Assembly: GCA_030668875.1 (NCBI GenBank)
Contig: DAOVER010000005.1
Span: 26,597-90,596 of the forward strand
DNA from: Candidatus Heimdallarchaeota archaeon
Lineage (GTDB): Archaea; Asgardarchaeota; Heimdallarchaeia; Heimdallarchaeales; Heimdallarchaeaceae
Direction of reading: 5' to 3'
Length of the DNA stretch: 64,000 bases
Part shown: positions 1 to 64,000 of the stretch, in pieces
Layout of the letters: each line of letters opens with the position of its first letter
Position numbering within the stretch: the first letter of the stretch is position 1
Made by a program: the position numbers and the translations under genes
The notes under the pieces: model-generated
What the model was told of the DNA's origin: nothing
Databases searched by the model: none
The model's input: the letters and a program-made list of their open reading frames with translations, nothing else

Positions 1-2
1 CT

Positions 3-1268
3 GGACAAAAATTTGGAACTTATAACTCAAAGCGAGAGAGTTTGGAGCAAGCTGGAGTAACAGTAGTTAATCATCAACATGACCTAATTGAAGCTGTCAA
101 AACAAAACTAGAGAGGTCATATTTTGATGTTGGGGGGTATTATAATAAAATGCAGAAGAAATGGGATGAAAAACCACCTGAAAAAACATGGGGTACTTTG
201 ATAACAAATGCCATGCCTAACAACTTGATAATAAGAGGTTACCCACTACAAGATATTATTGCAAAAAAAGGACTGTTAGAAACATCTTATCTTTTACAAG
301 TTGGAGAATTTCCAGATGTATCAACATTAGTTGAGCTAGAAAAAATAGCCATGGATGCAGCAAAACAACCGTTTGTAAACCAGAATGCAGTTCCCTCAAG
401 TCCAGATATCTCAAAGATGTTAGGAACTTATCTCTTGATTGATACTAGCCTATCTAACTACATTAGTTCGACTAGTGATATAGCGAAAATTGCTTCGTTT
501 AGTTTAGGAAGAATGTTACGGTATCTGGCAATACTCTTAGGAACCACAGATATGCTTGAGAATGCAAGTAATGAAAATACTTCTTTCAGAAAAATGATAT
601 ATCTTGGACTTGTTGGAGAAGAACAACCAGATTTATTAAAAGTGAAGTTACTTGAATCCTTGGTAACAGCTTGTGTTGATCACGGCATAACACCCCCATC
701 TGCTCAAGCAACATTGATATTAGCATCTACTCGTGCAAATTTTGAGGTAGCAATGTCTGCTGGTCTTCAAGCGATTACTGATGTTCATGGAGGAGCAGGG
801 CAAAAAGCTGCTGGTTTCTTCTTGTCTATAGCAAAGAAAGCTAAAGAAGAGAATATTGATCTTGATGAAGCAACATTTGAATTAATTCGTAATACAATCA
901 AAGCAGGTAAAAGAATAGAGGGTTTAGGTCACCGTATACATACTCAAGACCCTAGAAGAGATGTTCTTTGGCAACTTGCTGAGGAAGCAGGTTACGCAAA
1001 AGAATGTGTTGCTATTTCAAAAATAGTAAGCGATGTTTTCTACAGAGTAAGAGGTATGAATCTTCCCATCAATGTAGACGGAGTGATAGCTGCAATTGTT
1101 GCGGATATGAAATTAGATCCAAAACTAGCTAAGGCAATTTTCGTGTTTGGAAGAACAGCAGGATTGGCAGCCCATTACTACGAAGAAATTAGTACACAAC
1201 CGCAAATGAGACGACTAGCATTTGATAAAGCTGTATACAAAGGATCTTCTATACGAGAGGTAAAATAA
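3..1268 (+). CDS. ATP-citrate lyase alpha (AclA)-type protein, truncated at its 5' end by the window edge. The tail of a CoA-ligase-alpha-like domain is fused to a citrate-synthase/citryl-CoA-lyase-like domain.
   Basis: The frame is open from nt 3. The first residues GQKFGTYNSKRESLEQAGVTVV look like the C-terminus of succinyl-CoA synthetase alpha-type domains. Downstream, GLGHRIHTQDPRRDVL is the citrate-synthase-family His/DPR motif. Confidence 0.6.
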   Translation, partial: GQKFGTYNSKRESLEQAGVTVVNHQHDLIEAVKTKLERSYFDVGGYYNKMQKKWDEKPPEKTWGTLITNAMPNNLIIRGYPLQDIIAKKGLLETSYLLQVGEFPDVSTLVELEKIAMDAAKQPFVNQNAVPSSPDISKMLGTYLLIDTSLSNYISSTSDIAKIASFSLGRMLRYLAILLGTTDMLENASNENTSFRKMIYLGLVGEEQPDLLKVKLLESLVTACVDHGITPPSAQATLILASTRANFEVAMSAGLQAITDVHGGAGQKAAGFFLSIAKKAKEENIDLDEATFELIRNTIKAGKRIEGLGHRIHTQDPRRDVLWQLAEEAGYAKECVAISKIVSDVFYRVRGMNLPINVDGVIAAIVADMKLDPKLAKAIFVFGRTAGLAAHYYEEISTQPQMRRLAFDKAVYKGSSIREVK

Positions 1269-1283
1269 CAACTCTAAACCTAA

Positions 1284-2129
1284 TTGAAGATGTCATCATC
1301 TTCAATTAAAAACAACTTGTTGGAGATAAGAATGAAAGCTTTAGCATTTGAAATAATCGGGAGTATTTTGATTATAAGAGATTCAGCTAATGATAGAGAT
1401 CTAAAAGAATTTGCGGAAAAAAAGATGAAGAGACATCCATATATCCAGACAGTTATGTTACAAACCTCAAAAATCCAAGGTCAGAAGAGAACTCGAGAGC
1501 TGAAATTTCTTCTTGGGAATAAAAACTTTGAAACAATTCACAGAGAACATGGTAATCAATACATACTCAACCCCCTAGACACCTTTTTTTCACCTAGATT
1601 AAGCTTCGAAAGACAGAGAATAGCTGGTCTAGTCAAAGAAAGCGAAGTAATTCTTAATTTCTTTGCGGGGGTTGGACCCTTCAGTATTGCAATTGCCAAA
1701 AAACAACCAAATTGCTTAATTCACAGTATCGAAATAAATAAAAAATCATGCAATTACATGCGAAAAAATATTGAACTAAATAATTGTGAAGACAATATTA
1801 TTGTCTATTGTGGAGATGTTTTTGATATTGCTCCTCACAGATTTCTAAATTCTTCAAATAGAGTGATACTTCCGCTTCCCCTTGAATCAAAACGTTCCTT
1901 ACCTTTGGCTTTTAAATGCTTAAAAGATGGTAAGGGTACTATTCACTGGCAAATAACAGATCATTTGAGTTCAAAGGTTGTCGACTTGAATGTAGTAGCC
2001 ACAAGTATAGAGGAGATATTTGCAAGAGAGAAAATTTCAACCGAACATAGTATTAGTGAGCATCGTGTTGTTAGATGGATTGCTCCTCATATTGCACACA
2101 TTGCAATAGATATTGAGTTAGGACAATGA
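1284..2129 (+). CDS. Trm5/Tyw2 (Met-10+) family tRNA methyltransferase
   Basis: NFFAGVGPFSIAIAKK is the SAM-binding motif. It is followed by IEINKKSCNYMRKNIELNN and NRVILPLP, the typical Trm5/Taw2 layout. An ATG at 1290 is an alternative start. Confidence 0.65.
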   Translation: MKMSSSSIKNNLLEIRMKALAFEIIGSILIIRDSANDRDLKEFAEKKMKRHPYIQTVMLQTSKIQGQKRTRELKFLLGNKNFETIHREHGNQYILNPLDTFFSPRLSFERQRIAGLVKESEVILNFFAGVGPFSIAIAKKQPNCLIHSIEINKKSCNYMRKNIELNNCEDNIIVYCGDVFDIAPHRFLNSSNRVILPLPLESKRSLPLAFKCLKDGKGTIHWQITDHLSSKVVDLNVVATSIEEIFAREKISTEHSISEHRVVRWIAPHIAHIAIDIELGQ

Positions 2130-2540
2130 AAATTCGCTTACGTAATCAGCAATCTGAACTAGTTCTTCAATAAGCTCTTCACTTGTAAAAATAATTTCAT
2201 TTTTTGATTTTATTTGTTCTATTATTTTGATAAAATCTTTTATTGAAACTTGACTAAAATTCAGAAAAAGATCAATGTTAGCTACTAATATTGTCCAATT
2301 GTTGGTTGAAAACAAGCTCTTCAAGGCAGCTAACCCAAGTTTCATAATTTCTGTTTTATTAATAATCCGGATCTGGAAATGGGTGTGTTCCTCTAGGCTC
2401 TTAATCCAACTGTAACTATCATTGAAAATAATAAGTATGGTTTCAAGAGAGTGCCCTTCTGACCTAATAATTGTACCTAAGCCTGTTTCAAAAGCCTTTA
2501 TCTTATCTCCAAAATAGAAATGAACTAAACCTGGCATCAA
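2118..2540 (-). CDS. hypothetical protein (140 aa)
   Basis: Intact ORF, last gene of a same-strand run with 2559..3911 and 3911..4924. No recognisable motif. Confidence 0.5.
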   Translation of the reverse strand: MMPGLVHFYFGDKIKAFETGLGTIIRSEGHSLETILIIFNDSYSWIKSLEEHTHFQIRIINKTEIMKLGLAALKSLFSTNNWTILVANIDLFLNFSQVSIKDFIKIIEQIKSKNEIIFTSEELIEELVQIADYVSEFSLS

Positions 2541-2558
2541 TCATTCCATCTTAAAAAT

Positions 2559-3911
2559 CTATTTTTTAATTTTCTTAATATATCTCCTATAACCATCTAA
2601 TGTGTCTTCAATTCTTAGAACATGTTTTTCTGCCTTAATTCTGAGTTCTTGCCATTCATCTTCATCAATCTTTTCAGAATTCAACGCTTGTTCGAGTTGT
2701 TGAATGCGTTCCAAGGCTTTTTGTCTCTTCGATTCTAAATGGGTGATAATATTCTGTATATCTTCAGATTGTACAGGAGATTTCTCCGTTTCACCTGATT
2801 CTGCTTCAATCATTTTTGTTAGAGCGGATTTTTCTTCTGGTTCAATATCTTTTTCCTCGGAAACATGAGCTATTGTTCTTTTGATAGATGAAACGAATTG
2901 TGCAGCATCTTCTTCTTCCGGTGCGGAAAGAACGCCACCTAAACGCGACACTGAAGCTCTAAAAGCATGTACTTCTTCCAGTTCTTCGTCTGTAAGTCCT
3001 TCATCAATTATCATTTCTTGTTCTGTCACAGAGGGGGAGTCATCGCCTAAGGTCAGTAATTTTTCAGTCAATGGTGATATTACGGAATCGTCCCCAGGAT
3101 CTAGGGCTGTTAAGAGACTAGCCAGTTTCTTTAGAGATTCTTGCTCAGATTCCAGAGTTTGTATAAATGGTTCTTGTTTGAATTCATACTGGGAAGCCAG
3201 TTCTATTCCTTCAATCAATTCTTTCGCGTCTGATGAAACATCTTCCTTTTCCTTAATTACAATTTCACCCTTCACTTCTGGCTCAGTTTCTATTTCAGTA
3301 GTATCAAGCTCCTCATCCGCATCTTCTTCTTTCATTTCTTCATCGAAAATCTCAATTTCAGATGGGATTACTTTTATTTCTTCTTCCTTTTCTTTATCAT
3401 CAATTTCAGGAATAACTTCAACTTTTTCAACTTCTTTCTCTGTTACTGTTTCCTCTTCGATGACTTCACCTTTTGGCAATTTTGATGTTTTTGACTTGAT
3501 TTTCTTTATTTCTTCATTTAAAGAATGGAAACTCAATTCCAAAGACTCAAGTTTCGCATTCAAATATTGGAGTGCATCATTATCAACAGCTGCAGATCGT
3601 TGATATTCAATCTGCAACATATTAGCATGAGTTATGACATTGTAAACTGTATCTGTCATTTCAGGTAATTCGCGGAACCAAGGCCCTGCACTATCAAATT
3701 TTAGTAATACATCCTTTGCTTTTTGAAAATGTTTCTCATATTCTTCTTGTTGTTCAAGGGGCAGAAATGATTTTGCAAAAGAGGTTAAAGTTGCAAGATT
3801 TGTTATCAAGTGTGCTTTGACGTTTTCTTCCTCATCAGGATTGTATTCCCCCTTCAGGACACCCCAAAACATCTTTTTTATTTCTTCAATGGCTTCTTCA
3901 AGATTCATCAT
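2559..3911 (-). CDS. hypothetical, highly acidic coiled-coil protein (450 aa)
   Basis: Long ORF with E/D/K-rich low-complexity central region and heptad-like termini. Its start overlaps the stop of the upstream gene at 3911. Confidence 0.6.
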   Translation of the reverse strand: MMNLEEAIEEIKKMFWGVLKGEYNPDEEENVKAHLITNLATLTSFAKSFLPLEQQEEYEKHFQKAKDVLLKFDSAGPWFRELPEMTDTVYNVITHANMLQIEYQRSAAVDNDALQYLNAKLESLELSFHSLNEEIKKIKSKTSKLPKGEVIEEETVTEKEVEKVEVIPEIDDKEKEEEIKVIPSEIEIFDEEMKEEDADEELDTTEIETEPEVKGEIVIKEKEDVSSDAKELIEGIELASQYEFKQEPFIQTLESEQESLKKLASLLTALDPGDDSVISPLTEKLLTLGDDSPSVTEQEMIIDEGLTDEELEEVHAFRASVSRLGGVLSAPEEEDAAQFVSSIKRTIAHVSEEKDIEPEEKSALTKMIEAESGETEKSPVQSEDIQNIITHLESKRQKALERIQQLEQALNSEKIDEDEWQELRIKAEKHVLRIEDTLDGYRRYIKKIKK

Positions 3912-4924
3912 TAAAACCCTAAATTAATAGTTCTTCGCTTTGTAAAATCTGGAGGAAGAGATGGTTCTATAAAAACTGCTTCAGCACTTAAGTCCTCTCT
4001 CATTTGATTAACAGATTCTAGTTTGTCAGCTGATGAAACATTCCAGAAATACAAAGAATATTTCATACCAGAACTTGAATAATCCTTGAGAACTTCAAGT
4101 GATGAAAGTATTTGTTGATACTCTGGTGTTCCTCGTGAAGGGAAGGATTCACTCCAAGGGTTAACATGAATAACGAAATTGTTTGTTACTTTAGCCAATT
4201 CAGTAATATTTTGCCCAAAATACTCATCAGCTCCAACAAGAAAACCTGTCTCTTTATCAGTCTTTACTGTAATTGCAATATCAATGTTTTTTAGATTCTT
4301 TATTGAGTCTGTTATTTCCCTTAAAGTTTGATTTATGTAAGTTGCCCGCGATTCCTTCCACTCTGCTAATAAGTCTCTAGATTCAAGGAAATCTGAACTA
4401 AAATCTCGTTCCACATTCCATTTAGCAGCAAAAATTCTGCGACATCGGTCACAAAAACAAGTTTCTTTGCTTGGAAACATTAATCCATCAAGCACAAGAG
4501 ATTCGATTGGATATTGCGCAACTTCTAGAGCAATTGATGCAATATATTTACTGAAATGCTCCTGACTTGGGCATGCATATGATGGCACAACTCCACCCTC
4601 GCTACTAATGATTCGAAAATCTGCATTTTGTGATAGAAAATTATCTTCATGATTGTAAATGAATGCGTTAACTTTGATCCCCATGTTATCTGCTATTGTG
4701 CAGAAGGAGTGGAAGAACACACCATTGAATTTATCTTTAGGAGCACTGTTGCTCTGGTAAAAAGTGAAACCAGACCTTCCTTTTGCAACTAAAGCAATTG
4801 TATCTAAAATATGACCATAATGATCAAGAAAATCATCAGGGTTTGTGTCAATGATAGTAGGATTAACAACCAGTATTGCTCCGCTTTCAAGTATTTCCTG
4901 AATAATGTCTGCCAAAGTAATCAC
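3911..4924 (-). CDS. hypothetical protein, possibly a glycoside-hydrolase-like TIM barrel (GHL/DUF187-like)
   Basis: The LVLDGLMFPSKETCFCDRCRRIF segment resembles the C-x-C-x2-C region I associate with hypothetical glycoside-hydrolase-like families. This is weak recognition only. Confidence 0.3.
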   Translation of the reverse strand: MITLADIIQEILESGAILVVNPTIIDTNPDDFLDHYGHILDTIALVAKGRSGFTFYQSNSAPKDKFNGVFFHSFCTIADNMGIKVNAFIYNHEDNFLSQNADFRIISSEGGVVPSYACPSQEHFSKYIASIALEVAQYPIESLVLDGLMFPSKETCFCDRCRRIFAAKWNVERDFSSDFLESRDLLAEWKESRATYINQTLREITDSIKNLKNIDIAITVKTDKETGFLVGADEYFGQNITELAKVTNNFVIHVNPWSESFPSRGTPEYQQILSSLEVLKDYSSSGMKYSLYFWNVSSADKLESVNQMREDLSAEAVFIEPSLPPDFTKRRTINLGF

Positions 4925-5003
4925 ATTGATATTTTATTTAATATGATAAACGATTTTTCCTTATTAAACGTTTGTTCAAAGGCCTCGATCTTACCTTCAG
5001 TTC

Positions 5004-5441
5004 TTACTGTAGGTTCAAGAGATTAAGATTGAATTCCTCATCTTTTTTTCTAGTTATTGTAGAATTAATTTCGAAGATTGTAAACTCACCTGTGACACTA
5101 ATGATTGTACCAGGAAGTACGTGACCTCCAAATGTATTTCCCTTGATATCGCCTATAATCATATGAATGTGGGGGATATAGTCATTTGTTTCTTCATTTT
5201 TTGAGATATTACCAGTACAGCATAAAACCTCAGCATTGAAATCGAATTTATTTTCTAAATATGTTTTTTTATCCAGATCATAATATCCAAGTGATGCCGT
5301 GCTTACCGCACCTAAGCCATAGATTGCCCCAGAAGTGAGATTTTTTTCTTTGCAATATTCAATAACGCTTTTTAACACATCTTCACCCCTCATTAAACGT
5401 AAGAAGTGAACACCCTTCAATTCATCAAATTTTGATTGCAT
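5004..5441 (-). CDS. PPC/DUF296 domain protein (putative DNA-binding)
   Basis: LRLMRGEDVLKSVIEYCKEKNLTSGAIYGLGAV ... PHIHMIIGD ... GGHVLPG matches the PPC (DUF296) pattern. Confidence 0.6.
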   Translation of the reverse strand: MQSKFDELKGVHFLRLMRGEDVLKSVIEYCKEKNLTSGAIYGLGAVSTASLGYYDLDKKTYLENKFDFNAEVLCCTGNISKNEETNDYIPHIHMIIGDIKGNTFGGHVLPGTIISVTGEFTIFEINSTITRKKDEEFNLNLLNLQ

Positions 5442-5629
5442 AATCTATCACCAGTTTGTCATTAAATGTTTTTAAATTATATATTATTCTTAAGCTACTT
5501 ATACAAAAATGTTCTAGTAAATCAAAAAGAGAAGAAAATATTTGGGAATCTTAACCATTTAACAACAAATATTATATTTGTATGTTTTAATATCCCTCAA
5601 ATAATAATAATTTTAGAGTTATTGATATT

Positions 5630-8368
5630 ATGAATTCCAATCTTACTAAATTTCTATCTGAAAATTCAAAAAAAGACAACCCGAATATTCAGAATCAGAC
5701 TAATAAAGTTAATAATAGTAATTTTCCAGATGATGAAGAGGATAATCATATGTTTATTGCAAATCATGGAAAACAAACTCTTGAGGATAAAGGGAAGGAT
5801 TACATTCAAATTGCCCCTGACAACCTACCACCTTCAATTCTAATAGACGTAAAATATGATGGTAAGAATGAGCAAGCATATGCTAAATTGTTCAATCTTG
5901 AGGATGGAAGAGTTTACCGTTGGTATGACAATACAAACCATCTACCGTATCTATTAACAACTTTAAGCAAAACTCAAGTTGAAGCTCAATTAAAAAATGA
6001 GAAGGAATTCATAGGTTGTGAGATAGTAAAGAGACATAATTTGTTAAATGATAAAACCATAAATTTAACTAAGGTTCTAGCAACTAATCCTTTAGCAATT
6101 GGTGGTAAAAACAACAGTTACAGAGACCAACTGTCTCCCTCTTTTGAGTCCAATATTCGCTACCATCTTAACTATATTTATGACCGCCATTTAGTTCCAG
6201 GTACCTATTATAAAATTCAAAACGGGGAGTTGATAAGTGAGGAACCTACAATTAGTTTAGAAGTACAAGAAGGTATTCTTGAAATTTTTAAGGGACAATC
6301 ACAAGAAATTGCGAGATTAGTTAAACAAAACATGCCTCTATTCTTTGCACCTATTCCTAATATCAAACGTTGTTCTGTTGATATTGAACTTCATAGTGAA
6401 CCAAACAAAATCCCCGACCCAAATGCAGCGATTGAAAAGGTAATCTCAATAGGAATTTCAGATACTGATGGGGATACTTGTGTTTATGTGCTTAATGAAG
6501 AAGGTAAGCAAATTGACAAAATTAAAGCAATTAGTAAGTTCATTGAATTCAAGGACGAAGCTGAATTGCTTAAAGCAGTTTTCAAAAAAATTGGAGAATA
6601 TCCGGTTGTTATTACATTCAATGGAGACAATTTCGACTTTCTATATTTGGATAATAGAGCAAAAAAATTAAAAATAGAAGAAACTCTGATTCCTTTCATC
6701 AGAACAAGGACTCAAGACATCTATCTTTCTCATGCAGTTCATATTGATTTGTATCGATTCTTCAGACAACCAGCCATGAGAATTTACGCATTTGGGGGGG
6801 CTTATGAAAGAGTCACCCTAAACGAGCTAGGAAAATCACTTCTTGACAAAGAAAAAGTGAAACTAGATAAAAACATTTGGGATTTAGATTTAGAAGATTT
6901 AATTACATATAATGCACAAGACGCAGAAATAACTCTTGAATTAACTACATTTAGTAATAATCAAGCAATAGAACTCATATTTATGCTGTCCAGAATCACA
7001 AAGATGCCAATAGATGATTTCACAAGATCAAGTGTAAGCATTTGGATTCAGAACTGGATGTACTTTGAACACAGACTCCTAAATTATCTAATCCCAAGAA
7101 AGCAAGATATTCTACAACTGAAAGGTGATACATCTACGGAAGCAATTATCAAAGGTAAAAAGTATCAAGGAGCGATTGTAATCGAACCGCAAGTGGGTGT
7201 ATGGTGGAATGTCTCTGTTTTAGATTTTGCATCACTTTATCCTTCAATTATTAAAACTCGTAATCTATCATATGAAACAATCAATTGTACCCATGCAGAA
7301 TGTAAAGGGAATAAAATTCCTGAGACAAGTCATTGGGTATGTAGCAAGAAGGCAGGTATAAGTTCCATGCTTGTTGGATTTATAAGAGATATTCGTGTTT
7401 ATTGGTTTAAAGATCGAGCAAAAGACCCAAGTTTAAGTGAAAGTGAGAGAAATCAAAGCAATGTGATTCAATCTTCATTAAAAGTTCTTCTCAACGCCTC
7501 ATATGGCGTATTTGGTTCGGATAATTTCGCCCTTTACTGTCCACCTGTAGCAGAATCAACTGCGGCTATAGCCAGAGAAGCTATTTCAAAAACCAAACAG
7601 TACTGTGAACAGAAATTAGGTTTAAAAGTTCTTTATGGCGATACTGACAGTATCTTTGTGCTTAAACCAACGGAAGATAACATAAAAGAACTAGAAAATT
7701 GGAGTATGAAAACTTTTCAAATTGAATTGGGAACAGATTATGTCTTTAGATACTGTGGTCTTTCAGATAGAAAAAAGAATTATTTTGGCATCACAACTAC
7801 AGGAAAACCCATAGTGAAAGGTTTAATGGGTAAAAAGAAAAATACGCCTATTCTTGCTAAACGCCCCTTTGAAAAGGCTCTAGAGATATTATCTGAGGTT
7901 CAGAATCCTGAGGAATTAGAGGTTGCTAAGAAACAAATCATAAAGATAACTAAGAAAGTTGTTCAAGAGATATCGAAGAGAGAATTTAATCTTGAGGATC
8001 TTGCTATCACTGTAACACTATCAAAAAAACTTGAACAATACGATAGTTGGACTCAACCTTTGCAAACAGCCATTCAGTTAATTGTCGCATTTCCAGAAGG
8101 TGAAAGACCATCAGTTGGGAGTTTTGTTAGTTTCATCAAAACCAAACCATTTAAAATTCAAGCAAATGACGTAAAACTGTCTGATAAAATTAACAAGAGT
8201 AGTGAGTGTTCAGTTAAGCCACTTCAATTAGCTAAGAAAATAGATGTAGATATACCTAAAATTAAAGAACTACTCAAAACAACATTAGTACAATTGTTTG
8301 ACACCATTGGAATTTCATGGGATGAGTCTGTCGAAGGACAAAAATCATTAGATAATTGGTTCAAATAG
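5630..8368 (+). CDS. polB: family B DNA polymerase
   Basis: Exonuclease motifs: VDIEL (ExoI), NGDNFDFLYL (ExoII) and YNAQDAEITLEL (ExoIII). Polymerase motifs: DFASLYPSII (A), KVLLNASYGVFG (B) and YGDTDS (C). Confidence 0.95.
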   Translation: MNSNLTKFLSENSKKDNPNIQNQTNKVNNSNFPDDEEDNHMFIANHGKQTLEDKGKDYIQIAPDNLPPSILIDVKYDGKNEQAYAKLFNLEDGRVYRWYDNTNHLPYLLTTLSKTQVEAQLKNEKEFIGCEIVKRHNLLNDKTINLTKVLATNPLAIGGKNNSYRDQLSPSFESNIRYHLNYIYDRHLVPGTYYKIQNGELISEEPTISLEVQEGILEIFKGQSQEIARLVKQNMPLFFAPIPNIKRCSVDIELHSEPNKIPDPNAAIEKVISIGISDTDGDTCVYVLNEEGKQIDKIKAISKFIEFKDEAELLKAVFKKIGEYPVVITFNGDNFDFLYLDNRAKKLKIEETLIPFIRTRTQDIYLSHAVHIDLYRFFRQPAMRIYAFGGAYERVTLNELGKSLLDKEKVKLDKNIWDLDLEDLITYNAQDAEITLELTTFSNNQAIELIFMLSRITKMPIDDFTRSSVSIWIQNWMYFEHRLLNYLIPRKQDILQLKGDTSTEAIIKGKKYQGAIVIEPQVGVWWNVSVLDFASLYPSIIKTRNLSYETINCTHAECKGNKIPETSHWVCSKKAGISSMLVGFIRDIRVYWFKDRAKDPSLSESERNQSNVIQSSLKVLLNASYGVFGSDNFALYCPPVAESTAAIAREAISKTKQYCEQKLGLKVLYGDTDSIFVLKPTEDNIKELENWSMKTFQIELGTDYVFRYCGLSDRKKNYFGITTTGKPIVKGLMGKKKNTPILAKRPFEKALEILSEVQNPEELEVAKKQIIKITKKVVQEISKREFNLEDLAITVTLSKKLEQYDSWTQPLQTAIQLIVAFPEGERPSVGSFVSFIKTKPFKIQANDVKLSDKINKSSECSVKPLQLAKKIDVDIPKIKELLKTTLVQLFDTIGISWDESVEGQKSLDNWFK

Positions 8369-8380
8369 AAGTTGATGTAG

Positions 8381-9094
8381 ATGTTAAGAACAACTATGAT
8401 AAGAATTTCGCAGAAATCGTTGAACATAGATACCTTAGATGAGTTTTACTCTTCTTTAGATGATGAATCTATAACAATTAAGCGTATTTTTGACCCACGA
8501 TATTCATTTTCAGGAGATGATCTCATCATAGAAGGGGATATCGATAAGGTTCTTACAAAACTTACACATGATTTACCCAAGGTTATTTCAGTTCGTTATA
8601 ATTTCGATGAATTTGAGGACCTCTTTGATCCTATAACAGCTCTCAATATTCAACATGGAGAAACTAAGATATACTTTGGAACAACTATGGTTGATTATGA
8701 AAACCTGTATGATAGATTACGCGTTAATGATAAGAAAAAGATATTTGCATTATTATTTAGAACACAACTTGGAAGCCAATTTATCTCACTTATGCCAGTA
8801 AAGATAAAGGGTGTTGTAGTAACGAATCTGTCAAATGGAAGTATTGAATTTATATTACCAACTCAAAGATTGGAAACTTTGAAAGTCTGGCTACAAAAAC
8901 TTATAGAAGTACGAACTGTGAATTTTGATACACTGGTTGATATTTACCGCGAAACTGACCCAGACATGAGAAGGAAAATGGAAGAAACAATGATTTGGGT
9001 CAACGGTCAATTACCGGATATTGTAGCGAAATCAACTGTTGTGGAAGATATTGACATAGTAAGAGCATACCAAAATACCTTAGCACTCATGTGA
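8381..9094 (+). CDS. hypothetical protein (237 aa), probably co-transcribed with polB
   Basis: Starts 13 nt after the polB stop on the same strand. No recognisable motif. Confidence 0.5.
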   Translation: MLRTTMIRISQKSLNIDTLDEFYSSLDDESITIKRIFDPRYSFSGDDLIIEGDIDKVLTKLTHDLPKVISVRYNFDEFEDLFDPITALNIQHGETKIYFGTTMVDYENLYDRLRVNDKKKIFALLFRTQLGSQFISLMPVKIKGVVVTNLSNGSIEFILPTQRLETLKVWLQKLIEVRTVNFDTLVDIYRETDPDMRRKMEETMIWVNGQLPDIVAKSTVVEDIDIVRAYQNTLALM

Positions 9095-9144
9095 CTTTTT
9101 TTCTTGGTTTCATTAAGACATAAAGAGTTAAAGTTAAAAATAAA

Positions 9145-9864
9145 GTGTTTTTATGCATTCAAGGAGAAAACAAAATGAAAAAGATGAAACTAATAATTCC
9201 ATTAATCTTAGTTGTAGTGTTACCTATTTTTGTCTTACCAACAGATGCTTTCATACCTGAAGATCAAGTTTTGATATTAGATCAACAATACTTCACAAGG
9301 GAAGCTGTTGAAGGAGAAAATATTACTATTGGAATTATTGTTAAGAATTTCTTTAATTACACAATTACAGACGTAAACATCTCATTAGACCTTACTGAAG
9401 AGGTCAACGCACTAAGATTTACTTCTTGTGATTTTGGTTCCCTCTCCAAGGAAAATGTTACTCTTAATTCAACAATGCAATCATCTGATGAAAACGAGTT
9501 CACTTCCACAAACATAACTTATGGTTATATGACAGAAAGTCATCTCACTTTCAATGTTTCACAGATATTGAATGGAACCCAAGCAATTTTTTATTATAAT
9601 GTGACTTCAGATGAAGATAGGTCAGCACAAGTTCCATATGTAAGAATGTCTTATTATGATAATTGGGAAGATCTTCAGGAAATTCAGAGTCAAAACCTAT
9701 TATTACTCAATTTCTTACCAGCTAATCCCCTAAAAGATCCAGTTTTACCCTGTTGGGAGTGTGGTGAATCCTTGCCAAATGTTTGGGGCTGGATTATTAT
9801 AGGGTTAGCACCAATATTATTTGGAGCTATAATTTCCTCTGTTTTATACATACGCAGAAGATAA
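9145..9864 (+). CDS. secreted, C-terminally membrane-anchored protein with many N-glycosylation sequons
   Basis: N-terminal signal-like segment KLIIPLILVVVLPIFVLP. C-terminal TM helix WGWIIIGLAPILFGAIISSVLYI followed by RRR. Multiple N-x-S/T sites. Confidence 0.55.
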   Translation: MFLCIQGENKMKKMKLIIPLILVVVLPIFVLPTDAFIPEDQVLILDQQYFTREAVEGENITIGIIVKNFFNYTITDVNISLDLTEEVNALRFTSCDFGSLSKENVTLNSTMQSSDENEFTSTNITYGYMTESHLTFNVSQILNGTQAIFYYNVTSDEDRSAQVPYVRMSYYDNWEDLQEIQSQNLLLLNFLPANPLKDPVLPCWECGESLPNVWGWIIIGLAPILFGAIISSVLYIRRR

Positions 9865-9893
9865 AGTGATCTTCTGAGTTCCTCTTCTATTTT

Positions 9894-10754
9894 TCATTTA
9901 TCATAGATATAGAAGCCTTCTCTTGTTTTCTTTCCCAGCTTTCCCTCATTCACTAATTTACTGAGAATTTTAGCTGGTTTGTAACTCACACCTAGTTGTT
10001 CTTCCAGATATTGACCAATATCTAAAATAACATCTAAGCCTATGTAGTCAGATAACTCAAATGGCCCCATAGGATGATTAAGCCCAAGTTTAATTGCAGA
10101 GTCGATAAATTCTTTATCAGAAATACCATTTTCAAACAATTTGTAAGCTTCATTCAAGAAGGGCCAAAGTAAACGATTTACTATGAAACCAGGTGCCTCA
10201 TTTGATGGTACTGCAATTTTACCTAACCTGGTACATAAAGCAATTATGTCTTCTACTACTGACTCACTTGTTCTTCTCCCTTTAATAATTTCAACAAGTT
10301 TCATGAGTTGTGGAGGATTAAAGAAATGCATCCCTAGAAACTTGGAAGGTCTGTTAGTTACATCAGCTAAACTGCTAATACTTAAGGCAGAAGTATTACT
10401 AGCAAATATTACTTCATCAGAGCAAATTGAATCCAATTCTATAAACAGGTTCTTTTTGGCACTCTCATTTTCAATAATTGCCTCGATTACTAGTTGAATA
10501 TCTTTGGTAGCTTCTTCTAAATTAGTGCTCAGAATAACACGTTTAAGAATCTCTTTAGATTCATTTGGAGTTATTTTTTCTTTTTCTATACTTCTTTTAA
10601 GAAACTTCTTTATGTGTTCAAGTCCTCTATCAAGATACTTCTGTTCAACATCTACTAAAACAACTTCAATTTTTGCTTGTGCAAAAACAAGAGCTATTCC
10701 ACTCCCCATAGTTCCGGAACCAATAACTGCTATTCGGTTAATATCTGTGATCAT
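9894..10754 (-). CDS. hbd: 3-hydroxyacyl/3-hydroxybutyryl-CoA dehydrogenase
   Basis: Rossmann motif IAVIGSGTMGSGIA, plus NTSALSIS, GMHFFNPP and a C-terminal GKLGKKT..GFY motif. Confidence 0.9.
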   Translation of the reverse strand: MITDINRIAVIGSGTMGSGIALVFAQAKIEVVLVDVEQKYLDRGLEHIKKFLKRSIEKEKITPNESKEILKRVILSTNLEEATKDIQLVIEAIIENESAKKNLFIELDSICSDEVIFASNTSALSISSLADVTNRPSKFLGMHFFNPPQLMKLVEIIKGRRTSESVVEDIIALCTRLGKIAVPSNEAPGFIVNRLLWPFLNEAYKLFENGISDKEFIDSAIKLGLNHPMGPFELSDYIGLDVILDIGQYLEEQLGVSYKPAKILSKLVNEGKLGKKTREGFYIYDK

Positions 10755-10943
10755 ATAACCAATTTATCTCCTTAATATATTTAAGAATTAAGCAACAAAA
10801 GTTTTCTAGTAGTTAACTAAATGTGAGTTTGATATAGTTCTGCTTGATGGAAGTTGTGAATGTAATGTATTTTCTCTCGTAACCTCTTAGTATTACATCG
10901 CCTTTTATTCGTTTTTATGAATTTTTAACTGGGTGCCTTATAG

Positions 10944-11495
10944 ATGAACCCACATGTTGAAGTGAAATTTAGAGATTATGATATCTATAAACTAGTTATT
11001 TGTGGTCCCGGTAAATCAGGTAAAACATCTATTTGTAAAAGATTAACTCAGAATACTTTTCAAAAGAAGTATCAACCAACTTGTGGGGCTGAATTTCACA
11101 GTTATTCATTCAAAACATCTAAAGGTAAAGCAGTGGCTCTTTTCTACGATATGGCAGGACAAAAGCGTTTTGGTGTTGTAAGGAATCTTCTCTATTCAGG
11201 TACTAATGCTGCAGCAATTGTTTTTGACATATCAAACAAAGAATCCTTTCGAGAATGTGCAAAATGGATCAGAGAACTAAGAACTCAAAACAAAGAATTA
11301 GACATCACTATTGTAGGGAATAAAACAGATTCTACGCGAGATGTTGAGAAAATTGATGCTGAGAGAATTAGTCGCAGACTTGGTTGTAGATACGTTGAAA
11401 CTTCAGCTTTAACCGGCGATGGTATAGGAGATTTAGTTAAAACTTTGGTAAGTTCTGCTATTATTAGTTCTAATAAGAAATTTGTAGGGAGATAA
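10944..11495 (+). CDS. Ras-superfamily (Rab/Ras-like) small GTPase
   Basis: G1 GPGKSGKT, switch-I Thr (QPTCGAEF), G3 DMAGQ, G4 GNKTD and G5 ETSAL. There is no C-terminal Cys for prenylation. Confidence 0.85.
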   Translation: MNPHVEVKFRDYDIYKLVICGPGKSGKTSICKRLTQNTFQKKYQPTCGAEFHSYSFKTSKGKAVALFYDMAGQKRFGVVRNLLYSGTNAAAIVFDISNKESFRECAKWIRELRTQNKELDITIVGNKTDSTRDVEKIDAERISRRLGCRYVETSALTGDGIGDLVKTLVSSAIISSNKKFVGR

Positions 11496-11575
11496 TATCT
11501 GACAATTTTCTTCAACACACCGATTATTTTTCACAAAGAAGCGAAATATTTTTCAAAGTTCAAAGTATTTGTAAG

Positions 11576-12007
11576 TTGATGAGTAGTAAAAGTAAACTAA
11601 CCTCCAATATTCGAATATATATCATTCAGTATGCTATATTTATCTTTGGTGGCATACTTGCAATCGCGGGAATATATATGATTAATCTTGAGGGATTAGC
11701 AGCTGCAGGATTTATTCTCCTGAGCTTAGGTTCCGTTTTTATTGTTTTATCTTATATATATGCGAGGTATGGTGCTAGGGTAATTGGTACAAATTGTCCT
11801 TTCTGCTATGGAGTAGGTTATACTGATAAAGGAAAAATGGGAGCAAAAGAACTCTGCCCTGTCTGTGAAGGATCAGGAAAAATGTATTCCAAATCTCAAC
11901 AACATCTCATGGAAGAACAAAGGAGAAAAGAAATAACGAAAAGTGAAACTTCACGCAGAGTAGAACTTACTGAAGAAGAACGTGATGAAAATTCCAAAAA
12001 CCAATAG
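11576..12007 (+). CDS. membrane protein with DnaJ-type CxxCxGxG zinc-finger pair
   Basis: Two N-terminal TM helices, then CPFCYGVGY and CPVCEGSGK, then a charged tail. Confidence 0.5.
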   Translation: MMSSKSKLTSNIRIYIIQYAIFIFGGILAIAGIYMINLEGLAAAGFILLSLGSVFIVLSYIYARYGARVIGTNCPFCYGVGYTDKGKMGAKELCPVCEGSGKMYSKSQQHLMEEQRRKEITKSETSRRVELTEEERDENSKNQ

Positions 12008-12105
12008 AAATTGATCGAAGATATAAAAACACTTGAAAAAATTGAGTGTGAACCTAACTCTGTGAAAACTCTTAAGAACATTGAAAATCATATAGAATCA
12101 ACTAT

Positions 12106-12612
12106 ATGACTTCTTTAACTGTAATATATGGTGATGGAAGAGGAAAAACTAGTTCTGCTATTGGTTACTTATATCGCAAAATTACTGAAGAAAAAAACAT
12201 AATTGTTGCTCAATTTTTGAAAACTGGAAAAAATTGTGGTGAATGCAATTTCTTTGAGTCTTTTCCTAACGTCATGTGGTTTTGTTTTGGAAAAAAAGAA
12301 TTTTATCATGAAAAGAATAAAAAAGAATTTCAGGAAATTATAGAAGTTGGTTTTCAACAATTAAAAGAAACAGTAAATCATGGAAAGGTTGATATCTTAA
12401 TTCTAGATGAAGTTGGTATTGCTTTATTCTTTGATTTAATAGATTGGAGAGAGATAGAATGCCTCTTTCAATTCGTGAAGGAGGAAGTTATAATCACAGG
12501 CAGAAAAATCCCCGATATTGCTCTTCGAGATGCTAGCACTTCCATATATATAAAAGAAATAAAACATCCTTACAAAGCTGGGATTCAAGCAAGAAAAGGT
12601 ATCGACTATTAA
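12106..12612 (+). CDS. cobO: cob(I)alamin/cob(I)yrinic acid a,c-diamide adenosyltransferase (CobA/CobO/BtuR family)
   Basis: P-loop-like GDGRGKTSSAIG, then AQFLK, ILILDEVGIAL, ITGRKIP and KHPYKAGIQARKGIDY at the C-terminus. Confidence 0.75.
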   Translation: MTSLTVIYGDGRGKTSSAIGYLYRKITEEKNIIVAQFLKTGKNCGECNFFESFPNVMWFCFGKKEFYHEKNKKEFQEIIEVGFQQLKETVNHGKVDILILDEVGIALFFDLIDWREIECLFQFVKEEVIITGRKIPDIALRDASTSIYIKEIKHPYKAGIQARKGIDY

Positions 12613-12794
12613 TTGTAATAACTAACAAGAATTATACAATTATCACTCATCACCTTAATAAAGAACAAGGCTAGATTTCAGTTGAATTACTTTTGAAGAA
12701 GGGTCTCCCTACGAAGAAGTTAAATTGACTTAGAGTATAGCTTAAACTGAGTATTGTCTTTATATACTCTAACCTCTTCGGTCAAGTAGCAAAG

Positions 12795-14111
12795 GTGTAT
12801 AGTATGAGCAAAAATAAGCAGGAGAAGACGGTTGAGCCTGAAATAAAGGAAGTTGAGGAACAATATGAAGAGCTCCTTATAGAAGAAGCTAGAAAAGAGA
12901 TGGTTGAATCAGATGAGATAGTCTCAATTTTAGAAATAAAGGATGTTCCTGGTTTAGGCAAAAAAAGTCAAGATGTCTTAGCTGATAATAATATATTAAC
13001 GATTGATCAATTGATGACAACAAGATTAATTGAATTGCAAGCAATGGGATTACAACGTGCTACGATCAAAAAAGCCCGTGCTGTAATCTCCAAATCAGTT
13101 GCAAAATACAAATATTTTAAGGAAGAATTGGGACTCGAGGATCTTCCAGGAGTTGGAAAATCAACTGCGGACATGTTACGCGAAAAGGGTTTGAATGTCT
13201 ACCTTCTTGAAACAACTCCTATTCGTGAACTAGAAGATAAGTATGGAATTACAGAAACTGCTTCAAAGAAGTATAAGGAAGGGTTAAGCGAGTTAAGAGG
13301 AGGGATTGACTTTGTTAGTGCTTTTGAAATAATGGAAAAACAAACGGACGCTCCCTCTTTCACCTATGGAATAAAGGCTTTAGATGCATTAACTACCATT
13401 GAGGAACTTGATGTATCGGGTGTGAGGCTAGGAGAAACATTAGAACTTTTTGGCCCGTTTAGATCTGGCAAATCACAGATCTGCCATCAACTTTGTGTAA
13501 CAGTACAATTGCCAACTGAATTAGGGGGGGTAGGAAAGAAAGCAGTTTTTATTGATACTGAAGGAACTTTCTCACCTAGTAGAATTAAGGCTGTTCATGC
13601 TAGATTACAGAGTGAACTCGGTTGGGAAAAGAGCTTTGAAGATGTCCTTAAGGACATAACTTATGCAAGAGCTTACAACTCAGACCATCAAATGAGTTTA
13701 GTAGAAAGACTACTTGAATTGTTCTACAATCATAAGGATGAGTATGGTTTTGTAGCTGTAGATTCAGCAACCGCACATTTCAGAGCTGAATATGCAGGCA
13801 GAGGAACGTTAGCTGAAAGACAACAAACAATCAATCATCATTTAGGCATATTAGGTAGACTAGCTGACACATACACTGTTGCTGTTGCAATAACGAATCA
13901 AGTTCAGTCAAATCCTGCAGCCTTCTTCGGTGATCCGACACAAGCTATTGGCGGGAATATTTTAGGTCATTGGGCAGTAACAAGATTTTATTTGAGAAAA
14001 TCAAAAGGTGAAAAACGAATAATAAGAATATATGATTCGCCGTATTTACCTGAATCAGAAGCAGTTTTCGCAATTACTCCAGAAGGCTGCATCGATGTAG
14101 AAGGCGGTTAA
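12795..14111 (+). CDS. radA: RadA/Rad51-family recombinase with an extended N-terminus carrying two HhH-type segments
   Basis: Walker A GPFRSGKSQ, Walker B FVAVDSATAHFRAEY, and ITNQV...GGNILGH. The N-terminus has DVPGLGKKSQDVL and DLPGVGKSTADML. An ATG at 12801 is an alternative start. Confidence 0.9.
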   Translation: MYSMSKNKQEKTVEPEIKEVEEQYEELLIEEARKEMVESDEIVSILEIKDVPGLGKKSQDVLADNNILTIDQLMTTRLIELQAMGLQRATIKKARAVISKSVAKYKYFKEELGLEDLPGVGKSTADMLREKGLNVYLLETTPIRELEDKYGITETASKKYKEGLSELRGGIDFVSAFEIMEKQTDAPSFTYGIKALDALTTIEELDVSGVRLGETLELFGPFRSGKSQICHQLCVTVQLPTELGGVGKKAVFIDTEGTFSPSRIKAVHARLQSELGWEKSFEDVLKDITYARAYNSDHQMSLVERLLELFYNHKDEYGFVAVDSATAHFRAEYAGRGTLAERQQTINHHLGILGRLADTYTVAVAITNQVQSNPAAFFGDPTQAIGGNILGHWAVTRFYLRKSKGEKRIIRIYDSPYLPESEAVFAITPEGCIDVEGG

Positions 14112-14117
14112 CTTTTT

Positions 14118-14768
14118 TTATTGAGTGTTGCCACAATTACCACAAAACTTCCAATTGATATTAATTGTTGAACCGCAATTCGGACACTTACCGAGATATT
14201 TACGAGGAATAGAGGTAAGATTCATTTTAGAGGGACCATATTTTGTTAAAGGAGACACACCTATCATTTCAGTTGGTTCGGAGACATAATCCTGTAATAC
14301 ATCTAAATCACTTCCTTCGGATGAAGAAACATCATTAAAGTGATACGATTTATGTGGGGGAGATTGTGATATGGAACTACCAAATAAGTTCGTTATATCG
14401 ATGTCGTCATTATCAATATCAACTCTCTCTACATATGCTTTGTTCGGTTCAGGTTGAAAATTAACTGAAAGTTGGTTTAAAGCATCAAACTGTGTCTCCA
14501 GAGTCGAGGGTGATGTGTTTGATTCAATCTCACAAGCAGGATTAGAATGGAGTTTATCGTAAATTTTACAATAGGCTGACATTGAACAAGTTTTTTCCCC
14601 AACTTTAATATTTGGAGACTGGTCAATAAATGATCTTCCAATCAATAGTGTACCATTAAGAGAATGAACTTTAAGACCTTGTTCAATAAGAGCTCGAAGG
14701 ATGTCCTTTGGATCGAATTTCAATCCATTGATCTCAACAATCCCCTTAACTTCATTAAGATTCATCAT
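14118..14768 (-). CDS. hypothetical protein with a C-terminal zinc ribbon; the N-terminus is weakly ThiS/MoaD (beta-grasp)-like
   Basis: C-terminal CPNCGSTININWKFCGNCGN. The N-terminal EINGLKFDPKDILRALIEQGLKVHSLNGTLLIGR...IKVGEK resembles the ThiS pattern (weak). Confidence 0.45.
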   Translation of the reverse strand: MMNLNEVKGIVEINGLKFDPKDILRALIEQGLKVHSLNGTLLIGRSFIDQSPNIKVGEKTCSMSAYCKIYDKLHSNPACEIESNTSPSTLETQFDALNQLSVNFQPEPNKAYVERVDIDNDDIDITNLFGSSISQSPPHKSYHFNDVSSSEGSDLDVLQDYVSEPTEMIGVSPLTKYGPSKMNLTSIPRKYLGKCPNCGSTININWKFCGNCGNTQ

Positions 14769-14854
14769 TTATCAAGATGACATTAACTTTGATAGGTTAA
14801 AAAATAAGTATCATATCAATATGGATGAGGGTATTACTTTTATATTTTTCAAAC

Positions 14855-15538
14855 TTATTGATATTTTAAGTGAATAGCTTTGGTAACCCTCTCTAACCAA
14901 TCATCTAATTTAGAAATAAGCTCGCTGTGAATATCTGGTAGAAGAATGTCCCCTTCTGGCATTTTTCCAACTCTCTTAACCCAAGAATTGAGTTCATAAA
15001 GCATTGGAGACATGCCCACTTGAGTTTCTACTTCAGCTCTTAAATCTTCAAGCATCTTTCCAATGTTACCACAACTAGATTGTGGGGTTATCATTTGACT
15101 TATATGTTTGAATTTACTTGAGACAGCATTAAAAGCTGCATCGGCTCCATTTGATGCATCAAATGAAGGATCCTTCTCTTCAAGAGCTGGTGAAACATAT
15201 TCTTCCTTAGGTTTTTCAGGCTCTTTAACCTCCGCAGGAGCAGCATATTCTTTTTTCTTTCCTGACTTCTTTGCTGGAGCAGCAACTACTGAGTTTGATA
15301 ATCCATCTATTTTTGAAGCTAAATCGGCGATCATACCTTTCATATTTGGAATATCACCTACTTTTAGACCAACTTCAGAAACCTGTGATTCGACATTTGA
15401 AAAACCGATCATCTTTGTATCTAATTGAGTGATCTGGGTCGACAATTTAGTAATGGCTTCATTCACATTTTGAACTAAGTTAGACAATTTATTTATTGAG
15501 TTGATTAGTTGAACTAACATTTCCTCTGGATTACTCAT
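14855..15538 (-). CDS. hypothetical coiled-coil protein (227 aa)
   Basis: Intact ORF with an N-terminal heptad-like region and a K/E/P-rich linker. No motif recognised. Confidence 0.5.
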   Translation of the reverse strand: MSNPEEMLVQLINSINKLSNLVQNVNEAITKLSTQITQLDTKMIGFSNVESQVSEVGLKVGDIPNMKGMIADLASKIDGLSNSVVAAPAKKSGKKKEYAAPAEVKEPEKPKEEYVSPALEEKDPSFDASNGADAAFNAVSSKFKHISQMITPQSSCGNIGKMLEDLRAEVETQVGMSPMLYELNSWVKRVGKMPEGDILLPDIHSELISKLDDWLERVTKAIHLKYQ

Positions 15539-15690
15539 ATAATCTCACAGTTGTAAAGAATACATCGAATTTAAAAAGAGTTTTGGAAGAGGTTATCAAT
15601 TTTCATAATAGAAACTATATAAAACATTCTAAGTCACTAGAGCATTAGTAATGTTAATAAATCTAACTCGCTTTTCTTAAATGACAGCTA

Positions 15691-15855
15691 ATGAGTGAAA
15701 GAGACATTGTCGAATTACTAGTAAGGTGGCGTTCGCTAGCAATGATGCTTGAAAGAGAGGAATTCAAAAGAATAGCAGGGGATCAAAAGGGTCTAATTGC
15801 AGCCGTTCTTATGATATTACTAGAGATGCAACAAAACTCGTCTGGAGGATACTAA
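15691..15855 (+). CDS. small ORF (54 aa) upstream of the E2 gene, absent from the ORF track
   Basis: My translation is MSERDIVELLVRWRSLAMMLEREEFKRIAGDQKGLIAAVLMILLEMQQNSSGGY. It ends 43 nt before the E2 start. There is no homology support. Confidence 0.25.
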   Translation: MSERDIVELLVRWRSLAMMLEREEFKRIAGDQKGLIAAVLMILLEMQQNSSGGY

Positions 15856-15898
15856 ACTTAATCTCAATTAGTCAAATCTAAAGGAAGGATTTGAACAA

Positions 15899-16366
15899 AT
15901 GTTAGCAGAAGAAGAGTTCTGGCCAAGGATAGCAATTGAAGCTAATGAATTGAAAAAAGAGCTTCCAACATTTAAACCAGTGGACAATAATACTTTGTTT
16001 TGGAGAGGATTCATTTTTGGAGCTGGGTTATATGAAGAAGGAGTATTTGTTCTTGAAATTGAAATTCCCAGAGAATATCCCTTCAAACCACCAAAAGTCA
16101 AAATGTTAACAAAAGTATTCCACGCAAATGTTTTCGATACAAGAATATGCGTAGGAGTATTAGGAGTAGATTGGACACCTGCTAATAACCTAGTAGATGT
16201 AATTGAATCAATAAGGTTCATACTTAGCAATCCAAATCCAGATGATCCTTTGAACTCTACGGCTGCTAATTTGATGAAACGTGATCCAAAGGAATATTCC
16301 CGCAAAGTAAGAGAATATGTTGAGAAGTATGCTACTTTTGAGCAGATAGGCAAATATTCGTTGTAG
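15899..16366 (+). CDS. ubiquitin-conjugating enzyme E2 (UBC fold)
   Basis: YPFKPPKVKMLTKVFHANV...RICVGVLGVDWTPANNL matches the UBC core: an HPN-like HAN triad, a catalytic Cys, and W-x-P-A. Confidence 0.85.
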   Translation: MLAEEEFWPRIAIEANELKKELPTFKPVDNNTLFWRGFIFGAGLYEEGVFVLEIEIPREYPFKPPKVKMLTKVFHANVFDTRICVGVLGVDWTPANNLVDVIESIRFILSNPNPDDPLNSTAANLMKRDPKEYSRKVREYVEKYATFEQIGKYSL

Positions 16367-16432
16367 AAAAGTGTTTATGCTAAAATATCAACAGAGGGAA
16401 TTTTTATTTATCTACAGGCTTAAGATAAATTA

Positions 16433-17242
16433 ATGCCACCAGGTTATATTCAAGAAATATTCTCCAGTTTTCAAGGTGAAGGAGCTTCTATTGAAGGAAG
16501 TTGCTATGGTTTAAGACAAATTTTCGTTCGGTTTTCAGGATGTCCTCTTGCTCTAGGAGTACATGGAACCAAAGGATGCATTTGGTGTGATTCTCCCAAA
16601 GCTAAAATAGCAAAACAAGAAACATGTTACATTGAAACAGATGCGGGAAATCAAGAATTTAGAGAAGAGAAAAATCCAATAAGCCCAGAAAACATCATAA
16701 AAATTATTCAGAACTTGACAACCAAAGACTTACACACCATTAGTTTGACAGGAGGAGAACCACTTTATCAACCTCAATTTCTTGAAGAGCTTCTCAATCA
16801 ACTCAAAACTGAAAGTTATAAAATATTCCTGGAAACAGCTTTCACTGATGATTTCAAGTTTCTTGAAAAAATTGCAAGTAAGATAGATTATGCTTGCGTA
16901 GATTTAAAGGATAGAACTGCAGGTGCATCAACCAATTGGGAACAGCTCATTGAGGAGGAAAGCAAAATGGTGAAAATTTTGAAAAATGCTGGGACTAAGG
17001 TTTTTGCAAAAACTGTAATAACTAAATCCTCAAAAAAAGAAGATTTTGAAGTAATCACAAAGAAATGCTCAGAAAATGATGTTCCAATTGTAATCCAGAT
17101 TGTAACGCCCATTAGGGGAACAAAAATATTACAACCAACGTGGAATCAAATCAAAGAATTCTCTGAATTAGCCGGAAAATATTTACCTCCCGAAAAGATT
17201 GGTATTTCTGTCCAGATGCACAAAAGTATAAACATACTATAG
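16433..17242 (+). CDS. queE: 7-carboxy-7-deazaguanine synthase (radical SAM)
   Basis: N-terminal IFSSFQGEGASIEG, then RFSGCPLA...CIWCDS (cluster Cys residues) and LTGGEPL. Confidence 0.8.
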   Translation: MPPGYIQEIFSSFQGEGASIEGSCYGLRQIFVRFSGCPLALGVHGTKGCIWCDSPKAKIAKQETCYIETDAGNQEFREEKNPISPENIIKIIQNLTTKDLHTISLTGGEPLYQPQFLEELLNQLKTESYKIFLETAFTDDFKFLEKIASKIDYACVDLKDRTAGASTNWEQLIEEESKMVKILKNAGTKVFAKTVITKSSKKEDFEVITKKCSENDVPIVIQIVTPIRGTKILQPTWNQIKEFSELAGKYLPPEKIGISVQMHKSINIL

Positions 17243-17254
17243 AGGCCCATAAAA

Positions 17255-18226
17255 ATGAAAGTTAAAAATGACAAACTATCTGATGTTCAATCCGATCCAT
17301 CAAGGATACAAATAGGAATTCGAAGAGTAGGAATCAGCGATATTCCTAAAATTATAAGACGAAAAAGATTCGGAGTATATAATGAATTATCAGCTAAAAT
17401 AGATGTTTATGTGGATCTTTTGCCCTCAAAAAGAGGTATTCACATGTCAAGGAATATTGAAGCAATAAATGAAGTTATTGCAACACTTACTGGAGAAGTA
17501 ATAACAGATTGTGAAGAGCTCTGTGCAAAAATTGCTGAGAAGGTAATTACAATTCAACCTGGAGCACGTTATGCAGAAGTTAGTTTAATAGCGGATTATG
17601 AGATGGAAACATTTTCAAATGCTATTTCTAGGAAAAAATCCAGCGTTCACAAGCTACGTGCTGGTGCATATGCCAAAAAAAAGGAGAATAAAATTACAAT
17701 AACAAAAGTTATTGGTGCAGAAGTTGAAGGTACAACTGTATGTCCATGCTCACAAGAACTTTCAAGAGATATATCTAAAGAGAGATTATTAAAAGAAGGA
17801 TTTTCCGAAGAACAAATCAAGAAAGTTATTGAAAATGTTCCAATGGCAGCTCATAATCAACGATCAAAATCTATACTTTTGTTCGAGCAACCTAGAGATG
17901 CAAAAAGAATAGAACTTGAAGATATCATTGAAATACTTGAAACATCAATGAGCGCTCCAATCCATGAAGTATTGAAAAGGAGAGATGAACTCGCAGTAGT
18001 ACTGTACGCCCATCAACATCCAGTTTTTGTTGAAGATGTTGTTCGAATCATATTGCGTAAAGTAAGTAAAAAATTTGTAAAGCAACCCCAAAATACTATT
18101 GTATCAGTAAAGCAGATAAATTATGAAAGCATACATCAACATAATGCAGTTGCTGAGGTTAAAACAACACTTGAAAGCCTAGATAAGCAATTAAACGGAT
18201 ATGAAAAGAATGAAAATACAGAATAA
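17255..18226 (+). CDS. folE2: GTP cyclohydrolase IB (FolE2/MptA family)
   Basis: LPSKRGIHMSRN and TVCPCSQELS motifs. Sits within the queE/queD/queC context. Confidence 0.75.
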   Translation: MKVKNDKLSDVQSDPSRIQIGIRRVGISDIPKIIRRKRFGVYNELSAKIDVYVDLLPSKRGIHMSRNIEAINEVIATLTGEVITDCEELCAKIAEKVITIQPGARYAEVSLIADYEMETFSNAISRKKSSVHKLRAGAYAKKKENKITITKVIGAEVEGTTVCPCSQELSRDISKERLLKEGFSEEQIKKVIENVPMAAHNQRSKSILLFEQPRDAKRIELEDIIEILETSMSAPIHEVLKRRDELAVVLYAHQHPVFVEDVVRIILRKVSKKFVKQPQNTIVSVKQINYESIHQHNAVAEVKTTLESLDKQLNGYEKNENTE

Positions 18227-18830
18227 AGGCAATTATTCTATTATAATTGAAGACTTGAAAAAATCAACAACTTATGATGGATCTCAGCTTTCAAGTCAGT
18301 TTACATCACAAAATTACAATGTAATAGGAAACTCAATCCTGGTTTTCAGAGGAGGGATGAAATTATCTCCAAAAGAGATGGTAGATATAAAAGATATTCA
18401 AAGAGAATCACACTTGAGTGATATTTTAATTAGTTCAGATGACAGTATACACTTTATCATAGAAGAATTTGACATTCAACCTCCAAACATGGAAATTGAA
18501 TATTATAGATTAAGAGTACTTACACAGCTAGTTATAGAATTTCTAAGGTCTAGAGGGATATCAACAACAAGAAAAGGTACAGACATATACATTCATGATA
18601 GGAAACTAAATGTAGGAATTGCAAGTATTAGTGTATCTAGTAGCAAAATACACTTTGGAATAAATCTGAGTTGTACAGGTTTTCCACAACATGTTAAAGC
18701 AACTTGTTTATTTGATTTGGACGTAAAAGAAGAGGAAATAGAAGGAATTGTTGTTCAAATAATAGAGAGATATGTGGAGGAAATACAACGAATAAAGGAA
18801 GATGTTGCAAAAACACGTTACATACATTAG
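18201..18830 (+). CDS. hypothetical protein embedded in the preQ0 operon (209 aa)
   Basis: Overlaps the folE2 3' end by 26 nt and ends 8 nt before queD. KGTDIYIHDRKLNVGIASISVSSSKIHFGINL is faintly reminiscent of the lipoate/biotin-ligase fold. Confidence 0.5.
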   Translation: MKRMKIQNKGNYSIIIEDLKKSTTYDGSQLSSQFTSQNYNVIGNSILVFRGGMKLSPKEMVDIKDIQRESHLSDILISSDDSIHFIIEEFDIQPPNMEIEYYRLRVLTQLVIEFLRSRGISTTRKGTDIYIHDRKLNVGIASISVSSSKIHFGINLSCTGFPQHVKATCLFDLDVKEEEIEGIVVQIIERYVEEIQRIKEDVAKTRYIH

Positions 18831-18838
18831 GTGATTAA

Positions 18839-19294
18839 ATGAAATTGAGGATTTCTGGAGACAAACTTACAATCGCGTGTGCCCATATGCTTTCGAAACA
18901 CGATAAATGCGCTCGTGTGCATGGTCACAATTATCAAATTGAAGTTGAAATAGAAGGAGAGATTAATGAGAGTAATATGATTATTGATTTTGGCCTCTTC
19001 AAAAAAGGTGTGAGCGAGATCCTTAAAGAATTGGATCATAAAACTTTACTACCGGAAAATAGCAAAGATTTTAACATTAAAACTAACAAAAAAGAAGTAA
19101 TAATTTCAACATGTGATGATAAAAGATATAGATTCCCTAGAGAAGATGTCAAGTTACTACCAATAGAAGCAACTACTGCTGAACTTATGTCCGTGTATTT
19201 TCATGATTTAATCAAAAAACAATTTCCAGAATTTAAAATCACAGTAATTATGTCGGAAACTCCTACGAGTAAGGTCATCTATACAGGTGATTGA
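18839..19294 (+). CDS. queD: 6-carboxy-5,6,7,8-tetrahydropterin synthase
   Basis: CAHMLSKHDKCARVHGHNYQIEVEIEG carries the Cys and His-x-His zinc/catalytic motif. Size is typical. Confidence 0.85.
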   Translation: MKLRISGDKLTIACAHMLSKHDKCARVHGHNYQIEVEIEGEINESNMIIDFGLFKKGVSEILKELDHKTLLPENSKDFNIKTNKKEVIISTCDDKRYRFPREDVKLLPIEATTAELMSVYFHDLIKKQFPEFKITVIMSETPTSKVIYTGD

Positions 19295-19355
19295 TTTTCG
19301 ATAATACGAAAATAATATGTTGAACCTACATGTCATTAAGCGAAGAGGATTAAAA

Positions 19356-20075
19356 ATGGTTATAGCAATAATATTATTCTCTGGAGGATTAGATTCTTCT
19401 GCCTGTCTTTATTGGGCTATTGAACGATATGATAGGATAATACTATTAAGTTTCAAATATGGTAGCAAAGAAGATGAAGTTATCAAAAGATTAAATCTGA
19501 AATTTGCAAATTTTTACAATTTGGAAAGCAAAATTATCTCTCTAGATTTCCTTGAAGAACTCTCCTTAAAAAGAGGTTCAAAACTCGCATCGGTTGAATC
19601 GGAACCTCCTGAATTTTCTAGTTTTAAGCAACTTGATGAGAGTAAATTGACAAAAGAGACAGCAAATCAAGTATGGGTTCCAGCAAGAAACATACTATTC
19701 ATATCCGCAGCTTCAGCTGTTGCGGATAGTTACAAGGAACCGGTTCATATCTTATTTGGTGCAAACAAAGAAGAAGCAACAACATTTCCAGATAATACTC
19801 CTGAGTTTGTAGAACGGATGAATGGTGCTATTAGTTTAGGTTGCTTAAACGAGGTTTCTGTTCTCGCACCTTTCAATACACAAATTAAAAGTGAGATCAT
19901 TGAATTTTTGATTGAAAAGAAGGCAAAATTTGAGTATATGTCTTCTTGTTATCAGGTCAAAGAATGGACAAAGGAAGGATATCCGATCCATTGTGGAATT
20001 TGTGAGTCATGCCAAAGAAAAAAGAGAGCTTTTCAAGAATCGGGGGTTTCGGATCCAACATTTTATAAGAAATAA
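19356..20075 (+). CDS. queC: 7-cyano-7-deazaguanine (preQ0) synthase
   Basis: PP-loop ILFSGGLDSS and a C-terminal zinc cluster CYQ...CGICESCQRKKRAF. The start is moved to the ATG at 19356, which follows a GAGGA-like Shine-Dalgarno (SD) sequence. Confidence 0.85.
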   Translation: MVIAIILFSGGLDSSACLYWAIERYDRIILLSFKYGSKEDEVIKRLNLKFANFYNLESKIISLDFLEELSLKRGSKLASVESEPPEFSSFKQLDESKLTKETANQVWVPARNILFISAASAVADSYKEPVHILFGANKEEATTFPDNTPEFVERMNGAISLGCLNEVSVLAPFNTQIKSEIIEFLIEKKAKFEYMSSCYQVKEWTKEGYPIHCGICESCQRKKRAFQESGVSDPTFYKK

Positions 20076-20129
20076 GGTAATTTGAAAGCAAATAGTTTTT
20101 ATTTGTAGTTCACCTTCGTATACAATGGG

Positions 20130-20783
20130 GTGAAATGTATGGGTCTACGTATCTTTTCAGTTAATAAAGATGGTAGTTTTTTCGAGGTTCCATCAGAGAA
20201 AGAGAGTTTTCTTCGCGGTGATGGAGCTTATTTGATTGTAGATAGAAAAGAAAAGAAGATATTCATCTATCGAAAAATGGGCATATCAAGTGCTTTAGCA
20301 TATTCAGCCGCTAGAGCAGCAACCAACCTTAATACACATAAGGGTTCTAGATACAAAATCATTAACATAGAGGAGGAAGAGAAGGATCGTATACTTCCAT
20401 CACTTTATCAGAGGCTAGATGTTTCGATTCCAAGTGAGATTAAAGAAAGTAAAGAAACTGCGATTGCCTCGAGAAATATTGTTTATGGTGAAACAACCAT
20501 TCCAGTTTTTGAAACAAAAAACTATTCTTCAAGCGTCCAAACTAAGAAAGAAGAGAGAGAAATACAACCTGTAAGAAAAATTCTTCAAATAGAGAAAGAG
20601 AAGGAGAGTTACAAAACTCAAAATATTGATGAGTTAGTTAAAACTTTGGCAAATCAGATTCTTTTTGAAACTAAATTAGACAAAGCCAAAAAAATGAATA
20701 AGCCAGCAAGACATATTCTGAAAGCTGAAATGGTTAAAAAGATAGATTCGTTATTAGATAATATCTATGAAGAGGACAACTAA
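20130..20783 (+). CDS. gelsolin/cofilin-like domain protein with a K/E-rich tail
   Basis: LRIFSVNKDGSFFEVPSEKESFLRGDGAYLIVDRKEKKIFIYRKMGISSALAYSAARAATNL...IEEEEK aligns by eye with the gelsolin repeat pattern (L.IWRV...VP...F..GD.Y.I......Y.W.G..S......A...A..L....E). Confidence 0.45.
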   Translation: MKCMGLRIFSVNKDGSFFEVPSEKESFLRGDGAYLIVDRKEKKIFIYRKMGISSALAYSAARAATNLNTHKGSRYKIINIEEEEKDRILPSLYQRLDVSIPSEIKESKETAIASRNIVYGETTIPVFETKNYSSSVQTKKEEREIQPVRKILQIEKEKESYKTQNIDELVKTLANQILFETKLDKAKKMNKPARHILKAEMVKKIDSLLDNIYEEDN

Positions 20784-22150
20784 TTACCCTCTTTCTGTAT
20801 TTTCGCAATGAAAAAACCTTCAGTTTCATGAAGGTGAGGATATAATTCTTGAGCTTTATTTTCCAATAGATTAGATTCTATGCCAATCATTGGTGAGGCT
20901 AGCATTAATGAAAAGTTTGAGTTGTTCTTGAGAAACTGTGAAATAATCTCATGATTTTCGTCTTCAAAGAGTGAACAAGTTGAATAAACAATACACCCAC
21001 CCACTTCAAGAAGCTTGGAGGCTTCATCAAGCAAAGCATTCTGTAGTTTAATATACCAATTAAGATCTCTCTGTTTCATTCTCCATTTAATATCAGGTCT
21101 TGAAGAATAAGTTCCTGATCCAGAGCATGGGGGATCAAGTAGAATTTTGTCAAAAGTTGATTTAACAGTTTTTTTTAGAGTTCTCGCGTCTGCTGATAAA
21201 ATTTTAACTTCTTCAGCACCTAACAATTTTAATCGATCAGTTAATATTTTCACTCTTTCCTTGTTTAAATCAACAGCCAAGATATTTTTTGCTGTACCAG
21301 CTTGAGCTACAATATGTGAAGTTTTTCCCCCTGGTGATGCGCACATATCGAGTATTTCCTCGCCTAGTTGTGGATTCAGAACTAGTGAAACCAAGGCAGA
21401 AGCTTTTTGCTGTATAACAAGCTTGCCTTCCTTAAATTCATCTAAACGTGGAATTGGTACAGGTGTTTCATCAATGCGTATAAGATTTGGTATAATTTCA
21501 ACAGGGGTGTACTTTATCTCATAGGTTGCAAGATTGTCAACAATCTCATCAAAAGATGCTTTTAGGGTATTAATTCTTACATACATCGGGATACTTTCAA
21601 GTAAGGATTGCAAAACTTTCTCTGTGAAATCTACTCCCCATTGTTTGATGAATTTCCTAATTATCCAAGTATAAGTAAAATACTTCAGAGAATATTTTGA
21701 GGGTAAATCTTCGCGATTCTCAAAGAGATTTTCTTCAGTTACTGATTGGATTAATTCTAACAAAGTGTCAAAAGACATTTGAGCAACGGAGCGATAGTAG
21801 GGTTCAAGCATAGTAACTACTTCGTCAACTGGTTTATTATTTACTTTCAACATGTGTGTAGCTATGCGTAATAGTGCTCTCATATCACTCTTTATTTTTT
21901 TCAGAGAGAAATTTGATGAGCTTGTTTTTATAAAAAGATCAATCCAGTTAAGTTTTCTATAAATCTCATTAGTATAATAATATAGAGTAGATTCTTCTTC
22001 TCTATCTAAATTATATTGATTAACGTGAAAACGTAAAACATTACGTAAAGATTTCCCATTATCTATATCTTCTAATGCAGACATAACTATAGGAATAATA
22101 GAATCCATCACATCCCAACTCTCTCTTCTGGAGTCATTGTCTCTTTTCAC
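20780..22150 (-). CDS. NOL1/NOP2/Sun (RsmB-like) RNA cytosine-C5 methyltransferase
   Basis: DMCASPGGKT, LLDPPCSGSGT and YSTCS motifs. Confidence 0.9.
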   Translation of the reverse strand: MKRDNDSRRESWDVMDSIIPIVMSALEDIDNGKSLRNVLRFHVNQYNLDREEESTLYYYTNEIYRKLNWIDLFIKTSSSNFSLKKIKSDMRALLRIATHMLKVNNKPVDEVVTMLEPYYRSVAQMSFDTLLELIQSVTEENLFENREDLPSKYSLKYFTYTWIIRKFIKQWGVDFTEKVLQSLLESIPMYVRINTLKASFDEIVDNLATYEIKYTPVEIIPNLIRIDETPVPIPRLDEFKEGKLVIQQKASALVSLVLNPQLGEEILDMCASPGGKTSHIVAQAGTAKNILAVDLNKERVKILTDRLKLLGAEEVKILSADARTLKKTVKSTFDKILLDPPCSGSGTYSSRPDIKWRMKQRDLNWYIKLQNALLDEASKLLEVGGCIVYSTCSLFEDENHEIISQFLKNNSNFSLMLASPMIGIESNLLENKAQELYPHLHETEGFFIAKIQKEGN

Positions 22151-22161
22151 TATATATTGGT

Positions 22162-22968
22162 TTAGTTGGTTAAATCATTAACAGAAATCCAGTTTACTAT
22201 CTCTTGCGGATAGAAAATTACTTTCTGCTCTACTTTCATTTGTAATAACTGTGAAAACTTTCTAAGAGCGACATTACAGAAATCTTGAATAGGGATAAAT
22301 AGGAAATTCATTTTGTTTTGTTTGTATTCCTTTAATCGTTTTGAATCTAAATTGAAACTAACCACTGTAGTTACTCCTTCCTTCTTGAGTTTCTTTAGTT
22401 CTTCTGACGATAATTCTTGCTTTTCCAGTACAAAACATTCAGGTTTATCATCGGATGTGTTGTTAAAAGCTATCCATTTCTTTGTGAGATGTGAAAGATT
22501 TGCTAGGAAATCTTTGAAAGAAATTTCGCTAGCATTCCAGCGAGAAATGTTGTTACCTGGAGATACGGAAACTTTGTCTTGTTTAAATCGATTGACACCA
22601 AGTGTTTGTAGAAAGTATGCAAAAGCACCATTTTTTGAGTATAACCAGTTATTTGATAGGCTCATTGTTTTGATATTATTGGTAGTTAAAGAGCGTAATA
22701 ATTCAAAATCTCGCTCAGATAATGGAAAACCATTTTCGATAATAGATAATGGCAGAATAGTGATAACCAGATTAGATTTGTTATCATTCATCGAGTGTGT
22801 AAGTCTAAGATTAGCAAATGTGGAAACGAAGATCGTTTTTACTATAGTAGATTTTGTAACCTTTTCTGCATAAGTTCCAAATTCAAGCCCAAAATCCTTA
22901 TTTCGTATGACATCTTTATCACACATTGAGCTAAGTAATTTCAATATCTCGTCTAAAGTTTTTGTCAT
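22162..22968 (-). CDS. hypothetical protein (268 aa)
   Basis: Intact ORF 11 nt downstream of the NSUN gene on the same strand. No motif recognised. Confidence 0.5.
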   Translation of the reverse strand: MTKTLDEILKLLSSMCDKDVIRNKDFGLEFGTYAEKVTKSTIVKTIFVSTFANLRLTHSMNDNKSNLVITILPLSIIENGFPLSERDFELLRSLTTNNIKTMSLSNNWLYSKNGAFAYFLQTLGVNRFKQDKVSVSPGNNISRWNASEISFKDFLANLSHLTKKWIAFNNTSDDKPECFVLEKQELSSEELKKLKKEGVTTVVSFNLDSKRLKEYKQNKMNFLFIPIQDFCNVALRKFSQLLQMKVEQKVIFYPQEIVNWISVNDLTN

Positions 22969-23183
22969 TCTAACGACGTTTGTGATTACAACTTAAAAAA
23001 GGATTTGGGGGCTTTGCTGAAAGTAAAATACCTCAAAAATGAAGAAAAGAAAAAATAGTTCTTACTTCTTTAGGAACAATGGTATTAGTGTATATCATCG
23101 GTTGGAATAAAGCTAAAAGAAAAGTTTAAAACAAAAGTAAGGAAGGAAAGACGTAAGCTTGATTTGTAAGATTTACAGAGAAT

Positions 23184-23268
23184 GCCAGGATATCCAAGCG
23201 GCTACGGAGATGCATTGGAAATGCATTGCCCTTGTGGCGCCGGGGTTCGAATCCCCGTCCTGGCTCCA
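23184..23268 (+). tRNA. tRNA-Ser(GGA), class II with a long variable arm and encoded CCA
   Basis: Acceptor GCCAGGA/TCCTGGC. Anticodon stem ATGCA/TGCAT with loop TTGGAAA. T arm CGGGG-TTCGAAT-CCCCG. Variable arm TGCCCTTGTGGCGC. Confidence 0.9.
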
Positions 23269-23389
23269 TATTTTCTTAAACATGTTTATTTGACTAATGA
23301 ATATGTTTTTCTCTATTAAGCAAATACTTAAAAAAATCTTATCTGCATCCTTCTTGAAGTCATTGGTATCTTCTACATATAGATGCTAG

Positions 23390-23465
23390 GCGAAGCTCGC
23401 TGGAGATAGATGTCTCCCTTTCTACAAACTTGTAGAACGATGAGCTCCACAACTCCGGGTTGTGG
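23390..23465 (+). promoter_or_regulatory. candidate structured 5' leader of the uS13-uS4-uS11 operon (four consecutive hairpins)
   Basis: The hairpins are GCGA-agc-TCGC, GGAGA-tagatg-TCTCC, CTACAA-ac-TTGTAG and CCACAAC-tccgg-GTTGTGG. They are locally GC-richer than the flanks and end 27 nt before the uS13 ATG. Confidence 0.35.
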
Positions 23466-23491
23466 AAGAAAAAACGAACAAAAGTGATAAT

Positions 23492-23938
23492 ATGTCATTT
23501 CGCCATTTAGTTAGGATAAAGTCTACCGATTTAGAGGGTCATTTACCTGTTTCTTTAGGACTTTCTAAAATCGGAGGTGTTAACAGAAGGTTAGCACAGA
23601 CAATTGTAAAAACATTGAATATTCCTTATACTGAACGTATCGGTACTCTTACCGATGTTAAAGTTAAGGAAATAGAAAGCGTTATTTCTGATCCCGTTGC
23701 TGCAGGTATCCCTGTGTGGATGATTAATCGAAGAAAAGATCGTCAAACTGGTGATAATTTACACATAACAGAGGCCAAACTCATTCTTCAGACAAAACAA
23801 GATATTGAAAGATATATCAAGATTCGATGCCGTCGAGGAATTCGCCATCAGTTCAAATTAAAAGTCAGAGGTCAAAAGACCCGAACTCATGGTGGTACTG
23901 GTACGACTGTAGGCGTATCTAAGAGAAGACAAAGGTAA
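23492..23938 (+). CDS. rps13: 30S ribosomal protein uS13
   Basis: FRHLVRIKSTDLEGHLPV..L..IGGV and a basic C-terminus. The start is set to the ATG at 23492, which gives 148 aa. Confidence 0.9.
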   Translation: MSFRHLVRIKSTDLEGHLPVSLGLSKIGGVNRRLAQTIVKTLNIPYTERIGTLTDVKVKEIESVISDPVAAGIPVWMINRRKDRQTGDNLHITEAKLILQTKQDIERYIKIRCRRGIRHQFKLKVRGQKTRTHGGTGTTVGVSKRRQR

Positions 23939-23943
23939 TTATT

Positions 23944-25221
23944 ATGGGTGGAATTAAGAGAAAAAGAAAGAAAATCGAAACGCCAGGTCATCCTTATGAT
24001 AAAGCTCGCTTAGAGAGAGAACTCCCTCTTGTTGGTGCTTATGGTTTAAGAAACAAGCGCGAATTATGGAAAGCAAGAACTATTCTTTCTACAGCTAGAC
24101 AACAAGCTAGAGGCTTACTAGCTCTTGACCCTGAAATTAGAAAAGTTAGAGAACAAGAACTTCTTTCAAGACTCTCTCGTTTTGGTATGTTATCTCAGAA
24201 TAGCAATCTTGACTCTGTTTTAGCACTTGAAATTAAAGTCATTCTTGAAAGAAGACTTCAAACAATTGTATTCAGAAAAGGTTTAGCATCCTCTCCGTAC
24301 CAAGCTCGTCAATTTATTGCTCACAGACACATAGCTATTGGAACTGGTGTTGCAACATCTCCTAGCAGATTAATCACAATAGCTGAAGAGGAGATAGTCA
24401 ACTACGCTCCCCGTTCTCCACTGAATGATCAAACTCATCCTTCGCGACCTCAAGCACCTCCTGCTTTTGATGCGGGGCAACCTGAGAAAAGGGAAGAACA
24501 TAAGCGTGAAAGAACTGGAAGAGATGGCAAACCTAGAAGGAAAGAAGCTCCAAAGAAGGAAACTAAACCAGGAGTTAAACCAAAACCAGAGGTAAAGAAG
24601 GAAACTCCAAAGAAAGAAGCTCCAAAGAAGGAAACTAAACCAGGAGTTAAACCAAAACCAGAGGTAAAGAAGGAAACTCCAAAGAAAGAAGTTCCAAAGA
24701 AGGAAACTCCAAAACCAGAGGTAAAGAAGGAAACTCCAAAGAAAGAAGTTCCAAAGAAGGAAACTCCAAAACCAGAGGTAAAGAAGGAAACTCCAAAACC
24801 AGAGGTAAAAAAGGAAACTCCAAAACCAGAGGTTAAAACAAAGCCAGAAGTGAAGAAAGAGGTTCCAAAGAAGGAAACTAAACCAGAAGTTAAAACAAAG
24901 CCAGAGGTAAAGAAGGAAACTCCAAAACCAGAGGTAAAGAAGGAAACTCCAAAACCAGAGGTTAAAACAAAGCCAGAAGTAAAGAAAGAAGCTCCAAAGA
25001 AGGAAACTAAAATCTCTGACCTTGACATCTCTTTGATAAAAGGTATTGGTGCAAAAACTGCCATGCTTCTCAAAGAAAATGGCTTTGATACTGTTGGTAA
25101 GATTGCTAAGGCAACTACTGAAGAACTTTCCAAAGTTCCAGGTGTTGGTCCCGCTACTGCATCAGCTATGAATAGTGAAGCTAAAGTTTTGCTTTCAAAG
25201 AAAGCTGAGGATAAGAAGTAG
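23944..25221 (+). CDS. rps4: 30S ribosomal protein uS4 with a C-terminal extension of about 260 aa (K/P/E tandem repeats plus an HhH module)
   Basis: The N-terminal ~165 aa is a normal archaeal S4 (PGHPYDKARLERE...S4 RNA-binding domain). Then come KPEVKKETPKKE repeats and ISDLDISLIKGIGAKTAMLLKENGFDTVGKIAKATTEELSKVPGVGPATA. Confidence 0.9.
   Translation: MGGIKRKRKKIETPGHPYDKARLERELPLVGAYGLRNKRELWKARTILSTARQQARGLLALDPEIRKVREQELLSRLSRFGMLSQNSNLDSVLALEIKVILERRLQTIVFRKGLASSPYQARQFIAHRHIAIGTGVATSPSRLITIAEEEIVNYAPRSPLNDQTHPSRPQAPPAFDAGQPEKREEHKRERTGRDGKPRRKEAPKKETKPGVKPKPEVKKETPKKEAPKKETKPGVKPKPEVKKETPKKEVPKKETPKPEVKKETPKKEVPKKETPKPEVKKETPKPEVKKETPKPEVKTKPEVKKEVPKKETKPEVKTKPEVKKETPKPEVKKETPKPEVKTKPEVKKEAPKKETKISDLDISLIKGIGAKTAMLLKENGFDTVGKIAKATTEELSKVPGVGPATASAMNSEAKVLLSKKAEDKK
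24544..25008 (+). repeat. in-frame coding tandem repeats inside uS4 (72-nt unit x2, 57-nt unit x2, then shorter KPEVKKETP variants)
   Basis: gaagctccaaagaaggaaactaaaccaggagttaaaccaaaaccagaggtaaagaaggaaactccaaagaaa recurs with a 72-nt period at 24544 and 24616. Related units continue to about 25008. Confidence 0.9.
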
Positions 25222-25228
25222 GTGAAGT

Positions 25229-25714
25229 ATGATGAGTAAAAAAGAAGAAACTAAAGTTAAATCTGAAGAAAAGTCTGAAGAAAAAACTGAAACAACAGAA
25301 TCTTCGCGACCTGAGCGACCAAGAAGAAGAGAATCTAAACACGGGATAGCACATATCTTTTCAAGCTATAATGACACAATCATCCACATAACAGACATCT
25401 CTGGAGCTGAAACATTCAGCCGTAAAAGTGGAGGAATGTTTGTGAAAGCAGACAGAAATGAATCAAGTCCTTATGCAGCAATGAAAGCAGCAAACGCAGC
25501 AGCACAAGAATCGCAAGCAAAAGGAATATATCAACTGTATGTAAGATATAGGGCACCAGGAGGACATAAAAATAGAACTCCAGGACCAGGAACACAAGCA
25601 GCATTACGTGCACTGAAAAGATCAGGAATGAGAATAATAAGACTAGAAGATGTAACTCCATTGCCACACAATGGTTGTAGGAGAAAGGGTGGCCGTAGAG
25701 GCCGTAGAATGTAG
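25229..25714 (+). CDS. rps11: 30S ribosomal protein uS11 with a K/E-rich N-terminal extension
   Basis: [18 protein letters not shown] ... [23 protein letters not shown]. Confidence 0.9.
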
Positions 25715-25765
25715 TTTTCATCTTTTTCCATTTCCTTATTTTTACTTTCATTTTTGTAATGTTTG
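25715..25765 (+). terminator. possible oligo-T archaeal terminator after uS11
   Basis: Several T tracts (ctttttcc, tatttttac, catttttg) immediately follow the stop codon. Confidence 0.3.
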
Positions 25766-25805
25766 GGTTTATATCCCATTTTCTTTATTATAATTTGAAG
25801 AGTTT

Positions 25806-26252
25806 ATGACAATTACTAAAGCTAAAATATTTGCATGTGAAATCTGTGGGAAAGAGTTTGGAAGAAAGGACAATCTAGGAAGGCACAAAATAACAGTTCA
25901 TTCCAAATCACAGAAGCATAAATGTCCAAAGTGCAATTTTTCTTCAACAAGAAAAGATAGTCTTGATAAACATATCAAAGAAGTTCACAGTGAAGTAAAG
26001 CAATATTCTTGTAAAATGTGTGGAGAAAGGTTCACACAAAAAGGGAGTATGGAAAGGCATATAGATTCCTCTCATAAAGACGTTTTTTCTTTTGCATGTC
26101 CCAAATGCAATTCAATTTTCTCAAGAAAAGATAGCTTGTTACGACATATCAGAAGTGTGCACGAAGGTATAAGACCTCACAAATGTTCAGAATGTGGTAA
26201 AAGCTTTCAACATAAACATCATCTGAAGGATCACCTAATTTTAGGTCATTGA
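25806..26252 (+). CDS. C2H2 zinc-finger protein, 5 tandem fingers
   Basis: There are five C-x2-C-x12-H-x4-H units, for example CEICGKEFGRKDNLGRHKITVH and CSECGKSFQHKHHLKDHLILGH. The period is about 28-29 aa with linkers such as EGIRPHKC. Confidence 0.9.
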   Translation: MTITKAKIFACEICGKEFGRKDNLGRHKITVHSKSQKHKCPKCNFSSTRKDSLDKHIKEVHSEVKQYSCKMCGERFTQKGSMERHIDSSHKDVFSFACPKCNSIFSRKDSLLRHIRSVHEGIRPHKCSECGKSFQHKHHLKDHLILGH

Positions 26253-26261
26253 GGGAAGGAA

Positions 26262-27425
26262 ATGAGTAACTCGGAAAAAATAATAATGCGACCAACTTGT
26301 GAAATCTGCGGTCTTAGTTTTTCAAGAAAAGACAGTTTGTATAGACACAAACGATCAGTTCATTCAGAGTCAAAGAAATATAGCTGTACAGAATGCAATC
26401 TCACATTTTCTCGTAAAGATACACTGGATCGTCACATCAATGATGTCCACAAACAAATAAGGAAATATATTTGTACCATATGTGACGAGAAGTTCAAACA
26501 AGCGGGTGCTCTAAAAAGACATATCCAAACAATGCATGAGAAGAATATTAGTTATGAATGTCCAAACTGTGATGCAGCATTCCCGCGTAAAGACAACCTA
26601 GACAGACACATAAATGCCGTTCATTTAAACCTCCGACCCCACATTTGCCAGGAATGTGGTGCAGCTTTCAAACTACCTGATCACCTTAAGCAGCACATTA
26701 TTTCCATACATACTGACCGGCGTCAATATGTTTGTGATGAATGTGGTTTTGCTTTCAAACTTCGTCAACATCTAAATGATCATGTCAAAGTTGTTCACCT
26801 AGGTCTTCGTTCTTATGCTTGTGAGGAATGTGATTCTTCTTTTGCTCATGCTCGTGCTCTTAAGCAACACATTATTTCTGTTCATACCGATGAACTTCCT
26901 TATGTTTGCGAGAAATGTAAGAGAGGATTTGCAGATCCTAGTCATCTATATAGGCATGAAAAAGCTGAAGCTTGTTGGTTTACAACTACTACTGCCTACA
27001 AATGGGAAGAGCTTTGTAAAGAGATAGCTGAGATTCTTTTAGAGGAAAAGAATTGGGAGTGGAAACCTACTATAGAAACACCTGAGTTGGTTGAACAGAC
27101 TAGAGTGCAGCCTGAGATTGTTATCTATAATGATGATGGTACGATGGATTTTATCGATGCTAAGAGGTCTACTTATGCTATTTTCAAGGAGAAGGATCTG
27201 GTAGTTTATCCTAAGGTGGCTAGGAGGGTGGAGTTCTGGTGCCTCTACGGTAAAACCAAGGGGATATTTGAAGAGGAGGAAGGGGTGGAAGCGAAATCAA
27301 GTGAAGAAATCATTGGCAAACTAGAAAAGGAAGATTCGCATGATGGACAGAGAGTAAGGAATCTAATAATGAAGATTAGTTTATTGAAAAAGGGAATAAG
27401 ATTTGAAGGACAACAGACACTGTAG
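26262..27425 (+). CDS. C2H2 zinc-finger protein with 8 tandem fingers and a C-terminal domain of about 150 aa carrying a PD-(D/E)XK-like motif
   Basis: Seven C-x2-C-x12-H-x4-H fingers plus a terminal C2HC-like finger (CEKCKRGFADPSHLYRHEKAEAC). The C-terminal region has KWEELCKEIAEILLEE ... VQPEIVIYNDDGTMDFIDAKRS. Confidence 0.85.
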   Translation: MSNSEKIIMRPTCEICGLSFSRKDSLYRHKRSVHSESKKYSCTECNLTFSRKDTLDRHINDVHKQIRKYICTICDEKFKQAGALKRHIQTMHEKNISYECPNCDAAFPRKDNLDRHINAVHLNLRPHICQECGAAFKLPDHLKQHIISIHTDRRQYVCDECGFAFKLRQHLNDHVKVVHLGLRSYACEECDSSFAHARALKQHIISVHTDELPYVCEKCKRGFADPSHLYRHEKAEACWFTTTTAYKWEELCKEIAEILLEEKNWEWKPTIETPELVEQTRVQPEIVIYNDDGTMDFIDAKRSTYAIFKEKDLVVYPKVARRVEFWCLYGKTKGIFEEEEGVEAKSSEEIIGKLEKEDSHDGQRVRNLIMKISLLKKGIRFEGQQTL

Positions 27426-27464
27426 TCATAGAAAAACAGATTGTACAATAAAGTCTTAAAGAAC

Positions 27465-28283
27465 TCAATACCCATACCTTGAGGGTAAGCTTGATCTGTA
27501 ATCATAACTTCTAAACAAGTTTTCAATTAACCGAGGGATAGATTCGCCCCTAAAATCTCTAACTGTGTCTATTATATCGTCATCTTTACCCTCTAACAGC
27601 TTCAACCAAAGCTGAGGTTTGTATCTTACAATGTTGGAAAGCATCCAAGAACCTACAAATGCATCAAATGGGTTATAACTTCCTATCACATCAACAAATG
27701 AAGGAACAGATCTCTTTTCCAAATAATCAGAAATATTTGGAAAGCCCTTGAGATTGTCTTCAGCTAAAAGAAGTAGTAAGCTGTAAAAAACACCTTTATC
27801 ATAGACTTTAGCATGCATATACGGTCTGTTTTCTACATATTTGCCTTTTTTCGAAAGACCATGATGAGTGAAGAAAAACACCTCGTCTTTCATTTCATAT
27901 TCAAGACAGAACACTCCTTTGACACATTGTAATAATGCATAGTATTCAACAAGTGGGCTAGAGTTTTCATCCATTTTTAAGGCAGTTTTAAACATCTCAT
28001 AGATCTGTTGAAAATAGATACTAGAATAAATAGCTATTTCAGTATAATCGATTTCAAAATCCCTAGTTTTCACTAGATTTGCTTTCTTATGGATATTTTC
28101 TAGAAGATTAATTTTTGCATCTTTACGCTCTCTTTCAGTCTTATGGATTCTTCTAGATTTCATTTGCTCTTCTTTTGAATCACAGGTTGGATTGAACCTG
28201 GTAATCAATTTTTTCTTAAGATAATATGGAATAGAGTATTTCTCAAGATTATAGAGAACGATTTGGTGATACTTGTCAATCAT
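27465..28283 (-). CDS. hypothetical protein, YaaC-like (weak), partner of the PLD nuclease gene
   Basis: Starts 3 nt after the upstream PLD gene stop. The C-terminal SWMLSNIVRYKPQLWLKLLEG resembles the YaaC-family ...RY.P..W... region. Confidence 0.35.
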   Translation of the reverse strand: MIDKYHQIVLYNLEKYSIPYYLKKKLITRFNPTCDSKEEQMKSRRIHKTERERKDAKINLLENIHKKANLVKTRDFEIDYTEIAIYSSIYFQQIYEMFKTALKMDENSSPLVEYYALLQCVKGVFCLEYEMKDEVFFFTHHGLSKKGKYVENRPYMHAKVYDKGVFYSLLLLLAEDNLKGFPNISDYLEKRSVPSFVDVIGSYNPFDAFVGSWMLSNIVRYKPQLWLKLLEGKDDDIIDTVRDFRGESIPRLIENLFRSYDYRSSLPSRYGY

Positions 28284-28285
28284 TA

Positions 28286-29068
28286 TTAAACCTCAGTTTT
28301 ATTAATTTTCAATCGGATTGGTTTCAGTTGTCTATAGCAAGAACGGCAGGCAGGTTTATTTGTTGAAATACTTACCTCAGCTCCACATATGTGACAATAA
28401 TTTCCCTTAACAAAACCTCTTCTCTTATCTTTCCAACAATCCTTACACCTTATAACGTGGGTCTCTATTGCATCAAGAGCTATTTTTTTCTTGCAAACTA
28501 TGCAAAAACCCAGTTCTTCTTGATTTTCAGCATAAACAGTAAAGTGTTCTCCTTCTTGTTTGAATTGTAGCTCAATCGCCTGTTTACCATTATCAATAGC
28601 TCTAATTTCTTCTCCATTTCTAACAAGAACTGAGATATATTTATCAATCAATTCTAAGTTAGGCAAATCGTCTTCACCTTCGAAATCGACTCCAATCTCA
28701 AAGTTATCCTTTAGTGAATGGTAATAAAGATTCATTGAAGTAGTTAATGCTCTATCTCCATTATAATAACACTTTGCATGAAGATTAGGTACAAGCCAAA
28801 TTTCATCAGAATAATCGTATAGCTTATCTCTTATAGCTTGTGTTTTCGTCAACCTTTTCTCAGCTGATTTATCATCTGGTTTTCTTGTAATAAAGACAAT
28901 TTGCAGATCTTTGTTTTGTTCTATTAAACTATCCATTAACCTAGACCACTGACCATCTTTTTTTTCAAGTTGAATATAGGGGCTAACTATATGTATGTGT
29001 TTAGTAGCCCTTTCAACTATTTCCTCTATAGCCCCAAATATAGAGCCAGTGCTTGTTAGAATTTTCAC
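28286..29068 (-). CDS. PLD-superfamily (single HKD, Nuc-like) nuclease with a C-terminal four-CxxC zinc ribbon
   Basis: NLHAKCYYNGDRALTTSMNL is an HxK...D...SxN motif. The C-terminus has CIVC...CKDC...CHIC...CRSC. Confidence 0.6.
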   Translation of the reverse strand: MKILTSTGSIFGAIEEIVERATKHIHIVSPYIQLEKKDGQWSRLMDSLIEQNKDLQIVFITRKPDDKSAEKRLTKTQAIRDKLYDYSDEIWLVPNLHAKCYYNGDRALTTSMNLYYHSLKDNFEIGVDFEGEDDLPNLELIDKYISVLVRNGEEIRAIDNGKQAIELQFKQEGEHFTVYAENQEELGFCIVCKKKIALDAIETHVIRCKDCWKDKRRGFVKGNYCHICGAEVSISTNKPACRSCYRQLKPIRLKINKTEV

Positions 29069-29122
29069 TTCTTTTCACTTCCCATCCAAGCAAATAATTA
29101 AATAAACTATAAAAGTTTTTAG

Positions 29123-29139
29123 GGGATTTATTGTTTGAT
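29123..29139. repeat. left copy of the 17-bp direct repeat flanking the IS (gggatttattgtttgat)
   Basis: An identical 17-mer occurs at 30142..30158. Confidence 0.9.
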
Positions 29140-30141
29140 GTTAACTCAACTAAGATCGGTTACACTTTTGGGCAGGATATCTTTGGGAGGTTGGTTCATA
29201 AATCTTTCACCTGGAGTTTGGAGGTTGATTCCTTGATGAGGGCGGAAGAAGTTGTAATAGTCCCTATAGCGCCGGAGGTCAGCGTTACAATAAGCTAATC
29301 CCAGCCGCTTCAGCTCTCTGACGGTTGTACCATGCTGGCGCTCTACTTTCCCACAAGTCTCAGGGTGGAAGAAACGGCTGCGGATATGCTTTATTCCTTC
29401 CTGAGCGAGCACGCGGGTGAAGGTACTTGTCCCTCCTCGCATAGAGTGGAACTGTGCTCCATTGTCTGTTAGTACTTGCTGGGGACGCCTATAAAGCTGG
29501 AAGCAGTGGTGTAACCTTGTCAAGATCTCTTGCTGGCTAATAGGATGGGTGTAGAGTCTACTCTCCAGGAGGAAGCGGGAGTGGTCATCAATGATGGTTA
29601 AAAGATAAAGGTGTTGTCCTTGCTCTTCCACCCAGAAGGGACCTTTGATATCCAGTTGCCAGAGGTCATTGGGTTTGGGTCGTTCGAATCTCTTTCTCGC
29701 CTTCTTCTTGTACGGTTTCTTTCTCCAAGGAGGTTCTCCTTCTCGTTGGAGAGTCTTCCAGATGGTGGTGTGGGAGAGCACCAAGCCTTTCCTCTTGAAC
29801 CATTGCTCAGTCTGCATGATGTTCAAGCCATAGGCTCGTCTCAAGGTGAGGATCTTCTTCTTTATCTGTGGTGTTACCTTTCTCCTTATGCATCTTGGTC
29901 GTCGAGAGCGTTCTTCCCACCATTTTCCCTTGGGGTTCTCACGATAACGTCTTAACCAGGTGTAGACGAATTTTCTTGAGACCATGTACTGTCGAGCAAG
30001 GTGGGTGATAGGTGTTCTTTTCAAAGCCTTTTTAACTACGCGTTTCCTTATAAGTGTCGGGTTACTGTTCGGGTTCATTTAACTCATTTACCCACGGTAA
30101 CCCCTCTTATTTAACTGTCACCAATGTGGGTGGAGTTAACA
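29140..30141 (-). mobile_element. IS481-like insertion sequence (about 1.0 kb, single transposase ORF)
   Basis: Imperfect terminal inverted repeats: (T)GTTAACTCAACTAAGATCGG versus the reverse complement TGTTAACTCCACCCACATTGG. It is flanked by a 16-17 bp direct repeat. GC content is clearly higher (about 50% in lines I counted) than the flanks (about 30-35%). Confidence 0.85.
29146..30078 (-). CDS. DDE transposase (HTH plus integrase-core rve domain), IS481-family-like
   Basis: LWQLDIKGPF (first D), IIDDHSRF, LTDNGAQF (second D), HPETCGKVERQH (E) and YNFFRPHQGI. Confidence 0.9.
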   Translation of the reverse strand: MNPNSNPTLIRKRVVKKALKRTPITHLARQYMVSRKFVYTWLRRYRENPKGKWWEERSRRPRCIRRKVTPQIKKKILTLRRAYGLNIMQTEQWFKRKGLVLSHTTIWKTLQREGEPPWRKKPYKKKARKRFERPKPNDLWQLDIKGPFWVEEQGQHLYLLTIIDDHSRFLLESRLYTHPISQQEILTRLHHCFQLYRRPQQVLTDNGAQFHSMRGGTSTFTRVLAQEGIKHIRSRFFHPETCGKVERQHGTTVRELKRLGLAYCNADLRRYRDYYNFFRPHQGINLQTPGERFMNQPPKDILPKSVTDLS

Positions 30142-30158
30142 GGGATTTATTGTTTGAT
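30142..30158. repeat. right copy of the 17-bp direct repeat flanking the IS
   Basis: Identical to 29123..29139. Confidence 0.9.
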
Positions 30159-30175
30159 TAATGAAAAGTTCTGTA

Positions 30176-31246
30176 TCATCGTTGTCTTATAACATAATTT
30201 ACAATTGTTTCAACCTCTTTTGAAGAAAATGTTTCTTCGAAATAAGAGATATAATTCACTATTTCTTTAAGTGAAAGAACTTTCACAAACTGAAATTGCT
30301 CTTTAGGTTTAGCATTAGTCATTAGAAGCACACTACGAATAGCGATTTTCTTTTTTCCCCAATGATGAGAACTAAGACGAAGAGAACCACTAGAAACAGA
30401 GCTATTTAGAAGAGTGAAAAGAGCAAAATTTGCACGTCTAATTTGTTTAACTGGTGAAAACAGGTTCAGATTTTGTAGAGATTTCTCGCTCCAGTTTTTA
30501 GTTTCAAGTAAAAACACTCCTGAAGGACCAACAACAAGATGGTCAACTTGTATAGATAATATTTTATCATTTTCTTTTCTATTGCAAATTGGACGATTAA
30601 AAGACATCTGAAGATCATTGATAACAGTGAATGTATCTGGAAGTTTCTTTAGTTCTTCAGTAACTTGTTGTTCTCCTATGGTTCCAGAAATTAGGGTGTA
30701 GTTATCATCTAAAATTCTATTTATGAGATTGATTCGGTTAGTATAATTTTGAGATCGTTTTGATATTAAGGTTTCAAAGTTGGTTTCACGATAGGTTACA
30801 TCGCGTTCTAGATTCTTAATTTTCTTGGAAAGATGACGAAAGGGTTTTTCAACTTCATCTATAAAATAGTGTGTCAACTTGTCAAGTCTTTTAGAAAGTT
30901 GATTGAGTTTAATTTTGTAAAATAGGAGCTTGAAAGGATTCTTAGTCGATGAGGAATATTGAATGATCTTAGAAGGGATTAGTTCTTTTTCTTCATTAAG
31001 TAATTTTGTTTGATTAGATATCATCTCTTGATATTGATTTGTGAGTAGAGTATAATCGGATTTAAGTTGACTAATTTCAGCAAGAAGTTTCTCTTTTTGC
31101 TGTTCTTGATGCTGTGAAATAGAATTTTTCCAAGTTTTCTTAAAAGTCTGTATTGATTCAAGAGTTGAAAACTCTCTGATGTTATTTTGTTTTAAGACAT
31201 ATAGAAGATGATTAAGAGAACTAGAATTACCATATATGCGAGCCAA
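30176..31246 (-). CDS. NERD (nuclease-related domain) protein with a long N-terminal coiled coil
   Basis: GTIGEQQVTEELKKLPDTFTVINDL...ILSIQVDHLVVGPSGVFLLETKNW is the NERD signature. The N-terminal ~190 aa is heptad-rich. Confidence 0.8.
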   Translation of the reverse strand: MARIYGNSSSLNHLLYVLKQNNIREFSTLESIQTFKKTWKNSISQHQEQQKEKLLAEISQLKSDYTLLTNQYQEMISNQTKLLNEEKELIPSKIIQYSSSTKNPFKLLFYKIKLNQLSKRLDKLTHYFIDEVEKPFRHLSKKIKNLERDVTYRETNFETLISKRSQNYTNRINLINRILDDNYTLISGTIGEQQVTEELKKLPDTFTVINDLQMSFNRPICNRKENDKILSIQVDHLVVGPSGVFLLETKNWSEKSLQNLNLFSPVKQIRRANFALFTLLNSSVSSGSLRLSSHHWGKKKIAIRSVLLMTNAKPKEQFQFVKVLSLKEIVNYISYFEETFSSKEVETIVNYVIRQR

Positions 31247-31400
31247 AGAAATACCTCCATTCCAACGGAATATTCAATCAAACAATCTTAATAAAACTTG
31301 TTATGAACAGGTATTCGTCCATTTTATAATTTAGACCGTAGAATGTAGTTTTACTCATTCACATTTTTCTTTTATTTTTGTAATATTCTTATATACTGAA

Positions 31401-31859
31401 ATGTTAGACTGTTTCTCAATGGGTCTCAACATCGATTTATCCAAACTTGATTACGCCTTTCATCGTAAACCTTTGCTTATAGGTGGGAAAGTTATGGAAT
31501 ATTATAATCTACGTAAAGCAGGTGATGATGTAGACTTTGTTGTAGCTTTAGAAGACTATGAAGGCTTAAAAGAAGCCTATCCAGAACCAGAATACCAGAG
31601 GGGCTTATTTGGTGATCTTGGAGTAACAGTTGATGAATCAGAGGTTTGGAAATGTATATGTCTTTTCGAATATAAATTCTTATCAGAAAAAGCATTAGAA
31701 ATGGAAGAATATCTAATCATATCATTAGAGAAATTGCTCTTTTTGAAAGTTTTAGCAATGCACAAAAGAAAATATCGAAAAGATGTAAAACTGATAAGGC
31801 AAAAGATTCTGGACAATAAATATGATGACGAAGAGTGGAAGGAGAAATATATGAAATAA
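31401..31859 (+). CDS. hypothetical protein, possible minimal nucleotidyltransferase fold
   Basis: LLIGGKVMEYYNLRKAGDDVDFVV resembles the GG...R...D.D motif of small nucleotidyltransferases (weak). Confidence 0.3.
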   Translation: MLDCFSMGLNIDLSKLDYAFHRKPLLIGGKVMEYYNLRKAGDDVDFVVALEDYEGLKEAYPEPEYQRGLFGDLGVTVDESEVWKCICLFEYKFLSEKALEMEEYLIISLEKLLFLKVLAMHKRKYRKDVKLIRQKILDNKYDDEEWKEKYMK

Positions 31860-31885
31860 CATTGTAGAAAGGAGCTTACTTCTTC

Positions 31886-32335
31886 TCAATTCTCCTTTAT
31901 CGTACCGGTCAATTCGAGTAATTGTTCATATTGCCAAACGCGTTCCTTAGTATCAACTTTAGCAGCATAATTTGCTGCATGAACAGCGTGCCCTGCAACA
32001 TGGACAGTAGCAGTTGCATGACCAGCTGCACGTGCAACTGTACAAGCTACAGCGTTATCAACTTCTCTAGCCGCGGCATGAGCAGCAAATGCTGCAGAGC
32101 GTACCTTACCTACAGAGATCTCCCCATATGTCCATGAATGTGCTGCTTCTATCGCTTTCCTCGGTCGGTCATCATTGGGAAATTTATCTTCAAAATAGGA
32201 TAACACATGTTCCACACAATAAATCGCCCAGATCACCAATGATCTTTTTTCCATTTTGCTTGTAATCTCTGCAATCTTCTTCTTAAGGTCGCTCTCGGAA
32301 TTAAGGGCAGAACTATCCTCACTCATACTTACCAT
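31886..32335 (-). CDS. Ala/His-rich helical protein of the family usually annotated as putative immunity protein (Imm-5-like)
   Basis: WAIYCVEHVLSYFE...DDRPRKAIEAAHSWTYGEISVGKVRSAAFAAHAAAREV...ARAAGHATATVHVAGHAVHAANYAAKV matches the W..CAEHVL/D.RPR.AIEAA/AAHAAAR/AAGHA pattern I recall for that family. Confidence 0.45.
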   Translation of the reverse strand: MVSMSEDSSALNSESDLKKKIAEITSKMEKRSLVIWAIYCVEHVLSYFEDKFPNDDRPRKAIEAAHSWTYGEISVGKVRSAAFAAHAAAREVDNAVACTVARAAGHATATVHVAGHAVHAANYAAKVDTKERVWQYEQLLELTGTIKEN

Positions 32336-32502
32336 CTGAATGGTTGTTTAAAGCAGATAAATAAACGATGTATTTAGTTCATTTAAATCTAAGCAAAATG
32401 CAAGAAAATGATAAGCTTGTCTGATAAAGATAAATCCATCTTACCAAATTTAGCCATAAGTTTTTTCTAATAGCAACATTTTTGTCAACTTAGGTACAAT
32501 CG

Positions 32503-33333
32503 ATGTCTATTGAGAAAGTTAAGGATAATGTTTATGCAATTACTGATGGTAGCACACGCGGGAATGTAGCTGCTTATGTTTTACCTACACAGATTGTCTT
32601 TGTTGATTCAGGTATGCACATTCCTTTAATAAAGAAATTTAGGGAGTATATTGAAAAAGAAACTGGAAAAAAGGCTTCTACTCTTTTTATAACACATGAG
32701 CATGGAGATCATGTTTTCGGCAATCAAATTTTTGAAGACTGTGAGATAATTACATCAGAATTAGCAAATGAAGCCATGATAAAATCAAAACAAAATGATT
32801 GGACACCAATAAATATAGAAGAATGGAAGAAAAATGCAGAAGATCCAACTGCATTAGAAGGGTTACAAATTGTTTTCCCCAATAAAACCTTTGCAGATGA
32901 GTATGAGATGGTAGATGGGGATGTAAAAATCATAGTTAAAAGAACAGGCGGTCATACTGAAGGTTCAAGTTATGTTTATTGTCCAAACTACAAAGTAATG
33001 TTCGGTGGTGACAATTTATTCAACCACAGTTTTCCTTGGGGTGGAACACCTACTGCCGACCCTTTAAAATGGATTAAAGCCTTAGAAGAATACCTCTCAC
33101 TTGACGTGGAGCATTATATTCCCGGACATGGTTCAACATCTGACAAGAAACCTTTAGAGGAATTTCGTGCATATCTGAACAAGGTTGTTACTCTTATGCA
33201 AGATATGTTTGTTGAAGGAAAGAGTGAAGAAGAAATTCTTGAAGCAGCAGATAAAATAGGATATTACCCACCTAGAAGGGAGCAATGGAAGGCTCTAACG
33301 TTAAAGAGATGGTATGATGTTGTGTTAAATTAA
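32503..33333 (+). CDS. metallo-beta-lactamase fold hydrolase
   Basis: THEHGDHVFG (HxHxDH), plus a later GGHTEGS and PGHG. Confidence 0.85.
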   Translation: MSIEKVKDNVYAITDGSTRGNVAAYVLPTQIVFVDSGMHIPLIKKFREYIEKETGKKASTLFITHEHGDHVFGNQIFEDCEIITSELANEAMIKSKQNDWTPINIEEWKKNAEDPTALEGLQIVFPNKTFADEYEMVDGDVKIIVKRTGGHTEGSSYVYCPNYKVMFGGDNLFNHSFPWGGTPTADPLKWIKALEEYLSLDVEHYIPGHGSTSDKKPLEEFRAYLNKVVTLMQDMFVEGKSEEEILEAADKIGYYPPRREQWKALTLKRWYDVVLN

Positions 33334-33610
33334 TCTGATTTGTCTCCTTTTATTCTTTATAATTATTTTTTCGCGGAGATAATTCTTAGAAAAAAACTCT
33401 TTTTGTCAGAATATTCTTTGTTGTCTTTTAGTATTAGTTTTCATAGAAACTATGCTTAGTTAAAAGTGATGCAAAAGAATGACCCTAAAGAAGAGGACCA
33501 ATGAAGCATCCTTTCCCTTCAGCAACCCATAATGGGGGTCCTCTTCCTTCTTCCACTTTAACAAAATCTTAAATAATTGTAAGATAGGTCGATTTTATTC
33601 GTGGTAATCT

Positions 33611-34360
33611 ATGTATAATATAACATTTGTACCTAAAATTAACGAAATCGGTCTCGATGAGAAAATCAAATTCTCTTCGCTTATTGATTATATGCAACAT
33701 GCAGCATATATGCATGCAGATCAATTGGGGGTGGGGCACCATCAGATTTTTCATAAAAATTTAACTTGGTTGCTTCTAAGATATGCAGTAGAAGTTCTTC
33801 GTCATCCCACATTAGATGAAAAACTTAGGGTAGTCACATGGGTAGCTGAATCTGAAAGCCCGAAATTCACCTTAAGAGATTTTGAAATCTATGATGAGAG
33901 GGATAATATCATTTGCAAAGCAACAACAAGCTGGTTGCTATATAATTACAGAAAAAGACAAATTGTGAATTTCGTAGATTATTGGTCAAATTACGATGCA
34001 AGAGAAAAAAGAGCTTTAGATTATGATTTTCCAAAACTAGGATTACCTGAAAAAGTTTCTACAAAGAGAACCATAAAGGTCAGACTACATGATTTAGATA
34101 TTAATCAGCATGTAAATCATCGAATGTATATAGAGTGGATAATAGAGGGATTACCACAGAAAATATTCAAAAAATATGAATTGGAAAAACTGGAAATTAG
34201 TTTTAAGGATCAAGCGCTCTATGAAGATGAAGTTCTGGTGGAAACCGAAGCAGAAAAAATAAAGGGCACAGGACAAATTAAAGCGATTCATCAAATCACA
34301 AAAGGAAAGAAAAAGAGCCTTGTTTCCAAAGCTGTTACCTATTGGGGAGCGCAGAAATGA
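33611..34360 (+). CDS. acyl-ACP thioesterase family (double hotdog) protein
   Basis: IDYMQHAAYMHADQLGVG, NLTWLLLRYAVEV, VVTWV..., RDFEIYDE and DLDINQHVNHRMYIEWI match the FatA/FatB-type thioesterase layout. Confidence 0.7.
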   Translation: MYNITFVPKINEIGLDEKIKFSSLIDYMQHAAYMHADQLGVGHHQIFHKNLTWLLLRYAVEVLRHPTLDEKLRVVTWVAESESPKFTLRDFEIYDERDNIICKATTSWLLYNYRKRQIVNFVDYWSNYDAREKRALDYDFPKLGLPEKVSTKRTIKVRLHDLDINQHVNHRMYIEWIIEGLPQKIFKKYELEKLEISFKDQALYEDEVLVETEAEKIKGTGQIKAIHQITKGKKKSLVSKAVTYWGAQK

Positions 34361-34421
34361 AGAGAAAAGACTCCTAACTAGTTTGAAGTAGATTTATATT
34401 ATAGATTGTCATAAACAAGTT

Positions 34422-36215
34422 ATGGGGTACGAAGCAGTCACTTTTCTATTATTTGCCGCTTATTTGCCGCTTGTTTGGATTCCAATCCGTTTAGCAATCA
34501 AGAAACAAACAGGATACAAAATCGCTCCTGTAGTTCTTGCTCTCTTTCTGATGAGTGTATGGATAGTCGGTTTTATCGGTCGAACAATATTAGTTACAGC
34601 TGTTGAGCATTTAATTTTCGCAGGATCGCTCTCTATTATAGCAGTAATTGTCTTCGAGATAGTTCGAGGTAAAACTAGGTTTCTTAGGAAATTCAAGACA
34701 AGAAGACGTTTGACAGGACTTATCATAATTGTTCTTATCATTGTTGTTGGTGGGAATTCATTATTGGGTATAAACAAAACCATGCAAAGTGCAAGATATT
34801 TTGAGAATATGGTAACCTATGATTCTACCAATTTGCCATTTATTGTTCTTGATGAAGTAAATGAGATAGATAAGAATATGCGACTTGTTACTAAAGAATT
34901 TGCAATAAGCAAAGCAGAACAAAACAAGGCAGTTTTTGGTTCTAACGCTGAATTAATGGAAGCTAATGTCATACTGGTTAACGATTCTATTTACTGGTGT
35001 ATGATTTACGCACCTAAAAGTTCAGCACAATTCTGGACTCCAGGACAATTTAACCATGCTTGGGGATTGATATTGGTTGAAGTTAACAACCCAAACGCTG
35101 AACCTGTAACAATTAATTTTCCAGAAGGAGAGTTTAATTATGCTGATGGTTTATGGCGCAACCACGATATTGTTCTTAAGAATTACCGCCGGGACCAAGG
35201 AGCAAAATACTGGCGTTCATATCCAGCTTGGACAGGTACTGAATGGGTTTACGTTGTTACTCGAACTACAAGAGATGTTTATGGAGCATGGTATTCCGAT
35301 GGGATAGACATTCTTGATATTAAAACAGGCGGTTTAATCACGCATTATACAGCTGAGGAATTAGACACAACCCCCAACTATATCATGCAGATTTATTCTG
35401 AAAGATTGGTTGAAGAAAAATGGATCTGGAACTGGGGTGATAAGAGAGATACGACAGCAGAAGGCAACATACGTTTCTTTAGTGGTTTTCCATATTATAG
35501 TTCAGATAGGATTGGTTTTTATGGAGACGGAGTTGAAGATATCCGTTATGTGAAATATCAAAATTCTACAATAGCTTTCTTTGCCACACATCCTTTTGAT
35601 TCTTCAGAGACTCTCGCAGGTATTGGTGTAATGACAAAAAATGATGTTACGTTTTATGACCTTAGAAAACGAGGATTCATTTCAGCTAATACAGCAGCTA
35701 CGCTAGCTGAGGGGCAGCTTACTGCACCAAATGAAGGTGGTTACATTGTTCAAATGCCAGTACCATATACACTTAACACTTCTATCGGATTGAGATTATC
35801 TTGGTTCATACCCATCTATTGGCAAAGTGGCGCCATACAAAGATTATCTCACGTCTGTGTTATTGATGCCTTAGACTCAAGTTATGTAGCTATAGCTGAA
35901 GCAGAGGGACTATCGGGTTCTCAAGTAGTAAAAGAAGCACGCTTACAATTCAAGTCCTTTTTCACAAGTGAAATTGTCGAAGACCAATATGAAATTGCAC
36001 AAATAGAAGATGTTGGAAGCTACGTAGAAAATGGCGATAGTATTTTTGTTTATCAATTGAATGATAGTCGAACAATACGTTGTTCACAAGATTATCTGAA
36101 TGCAACTCATTGGAATCAAGTTGTTCTAGCGGATATAGGAGACGATATACGATATACATTCACTGAAGATGACGAAGGAATATTTTGGGCAACAGAGTTC
36201 TTTATTTTAACTTAA
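34422..36215 (+). CDS. membrane-anchored protein with a large extracytoplasmic domain (597 aa), function unknown
   Basis: About four N-terminal hydrophobic helices, then a W/Y/G-rich soluble region. No motif recognised. Confidence 0.55.
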   Translation: MGYEAVTFLLFAAYLPLVWIPIRLAIKKQTGYKIAPVVLALFLMSVWIVGFIGRTILVTAVEHLIFAGSLSIIAVIVFEIVRGKTRFLRKFKTRRRLTGLIIIVLIIVVGGNSLLGINKTMQSARYFENMVTYDSTNLPFIVLDEVNEIDKNMRLVTKEFAISKAEQNKAVFGSNAELMEANVILVNDSIYWCMIYAPKSSAQFWTPGQFNHAWGLILVEVNNPNAEPVTINFPEGEFNYADGLWRNHDIVLKNYRRDQGAKYWRSYPAWTGTEWVYVVTRTTRDVYGAWYSDGIDILDIKTGGLITHYTAEELDTTPNYIMQIYSERLVEEKWIWNWGDKRDTTAEGNIRFFSGFPYYSSDRIGFYGDGVEDIRYVKYQNSTIAFFATHPFDSSETLAGIGVMTKNDVTFYDLRKRGFISANTAATLAEGQLTAPNEGGYIVQMPVPYTLNTSIGLRLSWFIPIYWQSGAIQRLSHVCVIDALDSSYVAIAEAEGLSGSQVVKEARLQFKSFFTSEIVEDQYEIAQIEDVGSYVENGDSIFVYQLNDSRTIRCSQDYLNATHWNQVVLADIGDDIRYTFTEDDEGIFWATEFFILT

Positions 36216-36327
36216 TCGTTTGAGAGTAACGATTATTTTTTCTTTTTTCTTATCACTTAACTCTTTTATATTTCTAATTTAAATTAAACCATAGAAAGCA
36301 TTAACAAAGTAGGGTGTTTGAAAATCG

Positions 36328-37350
36328 ATGAACAAGGAAAAAAAGACGTTTGATTTAGTAAGTCTTGGTTCTTGCACTATGGATATGATTGTTTCCGTTG
36401 AAGACGTATTGAGAATGGAACTTGTAGATAAGAACCTAATTGATAAAAAATATTTAGCAATCGAGCATTCTTCAAAATTGAATGTTAGCAACATCAAATT
36501 TCATCCTGGTGGTTCAGCAGCAAATATCTCCTGTGATCTATCCAGCATTGGTTTTAATACGGCATATATAGGGGGAGTTGGAGAAGACTTCAATGGTAAA
36601 GCATGTTTAGAAGATATGCAAAACCATGGAGTAGATACTTCAGGTGTTAAAATATTTGGTGAGGATGTAACAGCTATTTCTGTGATTATACTAACGCCTT
36701 GGGGTAGAGATAGTTCAATATTAGCATACAAAGGAGCAAACAACCTCTTCTCTGAAGAACACATACTAGATGAGATGTTATTATCTACAAGGTGTTTTGT
36801 TTGGACATCATTAACTTCTAACAACGGCATTAAAGCAATAGAAAAATGCATAAAACTAGCTAAATCAATTAATGGTTTAATTGTTGGGGCACCATCGATT
36901 TCAATCATAAAAAATCGTTCAGAGGAAGTAATTAACTTGCTTCGACAAAGCGATATTACAAGTTTAAATGAAGAAGAACTTATTGCTCTCACTAATGAAA
37001 CTGATATAAAAAAAGGAATGGAGAAATTATTTGATTTAGGCATTAATATTGTTAATGTCACATTTGGAAAAGAAGGTCAGTGGTTGAGCGATGGAAAGAC
37101 AATTATAAAGACCAAGCCTCCAAAGGTCTTTGCAGCTGATACAACAGGTGCTGGTGACGCAACTATCAGCGGCATCATTTATGGTATATTAGAGGAAAAG
37201 AGTATTGTAGAAACAGCTAGAATAGCTGCTTCATTAAGCGCAATGGAAATTGAATCTCCAGGTGTGAGAGTAGGAACACCAGTAAAATATACAGAATTAG
37301 AGGAATTCATGAAAAAGCATCCAATCACTCAGACAATAGTTGATTTCTGA
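36328..37350 (+). CDS. PfkB-family carbohydrate/nucleoside kinase
   Basis: GGSAANISCDLSSIG near the N-terminus and DTTGAGDA near the C-terminus. Confidence 0.85.
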   Translation: MNKEKKTFDLVSLGSCTMDMIVSVEDVLRMELVDKNLIDKKYLAIEHSSKLNVSNIKFHPGGSAANISCDLSSIGFNTAYIGGVGEDFNGKACLEDMQNHGVDTSGVKIFGEDVTAISVIILTPWGRDSSILAYKGANNLFSEEHILDEMLLSTRCFVWTSLTSNNGIKAIEKCIKLAKSINGLIVGAPSISIIKNRSEEVINLLRQSDITSLNEEELIALTNETDIKKGMEKLFDLGINIVNVTFGKEGQWLSDGKTIIKTKPPKVFAADTTGAGDATISGIIYGILEEKSIVETARIAASLSAMEIESPGVRVGTPVKYTELEEFMKKHPITQTIVDF

Positions 37351-37392
37351 ATGAAGAATATTTGTGTGAATCCTATTGCATTTTCAATGCAT

Positions 37393-38121
37393 TCAGCTTC
37401 CAGGGAACAGATTCATTAAATCTACAAGTGATGAAATTATAAAATCAGGACTTTCTAGCTCAAGTCTAGATCGAGTGAAATCTCCTAGATCCCCTAAGAT
37501 CCCCACAGTTTTTGTTCCTCCAGCTTTACCAGCTCTGATATCTTGAGGAAAATCCCCAATCATAGCACACATTGAGGGATCCTTACCTAGTTCCATACAC
37601 GCTAGCAATAAAGATTCTGGATAAGGTTTGATTTTCTTAACTTTATTTCGTGTAATTATGACATCAAAGTTATTTAAGAATTCAATATGTTTCTTAACTT
37701 TGTTAACAGTCTTGTCACCAGCATTTGTAACAATGGCTAAATCGTAACCTCGGGAATGAAGAACTTCCAAAATATCATTTACACCATCAAGTGGAACTAT
37801 GTTTCTAAAAGCCATTGGATCAGATTTAACATTTCTTAACACCTTAACAACATCAATAAGAGATAGTTTCAATGCTCGGGCTGACTTCCACACCATTTGT
37901 AGTTTTAATAGTTTTGAACTACCTTGTGAGGTTTCCATTACTTGAGTTATCATGTCTTCTAGAACCTCTTGCCGTTTTTGTTTATCATAATCTGGTTTAA
38001 CCTTGTCAAAAGCTCTTATGAATGGATACCACCATCTTTCACCAAGATCAATAAGTGTACCATCCATATCAAAAAGCAGAGCATCCACTTCATCTATTGG
38101 AATCATATCTAACTGCACCAA
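37393..38121 (-). CDS. HAD-superfamily phosphatase
   Basis: Motif I LLFDMDGTLID, motif II VTNAGDK, and motifs III/IV K...MIGDFPQDIRAGKAGG. Confidence 0.85.
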   Translation of the reverse strand: MVQLDMIPIDEVDALLFDMDGTLIDLGERWWYPFIRAFDKVKPDYDKQKRQEVLEDMITQVMETSQGSSKLLKLQMVWKSARALKLSLIDVVKVLRNVKSDPMAFRNIVPLDGVNDILEVLHSRGYDLAIVTNAGDKTVNKVKKHIEFLNNFDVIITRNKVKKIKPYPESLLLACMELGKDPSMCAMIGDFPQDIRAGKAGGTKTVGILGDLGDFTRSRLELESPDFIISSLVDLMNLFPGS

Positions 38122-38212
38122 AAGTATGATTATAATAATGTTATTAATCTATCAAAATCATCTGATTTGTTAACCAGAAGTCTTTTTAGATAACGCTATT
38201 TGTGTTGTAACA

Positions 38213-38833
38213 ATGAAAGTCTTTATTCTAATAGGGTTGCAAATAAGTGGCAAATCATCTCATGGCTATAGATTAAGAGAAGAAGAAGGAATACCAATGG
38301 TAGAGACCGGGCACGCGGTTTATCATGAGCTGAAACGATTGAATTTAGAAGTTAATCATGAGAATAGTAGCAAAGTTATAATTGGTTTGTTAGCCCAAGA
38401 CCCTACAGCTTTTACTCGTACAATACTAGATTATGAAAAAAAAACCTATGAGGGAGCTAAGTGTCTTATTTTAAATGGCGTAAAATCACCAGCAGAAGTT
38501 GAGTATACACAGAGTCGATTCGGTAAAGAGAACGTAACAGTCTTTGGATTTCATTGCAGTCAACAGACACGTTTTAGCAGAGTAACTAACCCTGATAGGT
38601 TCGAGGTATCGGGTCAATTTCACGAAAAAACACAAGAAGATCAAGATTTGGCAAAATGGGAGAACTTCAAGAGTAGAGATTTAAGAGAGATTGGCTTAGG
38701 GATAGGAAATGCTCTCGCTTTTGCGAATGAAATAATCTGTACAGAGGATAATTTTTGGCCATATAATTCATTTGAGAGTTCATATAAACAGTTTCATAAG
38801 CATATTTTTGATAGACTAACAAAGTCTACTTAG
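38213..38833 (+). CDS. P-loop kinase-like protein (UPF0200/dephospho-CoA-kinase-like)
   Basis: N-terminal ILIGLQISGKSS P-loop variant. Size and layout resemble archaeal UPF0200 proteins (weak). Confidence 0.35.
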   Translation: MKVFILIGLQISGKSSHGYRLREEEGIPMVETGHAVYHELKRLNLEVNHENSSKVIIGLLAQDPTAFTRTILDYEKKTYEGAKCLILNGVKSPAEVEYTQSRFGKENVTVFGFHCSQQTRFSRVTNPDRFEVSGQFHEKTQEDQDLAKWENFKSRDLREIGLGIGNALAFANEIICTEDNFWPYNSFESSYKQFHKHIFDRLTKST

Positions 38834-38854
38834 CGCTTTCATTATCTGCAATTG

Positions 38855-41389
38855 CTATTTTTTTGGAGAGCTTGGATAAGTTCCGATTGGCATTAGCACT
38901 CGCTTTACACTAGAGACTATACCGTGTTCCTTTTCAGGAAGAGTTATTGCATCAATCTGTGCTTCACCTAATGCAACCAATTCATTCTTCAAGGTATAAA
39001 TCGCTACCATGTCGCCTGCTTTGAATTCTTCTGAATACCTTGAAACACCTGGTAAAGCTAATGGGGCACCATGACAGATAGTATTAACCGCACTGTCTTT
39101 GATAATAACTTGTGGTATATGTCTCACCCCATATTCCATAGGTAGAATAATGTTTCGTAAGGGATTTTCATCTTTTTCTTCTCTATACCATGCAAAAGCA
39201 TCATATAAATCATGGAGAGTGGATAAGAAATCATTTTCCGAAAATGGTCCAGAGCGCGTTCGTCTAAGTTCCTTCATATGAGCGCCACACGATAAACTTT
39301 GTCCAATATCATGGCAATTAGAAGACACAAAACCTGTTTCAATGAGAAAATTATGAGTTTTTGGTACAGTCATATCATAAACATAACCAGTACTTTGGAC
39401 ATTCTCAATTGATTCTATTTTTTCAATAATGAAATCATCCAGTTCTGGTAACATTATGTGTGTAGAAGCAGTTTTGTAGAACCCTCGCGTCATAGGGATA
39501 TTTTCTTTTAAAATTCTATCCAAATTTCCACCCATTATTTTTTTCAATTCTGTTTTATGGGAAATTAAATAATTCGCAAAATGAAAACCAATATGATATT
39601 TATCTCCATATTCATGATCAGAATTCAGTTCTTCGAACTCAGTGAATTTTCTGATTTTCTCTGGATGGTTAGAACCAATTTCATTGATGAATTTCAACTC
39701 TGCACCTATCGTACCAACAGACACTATATACATTGTAGTGATATAATTCTTAAAATTAACTTCTCTTGAAAAAATAGTATTTTCAATTTCTAATTTAAGT
39801 AGTAATTTATGAAGTATTATTGCTTCACTTCTGTTAACCGTGTATAAAGAAATACGAGATTTAACACTATGAGAATATGTTTTTATTTGTACAGACCCAT
39901 CCCCATCAAAATAACCTCGTAAGTAGGAACAAATCAATTTAGGTTCAAGTTGGAGCAAAGGAGAAAAATCAGCATTCTTTTTTGGGCTTCTTATTCCTAA
40001 AGATGCTGCTATAGTAGCAAGAAGAGAGTTTGTAAGAGATACACCCCAAACACCATTTTTATCTTGATTAACCGAATAATGTGAATTTGGGAATAATTCT
40101 TTGTAAATTTCAACATACTTATCAATTAGTTCCTTATTTGTATTATTAAAAATTAATCTTGTATAACGTACTGTATTTTTCTCTTTTGAATTATTTCCAT
40201 CTGAAGCAATTAATCCTAAAAGATAAAATAAAGATTCATTTAGCTCTCTTAGCTTAATGATTTGACCTTTTACTTGCTTAAATCTATAAATTTGTTCTTT
40301 AACATCTTCATATATTCCAGCTAGTTTAAGATGTTTTATTTTTATCGAGTAAGAAGAGTTTGAAACAAATGGCTGCCTACTAACATCTAGTTTTCTGCTC
40401 ATTTCTCTAATACTACCATATTTTTTAATGAAGGCGTTTTTACATTTTTCCTTTATTTCATCTTGTTCTATAAGGTACTCATCATCCAAAAGATCTGACA
40501 CAATTAGTTTTTTACTAGTTAAGTTTGGTTTAAAACTTTTAACTAAAAAATCACCAACTCTTAATTTTCTAGCTTCAGTCATATTATAACCAACATCTGT
40601 AGATTTCAACATTTCATGGTCTGGTGTAATAATTATTGAAATACCAGTTTTCATTTTTAGTTTAATTAAAACTGGAGGGGAAGGGATGGTTTGAACTGCA
40701 GATGGATCTTTTTGATCTATTTTTCCATCAACAAAAGAAAAGATTGTTTTTGGACTTTCAACGAAATCTTTAGCTGAAACTGATCCTTCAGCTGTAAGAA
40801 TCTGAGTATTAGGATGTAAACAATATTTTCTAACATAAAATCCTGCTTGAGAGCTTATCCTAAAAAGAACTTCTCTTTCCCTTATATCAAGAATCTCTGA
40901 ATTATAGATGGTTCGAATTCTTAATACTCTTTTTACACTTGCCCTTAATGGGGGTCTTTGATACAAATCACCAACATAATCACCAACAATAGATCTTATT
41001 CTTTCTTCATCAATATCGGCGTGTAATCGCATATTTCCAACGTATTCCTTTCCAGCGAGGAGAAGTGTATCCAATATTCGAGTTGCTTTTCCTAAAGCCG
41101 TAGGAAGAACACCGGTTACCTGTGGGTCCAAGGTTCCAGAATGACCCGCTTTTGGAATGCCAAGAATCTTTTTTACATAACTAACTACTTCATGGCTAGT
41201 TGGATTAGGAGGTTTGTCCAAGTTGATGATACCATAATTCAATAATTCTGCAATTGTTCGATTTGAAGGCTTTTTTCCCCATTTAAAATCAGTTGTATCT
41301 CTGGAAAGTATCTTTAAGGGGTACTTATTGTCATCAAATGATAACTTTGGGGTGGAAAAAACTAATGTCATGATATCATCACGGAGCAC
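38855..41389 (-). CDS. cbf5: H/ACA RNP pseudouridine synthase Cbf5 (TruB family) interrupted by an intein
   Basis: The exteins carry GHSGTLDPQVTGVLP (catalytic Asp motif), YQRPPLRASVKR, AGFYVRKY|CHDIG..GAHMKELRRTRSG and a PUA-like C-terminus. The exteins sum to 342 aa. Confidence 0.9.
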   Translation of the reverse strand: MLRDDIMTLVFSTPKLSFDDNKYPLKILSRDTTDFKWGKKPSNRTIAELLNYGIINLDKPPNPTSHEVVSYVKKILGIPKAGHSGTLDPQVTGVLPTALGKATRILDTLLLAGKEYVGNMRLHADIDEERIRSIVGDYVGDLYQRPPLRASVKRVLRIRTIYNSEILDIREREVLFRISSQAGFYVRKYCLHPNTQILTAEGSVSAKDFVESPKTIFSFVDGKIDQKDPSAVQTIPSPPVLIKLKMKTGISIIITPDHEMLKSTDVGYNMTEARKLRVGDFLVKSFKPNLTSKKLIVSDLLDDEYLIEQDEIKEKCKNAFIKKYGSIREMSRKLDVSRQPFVSNSSYSIKIKHLKLAGIYEDVKEQIYRFKQVKGQIIKLRELNESLFYLLGLIASDGNNSKEKNTVRYTRLIFNNTNKELIDKYVEIYKELFPNSHYSVNQDKNGVWGVSLTNSLLATIAASLGIRSPKKNADFSPLLQLEPKLICSYLRGYFDGDGSVQIKTYSHSVKSRISLYTVNRSEAIILHKLLLKLEIENTIFSREVNFKNYITTMYIVSVGTIGAELKFINEIGSNHPEKIRKFTEFEELNSDHEYGDKYHIGFHFANYLISHKTELKKIMGGNLDRILKENIPMTRGFYKTASTHIMLPELDDFIIEKIESIENVQSTGYVYDMTVPKTHNFLIETGFVSSNCHDIGQSLSCGAHMKELRRTRSGPFSENDFLSTLHDLYDAFAWYREEKDENPLRNIILPMEYGVRHIPQVIIKDSAVNTICHGAPLALPGVSRYSEEFKAGDMVAIYTLKNELVALGEAQIDAITLPEKEHGIVSSVKRVLMPIGTYPSSPKK
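39317..40822 (-). mobile_element. 502-aa intein with a LAGLIDADG homing endonuclease domain inside cbf5
   Basis: Starts at Cys (CLHPNTQILTAEG). Block B is IITPDHEML. The LAGLIDADG motifs are LLGLIASDGN and YLRGYFDGDGSV. Ends ...NFLIETGFVSSN, followed by the +1 Cys of CHDIG. Confidence 0.85.
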
Positions 41390-41421
41390 TAAGAAAAATA
41401 GAGATATAAGGTTTGAGGAAA

Positions 41422-41703
41422 TTAAATCTGTGGAACTACGACTTCTTCCATGAATTCCTTAAAACCCGCTTCATTGATAGCAGCAGAAACATCGTCATCA
41501 TTAGCATCTCGTTTTACTGAAACTAGTTTATCGGTTGGTTCTAAATGCATAACATTGCATTTTCTTCTTCTAACTGATGTTAGTTCTTTTGGACCTGTAA
41601 CTAAAACATAATTTTGATTAATTAAATCCACGATCACAGCTTTCTTTCCTGCTTCTCTTCCGTTTGTTTTTACTATAATTCTTCCAATTTGAATTGCAGT
41701 CAC
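41422..41703 (-). CDS. rpl14e: 50S ribosomal protein eL14
   Basis: GRIIVKTNGREAGKKAVIVDLINQNYVLVTGP (KOW-like). Position is the conserved one between cmk and cbf5. Confidence 0.8.
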   Translation of the reverse strand: MTAIQIGRIIVKTNGREAGKKAVIVDLINQNYVLVTGPKELTSVRRRKCNVMHLEPTDKLVSVKRDANDDDVSAAINEAGFKEFMEEVVVPQI

Positions 41704-41705
41704 TT

Positions 41706-42245
41706 TTATTCACCTTTTGTTATTTTCTTAACTGATGCCATTATTATATCAACACACTCAGCTGCATCATATTTTTTTGTGTTGATTATTACATCATAGA
41801 TGGACAAATCAGAGATGTCAATATTATAGAGTTTTTGATATCTGTCTCTTTCTGATTCTTCTCTCATCAACGTCTCTTTTTTGATTTCTTCTATAGATCT
41901 GTTTTCTCTTTCAGCAATGCGTTGAATTCTTGTCTTTACAGGTGCTGTAATGTAGATTATCAAATCAGCAACCTTTCTTAGAACCCATCCACCTAATTGA
42001 GCGTCAACTATAATGCCATTTTCTACTTTTGCAAGTTCTACAGTTTTATTGTCTATGTATGTATCAATTTCATTGTTGGTTTCTGCAAGCTTGCTAAATT
42101 CTTCAATGGTCATGCCTTTTTCTTTAGCCATTTCTCTAAACAGTTGTCCAGCTGATACGTATGTATAATTCAACAACTCTGCTACAGTTTTTGCAGCTGT
42201 GCTTTTCCCTGAACCATGTGGACCAGAAATAGCTATTATAGGCAA
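41706..42245 (-). CDS. cmk: cytidylate kinase (archaeal type)
   Basis: P-loop IAISGPHGSGKST. Size and the conserved eL34-cmk-eL14 context fit. Confidence 0.8.
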   Translation of the reverse strand: MPIIAISGPHGSGKSTAAKTVAELLNYTYVSAGQLFREMAKEKGMTIEEFSKLAETNNEIDTYIDNKTVELAKVENGIIVDAQLGGWVLRKVADLIIYITAPVKTRIQRIAERENRSIEEIKKETLMREESERDRYQKLYNIDISDLSIYDVIINTKKYDAAECVDIIMASVKKITKGE

Positions 42246-42259
42246 AATCGTTACTTCCC

Positions 42260-42517
42260 TTAGCTTCGAACATCCGCTTTAATTGCACTTTTTAAACATC
42301 GAGAGCATAAATGACCCGCATGTTGTCTACTAGGGAGATGTTCAGAACGGGACATTTTTCTTACTTTATTCTGAGATCCAAATGCAACACCATGGAGGAT
42401 AGCCCCACATTGTGAGCAATGAGGTTTTTTAGTTCGCTTGGAAATTTTCTTTAATCTAGTTTCAGATGGGGTTCGTACTAGTCTTGTTTTTGAAACACGT
42501 AATGATGGTCTAACCAT
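42260..42517 (-). CDS. rpl34e: 50S ribosomal protein eL34
   Basis: RTPSETRLKKISKRTKKPHCSQCGAILHGV. The start is moved to the ATG at 42517, which is preceded by GAGGAG. This removes the overlap with the upstream gene. Confidence 0.85.
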   Translation of the reverse strand: MVRPSLRVSKTRLVRTPSETRLKKISKRTKKPHCSQCGAILHGVAFGSQNKVRKMSRSEHLPSRQHAGHLCSRCLKSAIKADVRS

Positions 42518-42527
42518 AAATATCTCC

Positions 42528-43247
42528 TCATTTGTTTGTCTTAGATTGAGGTTTGTTCTTTGCAAGTTGTTCTTTTTTAGAAACAGTTGCTGTCTTTAAA
42601 GGTTCAATTTTTTTGCTCTTTTTCTTTGTATGAGTTGCTCCAGAGGGAGTTGCTCCAAATATTCTACTAAGCAATGAACCAAAAGCAAAAGATACCATAA
42701 AATACCAGAGAGTAAAAGGCGCTTTTGAGTATCCATGATATTTTAGGGGTAAAGTTGTATCCACTACACCAGATGGGTATGATATACCAGATACTTGGAA
42801 CCATGGATTTCCTATCCAGGGAAAATCACCCAGATTAAAGGGTAACCATGCATAGTTATGATCAGTTGTAAAAGCGGTTCTAAGTATAGCAAATAAAATC
42901 AAGAAGGGAATGGTTGTGATAAGCATTGGTTTCATTCTTTTGAACATCATGGAGGATTGTAATTTCTTTACTCTTTCTTCATCTCTTTTGACACTCAACC
43001 ATAATTTCTTATCAGCGGTTTGCATTGCTGTTTTTCTCTTTTGATTCCAATCGTTAACTTTCTGCATACTTTCTTTTAATGCATCAGTATCAAGTATCAA
43101 TCGAGTAGCCAGTGTAGATATGCTTGCAAGCATGATTGAAGTTAGGGCTATAAATAGTGCAGAGTTAGGAAGTTGATTCCATCCCATACTAGTTATCCAT
43201 TCTGCAATTCCTGTAAACCATGGGTCCCAAAATGCCATATAAATCAC
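42528..43247 (-). CDS. DUF106/EMC3/TMCO1-like (Oxa1-superfamily) membrane protein
   Basis: TM helix, then coiled coil (KVNDWNQKRK...ERVKKLQSSMMFKRMKPM), then TM helices. Sits at the conserved position next to eL34 and cmk. Confidence 0.6.
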   Translation of the reverse strand: MIYMAFWDPWFTGIAEWITSMGWNQLPNSALFIALTSIMLASISTLATRLILDTDALKESMQKVNDWNQKRKTAMQTADKKLWLSVKRDEERVKKLQSSMMFKRMKPMLITTIPFLILFAILRTAFTTDHNYAWLPFNLGDFPWIGNPWFQVSGISYPSGVVDTTLPLKYHGYSKAPFTLWYFMVSFAFGSLLSRIFGATPSGATHTKKKSKKIEPLKTATVSKKEQLAKNKPQSKTNK

Positions 43248-43323
43248 TTCTTTTGCTTACTTACTCCACAAATAACTCACTTTTAAAAGCTTTTGTAACT
43301 AGAGTTTTTAATAATCTAATTCT

Positions 43324-44124
43324 TTAGATGTTGGGGAGAGAATCTTTTTTCAGTAAAACAAAGAAGTTATCTTTTCCACCTTTCCCACCGCATATTGAGA
43401 GATCAATTATGTTCAGATTAGTTTTCTCTAATATAGAAACAAGTTCTCTTTTGGTGAAAAGATGGTAAAATCTCTTTGCAATGATATTTCTATTTTCATC
43501 GCGCCAGGGGAGATAAATATCACCATGTCGCCAATCCTTATTTTTCAATTTCATAATAGGGTAGATTAAGAAATCGCCAATCAATTTTTTTCTAGTATCT
43601 GGCTTCCATCTTCTCCAGCAAGATAAAATAAGATATCCATCTTCTTTTAGCAAGGTTGACAGATGTTTAAGACATGAAACTGTTTCTTCCTTCACTCGTA
43701 GATGATGTATAGTCGCAATAGATAAAACTAAGTTGGCAAAATTGCTACGCAAACTTAAAGATTTCATATCGTTATTTATTGTGAAATGATTCCCTGCTTG
43801 AATATCAACTGAAGCTTGTAATAATTCTAAGGATATATCAGTGGCAATGAATTGTAAACTAGAACTATCAAAATGAAGAAGGTTTCTGCTGTTACCTGCA
43901 CCAATATCAACAAGGATACCTGAGGAAGGCAAAGAATGTATTTTGGAAATCTTATTCATGTACGTTTGAAAATCTTTCCAAGGCTTTCTTTTTACTCGTG
44001 CATACTTTGGAGAGATTTTCTTATAAGCTTCTATTAGCTCCTTATCACTATTCTTGTTACTAGTAAACAATGCATAGAATTTAGATATACAAAGTATATC
44101 AATTTTCTTCTTATTTCTGAACAT
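43324..44124 (-). CDS. Trm9/ALKBH8-like class I SAM-dependent methyltransferase
   Basis: YKKISPKYARVKRKPW, VDIGAGNSRN, SIATIHHL, GYLILSCW, DIYLPW and RFYHLFTKREL parallel the Trm9 motif order. Confidence 0.55.
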   Translation of the reverse strand: MFRNKKKIDILCISKFYALFTSNKNSDKELIEAYKKISPKYARVKRKPWKDFQTYMNKISKIHSLPSSGILVDIGAGNSRNLLHFDSSSLQFIATDISLELLQASVDIQAGNHFTINNDMKSLSLRSNFANLVLSIATIHHLRVKEETVSCLKHLSTLLKEDGYLILSCWRRWKPDTRKKLIGDFLIYPIMKLKNKDWRHGDIYLPWRDENRNIIAKRFYHLFTKRELVSILEKTNLNIIDLSICGGKGGKDNFFVLLKKDSLPNI

Positions 44125-44240
44125 TAAACAATGATTTTTATACTCTATAAAAAATCAAAATTTGTGTTTATGTTTGTGTTTATGTTGAAGGCAAAAATGC
44201 TTATAAATAGAAGCACACCTATCACATTAAAGCCACACCG

Positions 44241-45695
44241 GTGAATTACATGGTTTCAAAGTTCTTGATGCTATTCAAACCGTTTCAACGTTTTACCTTT
44301 GAGGTAAAGAAGCCAGCAAGAAAACCTTCTTTTAAAAGAAAGTTAGCTTGGACCTTCGGAATCCTAGCCCTCTATTTAGCTATGCTAAATATTCCTATTT
44401 TCGGTATACCTGAATCAGGTGGAACCGATCCCTTCTTCGCCATGAGGGCAATATTAGCTTCACAAAGAGGAAGCTTAGCAGAATTAGGTATAGGACCTAT
44501 TGTAACTGCTGGTTTGATTATGCAGTTACTTGTGGGATCACAAATTATCAAAGTTGATTTTACTAATCCTGAAGAACGTGCTCTATACACCGGAACACAA
44601 AAAATACTTGCTATATTGATGACCCTATTCGAAGCTTTAGCATATATTCTTGGTGGAGCTTATGGAGAGTTAGGTTTCCAAGCACAAATGATTGTATTAT
44701 TGCAATTAATTGTTGCAGGTTTTACCATTCTTCTTATGGATGAAGTTATCCAGAAAGGTTATGGACTTGGAAGCGGTATTAGTTTATTCATTGCTGCAAG
44801 TGTTTCATATACTATCTTTGATGGCATGTTCAGTTTAACGCAAGAAAGAATTGGAGGTTTTGATTGGTACAGAGGTTGCGTTCTCGCATTCTTTCAAGGT
44901 ATCTTCAAAGAAAATCCAGACATACTAACACCACTCAGTAGACCTGGTAGAACCCCCGATGTAATTGGTTTACTGGCAACAATAGTTGTTTTTGCAATGG
45001 TTATCTATGTAGACTCTATGAAAATTGAGATACCTGTCCAACACAGCCAATATAAGATGCCAGCCAGATATCCAATAAAATTCTTATATACGTCAAATAT
45101 CCCTGTAATCCTTGTAAGCGCCTTATTTGCAAACATCTACTTCGTTTCAAACCTAATGCACAACTCTTGGAGTGATATAACAACGGGTTATCAAGGATTC
45201 TTGGTCGACTTTTTCGGTAGATGGGATACGATAGAAGGCACGGAACAACTAACTCCAGTTTCGGGGCTAGCAGCTTTTACAACGGCACCGTATGGACCTG
45301 AACAAATTGCGGAGCAACCGTGGCATGCCCTAGTGTATTTACTATTAATGGTTGCACTTTGTGGTATCTTCTCGCGTATTTGGATAGATACGGCTGGGAT
45401 GAGTTCAAAAAATGTTGCGAAACAACTGTTAGATGCAAATATGCAAATACCTGGTTTTAGGCGTAATCCAAGGATTGTAGAAAGATATCTAGAAAGATAC
45501 ATTCCTACAGCAGCCTGGCTCGGAGGTTTCTTTATAGGTGTTCTAGCAGCAGTAGCGGACTTTCTGGGAGCTCTTGGTACGGGTACTGGTATTCTGTTAA
45601 CAACGGGTATTCTCCGTCAGTACTATGAAATCTTCGCTAGTGAACAAATTAGTGAAACTGTTCCAGCTTTAGCTGGAATGTTAGGAATAAAATAA
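44241..45695 (+). CDS. secY: protein translocase subunit SecY/Sec61-alpha (canonical copy)
   Basis: RGSLAELGIGPIVTAGLIMQLL, YPIKFLYTSNIPVIL, the L8/9 loop IPGFRRNPRIVERYLERYIP, and GTGILLTTGI. Confidence 0.9.
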   Translation: MNYMVSKFLMLFKPFQRFTFEVKKPARKPSFKRKLAWTFGILALYLAMLNIPIFGIPESGGTDPFFAMRAILASQRGSLAELGIGPIVTAGLIMQLLVGSQIIKVDFTNPEERALYTGTQKILAILMTLFEALAYILGGAYGELGFQAQMIVLLQLIVAGFTILLMDEVIQKGYGLGSGISLFIAASVSYTIFDGMFSLTQERIGGFDWYRGCVLAFFQGIFKENPDILTPLSRPGRTPDVIGLLATIVVFAMVIYVDSMKIEIPVQHSQYKMPARYPIKFLYTSNIPVILVSALFANIYFVSNLMHNSWSDITTGYQGFLVDFFGRWDTIEGTEQLTPVSGLAAFTTAPYGPEQIAEQPWHALVYLLLMVALCGIFSRIWIDTAGMSSKNVAKQLLDANMQIPGFRRNPRIVERYLERYIPTAAWLGGFFIGVLAAVADFLGALGTGTGILLTTGILRQYYEIFASEQISETVPALAGMLGIK

Positions 45696-45735
45696 AATTC
45701 CTCCCCCTTTTTTTACTTTTATTTTAGTATCCCTA

Positions 45736-46686
45736 CTAAAGATGTAGGTCTATCACTTTGTTTGTCTCGATACTTTCGATAGATGCGAGAGCAATCTTTA
45801 AAGCTTTAAGCCCATCGACCGAAGTTACAACAGGTTGTTTATTTTCTAAACATGCTTCCGCGAAAGAATTCATTTCTCTGCTTAATGGTTCTTGCCAAGT
45901 TGATTTTGTATTTCGTAACCACTCATCGTCTTCAATGATATATTCTTGTGTGATGTAATCAGCTTCTACTATCCCTTGCTCACAAGTAAGCATCAATTTT
46001 CTATATCTGTGAGGTGTTAAATAATTAGATTCAATGAAACCAGTCAACCCATTATCAAAATCAAGTAATATTTCAGCATAATCAATATAGCTATGACGTA
46101 ATTTTCCTCCACGAGCATACACGGAAATAGGATCTTTTGAAGTTAAATATCTGAAAGCATCAATATCATGGATACTCACATCACGAATAACATCAACATC
46201 TTTTAACCTATCAGGCCAAAATGGGCCTAGCCTTCTTGCACTCAACAATACAAGTTCACCTAGTTCCCCACTCCCTATGAGAGTTAGTGATTTGCCAATT
46301 ATTGGATTGAAACGTTCGATAAAACCTACAGACACAATAACGTTTGAGCTTTTAGCTGCATCAATAATTTTCTCTGCTTCTTCTAAGGTACTTGTCATAG
46401 GCTTCTCTATCATAACATGTTTTCCATGCTCTATAGCTTTGAGCGCTATTTCCCCGTGAGTAGAAGTAGGAGAAGCTATACTAACCGCATCTATTTCATT
46501 TAGACTCAATAGCTCATCTAAATCTGAAAAAGCTCTAGCACGATGTATCACTGCCAACTCTTTAGCCTTTTCAAGCTGAATATCATAAATACCAATAAGG
46601 TTTGTTTTTTCCATTTCTTTAAAAGCTCTTGCGTGGTTTTTACCCCAGCTTCCTACTCCGATAACTGCCATATTGAGTTTTTTCAT
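45736..46686 (-). CDS. Gfo/Idh/MocA-family NAD(P)-dependent oxidoreductase
   Basis: MAVIGVGSWGKNHARAF, the IASPTSTH...EKP motif, and a C-terminal alpha/beta domain. Confidence 0.85.
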   Translation of the reverse strand: MKKLNMAVIGVGSWGKNHARAFKEMEKTNLIGIYDIQLEKAKELAVIHRARAFSDLDELLSLNEIDAVSIASPTSTHGEIALKAIEHGKHVMIEKPMTSTLEEAEKIIDAAKSSNVIVSVGFIERFNPIIGKSLTLIGSGELGELVLLSARRLGPFWPDRLKDVDVIRDVSIHDIDAFRYLTSKDPISVYARGGKLRHSYIDYAEILLDFDNGLTGFIESNYLTPHRYRKLMLTCEQGIVEADYITQEYIIEDDEWLRNTKSTWQEPLSREMNSFAEACLENKQPVVTSVDGLKALKIALASIESIETNKVIDLHL

Positions 46687-46808
46687 CGAATCACTACCAA
46701 CTACATAAATTAATTTTACTCGCTTTGAGTAAACATAAGTGAATATTTAAAATTTTTTGTATGATTATTCTAAAAAATGAATTAGAGTAAATAAAAAGAA
46801 AAGAAAAA

Positions 46809-47267
46809 TTAGTTAGAGCTGCTTAGTTGAACTTTGCCACCAGCAGACTCTATTTTCTTAATTGCTCTTTTACTAGCTTCAGCAACTACAATATTCATCG
46901 CAGTGTTGACTTCGCCTTGAGCAAGAAGTTTAGTATAACCAAGCTCTGTCAAATTGACTTCGTATTTAGCACCCTTCTTTGTGACTTTTCCTTCACGTTC
47001 GAGGGTTGTGACCATTGAGTCTAAATGAGAGACATTGATTACAGTGTTGTCTTTTATGGATTCTCGAGGGCGGATGAAACCATGTTTTCCAATTGGAGGA
47101 CGCAAACCTTTAATCGTTTGAATCCAGTGATGTGACTTAGGAGCAGCTTTACCTACTCCCCCGCGCATACCACTTTTTCTGTGGGTTCGTACAACTCCCC
47201 AACCATGGGTTCTGTATCCGCGACGTTTTCCGGTTTTCTTCTTAGTTCTAACTGTCATTTTGATCAC
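46809..47267 (-). CDS. rpl15: 50S ribosomal protein uL15
   Basis: GKRRGYRTHGWG...HRKSGMRGGVGKA. Confidence 0.85.
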   Translation of the reverse strand: MIKMTVRTKKKTGKRRGYRTHGWGVVRTHRKSGMRGGVGKAAPKSHHWIQTIKGLRPPIGKHGFIRPRESIKDNTVINVSHLDSMVTTLEREGKVTKKGAKYEVNLTELGYTKLLAQGEVNTAMNIVVAEASKRAIKKIESAGGKVQLSSSN

Positions 47268-47752
47268 GCCATCCTTACAATAAGCTCGTTTATAGCTGAG
47301 CCTCTATAACCTAAATCTCCGCCATCTGCAAAGCTTCTTTTAACAGATTTGTAACCTTTTCTTGCAGGATGTAATCTGAAAAATTTCTTTAGCTTAGGAA
47401 CCTTTTGAATTATAGTTTCTCCTGTCATTAGAGCTTTTGAAAGTGACTTTATGGTTGGATATTCAGTATTTTCCTTAACAAACTTATCAGTCAATCTAAT
47501 TTTTCCTTCAGACTCTCCTCTTTTCCTTAGGACATGTTCTAAAGCTTCTTGGTTTATTTCACCCCAAGTTACATGATCTTTTGCACGCTTTAGCATACCA
47601 AGGGTTGAAGGAGTATTAAGAAATAATGACATATAGTTTGTCTTACGAATGTTTAACATATCCAAATTTTGTTGAACCTTATAGAAGACGTTAATTCTTC
47701 CTCTAATTCTAATAACTGCCAACAATTTTAGAGTATCTTGTTTTTCACTCAT
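47264..47752 (-). CDS. rpl30: 50S ribosomal protein uL30
   Basis: LLAVIRIRGRINV...LDMLNIRKTN. The start is set to the ATG at 47752; the ORF track extends it to 47782. Confidence 0.85.
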   Translation of the reverse strand: MSEKQDTLKLLAVIRIRGRINVFYKVQQNLDMLNIRKTNYMSLFLNTPSTLGMLKRAKDHVTWGEINQEALEHVLRKRGESEGKIRLTDKFVKENTEYPTIKSLSKALMTGETIIQKVPKLKKFFRLHPARKGYKSVKRSFADGGDLGYRGSAINELIVRMA

Positions 47753-47766
47753 GTTAATCACTTTCT

Positions 47767-48408
47767 TTATCTTCGTGTCCAATCGTATGGAGCCATGATT
47801 GAATAGGTGTTTTTCAAAGCTTCAAAAGTTGCTTTTGCAAAATTTGAAGTAGTTCGTGTTTCACCAAATGTTTTGCTCCAAACATCAGATATTCCTGCTA
47901 ATTCTAGAACAGTTTTAGCAGTGTTTCCAACGACTAATCCTAAACCTCTGGGTGCTGGATAAAGAATAACCTTTGTAGACCCTACCTTACCTGTTGATTT
48001 GAAAGGAACAGTGTGTGGCCCTCCACAGTTGCATTCCCACGAACCGCATCCTCTACGAACAGGTCTGATGTTCAATTTGGCATTAACCATCGCTTTCTTA
48101 ATAGCTGGACCTATTTCTTTGAGTTTTGCTTCACCTACACCAACATAACCGTTTTTGTTTCCAACAACAACAGTTGCACGGAATTTACGTTTTCGACCCG
48201 CGTCTGTTTGTCTTTGAACAAGGCTTATATCAATCACATCGTCCTCTAGGGTGTCACCAAGCAGAATATCAATTATTTCAGGTTCTGCTAAAGGAAGACC
48301 TTGTTGGAATAGTTCATCGATAGTTGTAATTCTACCATCTTTTACTAATCTTCCAACACGAGTTCGAGGTTCCCATTCTTCTAAATCTAAAAACATTTTA
48401 TTGCTCAT
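47767..48408 (-). CDS. rps5: 30S ribosomal protein uS5
   Basis: [24 protein letters not shown] ... [10 protein letters not shown]. Confidence 0.9.
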
Positions 48409-48418
48409 CTTTTATACC

Positions 48419-49066
48419 TCATTCCATTGAATCAATTTTTGATTTTGTCTCTTCAAAATACTCGGTTATCTTTTCAGGTTTCTTACTTGCTGCTAAGTAT
48501 TTGGCAAAGTATCTGTTATACTTGTTTTGATCTTCTTTAGCTAAGAGTTTTGCATATGATTGAATATGATCCCCTCTAATTCTATCTTCAGAAGGCAACA
48601 TAGTTTCATTGCAAGGAACATCAACACCTGCGTCAACAACGCCTTTGAGGGTTGCAAAGATTTTTGTTCCAGAGTATGCGGTGTGTGTTCCGATATCCAG
48701 AATAGCATCCTTGATTTTAGCTTTCAAAGCTCTTTTTCCAGCAAGATAGCCTGTAAGGTACGATGCAGGCAAATTGGATGTTGCGATATCCCAACCATAT
48801 TTTTTGAGATCACCTGATGTTATCTGAATGTAAGTTTGATCTCCACCAATTTTTGACATAACAAATTGTATCAATACTTGTTTATTGGATGCTCTTGTTA
48901 CAACCCTTATTTTACCTGATTTCAATAATCTTTTACGCTGACCATAATCAGTTTTAAGCTCTCTTCGTCTTCTAAAAGGCACTCTATACAGAGGTCCTTG
49001 CCTTTTCATCTTTTGTTGTAATTTTCTTCTCTTCTTTGGTCCTCTTTTACTTCTTCGACTTGACAT
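48419..49066 (-). CDS. rpl18: 50S ribosomal protein uL18
   Basis: PFRRRRELKTDYGQRKRLLKSGKIRVVTRASNKQVLIQ. Confidence 0.85.
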   Translation of the reverse strand: MSSRRSKRGPKKRRKLQQKMKRQGPLYRVPFRRRRELKTDYGQRKRLLKSGKIRVVTRASNKQVLIQFVMSKIGGDQTYIQITSGDLKKYGWDIATSNLPASYLTGYLAGKRALKAKIKDAILDIGTHTAYSGTKIFATLKGVVDAGVDVPCNETMLPSEDRIRGDHIQSYAKLLAKEDQNKYNRYFAKYLAASKKPEKITEYFEETKSKIDSME

Positions 49067-49079
49067 AACTTAACACCTC

Positions 49080-49544
49080 TTATAATTCAGGAAGTCTCTT
49101 CTTAGAGAGACCGTGTTCGGCTATATAATTTCGGAGATATCTCACAGAACGGAATAAACCACCTTTTGACTGTAAATACAGTTTTCGGTAGGTTGTAGTA
49201 TCAATGTATCCTTCGTCCCTTAATTTCTTCAAGAACTTTCTCTGGGCACGGATTTTCCCAATCCATCTATCTTTCTTTGAAAGTCTGGAATATTTTGGAC
49301 CTTTACGGCTACCAGTACCAATTCTTTGACCTCTCCTTTTCTTTGCTGCTACAGCTCGAGCTCGTCCTCTACTAACACCTTGAATTTTCCTTTTCCTAAT
49401 ATCGCCATCATCAATATGACGTTTTACATCTTCTCTAGTAATAGCTAGAGAAAGATCGTATAGGCTATCAGGATCAATTTTAACTCTATTGGATCCAACT
49501 TTGAGGATTTTTGCTGCTAATCTTCTTTGTGTTTTAACGTCCAT
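49080..49544 (-). CDS. rpl19e: 50S ribosomal protein eL19
   Basis: MDVKTQRRLAAKILKVGSNRVKIDP. Confidence 0.9.
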   Translation of the reverse strand: MDVKTQRRLAAKILKVGSNRVKIDPDSLYDLSLAITREDVKRHIDDGDIRKRKIQGVSRGRARAVAAKKRRGQRIGTGSRKGPKYSRLSKKDRWIGKIRAQRKFLKKLRDEGYIDTTTYRKLYLQSKGGLFRSVRYLRNYIAEHGLSKKRLPEL

Positions 49545-49559
49545 AATTCTAACCTCACA

Positions 49560-50105
49560 TTAATTTTCTGCTTTGTCAGAATCTGCTAATTCATCGAGAT
49601 CAAGATCCTCATCTAATTCGAAATCGTCTTCGAAATCGTCACCAATATCATCTTCAAGTAATTCGTATTCTTCCTCAAGCGATGTTGCGTCAAGCATATC
49701 ACCAATTTCATCTATAGTTGCAGGTGGGTTCAAAACCTTAAGTCCCAAATCAGCTGCATTGTCTAGAATCATTTGCCTCTTACGAGCACCAACGGTGTGC
49801 TTAATCATAACTGCTTCAGTTTCTTTATCTATTTCTTCAAGTTCATAGATATTAGCAACATGAACTACTTGATAACCCGAAGGATGCAGACCTCTGACAG
49901 CTTTTGGTCCCCGGTATCCTATGCTGACCATAGCAGGATAACCTTTGCGTTTTTCTTTCATTTTATTATCAATACCCTTAGGTTTACGCCAGCTTTTTTT
50001 TACTCTCTTGTAACGCCAGCTTTCTTGCCTAACAAAGTTAGGTCTACGAGCACTGATTTCTTTACGCTTTTTTAGTAAACGTTTCTTATCGACTGTCATA
50101 GGCAC
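49560..50105 (-). CDS. rpl32e: 50S ribosomal protein eL32 with an acidic C-terminal tail
   Basis: RPNFVRQESWRYKRVKKSWRKPKGIDNKMK...GLHPSGY. The tail is EEEYELLEDDIGDDFEDDFELDEDLDLDELADSD. Confidence 0.9.
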   Translation of the reverse strand: MPMTVDKKRLLKKRKEISARRPNFVRQESWRYKRVKKSWRKPKGIDNKMKEKRKGYPAMVSIGYRGPKAVRGLHPSGYQVVHVANIYELEEIDKETEAVMIKHTVGARKRQMILDNAADLGLKVLNPPATIDEIGDMLDATSLEEEYELLEDDIGDDFEDDFELDEDLDLDELADSDKAEN

Positions 50106-50271
50106 TCACAGTAGAATGTTACCTTATTTTGGTTAACCTATCATCTGGCTGTAGTTTTTAATACTTTTTATTGGTAAGAAAAAATGAAGTGAAAAGTTAT
50201 ACTAAACACAAATTTGGGGAAAAAATTAAAAAATTTGCAAAGGTTTAAAATGTTTTAAGAGGAAATCAATA

Positions 50272-51651
50272 ATGGAATCGAAGAAATTGGACTTATTTGA
50301 TTCAATGTCTTCAAGAGTAAGTATCCCATTTAATCTTAAGGTAATTTATACTTCTTTGTTTGCTATTCTTTATCTCATATTTCTAAATATACCCATTTTC
50401 GGCGTGCCTAGTTCAGGAGGAACTGATCCTTTTTTTGCTTTCAGAGTCATTATGGCATCTCAGAGAGGAAGTTTGGCAGAGTTTGGTATTTTTCCGCTTG
50501 TATACGCATCTTTCATTATGCATGTATTGGTGGGGTTAGGAATTTACAAAATGGATTTCACACAAGCAGAGAAGAGAAAGAAGTTTTCGATTATAGTTAC
50601 TATTCTGGGGTTGTTTTTCTCTCTCACATCATCTTTATGTTATGTAATTTTTGGTGCTTATGGAGAGATAAGTGTTGATCAAGGTTTTATAATCATTCCT
50701 CAATTATTGCTTGCTAGTACTCTTATAATAATAATTGACTATTTCATGAGAAAAGGGTACGGATTGAGCTCTGGTGTAAGCTTGTTTATAGTAGTCAGTG
50801 TTTCACGAACTATCTTTGATGGTATGTTCAGTTTAAGTCAATTAAGAGTTGGAGGTTTTGATTGGTACAGAGGTTGTATTCTCGCATTCATTCAAGGTAT
50901 CTTTAAAGAAGACCCAGATATACTGACACCACTCATCAGACCGGGTTTAACACCTGATTTTCTGGGATTCATTTTAGCAATTATAGTGTTTGGAATGACG
51001 ATATTCTTTGTATCCTTTACCATAAAGAGACCATTCTATCAGAGAGATCAAATTACAAAATCATCGATGACAGCTCAATCATTATACAACTATTCTAATT
51101 CCGTAGTAATAACCAGTTCATTTTTTGCAAATATTTCCTTCGTTTCAAATATGATGTTTAATACATGGAGCTCATTTTCAACGGGATTTAGAAGTTTGTT
51201 GGTTAGTTTCTTCGGTAGATGGGAGACGATAGAAGGCACGAATCAGCTAGCTCCAGTTTCGGGGCTAGCGGCTTTTACAACCCCTCCATATGGGGTTGAA
51301 CAAATTACACAACATCCGTGGAATACTTCGGTGTATTTTCTATTTATGATTGTATATAGTATCCTTATGTCTAGATTATTAGTAAAAACATCAGGAAAGG
51401 AAAATGTAAGTATTCTAAAAGGAACAGACATATTTAATCAAGAAAAATATGAAGTCACTAATTTCCCTTTAGCATTATTAGCTGGTTTTTTCATGGGGTT
51501 TTTAGCAGGGTTTTTTAACATCATTTCTCCATTGGGAACAGGAGTAGGTATTCTAATAACAACGTGCATACTGAAACAACTCTTGGACATCATTTCCCAT
51601 GAAAAATCCAAATGGAATGAATCAAGAAAAAATACGGAAATTAATAAATAA
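50272..51651 (+). CDS. divergent SecY/Sec61-alpha paralog
   Basis: Shares RGSLAEFGIFPLV, GGFDWYRGCILAFIQGIFKEDPDILTPL and FFGRWETIEGTNQLAPVSGLAAFTTPPYG with the copy at 44241. It has degraded TM7 (AQSLYNYSNSVVIT) and L8/9 regions. Confidence 0.8.
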   Translation: MESKKLDLFDSMSSRVSIPFNLKVIYTSLFAILYLIFLNIPIFGVPSSGGTDPFFAFRVIMASQRGSLAEFGIFPLVYASFIMHVLVGLGIYKMDFTQAEKRKKFSIIVTILGLFFSLTSSLCYVIFGAYGEISVDQGFIIIPQLLLASTLIIIIDYFMRKGYGLSSGVSLFIVVSVSRTIFDGMFSLSQLRVGGFDWYRGCILAFIQGIFKEDPDILTPLIRPGLTPDFLGFILAIIVFGMTIFFVSFTIKRPFYQRDQITKSSMTAQSLYNYSNSVVITSSFFANISFVSNMMFNTWSSFSTGFRSLLVSFFGRWETIEGTNQLAPVSGLAAFTTPPYGVEQITQHPWNTSVYFLFMIVYSILMSRLLVKTSGKENVSILKGTDIFNQEKYEVTNFPLALLAGFFMGFLAGFFNIISPLGTGVGILITTCILKQLLDIISHEKSKWNESRKNTEINK

Positions 51652-51697
51652 AAAATCAAGAAACATTAAGAAAAATAAAAAAAGAAGAATTGGAAAC

Positions 51698-52258
51698 TTA
51701 TTCGCTTGCCCACTTCCAGATTCCATCCATAAATGTTTCAGGATCTTTCTTTCTCTTACCCCTTAATCTACAGATTTCTTTCATGTTGGTAGTGGTTTGT
51801 CCTACAGCTTCTTTATCGATACCTTCTATGATAACATCATCTTTGTCAACCTTAACAGTTGTATCATCTCCTACAATAGGAACAATCAAAGGTTTTCTTC
51901 CTCCATAGAGGTTCTTGATTGTTATTAGACGTTTCTTGTTATCAGGTTCAACTGTAATTGGAAAATGGCTGAAGATTATTTTTGATCTATAGACATAACC
52001 TTCTGTTACACCTATCATCATGTTTTTGAGATGACCTACAACGGCAAGCATTTTTGCCTTTTTCTTTTTGTCAACGAAATAGGATTTGACATTGATTTTA
52101 TCTTTTGACTTCTTTAGTTCTACCTTGAAACCCTCGAAGTTTTTGATAAGTTTACCTCTTTTACCTTCCATGGTAACTATAGTTCCGTCAATAGTTATCT
52201 TCAAATCCTCAAGTAATTCAACATCTCGTTCAATATATACTTGTTTCATTATCATCAC
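51698..52258 (-). CDS. rpl6: 50S ribosomal protein uL6
   Basis: Two-domain L6 pattern, with position between uS8 and eL32. Confidence 0.9.
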   Translation of the reverse strand: MMIMKQVYIERDVELLEDLKITIDGTIVTMEGKRGKLIKNFEGFKVELKKSKDKINVKSYFVDKKKKAKMLAVVGHLKNMMIGVTEGYVYRSKIIFSHFPITVEPDNKKRLITIKNLYGGRKPLIVPIVGDDTTVKVDKDDVIIEGIDKEAVGQTTTNMKEICRLRGKRKKDPETFMDGIWKWASE

Positions 52259-52648
52259 CTAATATATGTAAGCTAATAGCCTTCCACCTATTCCACGTTC
52301 TTTTGCATCCTCGTGGGTTATTACACCTTCAGATGTTGTCATTACAAGGATACCAAAACCTCTTGCAGGTAGGTACTTTCTTTCTTCATCTTCTAGTTTA
52401 TCATGTTTAACTGGAAATCGAGGTTTGATAACACCACATTTGTTAATCCTGCCCATCAATTGTATTTCGAACATTCCTCCACGATGATCTTCTATATATT
52501 CAAGTTCACCGAGATATCCTGCTCTTTGAACAGTTCTGAAAACGTTCGCAATTATTTTACTAGCGGGTTTAACAGTGACGGTTTTCTTACCTTTTTTTTC
52601 AGCGTTAAGTATTGCAACTAAAGCGTCTGCTAATGGATCCATTTGCAT
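52259..52648 (-). CDS. rps8: 30S ribosomal protein uS8
   Basis: DPLADALVAILNAEKKGKKTV ... GGRLLAYIY. Confidence 0.9.
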   Translation of the reverse strand: MQMDPLADALVAILNAEKKGKKTVTVKPASKIIANVFRTVQRAGYLGELEYIEDHRGGMFEIQLMGRINKCGVIKPRFPVKHDKLEDEERKYLPARGFGILVMTTSEGVITHEDAKERGIGGRLLAYIY

Positions 52649-52662
52649 TTTTCTTTACCTCC

Positions 52663-52830
52663 TTAGCCTCCTCGACTTCCTGTTTTCTTGAAGCCGATTT
52701 TGGAATATATTTCTCTAATACAGCGTCTGCAAACATACAAACCACCACGTCTAATGATTGCCTGATGTGTTCCACAGCGTCTGCATTTTCTTGAGCCTTT
52801 TCCATATTTAATTTCTCTTCGTTCTTGCAT
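52663..52830 (-). CDS. rps14: 30S ribosomal protein uS14 (zinc-ribbon type, 55 aa), missing from the ORF track
   Basis: My translation of the minus strand is MQERREIKYGKGSRKCRRCGTHQAIIRRGGLYVCRRCIREIYSKIGFKKTGSRGG. It has CxxC...CxxC and sits at the expected position between uL5 and uS8. Confidence 0.85.
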   Translation of the reverse strand: MQERREIKYGKGSRKCRRCGTHQAIIRRGGLYVCRRCIREIYSKIGFKKTGSRGG

Positions 52831-52839
52831 ATCCGTCAC

Positions 52840-53406
52840 CTAAATTATTTGTACCTCAAACTCTGTTCTAACAAATTCCATAGTTTCAGATGGGGTTAGT
52901 AAGTGCTTCTTTGGTATTTTCTTTCGTTTGTGTTGCCTGTACTTTAACCTATAACCTGGTCTTTCTAACTTAACAACGACATTGAAACCGATTGTTCCTA
53001 GCATTGGATCAAAAGGAGCATTTTCAATATCAACGTGCTCAGTTATACCAAAAGCAAAATTGCCTTGTTGGTCAAAGGAAGATTCCTTCACTTGATAATC
53101 ATGAGCATAAAGAAGACGCTTCAACATTATCTTGGCTTCTTCTCCACGTAATGTTACTAAAGCTGCGATAGACTCTCCTTCTCTTATACCAAAACCTCTT
53201 TCAGATCTTTTAGCTACACGTTCAACTGGTTCGCATTTGGTAATTTGACGAAGAATCTCTTTTGTTCTTTCAAATCTAGGACCTGATTCACCAACACAAC
53301 TATTGATGATTAAAGCCTTCAATCGAGGTTTTCGCATTGGATTCTTTTTCCATTCATCAGCAAATTGCAAAGGAATTGGTTCTTGCTCGATTACTTCGTC
53401 ACTCAT
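52840..53406 (-). CDS. rpl5: 50S ribosomal protein uL5
   Basis: NPMRKPRLKALIINSCVGESG ... GFGIREGE. Confidence 0.9.
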   Translation of the reverse strand: MSDEVIEQEPIPLQFADEWKKNPMRKPRLKALIINSCVGESGPRFERTKEILRQITKCEPVERVAKRSERGFGIREGESIAALVTLRGEEAKIMLKRLLYAHDYQVKESSFDQQGNFAFGITEHVDIENAPFDPMLGTIGFNVVVKLERPGYRLKYRQHKRKKIPKKHLLTPSETMEFVRTEFEVQII

Positions 53407-54161
53407 TTCTTATCACCTTCGTTACCAGCAATTGTTACACTTGGAGTATCATTGCCCACAATGAAAATATATCTGAACAGTGTAACGAAAATCTCACCAT
53501 CAGGTGTCTTTATGGTCGCTGTTTTAGTTTTTTGTGTTCCATGAGAACTGATTTCTTCAATAGTTCCATGCTTACCCATCCACCTTCCACTAGTTACAAT
53601 ACCATAATTACCTATTTTCAATTCGTATTTTTCTAAAATCTTTTGATCTGGTAAAGATATCTTAACTGTGTCATGTGTATGGTAAGGAACACTATCGCTT
53701 TCAGATTTCTGTAAGATGATGTTTCTACCATCATGGAGATTTAGTTGTGTTAGACCTCCTTTGAGTGTAGTCTTATTCTTAATTTGGCAGAGTTTAACTT
53801 TTGTTTCATCTTCCTTAATTGGAATTGTCCTTAGACCTTTCTTCGGAGTATATACTAATCTATAATGTTCTTTTATTTTTGGGAAGGAAATAACATCCAT
53901 GAAACCTAGTGGGTATTTTCTGTTTGTTTTTATTTTTCCATCTATGAGAACATTTCTTTCAACCAATATACGTTTAACTTCACTCATGTTTCGAGCTACT
54001 CGGAACATATCACGGAGCATAATGGCCATTGGAATACATTCATGTGCAGCATGAGGACCAGGAGAGGGTTTAACCGTATAAGTATTAGCTTTCTTTTCAA
54101 TAGGTATATGTTTTGAAACAACGAATCTCTTCAGATGTCGTTTTCCACCGCCTTTTGTCAT
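53403..54161 (-). CDS. rps4e: 30S ribosomal protein eS4
   Basis: GGKRHLKRFVVSKHIPIEKK...YTVKPSPGPH, followed by a KOW region. Confidence 0.9.
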   Translation of the reverse strand: MTKGGGKRHLKRFVVSKHIPIEKKANTYTVKPSPGPHAAHECIPMAIMLRDMFRVARNMSEVKRILVERNVLIDGKIKTNRKYPLGFMDVISFPKIKEHYRLVYTPKKGLRTIPIKEDETKVKLCQIKNKTTLKGGLTQLNLHDGRNIILQKSESDSVPYHTHDTVKISLPDQKILEKYELKIGNYGIVTSGRWMGKHGTIEEISSHGTQKTKTATIKTPDGEIFVTLFRYIFIVGNDTPSVTIAGNEGDKK

Positions 54162-54934
54162 ACTAATTCCTCCTTTTTATCTGTTTTCTCAGAAAGCAAA
54201 TCTTCTGCGTTAGCACTCATAGTTTTTGCTGTACCAGGACCAATACCAGGTACTTTTGAAAGCTCTTCTGAGGTTGCTTTGGCAATCTTATCAACAGTAT
54301 CAAAACCATTTTCTTTGAGAAGCATTGCGGTTTTAGCACCTATGCCCTTAATCATAGATATGTCAAGGTCAGAAACTTTGGTCTCCTCCTTGGGAGCTGC
54401 TTCTACAACATCTTTAGGAGCATCAGTTTCGTCAAGATCTTCGAATTCTTCAAAAATATCCTCTTCAAGATCTTCATCTTCTTCTTCGACATCAGATTCT
54501 TCTAAAGGCTCATCGAATTCATCAAATAGATCTTCAGTTAATTCTTCTTCAGTAAGTTCTTTTCTAGAACGTCTCTTAATGATCTCCCTTCTCTTTTTAT
54601 CACGTAAATTCAGAGAAGTAATTATGATGTTGCTTGGATGAACAGGAAAACTAGAGACTGTACCATCAGCTTTTTCCTTACTATATCCTTCGATATGAAC
54701 TGAATATTTCTGAGGTAAAACACGGATTACTTTACCTTTAATCTCTTGGTCTTCAGATTTAGCTCTGAAAACCAGTACTTTGTCATCTTTATGTACAGGA
54801 AGACGTCGAATACCATATTTATTTCTCAATTCACGTGAGAGAAGAGCAGTCATTTGACGATTGCGAAGATGTAAAGGAGCAGTATAATACCTCTTACGTT
54901 GTTTACGAGGTTGTTTTGTTTTTGTATATCTCAT
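54158..54934 (-). CDS. rpl24: 50S ribosomal protein uL24 with a C-terminal extension of about 135 aa (acidic linker plus an HhH module)
   Basis: The N-terminal ~120 aa is L24 (KOW: HKDDKVLVFRAKSEDQEIKGKVIRV). Then come the EEELTEDLFDEFDE... linker and VSDLDISMIKGIGAKTAMLLKENGFDTVDKIAKATSEELSKVPGIGPGTA. Confidence 0.9.
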   Translation of the reverse strand: MRYTKTKQPRKQRKRYYTAPLHLRNRQMTALLSRELRNKYGIRRLPVHKDDKVLVFRAKSEDQEIKGKVIRVLPQKYSVHIEGYSKEKADGTVSSFPVHPSNIIITSLNLRDKKRREIIKRRSRKELTEEELTEDLFDEFDEPLEESDVEEEDEDLEEDIFEEFEDLDETDAPKDVVEAAPKEETKVSDLDISMIKGIGAKTAMLLKENGFDTVDKIAKATSEELSKVPGIGPGTAKTMSANAEDLLSEKTDKKEELV

Positions 54935-54945
54935 TTATATTTCAC

Positions 54946-55362
54946 CTATACTATTATTGAAGCTTGATGTGCAATCTTTGGCCACTTTTCGGCTGCCTCT
55001 TTAGCAATTGGTCCTCGAATTTCGCTTCCGAGAGGATCTCCTACTTCGTTGGTAAGAACAACAGCATTCTCTTCAAATTGTATCCAATCACCAGATCGTC
55101 TACGGTATGGAGAACGTTGTCGAACAACTACTGCTGGAAAAATTTGTTTTCTCCTTTGTGGAGTGCCTTGTTTAACAGAAACGACAACCATGTCAGAAAC
55201 AGAGGCTTTTGGTACTCTGTTTAGTCTTCCTCTATAATTCTTTACGGCAATTATTTGAACTATTCTAGCACCAGAATTATCTGCGCTACGAAGTCTTGTC
55301 CCTACAATTAAGCCCTTTGTAATATGAACTTGTGTTCGTCCTACGGATTTTCTTTTTGCCAT
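54946..55362 (-). CDS. rpl14: 50S ribosomal protein uL14
   Basis: LRSADNSGARIVQIIAVKNYRG ... conserved L14 core. Confidence 0.9.
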   Translation of the reverse strand: MAKRKSVGRTQVHITKGLIVGTRLRSADNSGARIVQIIAVKNYRGRLNRVPKASVSDMVVVSVKQGTPQRRKQIFPAVVVRQRSPYRRRSGDWIQFEENAVVLTNEVGDPLGSEIRGPIAKEAAEKWPKIAHQASIIV

Positions 55363-55371
55363 GATACCACC

Positions 55372-55740
55372 CTAATTTAGTTTTTGAACCACAACAAAAC
55401 TTACTGTTTTTGCAAGTGGTCTGCATTCTGCTGCTAAAACCATATCGCCTTCTTTGACATTAAGGCAAGGGGGGTTGTGTGCAGAAATCTTTCCGTGAGC
55501 ACGTTCATATCTACGAAACTTTTTCACATACTTCAAGAAATCTCTTCTAATTACCACGGTACGTCTCATTTTATCGGAAATAACTTTTCCAGTAAAAATA
55601 CGACCCCTTGTTGGAAGTTGACCATGAAACGGACATCTTGGGTCATCGCACTCAGTAGCGGGAGGTTCGACTCCTTGAATACCTACATTACGTACTTTAC
55701 TCATTTGTTCTTTCACCTCGGTAATGCGTCTTGCACCCAT
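55372..55740 (-). CDS. rps17: 30S ribosomal protein uS17
   Basis: CDDPRCPFHGQLPTRGRIFTGKVISDKMRRTVVIRRD. Confidence 0.9.
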   Translation of the reverse strand: MGARRITEVKEQMSKVRNVGIQGVEPPATECDDPRCPFHGQLPTRGRIFTGKVISDKMRRTVVIRRDFLKYVKKFRRYERAHGKISAHNPPCLNVKEGDMVLAAECRPLAKTVSFVVVQKLN

Positions 55741-55958
55741 GTTTCCCCATCGTTTAGAAAGGATAGAGGAACAATCTTGGCTCCTTAATCAAGGAGTAAG
55801 ACGTCAATCACCTATAACTGATTCACAGTTATTTTTGTGATATTAGCAATCCTTTCCCCGTTATAATCTTTTTAATACTTTTCATTGTTAAGAGAAAAAT
55901 ATCGCAAGCGAGAAAAAGGGAAATTGTGGAAATGAAGTATCCTAAAGTATTGGTTAGG

Positions 55959-56714
55959 TTAACCAAAAAAGGTAACCATACCCGCTTGAATAAGGAGAAA
56001 TGTAACTAGATAAAGCAGTGCAAGGAAACAAATGTAACCGATAATAACAAGAGGATATCGAACCCAATATCTTATTTTTTTATAATCTTCAACTTTCCTA
56101 TGGGTACTAAACAACTTTGGAAAAAACATTCCGGTATTTAGACGATATTCAACATAATCATCACCAAGTTTCTTTATTAGTTTCCATTCTTCATAGTCTG
56201 ACCAAAAAAATAAGATAATACTAAAAACAGACCAAGAGAGTATGTCGCCAAACCTGATGCCAAGATCAGTTGACCAAGGAACAAAGAGCGAAAGAGACAA
56301 GGAAATGAGAATTAGACCGAGATGTTGGGGGTGACGGATTAATCGATAAGGTCCTTTTTTAACAAGACTCTCTTTTTTAAGGATAGAATTTGCTAAAGAA
56401 ACAATACCATAAACAATGAGAACAAGACCAATTAGAAAAAGTAAGAATTCAAAAACGATTAACACGATGACCCCAGGAGTGTATTCAGTACCCTGTAAAA
56501 CAATCCATGACCAACCCCAGTTTTCGGTATTAAAGAAGAAAACGACTTTCCAAGAAAGTAGAGCAAATGGATAAAGAAAGAACATAGGAGCAAGTATAAT
56601 GATGATGGTACGAAAATAGGACCAAACTATTGTTAACATATACAAAAATCTAGTTATGATATCACTGACTTGCTTCTTAATTGGTTCTGCCATGATGTGA
56701 TTCAATGATATCAC
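55959..56714 (-). CDS. ICMT/PEMT-like membrane methyltransferase family protein
   Basis: Multi-TM protein with LVKKGPYRLIRHPQHLGLIL, matching the G.Y...RHP.Y motif of the isoprenylcysteine carboxyl methyltransferase family. Confidence 0.55.
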   Translation of the reverse strand: MISLNHIMAEPIKKQVSDIITRFLYMLTIVWSYFRTIIIILAPMFFLYPFALLSWKVVFFFNTENWGWSWIVLQGTEYTPGVIVLIVFEFLLFLIGLVLIVYGIVSLANSILKKESLVKKGPYRLIRHPQHLGLILISLSLSLFVPWSTDLGIRFGDILSWSVFSIILFFWSDYEEWKLIKKLGDDYVEYRLNTGMFFPKLFSTHRKVEDYKKIRYWVRYPLVIIGYICFLALLYLVTFLLIQAGMVTFFG

Positions 56715-56833
56715 ATATTTATATTATTTTATAATAACTATAGTATCTATAAAGTGGCGTAAATAACACCTTGTATGATAGCTGCAATATACAGATGAGG
56801 AGAGTGCCTGAAAAGAGAAGCGTAAGAAAAAAC

Positions 56834-56843
56834 TTTTAAAATA
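56834..56843 (+). promoter_or_regulatory. probable TATA box (with upstream A-rich BRE) for tRNA-Ile
   Basis: ttttaaaata is centred about 32 nt upstream of the mature tRNA 5' end and is preceded by agaaaaaac. Confidence 0.4.
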
Positions 56844-56870
56844 AAGATGCAACGGAACAAATGCTAATAA

Positions 56871-56979
56871 GGGCCATTAGCTCAGTTTGGTTAGAGCGTT
56901 CGGCTGATAGTTTAACCGCTAGAGAGCGTGTAATTTCGAAACCGAAAGGTCCGTGGTTCGAATCCGCGATGGCCCACCA
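56871..56979 (+). tRNA. tRNA-Ile(GAU) with a ~31-nt intron at the canonical 37/38 position and encoded CCA
   Basis: Acceptor GGGCCAT/ATGGCCC. D arm GCTC-AGTTTGGTTA-GAGC. Anticodon stem TTCGG...CCGAA with loop CTGATA|intron (56910..56940)|A. T arm CGTGG-TTCGAAT-CCGCG. Confidence 0.85.
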
Positions 56980-57097
56980 TTCTTCTACTTTTAAGATTTA
57001 TCACCACGAGATAGGATATTCAAACTGCTAGCGCGCAGAAGATTTTTATTCCCAAGAGGCATATTATCTATGAATAGATTATTAGTGAGGGAAATTA

Positions 57098-57661
57098 ATG
57101 AAAAAACCACTTTCCTTTGAAGAATTTGAAAAAACCAAAAGTAAAGATATGGCCAACGAATACAATAGATATAGTTGGGTTATCAATAAAGAAGAGGAAT
57201 ATTCTATCAGAGAGATATCAACTCACACAATAACTATGAATCTTTATCATCAAGCTTCTTTGTGCTATATCGAAGGCCTATATCTATCATGTATTTTATC
57301 TATAGGGGCAACCATTGACCAATTTATTAGGCAATTAGTTGACCCGACATACAAACAAAGAAACTGGATAGAAAAAAGTAATCTAGATAATGCTGTAGAA
57401 CAGAAATTTATTGCTCAAGAGCATGAAAAGGAAATTCATGAATTTAAATACTCTATAAGAGATCCTGTTGCACATCCTAAAGTTCCTGTATTTGGAATGC
57501 TAGGTTTACCTTATGACAAGAAAAAAGGTTACTGGGGAGGTGAACATGTTAAACCAGTTTTAACAGGACCTAAACCAAGTGCCGAAAGAGGACTTGAGCT
57601 ATTTTGGAAAGTAGTAAATTATTATTTTTACATATACAAAAAAGGAGCACCATCACAATAG
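57098..57661 (+). CDS. hypothetical helical protein with an Rx4H (HEPN-like) motif
   Basis: YSIRDPVAHPK contains R-D-x3-H, the Rx4-6H pattern with a polar residue after the Arg. The protein is all-helical by eye, 187 aa. Confidence 0.35.
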   Translation: MKKPLSFEEFEKTKSKDMANEYNRYSWVINKEEEYSIREISTHTITMNLYHQASLCYIEGLYLSCILSIGATIDQFIRQLVDPTYKQRNWIEKSNLDNAVEQKFIAQEHEKEIHEFKYSIRDPVAHPKVPVFGMLGLPYDKKKGYWGGEHVKPVLTGPKPSAERGLELFWKVVNYYFYIYKKGAPSQ

Positions 57662-57711
57662 TATATGTAAAATATCTAGAACTAGGAAAATAATTTGATT
57701 GAGAGAATATA

Positions 57712-58389
57712 ATGGAAATAAGCAAAGTAATAGAAGAAATTAATACCCTTTTGACAGTGTTATGCAAATATAACAAAGAAACAGATAAAGAACTTGCAAA
57801 AATTCAGTTCCCAAAAGGAGTTATCACATCTGTATACCAATATAAAATAGGAATGCCTTTCATAACAGATGAAGTTCTTCAAAGAAATTTAGCGTATCAT
57901 TGTATGTTAGATGATGTTTTTACTTGGTTACTAAGACATTTTGCATTTTATGCTGTAGTTAAGGAAATGGTAATTAAAATAGCAATTGCAAATATAGGAA
58001 ATATGATGGAAGCAATTACTCAACATATAGTAAAACAATTTCAAAGTGATAAACCAGTGGTTTTGTTTTCAAATATAATAGCGATACTATCAAAACGAAT
58101 CAACTGTTTAAGGAAAAGGAAAAAGGATAGGATAGGCACTCGTAAAGGACTCAGCAAACTAGTTAGTAATAAAATAATTACTAACAATTTAAAGAAGGAA
58201 GTTATGGGGGTATGGGGGGTAAGATGTAAACAGCATCTTGAATCTCTTAAGAAGAGAGAATTCAATATATACAATACAGATGATTATCGTGAAGCTATTA
58301 AAATATGGATAAATTTTAACAAACAGCTTTTTGAATCATGTGAAAAGGATTTGATAAAAGGCTCAGAAAATATTCTTCGAGGTTTTTAA
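57712..58389 (+). CDS. hypothetical protein (225 aa), downstream partner of the HEPN-like gene
   Basis: Same strand, 50-nt gap. No motif recognised. Confidence 0.45.
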   Translation: MEISKVIEEINTLLTVLCKYNKETDKELAKIQFPKGVITSVYQYKIGMPFITDEVLQRNLAYHCMLDDVFTWLLRHFAFYAVVKEMVIKIAIANIGNMMEAITQHIVKQFQSDKPVVLFSNIIAILSKRINCLRKRKKDRIGTRKGLSKLVSNKIITNNLKKEVMGVWGVRCKQHLESLKKREFNIYNTDDYREAIKIWINFNKQLFESCEKDLIKGSENILRGF

Positions 58390-58474
58390 GTCCTTTATAA
58401 AATAGTTTTTCCATCTCTATTTATGTTACTTACATCTTAGTGTAAGATAGAGCAAATAAGATACAAATAATCTA

Positions 58475-58696
58475 TTACTTGCTAGAGCTATTCTTTGATT
58501 TGTATGTGTATCTTTTTTTATTATCAATCATTTTGATTAATCGATGAGTACCATCTATTTCTTTTACACTAGCTCTAGGTTTTTCCGTCATTAAATCCTC
58601 AAGATTCAATATTGCCATTCCCTTATCTTGTTTTGAAGCTTGTTTTGTTGCTATCTTTGGTATTGAATCTATTGCTCTTTCTATTTCATCTACCAT
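58475..58696 (-). CDS. small hypothetical protein (73 aa)
   Basis: ORF only. Confidence 0.3.
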   Translation of the reverse strand: MVDEIERAIDSIPKIATKQASKQDKGMAILNLEDLMTEKPRASVKEIDGTHRLIKMIDNKKRYTYKSKNSSSK

Positions 58697-58823
58697 ATTC
58701 TCACAAACCCAATCTATACTAGTAGAACTTGTTTCTCTTTTGATTCATTGTATTACTTGGATATTCAATTTGAGATGCAGCAAGGGACAAAAATTTATTA
58801 TAATTGTCTTTCCCTTTTTACTC

Positions 58824-59261
58824 ATGCCTCCTTCCAATGATTCTGAAGAACAAGTTAAAATTGGTGCAGATTTGTTATTGAAGGGTTGGGTGATGCTCAA
58901 TCGCGCATGTCCTACCTGTTATTTACCACTTTACAAAAAACAAGATAGAGTAGTTTGTGTGAAATGTAAGCAAGATTATGTTTTAGTTGATTCACCCTCG
59001 GAAATACCACAACAACAGAGAAATAATGCTCAACAGAAAGTGATCTCAGCTCCATATAGTAATTCTTCACCCCAATCCAATCTATCTTCACTTGACTTTT
59101 CGTCACTCCCTCCAGCATTGGTTGATACAGCTAAAATCTTACTTGAGAAAATAGAAATGCTCAATGTCCAATTAAAGGAAACAACTGATCCTAAAGAAAT
59201 CACGGATATTTCTAACTCTATTCGTTCTCTTGTTGATTCTATTCGTTCTCTGACTTCTTAG
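58824..59261 (+). CDS. zinc-ribbon protein of the SSSCA1/autoantigen-p27 (archaeal UPF0148) family
   Basis: GADLLLKGWVMLNRACPTCYLPLYKKQDRVVCVKCKQDY. The start is set to the ATG at 58824; the ORF track starts at 58740. Confidence 0.55.
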   Translation: MPPSNDSEEQVKIGADLLLKGWVMLNRACPTCYLPLYKKQDRVVCVKCKQDYVLVDSPSEIPQQQRNNAQQKVISAPYSNSSPQSNLSSLDFSSLPPALVDTAKILLEKIEMLNVQLKETTDPKEITDISNSIRSLVDSIRSLTS

Positions 59262-61719
59262 AATCTTGTTGAGGTTCAGGCCTTAGACTATCCAACTCCT
59301 CTTTTATTCCACTTAATTCTTTCTCTGCAGTTAGTTCATTATAATCAGCATAGATAAAATCGATAATGTCAGAAGCAATTTTTTCTCCTACTCCTCTTAT
59401 CTCAAAGAAATCTTCTCTGTTTGCAGTTACAATTCCTCTGAACGACCCAAAGTGTTTCAGTAATCGTCGAGAGATTTTATGCTCAATGTGAGGTAGTGCA
59501 GAAACTGCTTCTTCTAGTTGGATTTGTAATCCCAAGCCCTTTCTTTTACCGATAGATAATCTTCTTTTTCTTTCAACTTGTTCTCTTTTTGCAAAAGCAT
59601 ATAGCATTTCAGCTGTTTCTCTTTGATTCTTCGTATGGATTATAGGAATTCGAAAATCAGTAATCAAAGAGGTTAGTGCTCCAGATAAAGCATGAGGATG
59701 CAAGGTTGAACCATGAAGATTAAACTCTCCTTCAATTAATATAACTGGTTTAGCACAATTTTCTACAAGGATTTTTGTTTGAGAGAATAAACGTTTATCC
59801 ATAATAGATTTAACAAAATCATCTTGTGTCTTTCGCTCTACTATAACTTGGTCTGAACAGATATAATCGCCAATTTCTAATCTTTCGAAACCAAGGACAA
59901 CATCTTTTCTCATTAATTCTTTAATAACTGTAGAGTTCCTTTCCCTACTATCACAAATTATTTTTATTTCCCCTTCATCTGCTAATTCTTTGCTCTCATC
60001 AACGTTCTCGTCTTCAATAACTGACAGTGCTTCTACCGCTTCCTCTTTTTCTTCAATTTCTGTTTTTTTGGATGATTCTGTTTCCGCTTCTTTCAGAAAA
60101 TCAAGAATGCCTTTTTGTTGCTCCTTTTTCTTCATGGCTTTTACTGAGGGTGATTTTTCTAATTGTTTCACAATTTTCTTCATTTTCTGAGCCTGTCTCT
60201 TCGACGCCCACATATAAGCTACATCCCTAGTTCCTTCAGCTATCAACATTATTACCTTGCCCTCCTTTCTTCTACCTGTACGACCTTTTCTCTGAATCAA
60301 TCGTATAGCACTAGGAACGGCATCATAAAAAATAACAAGCTCACATTCACCAATATCTAATCCTTCTTCGGCAACACTTGTTGAAACAAGAACATTGTAT
60401 GTTCCATCACGGAATTCTTGCATAATTTCGATCTGTTTTTTCTGAGATAGCCCTTTTTCACCTTTCATTGATGATTGACCCACAAACCAGTGCGCATTTA
60501 TTCCTTCAATTTTATTTATTTCTTTACTGATTATTTTGGCAGCGACTCTGAAATGGGAGAAGATGAGTATTCTATTGTTAGCATTGTTTTCTACTTCTTC
60601 TTGGACTATTTCTTTCAATCGCTCTACTTTGGGATGAATTACCTTTTCCTCTTGTAATATGTGAACAGCTTCAACAACTTTTCTCATTTCATCAGAAAAC
60701 ATCATGTTCTTTAGAGCTCGACTCCCTCTTCCAAACTTAATTTCATTAATATGACCTTCTAGATATTTATTAAGGGAAGGAACACCTTGAGTCTCTATTA
60801 ATTCAATGGCGTGAGATATCCTAATCGAGTTCCCAACAAGAGCCATTGCTTTAAAAAAATCTGTTCTATCTTCATCAGGAGAACTAGAAAATTTCTCATT
60901 TACTCTTCCCCGTAATTTCAATAATTCTCGTCTAGGATTATTTCTAGGAACTGCTGAGTTAATAATGCCGAGCTCCTTTAATCCTTCTAAGATAATTTTA
61001 AAGAAGTCATTTAGTGTCGAGATTATCACACTAAATGCTTCAGAAAGAGGGATGATTTCCCAATTTTCTTGAATCTCGTGGATATATTGTTTAACATCAT
61101 CAGAGCTTTCATCTCTCATTTCCACATTGAAAGCCTTCAAATTTTCTTGTACCTCTTCAATCCTTTCAATATTAGCTCCTGGACTTGCAGTGATGCCAAG
61201 CAGAAGAGGATTTTTTGCCTTCAAGTTATATTGTTCAGCAATGAAAACGTAACTATGGTCACCAACAGCCTTATGAGCTTCATCTAGGCACATAAAAACG
61301 AAATCTTCAAGTTTTACTCTACGTTGGATGATATCGTTTTGAATAGTTTGAGGTGTACAGATGAATACTTGTCCCTCTTCCCAGATTTGTTTTCTTGTAC
61401 TGGGATCAGTTTGACCAGAGATTTGTATGATTTTATCTGAATCAATATTTAAAGAAGATCTAGTAGTTTGTTCATGTTGTTCAAGTAGTGGTTTAGTTGG
61501 AGCGCAAAATACAATTTTTCCCTCGGGAAATTTCTGAATGCGATGTGCAGCAATCATGATAAAAAGGATTGTTTTACCCAAACCCGTTGGTAAAATAACC
61601 AAAGAATTTTCCTTAACGCATGAAGCAAATAATGTCTGCTGGTACAATCTCGCTTCAATTTTATCAGGTTTAATCAGAGGATGGTTAATATATTCTGCTT
61701 GATCCATTGGAAACCACAA
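59239..61719 (-). CDS. hef: Hef (FANCM/XPF-family) helicase-nuclease
   Basis: Helicase motifs PTGLGKT, CLDEAHKAVG, ITASPG and RKGRTGR. ERCC4 nuclease motifs DSRE...GDY...VERKTQDDF. C-terminal (HhH)2 with RGVGEKIA. Confidence 0.9.
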   Translation of the reverse strand: MWFPMDQAEYINHPLIKPDKIEARLYQQTLFASCVKENSLVILPTGLGKTILFIMIAAHRIQKFPEGKIVFCAPTKPLLEQHEQTTRSSLNIDSDKIIQISGQTDPSTRKQIWEEGQVFICTPQTIQNDIIQRRVKLEDFVFMCLDEAHKAVGDHSYVFIAEQYNLKAKNPLLLGITASPGANIERIEEVQENLKAFNVEMRDESSDDVKQYIHEIQENWEIIPLSEAFSVIISTLNDFFKIILEGLKELGIINSAVPRNNPRRELLKLRGRVNEKFSSSPDEDRTDFFKAMALVGNSIRISHAIELIETQGVPSLNKYLEGHINEIKFGRGSRALKNMMFSDEMRKVVEAVHILQEEKVIHPKVERLKEIVQEEVENNANNRILIFSHFRVAAKIISKEINKIEGINAHWFVGQSSMKGEKGLSQKKQIEIMQEFRDGTYNVLVSTSVAEEGLDIGECELVIFYDAVPSAIRLIQRKGRTGRRKEGKVIMLIAEGTRDVAYMWASKRQAQKMKKIVKQLEKSPSVKAMKKKEQQKGILDFLKEAETESSKKTEIEEKEEAVEALSVIEDENVDESKELADEGEIKIICDSRERNSTVIKELMRKDVVLGFERLEIGDYICSDQVIVERKTQDDFVKSIMDKRLFSQTKILVENCAKPVILIEGEFNLHGSTLHPHALSGALTSLITDFRIPIIHTKNQRETAEMLYAFAKREQVERKRRLSIGKRKGLGLQIQLEEAVSALPHIEHKISRRLLKHFGSFRGIVTANREDFFEIRGVGEKIASDIIDFIYADYNELTAEKELSGIKEELDSLRPEPQQDSKKSENE

Positions 61720-61853
61720 TCATGTCATCGTACAATGATGGTTTTTTTACTATTTAAATTTTAATTGTTCTTTGTAATATATTCTCTTTTCTTAATTATT
61801 TTGCACAATTCTTATTAGGGGGGTACATTGAGAAGGATTGTGATTGCTTAGAA

Positions 61854-63350
61854 ATGGACAATGTTACTAACTCTTTGGCTTCATCAGATGCGTCTCTGAA
61901 GGTTCCAATTGTTCAACTTGTTAGTTCAATAGGAATAGGCACTTTCATGGCAACATTAGATGCTTCGATTGTTTTTATTATCACTAATCGGATAAAAGAG
62001 TTCTATGTCGTAACTCCAAACATCGTTCAATGGATAGTGTTAGCTTATCTGTTAGTGATGATGGCCTTTACTGTTATTGCAGGGGACTTAGGAGACAAGT
62101 ATAGTAATAAATTAGTCTTTCAGATTGGCATGGTAATTTTTGCTTTGGGGTCGCTGTTCTGTTACCTTGCTTTGAAATTTCTTGTTAATTCTATTCTTTG
62201 GTTGATTTTTGCTAGAATCATCCAAGCTTTTGGGGCAACAGGTATGGTTAGCAACAGCATGGCTTTAATTACTATGTTCACCACTAAAAAGAATCGAGGA
62301 ACAGCCGTAGGATTCAATAATCTACTCATATCAATTTCCGTAATATTAGGTCCCGTGCTTGGAGCAGTTATTGGTCAATACTGGGAAGTAGGGGGGGTTT
62401 TTCTTATCAATGTTCCAATTGGAATTGTGGGTTTCATAATGGTACATAGGAATATACCTAAAACAAAACCTTTAGAGAAAGGCAGAAAAGCAGATTACAT
62501 AGGATCTATACTGCTCGCAGCAGCTCTATCATCCTTAATATTGAGCGCCAGTTTATTTGTAGATATGGAATTATCAAGCTCAAATATCTGGGCAGCAGTT
62601 TGCCTAGGGATAGGTATTCTGCTTGTTCCTGTATTTCTTGTTTGGGAGAAAAGAGCTCCAAACCCATTAATTGATTTTAAATTGATTAAGAACAGGAAAA
62701 TTTCAATCGGATTATTTACAGCTATAACAAATCATCAAGGGTATATTGTTATTATATATCAGGTTAATCTTTTTCTATTATCATTAACTATTGTTCAAAA
62801 TGAAATCCAAGCTGGTTTGATAATTGCAGGATTACCAGTAGGGATGGCTATATTTGCAGCAATTTCAGGTAAACTGTCTAACACGATTGATGCTAGATAT
62901 CTTTGTACTGTAGCCATGTTTTGTGTTGCTGTGTGTTTAGGGATATTAGCTATATTCATTTCAGCAAGCGCCCCCACTTGGTTGTATGGGGTGATTTCCA
63001 CAATAATTGGAGTTTGTATTGGGTTGTTCCAGTCTCCTAATGCTAACTCTATTATGTCAGCAACGCCAAAAGAAAAACTAGGGATATCAAGTGGTCTTTT
63101 AGGGTTGACAACAAGCATAGCTATAAACTTAGGAATTGCTCTTTCAACCGCAATTTTAACATTTGTAACAACCTATCTTTCCAATTCAAATGGTTTGGAT
63201 CCTTTTGCTTCAAGCAATTATGCAATAGGGTTGAAATGGGTTTTTGCAATATTTGCGGTAGTCACAGCTGCAGGAGCAATCTTATCCTATTTCAGAGGTC
63301 CAGAAGACAGAAAAGAAGAAACACTAACTTTGCGGATGGATACAATATAG
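61854..63350 (+). CDS. MFS transporter (DHA2/EmrB-like, about 14 TM)
   Basis: GDLGDKYSNK (motif A-like), many TM helices, 498 aa. Confidence 0.8.
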   Translation: MDNVTNSLASSDASLKVPIVQLVSSIGIGTFMATLDASIVFIITNRIKEFYVVTPNIVQWIVLAYLLVMMAFTVIAGDLGDKYSNKLVFQIGMVIFALGSLFCYLALKFLVNSILWLIFARIIQAFGATGMVSNSMALITMFTTKKNRGTAVGFNNLLISISVILGPVLGAVIGQYWEVGGVFLINVPIGIVGFIMVHRNIPKTKPLEKGRKADYIGSILLAAALSSLILSASLFVDMELSSSNIWAAVCLGIGILLVPVFLVWEKRAPNPLIDFKLIKNRKISIGLFTAITNHQGYIVIIYQVNLFLLSLTIVQNEIQAGLIIAGLPVGMAIFAAISGKLSNTIDARYLCTVAMFCVAVCLGILAIFISASAPTWLYGVISTIIGVCIGLFQSPNANSIMSATPKEKLGISSGLLGLTTSIAINLGIALSTAILTFVTTYLSNSNGLDPFASSNYAIGLKWVFAIFAVVTAAGAILSYFRGPEDRKEETLTLRMDTI

Positions 63351-63502
63351 GCTTTATATTATTGTTCTAACTAAAGAAACTTAGCGAACTTCTTAATATT
63401 CGTGTAAATAAACCGTTATAAGAAGACGACAAATAATTTTGAGTTAGTAACCACTCAATTTTTAAATTAAGAACAATCGTCCATTACGTCAAGGTGACTT
63501 AA

Positions 63503-64000
63503 TTGAGTAAACGTGACCCTAAATTACCAGAGCGAACATATGACCCGCAGAAACAAGATATTAATCTATTTAATTCTTGGCAAAAAGAGAAGTTATTTCA
63601 TTTCAATAAAGAATCGGGTAAGCCAATTTATAGCATTGATACTCCACCCCCTTATGCAAATGCCCCGTGGCATATGGGAGGAGCGATTCATTATAGTGGC
63701 ATCGATATGATTGCTCGTTATATGAGAATGAAAGGTCATGAAATTTTGTTTCCCATGTGCTTAGATCGCAATGGTTTGCCTATTGAAGTTCAAGCTGAAA
63801 AAGAATTCAGAGTTTCTATGCACGATATTTCACGTGAAGAGTTTCTAAGTATGTGCAAACAAATTCTAGACAGAGTAGGTGACATGATTTTGAACATCTG
63901 TAGGATTCTTGGATTTAGCAATAACTCATTTGAATGGGATGATGTGTATAAAACTGATCAGGAACAATATAGGGCACTCACACAGTCCACTTTCATTAAA
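63503..64000 (+). CDS. valS: class Ia aminoacyl-tRNA synthetase, most like archaeal-type valyl-tRNA synthetase; truncated at its 3' end by the window edge
   Basis: From the TTG at 63503 (stop codon immediately upstream) the frame is open to nt 64000. Sequence: SIDTPPPYANAPWHMGGAIHYSGIDMIARYMRMKGHEILFPMCLDRNGLPIEVQAE. The frame is not listed in the ORF track because it runs off the window. Confidence 0.6.
   Translation, partial: MSKRDPKLPERTYDPQKQDINLFNSWQKEKLFHFNKESGKPIYSIDTPPPYANAPWHMGGAIHYSGIDMIARYMRMKGHEILFPMCLDRNGLPIEVQAEKEFRVSMHDISREEFLSMCKQILDRVGDMILNICRILGFSNNSFEWDDVYKTDQEQYRALTQSTFIK

Follow-up and report, generated by a model that had tools for sequence, protein, structure and literature searches.

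In Caldiarchaeum subterraneum, the genes for ubiquitin, E1, E2, the RING protein srfp and Rpn11 all lie in one operon (Hennell James et al. 2017, PMC5654768; Fuchs et al. 2018, PMC6043591). In Heimdallarchaeota AB_125, four E2-like genes are dispersed over the genome and ubiquitin lies beside the ESCRT cluster, and Asgard genomes encode E2-derived UEV proteins (Hatano et al. 2022, PMC9192718). Among the genes that this study accepts as true E2s, with a catalytic Cys, is HeimAB125_07740, whose UBC domain it modelled over residues 6-146. E2s of Heimdallarchaeia have thus been annotated and published, and a dispersed set of E2 and UEV paralogs is normal in these archaea.

Here we analyzed a 64 kb stretch of DNA from a Heimdallarchaeaceae genome (hereafter the window), in which a 155-aa class I (core-only) ubiquitin-conjugating enzyme is encoded on the forward strand (15899-16366), 43 nt downstream of a 54-aa small ORF on the same strand (sORF; 15691-15855, MSERD...NSSGGY). 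Like the Caldiarchaeum enzyme, this is an archaeal eukaryote-like E2 that presumably acts in an E1-E2-(E3) cascade, but it has none of the other components within 64 kb, and the one neighbour that stays constant is an orphan mini-protein, predicted to be helical. It is highly probable, taking the evidence below together, that the locus encodes a competent UBE2D-like core-only E2 of an AB_125-like lineage, one of several dispersed paralogs, together with an upstream predicted helical-hairpin protein whose role is most likely that of an accessory rather than a modifier.

The original prediction, made from the DNA letters, was of a UBC-core E2 with an HAN variant of the HPN triad, a catalytic Cys in RICVGVL and a W-x-P-A motif, and all of these features are present. 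The triad is H75-A76-N77 (16121-16129, forward strand), the codon for Cys84 in RICVGVL occupies 16148-16150 on the same strand, and W92-T-P-A95 and PNPDDPL are conserved. Residues 17-140 match positions 11-139 of the 140-position Pfam profile PF00179 (UQ_con) with E=1.4e-33 and 115.9 bits, where the gathering score is 27. The best PDB matches by phmmer are UbcH5b/UBE2D2 (E ~5e-28), and in both phmmer and BLASTP alignments with human UbcH5B (39% identity) Cys84 falls on the catalytic Cys85 (SICLDIL) and HAN on HPN. The AF2 model (pLDDT 96.5, pTM 0.89) has the UBC alpha/beta fold, with a helix at 4-21, four strands and then helices at 98-110, 120-128 and 130-144; the top 50 Foldseek matches to this model are all E2s (TM 0.83-0.90), with TM 0.85-0.90 and rmsd 1.2-1.8 A for UbcH5a/b. 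The 155-aa product is a true E2 of the UBC fold, and its catalytic Cys sits at the expected position. It is also an ordinary, already catalogued gene with nothing new in the E2 itself, its exact sequence being present in NCBI under the name 'ubiquitin-conjugating enzyme E2' of Heimdallarchaeaceae.

The closest eukaryotic relatives are the class I enzymes UBE2D / Ubc4/5 (UbcH5a/b/c), with which the window E2 shares the UBC fold, 36-40% identity, YPFKPPK, the catalytic Cys, W-x-P-A and PNPDDPL, as well as the absence of N- or C-terminal extensions. It differs from them in having HAN for HPN, in a loop between triad and Cys that is one residue shorter, in a 3-residue deletion at the region of the UbcH5 backside Ser22, and in having Gly86 where UbcH5 has Asp87. 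Much closer is OLS32550.1 of AB_125 (locus L012), which is 94% identical over all 155 residues and adjoins OLS32551.1, that is HeimAB125_07750. We equate OLS32550.1 with HeimAB125_07740 because it adjoins 07750 and has the matching domain range 6-146, rather than on a printed locus tag. This enzyme has the same HAN triad, Cys84 and flanking genes, including the 54-aa HeimAB125_07750; we found no difference of substance, and the window represents a sister lineage of AB_125. In two further loci (L001 and L031) the E2 is identical to that of the window while the neighbouring genes show 78-96% identity.

The altered triad raises the question of whether this E2 has lost catalysis and only binds ubiquitin, as a UEV does, a reading to which the replacement of Pro76 by Ala throughout the AB_125 clade and the occurrence of E2-derived UEVs in Asgard genomes (PMC9192718) lend some weight. 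However, it is the missing Cys that defines a UEV, and Cys84 is present in 47 of the 47 tblastn hits from related loci. These same hits divide into 27 AB_125-clade loci in which HAN is fixed and 20 other relatives that keep HPN; the conserved W-x-P-A loop varies only slightly. Within the triad only the central residue has changed, from Pro to Ala at 76, while His75 and Asn77 are kept along with PNPDDPL. Judged from these alignments, HAN is a clade-fixed substitution of HPN and not the hallmark of a different family. Constraint on the protein has also remained very strong after the change: between loci whose zinc-ribbon proteins share only 40-47% identity and whose QueE proteins share about 65%, the E2 keeps 92-100%, with pN of 0.005-0.06 and synonymous sites near saturation. 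In addition, the AB_125 ortholog was grouped with the Cys-bearing E2s (PMC9192718). We therefore consider a dead enzyme very improbable and predict that this E2 is catalytically competent, even though the Pro-to-Ala change touches a structurally important turn and may affect activity.

The E2 was said to stand alone, without neighbouring ubiquitin, E1 or RING genes, and this holds locally, since no ubiquitin, E1/ThiF, RING or JAMM gene was found in the 64 kb window. The 71 ORFs scanned with Pfam make up nearly the entire window and contain none of these domains; for the last ORF (61854-63350) the coverage comes from a regex pattern scan. That scan, run over all six-frame ORFs of the window, gave no RING pattern and no further small GG-ended ORF of interest; its sole JAMM-like match lies inside citrate synthase and is spurious. 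The arrangement is not the anomaly it was taken for, however, given the scattered E2-like genes of AB_125 (PMC9192718). Upstream of the sORF lie a coiled-coil protein on the reverse strand (CC227), a zinc-ribbon protein and RadA, and downstream of the E2, in agreement with the preQ0 operon that had been noted beside it, is a QueE / GCYH-IB (FolE2) / DUF366 / QueD / QueC block.

This setting bears on whether the E2 could belong to a defence-type Ubl/E1/E2 module (CBASS Cap2-like or Bil-like), or be tied to the preQ0/archaeosine genes. There is a weak PADLOC 'E2' match (E=5e-4), and QueE adjoins the E2 both in window-type loci and in loci of the L044 type. On the other hand, eukaryotic UBE2D-type E2s are by far the best matches (38-40% identity, TM ~0.87), the window has no E1, Ubl, DUB or CD-NTase gene near the E2, and adjacency to the Que genes is lost in Ca. 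Heimdallarchaeum, the tandem-repeat clade described below, Hodarchaeales and LC_3. A TATA-like, T/A-rich block about 28 nt before the QueE ATG also suggests that QueE may have a separate promoter of its own. Both versions of this explanation are accordingly very hard to credit. Links to the preQ0/archaeosine, zinc-ribbon or coiled-coil genes were likewise rejected, as L044/45, the tandem clade, Hodarchaeales and LC_3 do not keep these adjacencies.

The position of the sORF 43 nt upstream of the E2 and its NSSGGY ending were confirmed as first described, but it is not an unlisted ORF: its AB_125 ortholog is annotated in GenBank as HeimAB125_07750 (OLS32551.1), although our literature search found no mention of this locus tag or accession. 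Lack of conservation in related genomes had been named as the result that would count against the small ORF, and the opposite was found, namely strong purifying selection and linkage to the E2. In 28 related single-repeat loci the protein retains 76-96% amino-acid identity, where neighbouring genes fall to 40-65%. Pairwise differences at the three codon positions number 2585:478:6760, and 44 of 48 third positions are variable as against 8 of 48 second positions. With pN of 0.00-0.13, pS of 0.44-0.98 and dN/dS of at most about 0.05, purifying selection on the sORF is about as strong as that on the E2. Because it is conserved in 28 loci with a protein-coding pattern of substitution, the sORF is by this comparative measure a real, conserved protein-coding gene and not a chance ORF. 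An RNA element in its place was also considered and rejected, there being no match in the window at the Rfam gathering threshold and the codon-position pattern being decisive for coding.

Conservation is not uniform along the protein. The conserved core spans residues 1-48 (MSERDIVELLVRWRS.AMMLEREEFK.IAGDQKGLIAA.LMILLE.Q), and the tail NSSGGY is variable, which matters for the notion that the sORF is a modifier, ubiquitin-like or conjugated in some other way, with an exposed Gly-Gly near its C-terminus that the neighbouring E2 would use. The window protein does end in ...SSGGY just 43 nt ahead of an E2 gene, and SGGY or SGGF endings are common among its close relatives. Yet the tail is the sole non-conserved part of the protein. 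Close relatives carry SSRGY, GSGGF, GKGVY, KGVY, KSGVY or SG-Y, and in others (L005, L023, L024, L026/27, L038, L040, P0080, P0083-85, P0087) the tail is wholly absent and the protein ends in QQD, QKR, KEK or NRP; GG is thus replaced (by RG, GV or KG) or gone in orthologs that are otherwise 76-96% identical, and the tandem-repeat homologues have SID, VSKQ or TKSK at the C-terminus. A beta-grasp would not fit into 54 aa, the AF2 model of the protein has two helices and no beta strand, and no Pfam ubiquitin, ThiS or MoaD signal is seen even at E<=10. The modifier idea fails because the GGY tail is variable or absent and there is no beta-grasp; fold, length and the non-conserved GG effectively refute it, and we give it next to no credence. 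The original prediction had itself judged the Gly-Gly to be probably coincidental in an ORF that looked helical and too short for a beta-grasp, a judgement that both the tails of the relatives and the all-helical model uphold. This GG-ended ORF does not belong on a list of candidate modifiers.

The sORF protein is instead predicted to be a two-helix hairpin. The AF2 model places helices at residues 3-20 and 23-51, at a pLDDT of 83.5 and a pTM of 0.48 from a shallow alignment of 21 close sequences. Two forms of the family occur, a single-repeat form of 49-57 aa and a tandem two-repeat form of 78-98 aa, and an HMM from which the tandem sequences were left out still finds tandem forms at E=7e-9, 9e-8 and 3e-3 among 10,135 ORFs. 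A profile search of 1.84 billion representative proteins gave only 5 at E<=1e-3, all of them close family. The sORF has no Pfam match at E<=10 and none in NCBIfam or PADLOC; the best result of a PDB profile search was a 15-residue match to uS14 (E=0.07, noise), and a Foldseek search of PDB with the model gave 0 hits. We read these proteins as an orphan family of predicted helical hairpins, specific to Heimdallarchaeia. None of the 25 clusters of single-repeat proteins or the 16 of tandem proteins contains a Rosetta-stone fusion of the sORF domain; one 788-aa 'member' of a 90% cluster (P0140) is a bacterial FadB-like protein and a clustering artefact. One distant homologue (P0088) is on a contig of 951 bp, with an uninformative neighbourhood. 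We also considered a split Vps23, in which the E2 as UEV, the coiled-coil CC227 and the sORF hairpin as 'steadiness box' would be its parts, and dropped it because an hhalign comparison of the sORF alignment (A2) with the TSG101 C-terminus gave a probability of 1.4%, and because the sORF has no match to Vps23_core in Pfam at E<=10.

Signals around the two genes suggest that they are expressed together. Some 30 nt ahead of the sORF start codon is TTAATAAAT (15654-15662, forward strand), a probable archaeal TATA box for a sORF-E2 transcript; most of this block (TTAATA.A) is invariant in 11 diverged loci whose surrounding intergenic DNA is unconserved (alignment A3). A putative Shine-Dalgarno-like site, GGAAGGA (15883-15889, forward strand), stands 9 nt upstream of the E2 ATG, and a GGA/GGT-rich element is found 8-10 nt before that ATG in most aligned loci, where the 36-66 nt spacer is otherwise unconserved and lacks a conserved TATA-like block. 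Given the conserved TATA block ahead of the sORF and the SD-like site that precedes the E2, the two genes are probably co-transcribed in the AB_125-type clade, and the E2 would be translated from a bicistronic sORF-E2 mRNA.

The pairing extends well beyond this clade. Wherever a locus is long enough to be informative, a member of the sORF family lies next to this E2, in no fewer than 4 gene arrangements; in one locus (L048) a single gene separates the two. In the window type (L001-L025, L031, L038, L040), CC227 on the reverse strand is followed by the sORF, E2 and QueE on the forward strand; in the complete genomes of Ca. Heimdallarchaeum (L026/L027), sORF and E2 are divergent and about 200 nt apart; in L044/L045 the order is RsmB - sORF - E2 - QueE; and in the tandem-repeat clade (L032, L046, L051-L054) the tandem form is divergent from the E2, with MetRS on its other side. 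The exception, L048, belongs to Hodarchaeales and has a 98-aa tandem form. When contigs were found with the tandem protein as query rather than the E2, a UQ_con gene was the immediate neighbour in 4 of 4.

How far this adjacency reflects function is less certain. The sORF may be a real gene whose place beside the E2 is simply inherited gene order with no functional tie, an explanation that we take seriously and rate somewhat short of an even chance. The whole block from RadA to QueC is syntenic within the AB_125 clade, as is the order MetRS / sORF2x / E2 / aminotransferase / PPase within the tandem-repeat clade, and since the wider gene order is kept within each clade, the link is partly inherited synteny. 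Moreover, orthologous E2s in ten loci of several Heimdall clades (L028-L030, L033-L037, L039, L041) have no sORF family member within +/-10 kb, and a conserved pair of genes for proteins of about 120 and 1050 aa is present instead; the sORF is therefore not essential to the fold or chemistry of the E2. Against shared inheritance as the full account, the pair stays adjacent while the upstream neighbour varies between CC227, RsmB and MetRS and the downstream neighbour between QueE, a zinc-ribbon protein and an aminotransferase, and its relative orientation is flipped in Ca. Heimdallarchaeum and the tandem clade. No family member was found away from an E2 on contigs long enough to judge, selection on the two genes is equally strong, and one probable promoter is conserved in the AB_125-type clade. 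Gene neighbourhood, then, suggests but does not prove that the sORF is an accessory protein of the E2. The novelty is modest, an orphan sORF family for which the E2 is the only constant genomic feature.

Short all-helical E2-binding elements are familiar from eukaryotes, where Cue1 U7BR, gp78 G2BR and Rad18 R6BD are each dedicated to one E2, as segments of larger E3 or adaptor proteins and not as free-standing genes. They offer the closest functional analogy to the sORF, and an analogy only, as binding of the sORF to the E2 is putative and it has no detectable sequence or profile similarity to any of the three. Because other lineages have a tandem two-repeat version, the single-repeat protein would most likely be a homodimeric four-helix bundle. 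The most specific form of the accessory reading, which we put forward tentatively as a possibility rather than an expectation, is that the sORF and its tandem relatives would be an unrecognised, Heimdallarchaeia-specific component of the Asgard ubiquitin machinery, a four-helix bundle (two hairpins as a homodimer in this clade, one chain elsewhere) that would bind this one E2 and tune its charging, localisation or choice of E3 or substrate, as a stand-alone counterpart of the helical E2-binding regions embedded in eukaryotic E3s and adaptors. If the sORF is an E2 cofactor, it would be a concrete extra component for reconstituted Asgard ubiquitylation, and a small example of E2 regulation that predates or parallels the eukaryotic E2-binding helices.

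By homology with known E2s, an E1-like enzyme encoded elsewhere in the genome would load ubiquitin on Cys84 as a thioester, the literature on AB_125 suggesting that both E1 and ubiquitin of the host genome lie outside this region. Asn77 of the H-A-N triad and the PNPDDPL loop would then support aminolysis, and the surface formed by the conserved F62 and P94-A95 may dock RING-type E3s, with the sORF protein most likely serving as an accessory or regulatory partner through a presumed physical interaction with the E2. In LC_3, the closest homologue of this E2, a distant one, lies two genes from a ThiF-family E1-like gene.

The 54-aa open reading frame (sORF; 15691..15855, + strand), which ends in NSSGGY, and the gene for a 155-aa ubiquitin-conjugating E2 (15899..16366, + strand) lie exactly where the original prediction had placed them, separated by 43 nt. 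The sORF is a real gene. It had been described as unlisted, which is incorrect given that GenBank already carries it as a hypothetical protein, and the suspicion that it might lack conservation in relatives is countered by its presence in 28 single-repeat loci at 76-96% amino-acid identity, a conservation similar to that of the E2 and far above that of most neighbours. Across codons 1-48 of 27 distinct DNA versions of the ORF, pairwise differences at codon positions 1, 2 and 3 stand at 2585 : 478 : 6760, with 44 of 48 third positions and 8 of 48 second positions variable, and Nei-Gojobori estimates give a pN of 0.00-0.13 versus a pS of 0.44-0.98 (dN/dS at most ~0.05 wherever dS could be estimated). 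When the DNA upstream of the sORF is aligned, TTAATAAAT (15654-15662, + strand), a putative archaeal TATA box ~30 nt ahead of the ATG, is largely invariant and the rest of the upstream spacer is unconserved; its position is that expected of such a box. The spacer between sORF and E2 is unconserved save for an SD-like GGA/GGT-rich element (15883-15889, + strand) 8-10 nt ahead of the E2 start, which suggests a bicistronic sORF-E2 transcript in this clade.

The Gly-Gly of the 54-aa protein had been considered probably coincidental, and our results agree. Residues 1-48 are conserved and the GG-bearing tail is the only variable segment, reading SSRGY, GSGGF, GKGVY or KSGVY in close relatives; other orthologs lack the tail altogether, ending in QQD, QKR, KEK, QSR or NRP. 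The AlphaFold2 model (pLDDT 83.5) consists of two helices (3-20 and 23-51) and no beta strand. The variable or absent tail and all-helical prediction led us to reject a role as a ubiquitin-like modifier and, judged by sequence and model, this GG-ended protein is not a modifier. Searches of Pfam (E<=10), NCBIfam and PADLOC, a PDB profile search and Foldseek found no relatives beyond its own family, and when 1.84 billion representatives were searched with a profile of the 54-aa family, just 5 hits came back, each of them closely related and from the family itself. Among 10,135 ORFs, the single-repeat HMM picks up proteins of 88-98 aa from other Heimdallarchaeia in which the repeat occurs twice in tandem, at L046 (E=7e-9), L032 (9e-8) and the Hodarchaeales locus L048 (3e-3). 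Starting from this tandem form, a database search retrieved 16 clusters of 78-90 aa, 0 of 16 showing fusion to another domain. Since some lineages carry two repeats per chain, the single hairpin would most likely dimerise into a four-helix bundle.

All sORF family members on contigs long enough to judge neighbour the same E2 orthogroup, in surroundings that vary. The window-type order is coiled-coil (-), sORF (+), E2 (+), QueE (+); that of the complete Ca. Heimdallarchaeum genomes is QueE (-), coiled-coil (-), sORF (-), E2 (+), Zn-ribbon (+), with sORF and E2 divergent; L044 and L045 read RsmB, sORF, E2, QueE; and the tandem clade (L032, L046, L051-L054) has MetRS, the two-repeat gene (+), E2 (-) and an aminotransferase. 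Of these tandem-clade loci, L051-L054 are all 4 of the contigs that were retrieved via the sORF-like protein and not via the E2. In Hodarchaeales one gene stands between the sORF-family gene and the E2. Comparative evidence for a functional tie, all of it from gene neighbourhood, is good. That the sORF protein is a dedicated E2 accessory protein is a tentative reading, on the doubtful side. Other Heimdall clades possess the E2 and lack the sORF family, their E2 adjoining two other conserved genes that occur as a pair and encode ~120 aa and ~1050 aa. We would hold with a little under even confidence that the sORF is a conserved neighbour of the E2 in a relation left unspecified, and the remaining probability falls to other roles. 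All that is new here concerns this orphan helical mini-protein: it is encoded by a real gene, is under strong constraint and keeps its link to the E2, which merits follow-up without being surprising.

The E2-adjoining pair was seen at L028 10438-14003, L030 10545-14008, L035 5763-9310 and L050 2023-5627, and comprises a helical protein of ~118-144 aa and a protein of ~1036-1092 aa without Pfam domain, both homologous across the four loci (BLASTP 1e-6 to 1e-73). The pair may constitute an alternative module tied to the E2, its large protein perhaps being E3-like or a substrate. L035 also carries tandem E2 genes (9477-9956 and 10001-10465), both retaining HPN and Cys, the second copy being 44% identical to the window E2.

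The proposed UBC core of the E2 was borne out by the HMM search, in which Pfam UQ_con matched nearly the entire domain (E=1.4e-33). A phmmer search of PDB sequences matched 278 E2 chains, headed by UbcH5b/UBE2D2 (E ~5e-28; 39% identity by BLASTP), and the alignment to UbcH5b puts the HAN triad (His75-Ala76-Asn77; 16121-16129, + strand) on HPN and Cys84 (16148-16150, + strand) on catalytic Cys85. Cys84 lies inside RICVGVL and is followed by W92-T-P-A95 and then PNPDDPL, the motifs thus being as first described. The AlphaFold2 model (pLDDT 96.5, 27 homologues in the alignment) matches UbcH5a/b with a TM of 0.85-0.90 and an rmsd of 1.2-1.8 A. Extensions at the N- and C-termini and an acidic-loop insertion are all absent, which places the protein, from sequence and model, among the class I, UBE2D-like E2s. 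By alignment it keeps UbcH5 Phe62 (of YPFKPPK) and Pro95-Ala96 (of SPA), residues that contact RING/U-box E3s; it differs from UbcH5 in the Pro-to-Ala change of the triad, a loop ahead of the Cys that is 1 residue shorter, Gly in place of Asp87 and the deletion of three residues around backside Ser22.

Of 47 tblastn hits covering related loci and the window, 27 have HAN and the remaining 20 HPN; the catalytic Cys is in all 47. The HAN carriers all belong to the AB_125-like clade and show at least 86% E2 identity. Across loci in which identity falls to ~65% for QueE and 40-47% for the zinc-ribbon neighbour, the E2 still reaches 92-100%, and it combines a pN of 0.005-0.06 with a nearly saturated pS. 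Since the E2 is under very strong constraint after the Pro-to-Ala change, HAN is probably a tolerated variant fixed in the AB_125-like clade, not the mark of a pseudo-enzyme.

The description of the E2 as stand-alone holds within the window. Pfam found no ubiquitin, ThiF, RING, U-box, HECT or JAMM in 71 ORFs, essentially the whole window, and a six-frame pattern scan, which included the ORF at 61854-63350 that lay outside the Pfam scan, found no RING signature in any ORF and no further plausible small GG-ended ORF (of the other two hits, one is ribosomal S14 and the second a shadow ORF). The sole JAMM-like pattern match is spurious, lying inside citrate synthase. The E2 is surrounded by RadA, a zinc-ribbon protein whose ribbon is of the 4-Cys kind rather than a RING, the coiled-coil protein and a QueE / GCYH-IB / DUF366 / QueD / QueC block. 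The local isolation therefore stands, but a dispersed E2 is normal in this lineage; overall, the original observation is confirmed and its interpretation partly supported.

Almost all homologues of the E2 are proteins from Heimdallarchaeaceae or Heimdallarchaeota MAGs that bear the name 'ubiquitin-conjugating enzyme E2' already, NCBI lists several accessions with the identical sequence (e.g. MCK5140796.1), and scanning a single genome for each species gave 43 loci. On the AB_125 contig (L012) the E2 is OLS32550.1 (94% identical), which adjoins OLS32551.1 (HeimAB125_07750, ortholog of the 54-aa ORF) and is therefore HeimAB125_07740. Hatano et al. 2022 (PMC9192718) count this gene among four E2-like genes of AB_125, two of which, this one included, have a catalytic Cys, and modelled its UBC domain as residues 6-146; ubiquitin (HeimAB125_14240) and the UEV-Vps28 fusion (14070) are encoded at another place in that genome, next to ESCRT genes. 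A 2023 preprint, which employs twelve E2-related Asgard COGs, notes that genes of the ubiquitin system do not always form clusters in Heimdallarchaeia (10.1101/2023.07.25.550441). Given the annotated homologues and the AB_125 ortholog, the window E2 is a Heimdallarchaeaceae gene already known from annotation and publication, and separation from other ubiquitin genes is normal for its group. In LC_3 the nearest homologue (54% identity) is two genes from a ThiF-family gene, which ties the E2 orthogroup to an E1-like gene in that lineage. The LC_3 locus (L047 1-2677, MDVS01000004.1) reads ThiF-family E1-like (-), 138-aa unknown (-), E2 (+) and a 175-aa protein (-) bearing a zinc ribbon at its N-terminus.

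Elsewhere in the window, SecY/Sec61-alpha-like genes at 44241-45695 (+) and 50272-51651 (+) sit within an otherwise minus-strand ribosomal-protein cluster; the first is a full SecY match (E=2e-68), and the second (459 aa) matches only Plug_translocon (E=2e-10) and is therefore a divergent SecY paralog. A Cbf5/dyskerin-type pseudouridine synthase (38855-41389, -; DKCLD, TruB_N, TruB_C_2, PUA) owes its 844 aa to an intein with a LAGLIDADG homing-endonuclease domain (residues ~239-689). RadA (12795-14111, +; 438 aa) has a long N-terminal extension and extra helix-hairpin-helix motifs, and S4 (23944-25221, +; 425 aa) and L24/L26 (54158-54934, -; 258 aa) bear C-terminal HhH (HHH_5) extensions, unusual additions for ribosomal proteins. 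ARAGORN places a tRNA-Ser(GGA) at 23184-23268 (+); no Rfam family reached its gathering threshold anywhere in the window, with this tRNA missed too, and the negative Rfam result is to be read with caution. Adjacent multi-C2H2 zinc-finger genes of a eukaryote-like family (25806-26252 and 26262-27425, both +; zf-C2H2 E=3e-27 and 2e-43) precede a probable mobile or defence islet (27465-32335) with YaaC-like, zinc-ribbon PLD-like nuclease, NERD-domain and Imm5-like immunity proteins and an rve-family integrase/transposase (29146-30078). A Ras/Rab-like small GTPase (10944-11495, +; Ras family E=3e-37, Roc E=2e-25) is a typical Asgard 'eukaryotic signature protein'. Finally, a 239-aa secreted or anchored protein with N-x-T/S-rich repeats (9145-9864, +) resembles by eye (VKNF.N.T..NVNIS) the 228-230-aa signal-peptide proteins encoded directly upstream of the E2 in L028-L030.

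Follow-up and report, generated by a model that had tools for sequence, protein, structure and literature searches.

In the gelsolin-homology fold, which serves eukaryotes to sever and cap actin filaments, a mixed β-sheet lies between two helices, a long first one, approximately parallel to the strands, and a second, shorter one, and ProGel from Thorarchaeota (Thor) is the single-domain prototype of the Asgard gelsolin/cofilin proteins. Three gelsolin architectures have been distinguished in Asgard archaea, namely, ProGel, 1DGelX, and 2DGel (Akil et al. 2020, PMC7444086). ProGel is without calcium sites, and the residues D-W-G are cited as the hallmark of ProGel, 2DGel, and gelsolin (PMC7444086). 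1DGelX is composed of one gelsolin domain and an uncharacterized domain X, predicted to be helical or coiled-coil; the Thor protein nucleated, sequestered, and severed rabbit actin independently of Ca2+, and its authors proposed that the C-terminal extension or X is a filament side-binding element (PMC7444086). The C-terminal extensions of the Loki and Heim 2DGels are lineage specific and their role is unclear, the tail of Heim2DGel having altered localization in cells while leaving actin disassembly unaffected (Akil et al. 2022, PMC9433394). Asgard mini-gelsolins, and the combination of a gelsolin domain with a C-terminal domain that was named 1DGelX, are already known (PMC7444086); what is new here is a subfamily that had not been annotated before, diverges from the known members, and has a conserved C-terminal module of its own.

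We looked into a gene on the + strand of the window (the whole stretch of 64,000 nucleotides that was analyzed). An initial annotation had read it as a single-domain gelsolin with an unusual tail and had pointed to the small gelsolin-domain actin regulators of Asgard archaea, and the host is indeed a Heimdall-group Asgard archaeon. In the ORF list, an ORF on this strand extends from a GTG at position 20130 to position 20783. The gene and its upstream signals are as follows.

20098 to 20106, + strand: TATA-box-like element TTTTTATTT, about 33 nt 5' of the ATG
20127 to 20133, + strand: Shine-Dalgarno-like GGGGTGA, 5 nt 5' of the ATG, conserved in 9 of 10 aligned loci
20139 to 20783, + strand: coding sequence, 214 aa plus stop (24.7 kDa, pI 9.1)

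The GTG at 20130, which the ORF finder took as the start, falls inside the ribosome-binding box GGGGTGA. The 20 close homologues have in common an N terminus reading MGLR, MSLR, or MVLR, which matches the ATG at 20139, and an alignment of 10 upstream regions showed that this ATG is kept across the orthologous loci. Given the N termini of the homologues and the conservation of both the Shine-Dalgarno-like box and the ATG, we place the true start at 20139; the ORF of the initial annotation is thus a real gene, but its start had been set too far upstream. The TTTAT core of TTTTTATTT is invariant in all 10 orthologous intergenic regions, including loci where the protein is only 35 to 50% identical, and this element is probably the gene's own promoter.

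We then analyzed the fold of the protein. AlphaFold2 was run twice, with a close-family alignment (A1) for model 1 and with a more diverse alignment (A6) for model 2. Both models begin with the same domain.

20139 to 20426, + strand: gelsolin-homology domain (residues 1 to 96), with four strands, a long helix (51 to 67), strand 5, and a helix (82 to 96)

The pLDDT of this N-terminal domain was about 75 to 80 in model 1 and reached 84 to 91 over residues 1 to 96 in model 2. The elements succeed each other identically in the two models (strands at 4 to 8, 14 to 17, 30 to 35, and 40 to 45, a helix at 51 to 67, a strand at 73 to 77, and a helix at 82 to 96), which is the β-β-β-β-long helix-β-helix order of the gelsolin superfamily. 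The segments that had been aligned by eye with the gelsolin repeat consensus all found their place in the models: LRIFSV is strand 1 (4 to 8), FEVP is strand 2 (14 to 17), FLRGDGAYLIV covers a loop and strand 3 (30 to 35), IFIYRKMGISS covers strand 4 (40 to 45) and a turn, AYSAARAATNL lies within the long helix (51 to 67), and IEEEEK spans the end of strand 5 (73 to 77) and the start of helix 2 (82 to 96).

Structure prediction had been suggested as a check of the gelsolin assignment, which the lack of any gelsolin or ADF-H fold would have refuted, and the models of residues 1 to 96 have a gelsolin fold. With Foldseek against the PDB, the best 50 matches were chains of gelsolin-family entries only, including a few chimeric entries in which the alignment extends past the gelsolin part. 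The first match was Thorarchaeota ProGel (PDB 7c2f; E value of 9e-5, target TM score of 0.74, 2.1 Å). A structure comparison gave the following scores.

Thor ProGel: 12.3 (87 of 88 residues aligned, 2.1 Å)
Loki 2DGel: 11.0
Adseverin, Thor 2DGel3, fragmin, gelsolin G2/G3/G1, villin, and severin: 8.2 to 10.6
Sec23/24 gelsolin-like domains: 6 to 8.8
ADF-H proteins (cofilin, GMF, twinfilin, and coactosin): 5 to 6

We found neither an ADF-H fold with its extra helices nor a match to the Pfam family Cofilin_ADF, and the domain is of the gelsolin type rather than of the cofilin type.

The sequence searches were less direct. Searches of Pfam, NCBIfam, and PDB sequences with the single protein or with the close-family profile returned only noise, such as Mediator Med17 (E value of 1.5) and a spermidine acetyltransferase (E value of 0.12), both of which we rejected. 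The Pfam families Gelsolin (PF00626) and ADF-H, which had been recommended as a check, did not match the protein or 16 close homologues at E values up to 10, and PF00626 was also silent for the subfamily members P0026, P0027, P0031, P0032, and P0037. Taken alone, this check would wrongly have dismissed the gelsolin idea, since the Pfam models miss the whole subfamily; the failure of PF00626 is a sensitivity limit of one model and not a lack of homology. To avoid circularity, we kept two separate profiles, one made of the N-terminal domains of the subfamily only (A3) and the other of recognized gelsolins only (A4: ProGel, 2DGel domains taken from PDB alignments, and Pfam-positive Asgard proteins). 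Comparison of A3 with A4 by hhalign gave a probability of 99.3% and an E value of 2.9e-20 over 93 columns. When all six-frame ORFs of the window were searched with the A4 HMM, the ORF under study was the sole match (57.9 bits, E value of 1e-17), and no second gelsolin domain was detected anywhere in the window.

An exhaustive HMMER search of 1.84 billion representatives with the A1 profile recovered 30 proteins, among them Pfam-positive Asgard gelsolins, and its distant matches bear a gelsolin-like IWKG motif. In the combined alignment A2, which includes these distant matches, Pfam Gelsolin reached 13 of the 28 sequences, and the A2 profile matched ProGel, 2DGel, villin, and gelsolin in the PDB at E values of 1e-16 to 1e-5. 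Structure and profile searches therefore both led to gelsolin, and the proposal that the first ~90 aa are gelsolin-like was borne out for residues 1 to 96. These residues are almost certainly homologous to Thor ProGel and to the Asgard 2DGel domains, and the protein contains a real but very divergent single gelsolin domain of the Asgard mini-gelsolin class.

Among the known gelsolins, Thor ProGel has a domain of the same length, lacks the acidic residues of the type I and type II calcium sites as the Heimdall protein does, and shares with it an Arg and a Leu in the long helix; their identity is only ~17 to 21%. We compared 32 members of the subfamily with 2DGel and ProGel, numbering positions from the aromatic residue that occupies the place of the gelsolin Trp (W).

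W-9, Asp of D-W-G: D35 in the subfamily (31 of 32 members); D in ProGel; in a differing register in 2DGel
W, Trp anchor: Y44 in the Heimdall clade, and F, V, or K in distant members; W in 2DGel and ProGel
W+2, Gly: K46, with a Gly two residues on; G in 2DGel and ProGel
W+9, type II Ca site: L or I (32 of 32 members); E in 2DGel; K in ProGel
W+15: R in the 28 members nearest to the protein, and M, L, or S in P0031, P0032, P0037, and P0050; not R in 2DGel; R in ProGel
W+20: L (I in one member); varies in 2DGel; L in ProGel
W+21, type I Ca site: N or K (32 of 32 members); D in 2DGel; S in ProGel

The hallmark is thus a variant of D-W-G, in which D35 is retained and the Trp and Gly that ProGel has kept are replaced by Y44 and K46. 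Positions W+9 and W+21 are those that we take to be the calcium sites from human gelsolin G1 (E97 and D109), and the Glu and Asp of calcium-regulated gelsolins, present there in 2DGel, were missing from all 32 members. The gelsolin domains of the Asgard 2DGels (Thor, Loki, and Heim; PDB 7c2g/h, 7whf, and 7whg) are homologous to that of the Heimdall protein, and the Loki and Heim 2DGels resemble it in bearing C-terminal extensions; however, they have two domains instead of one, with a WH2-like LKKT-type motif after domain 1 (PMC9433394). A search of the subfamily for such a WH2/LKKT-type motif with the pattern L[KR][KRH][TV] was negative in all 32 members, and the IKKI of the last helix was ruled out as a WH2 motif, being unconserved. 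The eukaryotic gelsolin, villin, adseverin, fragmin, and severin have 3 to 6 domains and are calcium regulated, whereas the Heimdall protein has one domain devoid of the calcium-site residues.

The lowest column entropy of the family alignment, over the whole protein, was found in strand 4, the long helix, and strand 5, with the consensus KKIxIYRKxGISSxLxYSAxRAATNLxTxxGSxYxIINIE. In gelsolin G1 and ProGel, the face formed by these three elements is the one that contacts actin.

We then analyzed the remainder of the protein, which the initial annotation had described as a K/E-rich tail.

20427 to 20618, + strand: variable linker (residues 97 to 160), rich in K, E, S, and T and predicted to be disordered
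20481 to 20504, + strand: linker motif VYGETTIP (residues 115 to 122; consensus VYGEKT-P), from alignments A1 and A6
20619 to 20768, + strand: C-terminal module (residues 161 to 210), two amphipathic helices, from the module alignment (A5, 19 sequences) and model 2

The K/E-rich description holds for the linker (14% K and 17% E), which varies in length and sequence among homologues, has the highest column entropy of the family alignment, and has a pLDDT below 50 (residues 96 to 159 in model 1 and 98 to 161 in model 2). It does not hold for residues 161 to 210, which form a conserved helical module, and it overlooks the motif within the linker, where A1 shows no variation at G117, E118, and P122 and almost none at V115, Y116, and T120, E118 still being at least 90% conserved in A6. 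The view of a single-domain member with an unusual tail was therefore correct, with one gelsolin domain, no second one, and a conserved module in the tail.

The module is composed of helices 163 to 177 and 191 to 211 (pLDDT of 61 to 85), with a K-P turn between them in which the Pro is almost invariant, and it is closed by LLDxIY, which in most members is the very C terminus. It is kept down to ~20% overall identity (P0031, P0032, P0037, and P0038). The module HMM matched members of the subfamily only, always at the extreme C terminus, and in an exhaustive HMMER search the module was never joined to another domain; a word-indexed search with the module profile is unreliable as a negative, as it overlooked known members and yielded a single fragment. 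No Pfam match and no meaningful PDB sequence match were obtained with the module or its profile. Villin has a C-terminal headpiece (VHP), for which the module gave neither a Pfam match at E values up to 10 nor a PDB sequence match with its profile. By eye, we also rejected a capping-protein CPI motif, an HbYX proteasome C terminus, a CAP-Gly EEY ligand, an MIM1 motif, and an RIIa docking domain in the tail, the supposed key residues of each being unconserved in A5. The hydrophobic moment of helix 163 to 177 was 1.44, and hydrophobic stripes could be read by eye along both helices (I163, L166/V167, L170/A171, and I174/L175 in the first; I193/L194, M198, I202, L205/L206, and I209/Y210 in the second). 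Because these stripes are so wide, the 50-residue hairpin probably packs on something else, either a second copy of itself or a partner.

With one gelsolin domain (residues 1 to 96) and a conserved helical non-gelsolin module (residues 161 to 210), the protein has the architecture of 1DGelX. The tail-less ProGel differs from it by the absence of the 64-residue linker and the 50-residue module. Thor 1DGelX likewise has a gelsolin domain followed by a predicted-helical C-terminal region. No Ca2+ control was measured for Thor 1DGelX and none is expected for the Heimdall protein. Thor 1DGelX runs near actin on gels and is therefore probably larger than 24.7 kDa, and its gelsolin domain is 35% identical to ProGel (PMC7444086), compared to ~18% for the Heimdall domain.

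BLASTP from ProGel retrieved a gelsolin-plus-X family typified by P0034 and P0046 (~300 aa, with a domain 25 to 33% identical to ProGel) and a P0033-like family, at E values of 1e-14 to 1e-6, but nothing in the subfamily studied here beyond one match at an E value of 0.035. Since BLASTP from ProGel misses it, the subfamily is unlikely to be the family detected by earlier BLAST-based surveys, and a full-text literature search found no description of it. The P0034/P0046-like proteins (with P0062 to P0111; all outside the window) constitute a second gelsolin-plus-X family of ~280 to 380 aa with a Pfam-detectable gelsolin domain. Their low-complexity linker is followed by a ~100-aa C-terminal domain with VPxGMxRE-IIxG...FFG; they are widespread in Hodarchaeales, Heimdall, and Promethearchaeota MAGs and are called hypothetical wherever they are named. 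Their X domain was not matched by the module HMM and is unrelated to the module.

The 20 close homologues of the Heimdall protein (47 to 92% identity) were found only in Heimdallarchaeota/Heimdallarchaeaceae MAGs or metagenomes, and every source that names members of the subfamily labels them hypothetical. A pattern scan with A1, using one genome per GTDB species, identified orthologues in 22 species, 17 of which have records titled as Heimdallarchaeota MAGs. One locus (L020, JBHLQZ010000006.1) belongs to a record titled Thorarchaeota, yet its gene order is of the Heimdall type and its orthologue is 50% identical, and for this reason the bin may be mislabeled.

We consider it reasonably probable that the protein is a Ca2+-independent actin-filament regulator of the Asgard mini-gelsolin class, of the 1DGelX type, and likely that it binds actin. 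We propose that the gelsolin domain would bind the barbed-face cleft of actin via helix 51 to 67, as ProGel and G1 do, and that binding would occur without a calcium switch, since the residues of the type I and type II sites are missing. The ~65-residue flexible linker with its YGEKT-P peptide would tether the two-helix module, and the module, perhaps together with YGEKT-P, would provide a second contact, either by self-association, giving a two-headed molecule, or with the filament side or another partner. With this second contact, what would otherwise be a weak binder resembling ProGel would gain the ability to sever, cap, or bundle filaments, as reported for Thor 1DGelX. The gene would be transcribed from its own promoter, and its place after the preQ0 operon would be a lineage-specific order. 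The specific role thus given to the tail is tentative, and we hold it with some doubt; the function of the module is purely what we infer, and the confidence of the model is only moderate there. Several observations speak against an actin regulator: PF00626 is silent for the subfamily, the W and G of the hallmark are changed, a WH2-like motif was not found, and the gene adjoins tRNA/rRNA-modification genes in every Heimdall genome examined. In addition, actin and profilin genes, which the initial annotation had suggested locating, were not found among 39 ORFs of the window scanned against Pfam (most of the ORFs of at least 100 aa up to position ~27400).

The main alternative, to which we give a low probability, is an adaptor role for the gelsolin fold that involves no actin binding, comparable to that of the gelsolin-like domain in Sec23/24. 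The conserved helix, YGEKT-P, and the C-terminal module could then recruit another partner, perhaps tied to the flanking RNA-modification genes. Evaluation of the neighborhood revealed the order E2 (UQ_con)-queE-folE2-DUF366-queD-queC upstream of the gene in all 22 species and around P0022 and P0026, with a convergent RsmB/F-type methyltransferase gene 3' of it, followed by a conserved 268-aa ORF. The persistence of this order, from queE to the methyltransferase gene, in 22 of 22 species and in more distant members favors an adaptor, as does a distant relative of the same architecture (P0032, ~22% identity) that lies between the genes for a tRNA-intron endonuclease and aCPSF1; the altered W and G and the failure of Pfam Gelsolin to detect the protein can be read in the same way. 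However, the nearest structures and profiles were those of actin-binding Asgard gelsolins and not of Sec23/24. Moreover, the whole block is syntenic from Rad51 to the ribosomal protein genes, such that the adjacency may reflect only the conserved order of one lineage, the preQ0 neighborhood is lost in P0032, and the gene has its own conserved TATA box. The gene is also the fastest evolving in the block (47 to 51% identity, versus 55 to 94% for its neighbors). From the block synteny, this fast evolution, the TATA box, and the neighbors of P0032, we regard a functional link to preQ0/archaeosine synthesis as unlikely and attribute the arrangement to a lineage-specific gene order.

It is equally improbable, in our estimate, that the protein is a weak monomer or side binder of the ProGel/cofilin kind, in which the tail would tune only localization or solubility and add no severing or capping. 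ProGel is the closest structure and likewise lacks the calcium sites, and the tail of Heim2DGel changed localization and not actin disassembly in cells (PMC9433394), all of which agrees with such a binder. Against this, the module and YGEKT-P are far better conserved than the surrounding linker, across relatives of ~20% identity, which argues for a specific interaction, and in Thor the presence of a C-terminal domain on a single gelsolin domain raised the affinity and conferred severing (PMC7444086). Finally, although Pfam, NCBIfam, and single-sequence PDB searches returned nothing, a spurious ORF or a chance resemblance has a negligible probability and is already refuted, as the gene recurs in the genomes of 22 species and in many metagenomes, its conservation follows a domain-like pattern, and gelsolin is the common answer of both structure searches and of the profile-profile comparison.

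The module and YGEKT-P together could represent a kind of cytoskeletal interaction module, not described before, in Heimdall-group archaea, a reading that we regard as rather doubtful. In one version, the protein could dimerize through the module, and the resulting two-headed gelsolin would sever or bundle filaments independently of calcium; in another, the module could couple actin to a non-cytoskeletal partner. If true, either version would provide multivalent gelsolins by a path other than the domain duplication of 2DGel and of eukaryotic gelsolins. The subfamily shows a second way to extend a single gelsolin domain, in which a flexible tether carries a short, conserved helical module. If the protein does not bind to actin, it would exemplify in archaea a gelsolin fold put to another use, as in Sec23/24. 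Heimdall actin and profilin have already been produced, and Asgard cultures exist. Since neither Pfam nor BLAST from known gelsolins detects the subfamily and its members are named hypothetical, sequence-based counts of gelsolins in Heimdall-group genomes are probably too low.

Several other features of the window deserve mention. The genes queE-folE2-DUF366-queD-queC form a compact cluster on the + strand (16433 to 20075), in which the DUF366 gene overlaps the end of folE2, and the conservation of the cluster order in all 22 Heimdall species examined suggests that DUF366 is part of the preQ0/archaeosine-precursor pathway. Upstream of it, a 54-aa ORF predicted from sequence only (15691 to 15855, + strand) lies directly 5' of the UQ_con gene (15899 to 16366); it is 83 to 98% identical where the gelsolin is only 47 to 70% identical and ends with SGGY or SGGF in four of five copies, and its pairing with the E2 gene is notable. 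The 268-aa ORF on the other side of the gelsolin gene (22162 to 22968, − strand) has no Pfam match and is syntenic in all species examined, with 33 to 90% identity. No Pfam family, at E values up to 0.001, was assigned to the products of 2559 to 3911 and 3911 to 4924 (− strand) or of 8381 to 9094, 9145 to 9864, and 11576 to 12007 (+ strand). A Ras/Roc-family small GTPase, a typical Asgard eukaryotic signature protein, is encoded at 10944 to 11495 (+ strand; Pfam Ras, E value of 3e-37). The ribosomal protein S4 of the S13-S4-S11 cluster (23944 to 25221, + strand) has 425 aa, with a C-terminal extension of ~240 residues containing helix-hairpin-helix motifs, compared to 235 aa for its orthologue in the related locus L029. 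Two adjacent genes on the + strand (25806 to 26252 and 26262 to 27425) encode eukaryote-type C2H2 zinc-finger arrays (zf-C2H2, E values of 3e-27 and 2e-43, respectively), with matches to the H2C2 linker model as well; such arrays are unusual for archaea.

Follow-up and report, generated by a model that had tools for sequence, protein, structure and literature searches.

The DNA analysed here, called the window, is a 64,000-nucleotide stretch of a Candidatus Heimdallarchaeota archaeon genome, in which two adjacent zinc-finger genes lie directly downstream of uS13, uS4 and uS11. The second gene, ZF-B, encodes eight C2H2 fingers joined to a predicted PD-(D/E)xK nuclease domain. Judged from the sequence, the full statement that ZF-B is a natural zinc-finger nuclease and the constant gene of a homing-like insertion at uS11 is evenly poised between right and wrong. 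Its parts differ in strength. The architecture of fingers plus a nuclease fold is very probable, and it is somewhat probable that ZF-B acts as a sequence-specific DNA endonuclease. A function in homing or mobility at uS11 is a real possibility that falls short of an even chance.

Tandem Zinc Fingers of Eukaryotic Type

The two genes are separated by 9 nt, and GGGAAGGAA is found just before the start of ZF-B.

25806 to 26252, + strand: ZF-A, 148 aa, five C2H2 fingers without a nuclease domain (Pfam 3.4e-27)
26262 to 27425, + strand: ZF-B, 387 aa, eight fingers fused to a predicted PD-(D/E)xK nuclease; the constant gene of the cassette
26298 to 26975, + strand: array of the ZF-B fingers (aa 13-238), of which 1-4 differ among lineages and 5-8 are nearly invariant

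A regular-expression search counted five fingers in ZF-A and eight in ZF-B, all with the pattern C-x2-C-x12-H-x4-H and an exact 29-aa period; the one exception is the last finger, which is C2HC (H-x5-C). The Pfam family zf-C2H2 (PF00096) was matched in five stretches of ZF-A (E = 3.4e-27, 93.7 bits) and eight stretches of ZF-B (E = 2.2e-43, 144.7 bits), both above the gathering threshold of 25.2 bits. When the entire 64 kb window was scanned in all six frames, the pattern occurred 12 times within these genes and once, as an isolated chance match, outside them; such clustering is far beyond chance. The single-sequence AlphaFold model contains strand-strand-helix (beta-beta-alpha) units in fingers 1-3, with a pLDDT of 56-80 per 10-residue block, and has low confidence in the other fingers. 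A preliminary description of this DNA had reported the two open reading frames, their spacing, 5 and 8 fingers and a period of about 28-29 aa, and on these points, as on the profile match, it was borne out; the beta-beta-alpha fold that it expected appears in the model for fingers 1-3. The fingers are genuine eukaryotic-type tandem C2H2 fingers in a Heimdallarchaeota genome.

Neighbouring fingers are joined by linkers of 7 aa (e.g., SESKKYS, LNLRPHI), the length seen in Krueppel-type proteins. Resemblance to TGEKP is confined to the linker between fingers 7 and 8 of ZF-B, which reads TDELPY here and TDEKPF in orthologues. Instead of the TGEKP-like linkers and H-x3-H spacing by which Krueppel-type proteins are recognised, the window proteins have mostly non-TGEKP linkers and H-x4-H spacing.

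The likeness among fingers had been ascribed to recent internal duplication, a claim that finds no support. Since the fingers are on average 41% identical to one another (maximum 68% in amino acids and 68% in nucleotides), and since all 19 of 19 orthologues have exactly eight, the array must be considered old. Among the helix positions singled out for comparison in the preliminary description, per-position entropy in the alignment of fingers 1-4 marks -1 and +6 as invariant and +3 as variable. The same four fingers display a mosaic pattern of dS. In principle, eight fingers could read up to about 24 bp. The fingers of ZF-A match those of ZF-B by position (68% for the first pair, 59% for the fourth), and the gene, with 4-5 fingers each time, occurs in 12 of the 26 loci that have zinc-finger genes. 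ZF-A is best described as an optional, nuclease-less paralogue of ZF-B fingers 1-5.

A Predicted Nuclease Domain Joined to the Fingers

ZF-B extends 150 aa past its fingers, and this tail, absent from the preliminary description, directly adjoins the last finger, without a linker.

26976 to 27425, + strand: predicted nuclease domain of ZF-B, aa 239-387
27006 to 27008 (E249), 27111 to 27116 (P284-E285) and 27156 to 27164 (D299-A-K301), + strand: candidate catalytic residues of the PD-(D/E)xK signature

For the tail, the single-sequence model was of no use (pLDDT about 30), and structure prediction was repeated from a protein alignment, with only one of five AlphaFold models being confident. The tail is predicted to have the alpha-beta-beta-beta-alpha-beta core fold of PD-(D/E)xK enzymes, and the catalytic signature is complete: strand 2 begins with an acidic residue (in P284-E285), strand 3 contains (D/E)-x-K (D299-A-K301) and helix 1 has a glutamate (E249). 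Among 43 members that share little else, the proline, the two acidic residues and the lysine are each present in 43 of 43, and the helix-1 acidic residue in 40. The tail matched nothing in Pfam at E<=10, its profile matched none of the sequences in the PDB, and a scan of viral contigs found no copy. The domain belongs to a separate, previously unnamed family that is closest to the AF1548 and Mrr-like folds.

Tails of this family, which has about 80 other members, are also joined to other C2H2 arrays, to HTH arrays, to PF18780 homing-endonuclease-associated repeats and to DUF4379 fingers, and all members that carry an organism name are from Asgard archaea. In three distant members (P0034, P0037 and P0038), the finger spacing is the canonical H-x3-H and the linkers are of the TGEKP/TGERP type. 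The surroundings of other members also resemble insertions, with P0053 interrupting a nuo operon and P0071 placed among MCM, primase and small ORFs. At the complex-I insertion of P0053 (L048), the best pair of flanking sequences is a weak one of 23 nt at 74%, which is no convincing repeat. All parts of the protein are under purifying selection (omega 0.05-0.2).

ZF-B might instead be a DNA-binding regulator or chromatin protein, in which the nuclease-like domain serves dimerisation, DNA clamping or partner binding. This is unlikely. A catalytic signature that is invariant in 43 of 43 members at low overall identity would not be expected of a degenerate domain, and a regulator does not readily account for homing-endonuclease-associated repeats on family members, nor for a gene that is missing in close relatives and sits in a repeat-flanked insertion.

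Insertion at the 3' End of uS11

The order uS13, uS4, uS11 directly before the zinc-finger genes is as the preliminary description gave it. From the repeats and the comparison of alleles, the 3' end of uS11 is read as the site of a 5.6 kb insertion that the zinc-finger genes lead.

25699 to 25763, + strand: left flanking direct repeat, comprising the final 16 nt of uS11 (its stop codon at 25712-25714) and a T-rich tract up to TTTTTGTAATGTT
25764 to 25805, + strand: putative promoter-like region of the zinc-finger genes with the TATA-like box TGGGTTTATATCC; occupied and empty alleles diverge here
31333 to 31387, + strand: right flanking direct repeat, comprising a displaced uS11 3' end fragment (CCGTAGAATGTAG) and a T-rich tract, followed by the g31401 promoter

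The repeat search paired 25699-25763 with 31333-31387 (families D3 and D5), with an exact core of 17 nt for which the chance expectation is about 6e-5. The right junction in the window is the same as in the empty alleles L024 and L038 and as the right junction of L006. Most loci with zinc-finger genes have GGGTTTATAT(T/C)C upstream of the first of them, and the g31401 promoter stands in its place in empty alleles; the promoter function of 25764-25805 is inferred.

Direct repeats of the uS11 3' end also bracket the cassette in L003-L007, L015, L016 and L020. With ZF-B directly followed by the first repeat copy, L003 and L015 have nothing but zinc-finger genes between uS11 and that copy. Across loci, the repeats span 17-90 nt, and the left end of the right-hand copy varies from -8 to -30 nt. 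No flanking repeat was found in several lineages that have the genes (L002, L009-L014, L017 and L019). The duplicated target-gene end and the displaced fragment at the far junction are typical of integrase-mediated integrative elements. A tyrosine or serine recombinase, also typical of them, was not found between the direct repeats of L003, L015 or the window, and the only recombinase-like gene in the window belongs to a separately flanked rve insertion sequence.

The genes behind ZF-B in the window are as follows.

27465 to 28283, - strand: YaaC-like protein gene (Pfam YaaC 7.6e-11)
28286 to 29068, - strand: PLD-family (DrmC-like) nuclease gene with a double zinc ribbon (Pfam PLDc_2; PADLOC DrmC 4.9e-11)
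29123 to 30158, - strand: rve-family insertion sequence, a secondary insertion (ORF 29146-30078, Pfam rve 2.7e-15, GC 0.48)
30176 to 31246, - strand: NERD-domain protein gene (Pfam NERD 1.1e-13), present in L019 too

The insertion sequence has its own perfect 17-nt flanking repeats (family D8). Across loci, YaaC-like, PLD/DrmC-like, NERD and HIT-like genes and an insertion sequence are found behind ZF-B, and the PLD-like, NERD and YaaC-like neighbours differ from genome to genome. A YaaC-like gene adjoins ZF-B also in L002, L004, L007 and L008, in either orientation, and a PLD-family gene follows it in L005, L006 and L019.

Such neighbours invite the view of ZF-B as a defence nuclease of the restriction type whose gene heads a defence island, with finger shuffling that retargets it to other foreign DNA. 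DrmC-like PLD, NERD, YaaC-like and Imm5-like neighbours in a variable island speak for it, as do the mosaic evolution of fingers 1-4 and the presence/absence polymorphism. Nevertheless, there is a low probability of this being the case. ZF-B has no match in PADLOC (PADLOC-DB 2.0) apart from a lone, spurious 16.9-bit finger match to typeIV_Cas8, and PADLOC returned nothing meaningful for ZF-A. The smallest cassettes contain no methyltransferase or other self-protection partner, and eight fingers would specify sites too rare for the restriction of diverse viruses. In addition, all lineages have kept fingers 5-8 and the contact residues at -1/+6, an indication that the target is constant rather than changing.

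Presence, Absence and Possible Exchange among Relatives

The uS11-ZF gene order is repeated in 25 other assembled contigs from different samples, and in these the synteny that the preliminary description asked about is kept. The site downstream of uS11 is occupied in 25 loci and empty in 6, and the empty ones belong to close relatives. Pairs of occupied and empty alleles resolve precisely, in two downstream contexts. Presence/absence polymorphism at one fixed site in related genomes is characteristic of homing endonucleases.

Recent exchange between diverged genomes is suggested by L003 and L005, which are 98-100% identical over about 1.3 kb, from the 3' half of uS11 through the ZF-B fingers. 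In this pair, fingers 1-4 have a dS of 0.00, compared with 1.5-2.9 for the flanking genes g33611 and g32503. This is one clear case of the pattern expected of co-conversion, in which chimerism of a contig is possible; the contigs are metagenome assemblies that may be misjoined at repeats. No covariation between codon variants at the uS11 3' end and finger contact residues was visible by eye.

Proposed Mechanism and Alternative Explanations

In the proposed mechanism, the fingers would direct the nuclease to a single specific site in the DNA, which probably lies within or close to the 3' end of uS11 and its terminator region. A break or nick made there by ZF-B would stimulate recombination, through which the cassette may be copied, kept or excised in a homing-like manner. 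The uS11 3' end is repeated at the right edge of the cassette, and this copy could serve as the downstream homology arm, so that both arms would be derived from the highly conserved uS11 region. The cassette could in this way enter genomes with differing downstream genes. ZF-A may compete for the target site or protect it. A target guessed from the recognition code, GNGGNAGNGGNG, was discarded: it has 1 match, inside the ZF-B coding sequence, against an expectation of 0.4, and an equally good result came from 31 of 100 shuffles. The occupied allele keeps every sequence of the empty allele, owing to the flanking duplication, and immunity of the kind in which insertion destroys the site is therefore not evident. 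The empty alleles could also have arisen by repeat-by-repeat deletion from one ancient insertion, with no mobility.

A further reading takes ZF-B as a TFIIIA-like RNA binder in rRNA or ribosome biogenesis, co-expressed with uS13-uS4-uS11 and carrying an RNase-type PD-(D/E)xK domain. It is quite improbable, given that close relatives with the same operon lack the gene, that the Promethearchaeota orthologue lies away from ribosomal genes, that sister fusions carry DNA binders (HTH, homing-endonuclease repeats) and that the locus is a repeat-flanked insertion.

The preliminary description had seen eukaryote-style transcription factors in the position of rpoD, perhaps guiding the neighbouring nucleases. 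The fingers are indeed genuine and eukaryote-like, and no RpoD domain was found in 40 ORFs of the window. The idea of an occupied slot fails, however: six relatives without zinc-finger genes have neither rpoD nor a zinc-finger gene after uS11, and the operon thus ends at uS11 in this clade irrespective of the zinc-finger genes. The neighbouring nucleases are not conserved partners, and the constant nuclease is fused in cis, in the same polypeptide, which leaves little of the suggested targeting module. The transcription-factor reading overlooks both the nuclease domain and the insertion nature of the locus, and its probability is very low.

An assembly chimera or eukaryotic contamination can be dismissed almost entirely, as the preliminary description had supposed: base composition is continuous (GC 0.34-0.39 against 0.35 for the window), introns are lacking, the junction from uS11 to ZF-B recurs in 25 other contigs, and an identical protein (P0029) is known from a contig of 104 kb.

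Relation to Known Systems

Zinc-finger nucleases are commonly seen as a product of engineering, and the searchable literature yielded no account of a natural protein in which a C2H2 array is fused to a restriction-type nuclease. In contrast to the engineered enzymes, which combine a C2H2 array with the FokI cleavage domain, ZF-B is natural and archaeal and has a nuclease of a differing family, eight fingers, H-x4-H spacing and no linker after the last finger.

The protein of R2 non-LTR retrotransposons has 1-3 C2H2 fingers, which are N-terminal and are followed by Myb, reverse transcriptase and a C-terminal restriction-like endonuclease. ZF-B differs in being archaeal and in having eight fingers, with neither a reverse transcriptase nor an implied RNA intermediate. 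The repeats at its flanks, 17-90 nt in length, speak for recombination and not for target-primed reverse transcription.

Phage Seg/Mob enzymes and I-TevI are free-standing homing endonucleases with modular DNA-binding repeats. As in these, a predicted nuclease is joined to an extended modular DNA-binding region, and the gene lies beside highly conserved genes, is polymorphic for presence and absence, and shows near-identical tracts in genomes that have otherwise diverged; PF18780 repeats occur on sister proteins of ZF-B. Unlike these, ZF-B has a eukaryote-type C2H2 array as its DNA-binding module, and its cassette duplicates the 3' end of the target with no obvious disruption of the site.

Krueppel/TFIIIA-type proteins share the finger motif, the 7-aa linkers and the tandem arrangement and differ in finger spacing and linker sequence. 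The usual partners of eukaryotic poly-zinc-finger arrays are KRAB, BTB or SCAN effector domains, and ZF-B is joined to a nuclease.

Target selectors of Asgard Tn7-like elements, TniQ proteins with C2H2 arrays, have been described, including in Heimdallarchaeota (bioRxiv 10.1101/2025.07.27.667033). They too have tandem eukaryote-like arrays, which choose the insertion site of a mobile element. The TniQ fusions belong to Tn7-like transposons with TnsB and TnsC, whereas ZF-B is a nuclease fusion whose smallest unit lacks a transposase.

Significance

The end of the uS11 gene is an insertion hot spot that gathers defence-like cargo, and the DNA-reading module of the ZF-B family has been swapped repeatedly in nature. 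It is tentatively proposed, as a rather doubtful generalisation, that Asgard archaea have a natural modular and potentially reprogrammable nuclease family, in which one PD-(D/E)xK domain is combined with interchangeable arrays (C2H2, HTH, homing-endonuclease repeats, treble-clef fingers) and the C2H2 members are homing-type elements with their own downstream homology arm. If active, ZF-B would interest genome engineers as a site-specific nuclease that is small (387 aa), made of a single chain and built of protein alone. Together with the TniQ report, an active ZF-B would indicate that the long finger arrays of Asgard archaea point to the targeting of mobile elements and not to the control of transcription, with a bearing on the origin of eukaryotic zinc-finger families. 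If the wider proposal is true, long TGEKP-linked C2H2 arrays served selfish elements as targeting devices in eukaryotes' archaeal relatives before becoming the largest of the eukaryotic transcription-factor classes.

Zinc finger array and nuclease tail of ZF-B

ZF-B is a eukaryote-type array of eight C2H2 fingers fused to a domain of the PD-(D/E)xK fold, and the catalytic signature of this domain is conserved intact throughout the family. The preliminary description of tandem C2H2 fingers in two adjacent ORFs after uS13, uS4 and uS11 was borne out by the coordinates, the finger counts and Pfam (zf-C2H2, E=3.4e-27 for ZF-A and 2.2e-43 for ZF-B). The ribosomal genes lie directly upstream of the pair, and the two ORFs are separated by 9 nt.

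25806-26252, + strand: ZF-A, ORF of 148 aa with 5 fingers
26262-27425, + strand: ZF-B, ORF of 387 aa with 8 fingers, then a 150-aa tail

The fingers follow the pattern C-x2-C-x12-H-x4-H and recur exactly every 29 aa; the final finger is C2HC. Scanned in all six frames, the window has the motif in these two genes only, save for one stray match, and their base composition is continuous with the flanking DNA. The array is not a recent internal duplication, as had been proposed, because the fingers in the window resemble one another only moderately (mean identity 41%, maximum 68% for both amino acids and nucleotides). The finger count is exactly eight in 19/19 ZF-B orthologues; in their alignment, fingers 1-4 keep helix positions -1 and +6 unchanged and vary at +3, and fingers 5-8 are nearly invariant. 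ZF-A was found in 12 of the 26 loci with ZF genes, has 4-5 fingers that pair position by position with fingers 1-5 of ZF-B, and never carries the tail.

The 150 aa past finger 8, overlooked in the preliminary description, gave no Pfam match even at E<=10 and no match in a PDB sequence search. This tail is the best-conserved part of ZF-B (mean column entropy 0.42 bits, 19 orthologues). In the AlphaFold model obtained with 34 homologues (pLDDT 79.9, pTM 0.76; 1/5 models confident), E249 is placed in helix 1, P284-E285 opens one strand and D299-A-K301 closes the next, so the catalytic motif residues sit where the PD-(D/E)xK fold demands them. In one orthologue (L008; 1267-2430, DAOVET010000073.1), an in-frame stop replaces Trp239, right at the boundary of finger 8 and the nuclease domain. 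The gene could naturally encode a shortened protein of fingers alone, it could be a pseudogene, or the stop could be a sequencing error.

Tail family across Asgard archaea

With a profile built from the tail alone, an exhaustive HMMER search through 1.84 billion representative proteins gave a family of 83 proteins at E<=1e-3. The tail is nearly always C-terminal, and the part that precedes it is a tandem array, of which there are several kinds.

N-terminal partners of the nuclease tail
C2H2 fingers, in many cases with the canonical spacing H-x3-H and linkers of the TGEKP/TGERP type
HTH_23/sigma-70-region-4-like repeats
PF18780, "Homing endonuclease associated repeat"
DUF4379 treble-clef fingers
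DUF6011 with another Cys/His repeat
Unannotated ~57-aa repeat

All members with a named source are Asgard (Heimdallarchaeota, Hodarchaeales, Hermodarchaeota, Promethearchaeota), and no relatives of the tail were found in a scan of viral contigs. In the alignment of divergent tails (n=43), the Pro, the next acidic residue, the second acidic residue and the Lys are each present without exception (43/43); the acidic residue of helix 1 is kept in 40/43. Conservation of these signature residues in divergent, differently fused tails argues for a catalytically competent domain that was repeatedly joined to different DNA-reading arrays.

One Heimdallarchaeota assembly, CAZJUB01, contains two kinds of member, L017 with C2H2 fingers and P0100 with PF18780 repeats. 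The C2H2-nuclease member P0053 (Hermodarchaeota JBHLLB010000087.1) lies within a ~5.5 kb insertion (L048, 1720-7253) that splits a complex-I operon between nuoI-like and nuoJ-like genes and also carries an RNase_Zc3h12a/PRORP-like gene; a search around this insertion gave no convincing flanking repeat. P0071 is surrounded by MCM, primase and many small ORFs, with a DUF4379 protein adjacent. Eight large Asgard proteins of 589-919 aa (P0080, P0082, P0085, P0088, P0098, P0102, P0112, P0115) combine the tail with 4-8 copies of the ~57-aa repeat (rough consensus YDWSDP..-.VE.W...FY...GRSPT..E....FGGF..YL.R.G.TWN.FL...G.P); the two that were scanned, P0080 and P0112, gave no Pfam match.

Occupied and empty alleles at uS11

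All data derive from metagenome assemblies. Scanning one genome per species yielded 19 loci, all from Heimdallarchaeota MAGs (AB_125 among them), whose ZF-B proteins share 59-77% identity with that of the window. The synteny with uS11 proved to be conserved: ZF-B follows uS11 in 19/19 loci, with uS13 and uS4 upstream wherever the contig extends far enough. The distant Promethearchaeota orthologue P0034 (tail 45% identical) has no ribosomal genes nearby. A 597-aa protein without Pfam match (34422-36215, +) is strongly conserved (70-94% identity) and syntenic in most Heimdallarchaeota loci with a long enough downstream flank.

A metagenome scan with uS11 revealed six close relatives, their uS11 82-95% identical, that lack a ZF gene at this position; in them uS11 is followed directly by the conserved genes g31401, g33611, g32503, g22162 or an Imm5-like gene. 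The absence of rpoD held for the 40 window ORFs examined, none of which has an RpoD domain, but its replacement by the ZF genes is ruled out, since none of the six empty relatives has rpoD directly after uS11 either.

The 3' end of uS11 holds a repeat-flanked insertion with occupied and empty alleles, whose comparison shows direct repeats of this end bracketing the ZF cassette. The last 26-31 nt of uS11 (repeat length ~90 nt in L004) recur, with a T-rich tract after them, 2.28-2.35 kb downstream in L004, L007, L016 (AB_125) and L020; upstream of this second copy there is no uS11 homology. L016 equals the empty alleles L024/L038 plus 2.33 kb, and the other three equal the empty allele L028 plus ~2.34 kb. 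These four cassettes all measure 2277-2352 nt despite differing cargo (YaaC-like; a 300-aa unknown protein; ZF-A with HIT-like).

A more sensitive search found further right-hand copies in L003, L005, L006, L015 and the window, where the copy at 31336-31352 matches 17/17 nt (chance expectation ~6e-5), with partial identity on through the T-rich tract; a separate repeat search paired 25699-25763 with 31333-31387. Past this junction lies g31401 promoter sequence, the same as in the empty allele L038 and in L006. Given the flanking uS11 repeats and this match to the empty allele, the window holds a 5.6 kb insertion made up of ZF-A, ZF-B, the YaaC-like gene, the PLD/DrmC-like gene, the rve IS and the NERD gene. 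The ZF-B stop codon marks the start of the first right-hand repeat in L003 and L015, and only ZF genes separate this copy from uS11; L015 has two successive right-hand copies, which suggests that cargo accreted serially. The smallest cassette units contain no recombinase.

The rve-family IS (29123-30158; ORF 29146-30078; GC 0.48 vs 0.35 in the window) has a perfect 17-nt direct repeat, GGGATTTATTGTTTGAT, on either side and represents a secondary insertion within the island. The cargo and neighbours at 27465-29068 (-) and 30176-32335 are reminiscent of defence: YaaC-like and NERD-domain genes stand with a DrmC-like PLD nuclease that bears a double zinc ribbon, and just beyond the right repeat lies an Imm5-like immunity protein.

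Evolutionary dynamics of the locus

ZF-B is a functional gene, as dN/dS is 0.05-0.2 in every part of it. Synonymous divergence along the locus is a mosaic, and mosaic exchange has occurred around ZF-B. Between the window and L019, dS is 0.18 for uS11, 0.23 for g33611, 0.36 for the tail core and 1.06 for fingers 5-8, and is saturated for fingers 1-4 (46% identity). Between L003 and L005, fingers 1-4 are identical (dS 0.00), with dS of 2.9 for g33611 and 1.5 for g32503; their common block (98-100% identity) runs from the 3' half of uS11 through the fingers and stops inside the 3' end of ZF-B, beside a PLD-gene indel.

Other features of the window

10944-11495, + strand: Ras/Roc small GTPase (2.9e-37)
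23944-25221, + strand: uS4 with a ~190-aa Lys/Pro/Glu-rich tandem repeat (KPEVKKETP; DNA repeats 24540-25011), then a C-terminal helix-hairpin-helix domain (HHH_5, 4e-13)
42528-43247, - strand: EMC3/TMCO1-like membrane protein
46809-55740, - strand: main ribosomal protein operon (uS17, uL14, uL24, eS4, uL5, uS8, uL6, eL32, uL18, uS5)
50272-51651, + strand: 459-aa ORF interrupting this operon
54158-54934, - strand: uL24 with a C-terminal HHH_5 extension (1.8e-13)
58740-59261, + strand: Auto_anti-p27 zinc-ribbon protein

The GTPase, EMC3/TMCO1-like and Auto_anti-p27 genes are eukaryote-like genes typical of Asgard archaea. With HHH_5 in both uS4 and uL24, at least two ribosomal proteins of the lineage have helix-hairpin-helix tails. 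In other Heimdallarchaeota loci too, the uS4 extension is conserved; many MAG contigs start within or just past it, and the probable reason is that assemblies break at the repeat.

Known systems and possible mechanism

C2H2 arrays in Asgard archaea are not themselves new, since they were previously described in Tn7-like TniQ proteins (bioRxiv 10.1101/2025.07.27.667033). A literature search covering part of the journals turned up no natural protein in which a C2H2 array is fused to a PD-(D/E)xK nuclease without a reverse transcriptase. Engineered FokI zinc-finger nucleases have the same architecture as ZF-B; R2 retrotransposon proteins likewise join fingers to a restriction-like endonuclease but add a reverse transcriptase. 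Together with free-standing homing endonucleases that carry modular DNA-binding repeats, these are the closest analogues.

A guess at the ZF-B target from the recognition code failed. A single ancient insertion followed by recurrent repeat-by-repeat deletion could mimic mobility. Against a homing-like model stand the occupied alleles, which have no obvious immunity, the repeat end-points, which differ between loci, and several ZF-plus lineages with no detectable repeat. Under the proposed model, ZF-B would cut DNA at a specific site, the break would drive the cassette to spread in a homing-like way, to be maintained or to be excised, and the right-hand uS11 fragment would act as a portable homology arm.
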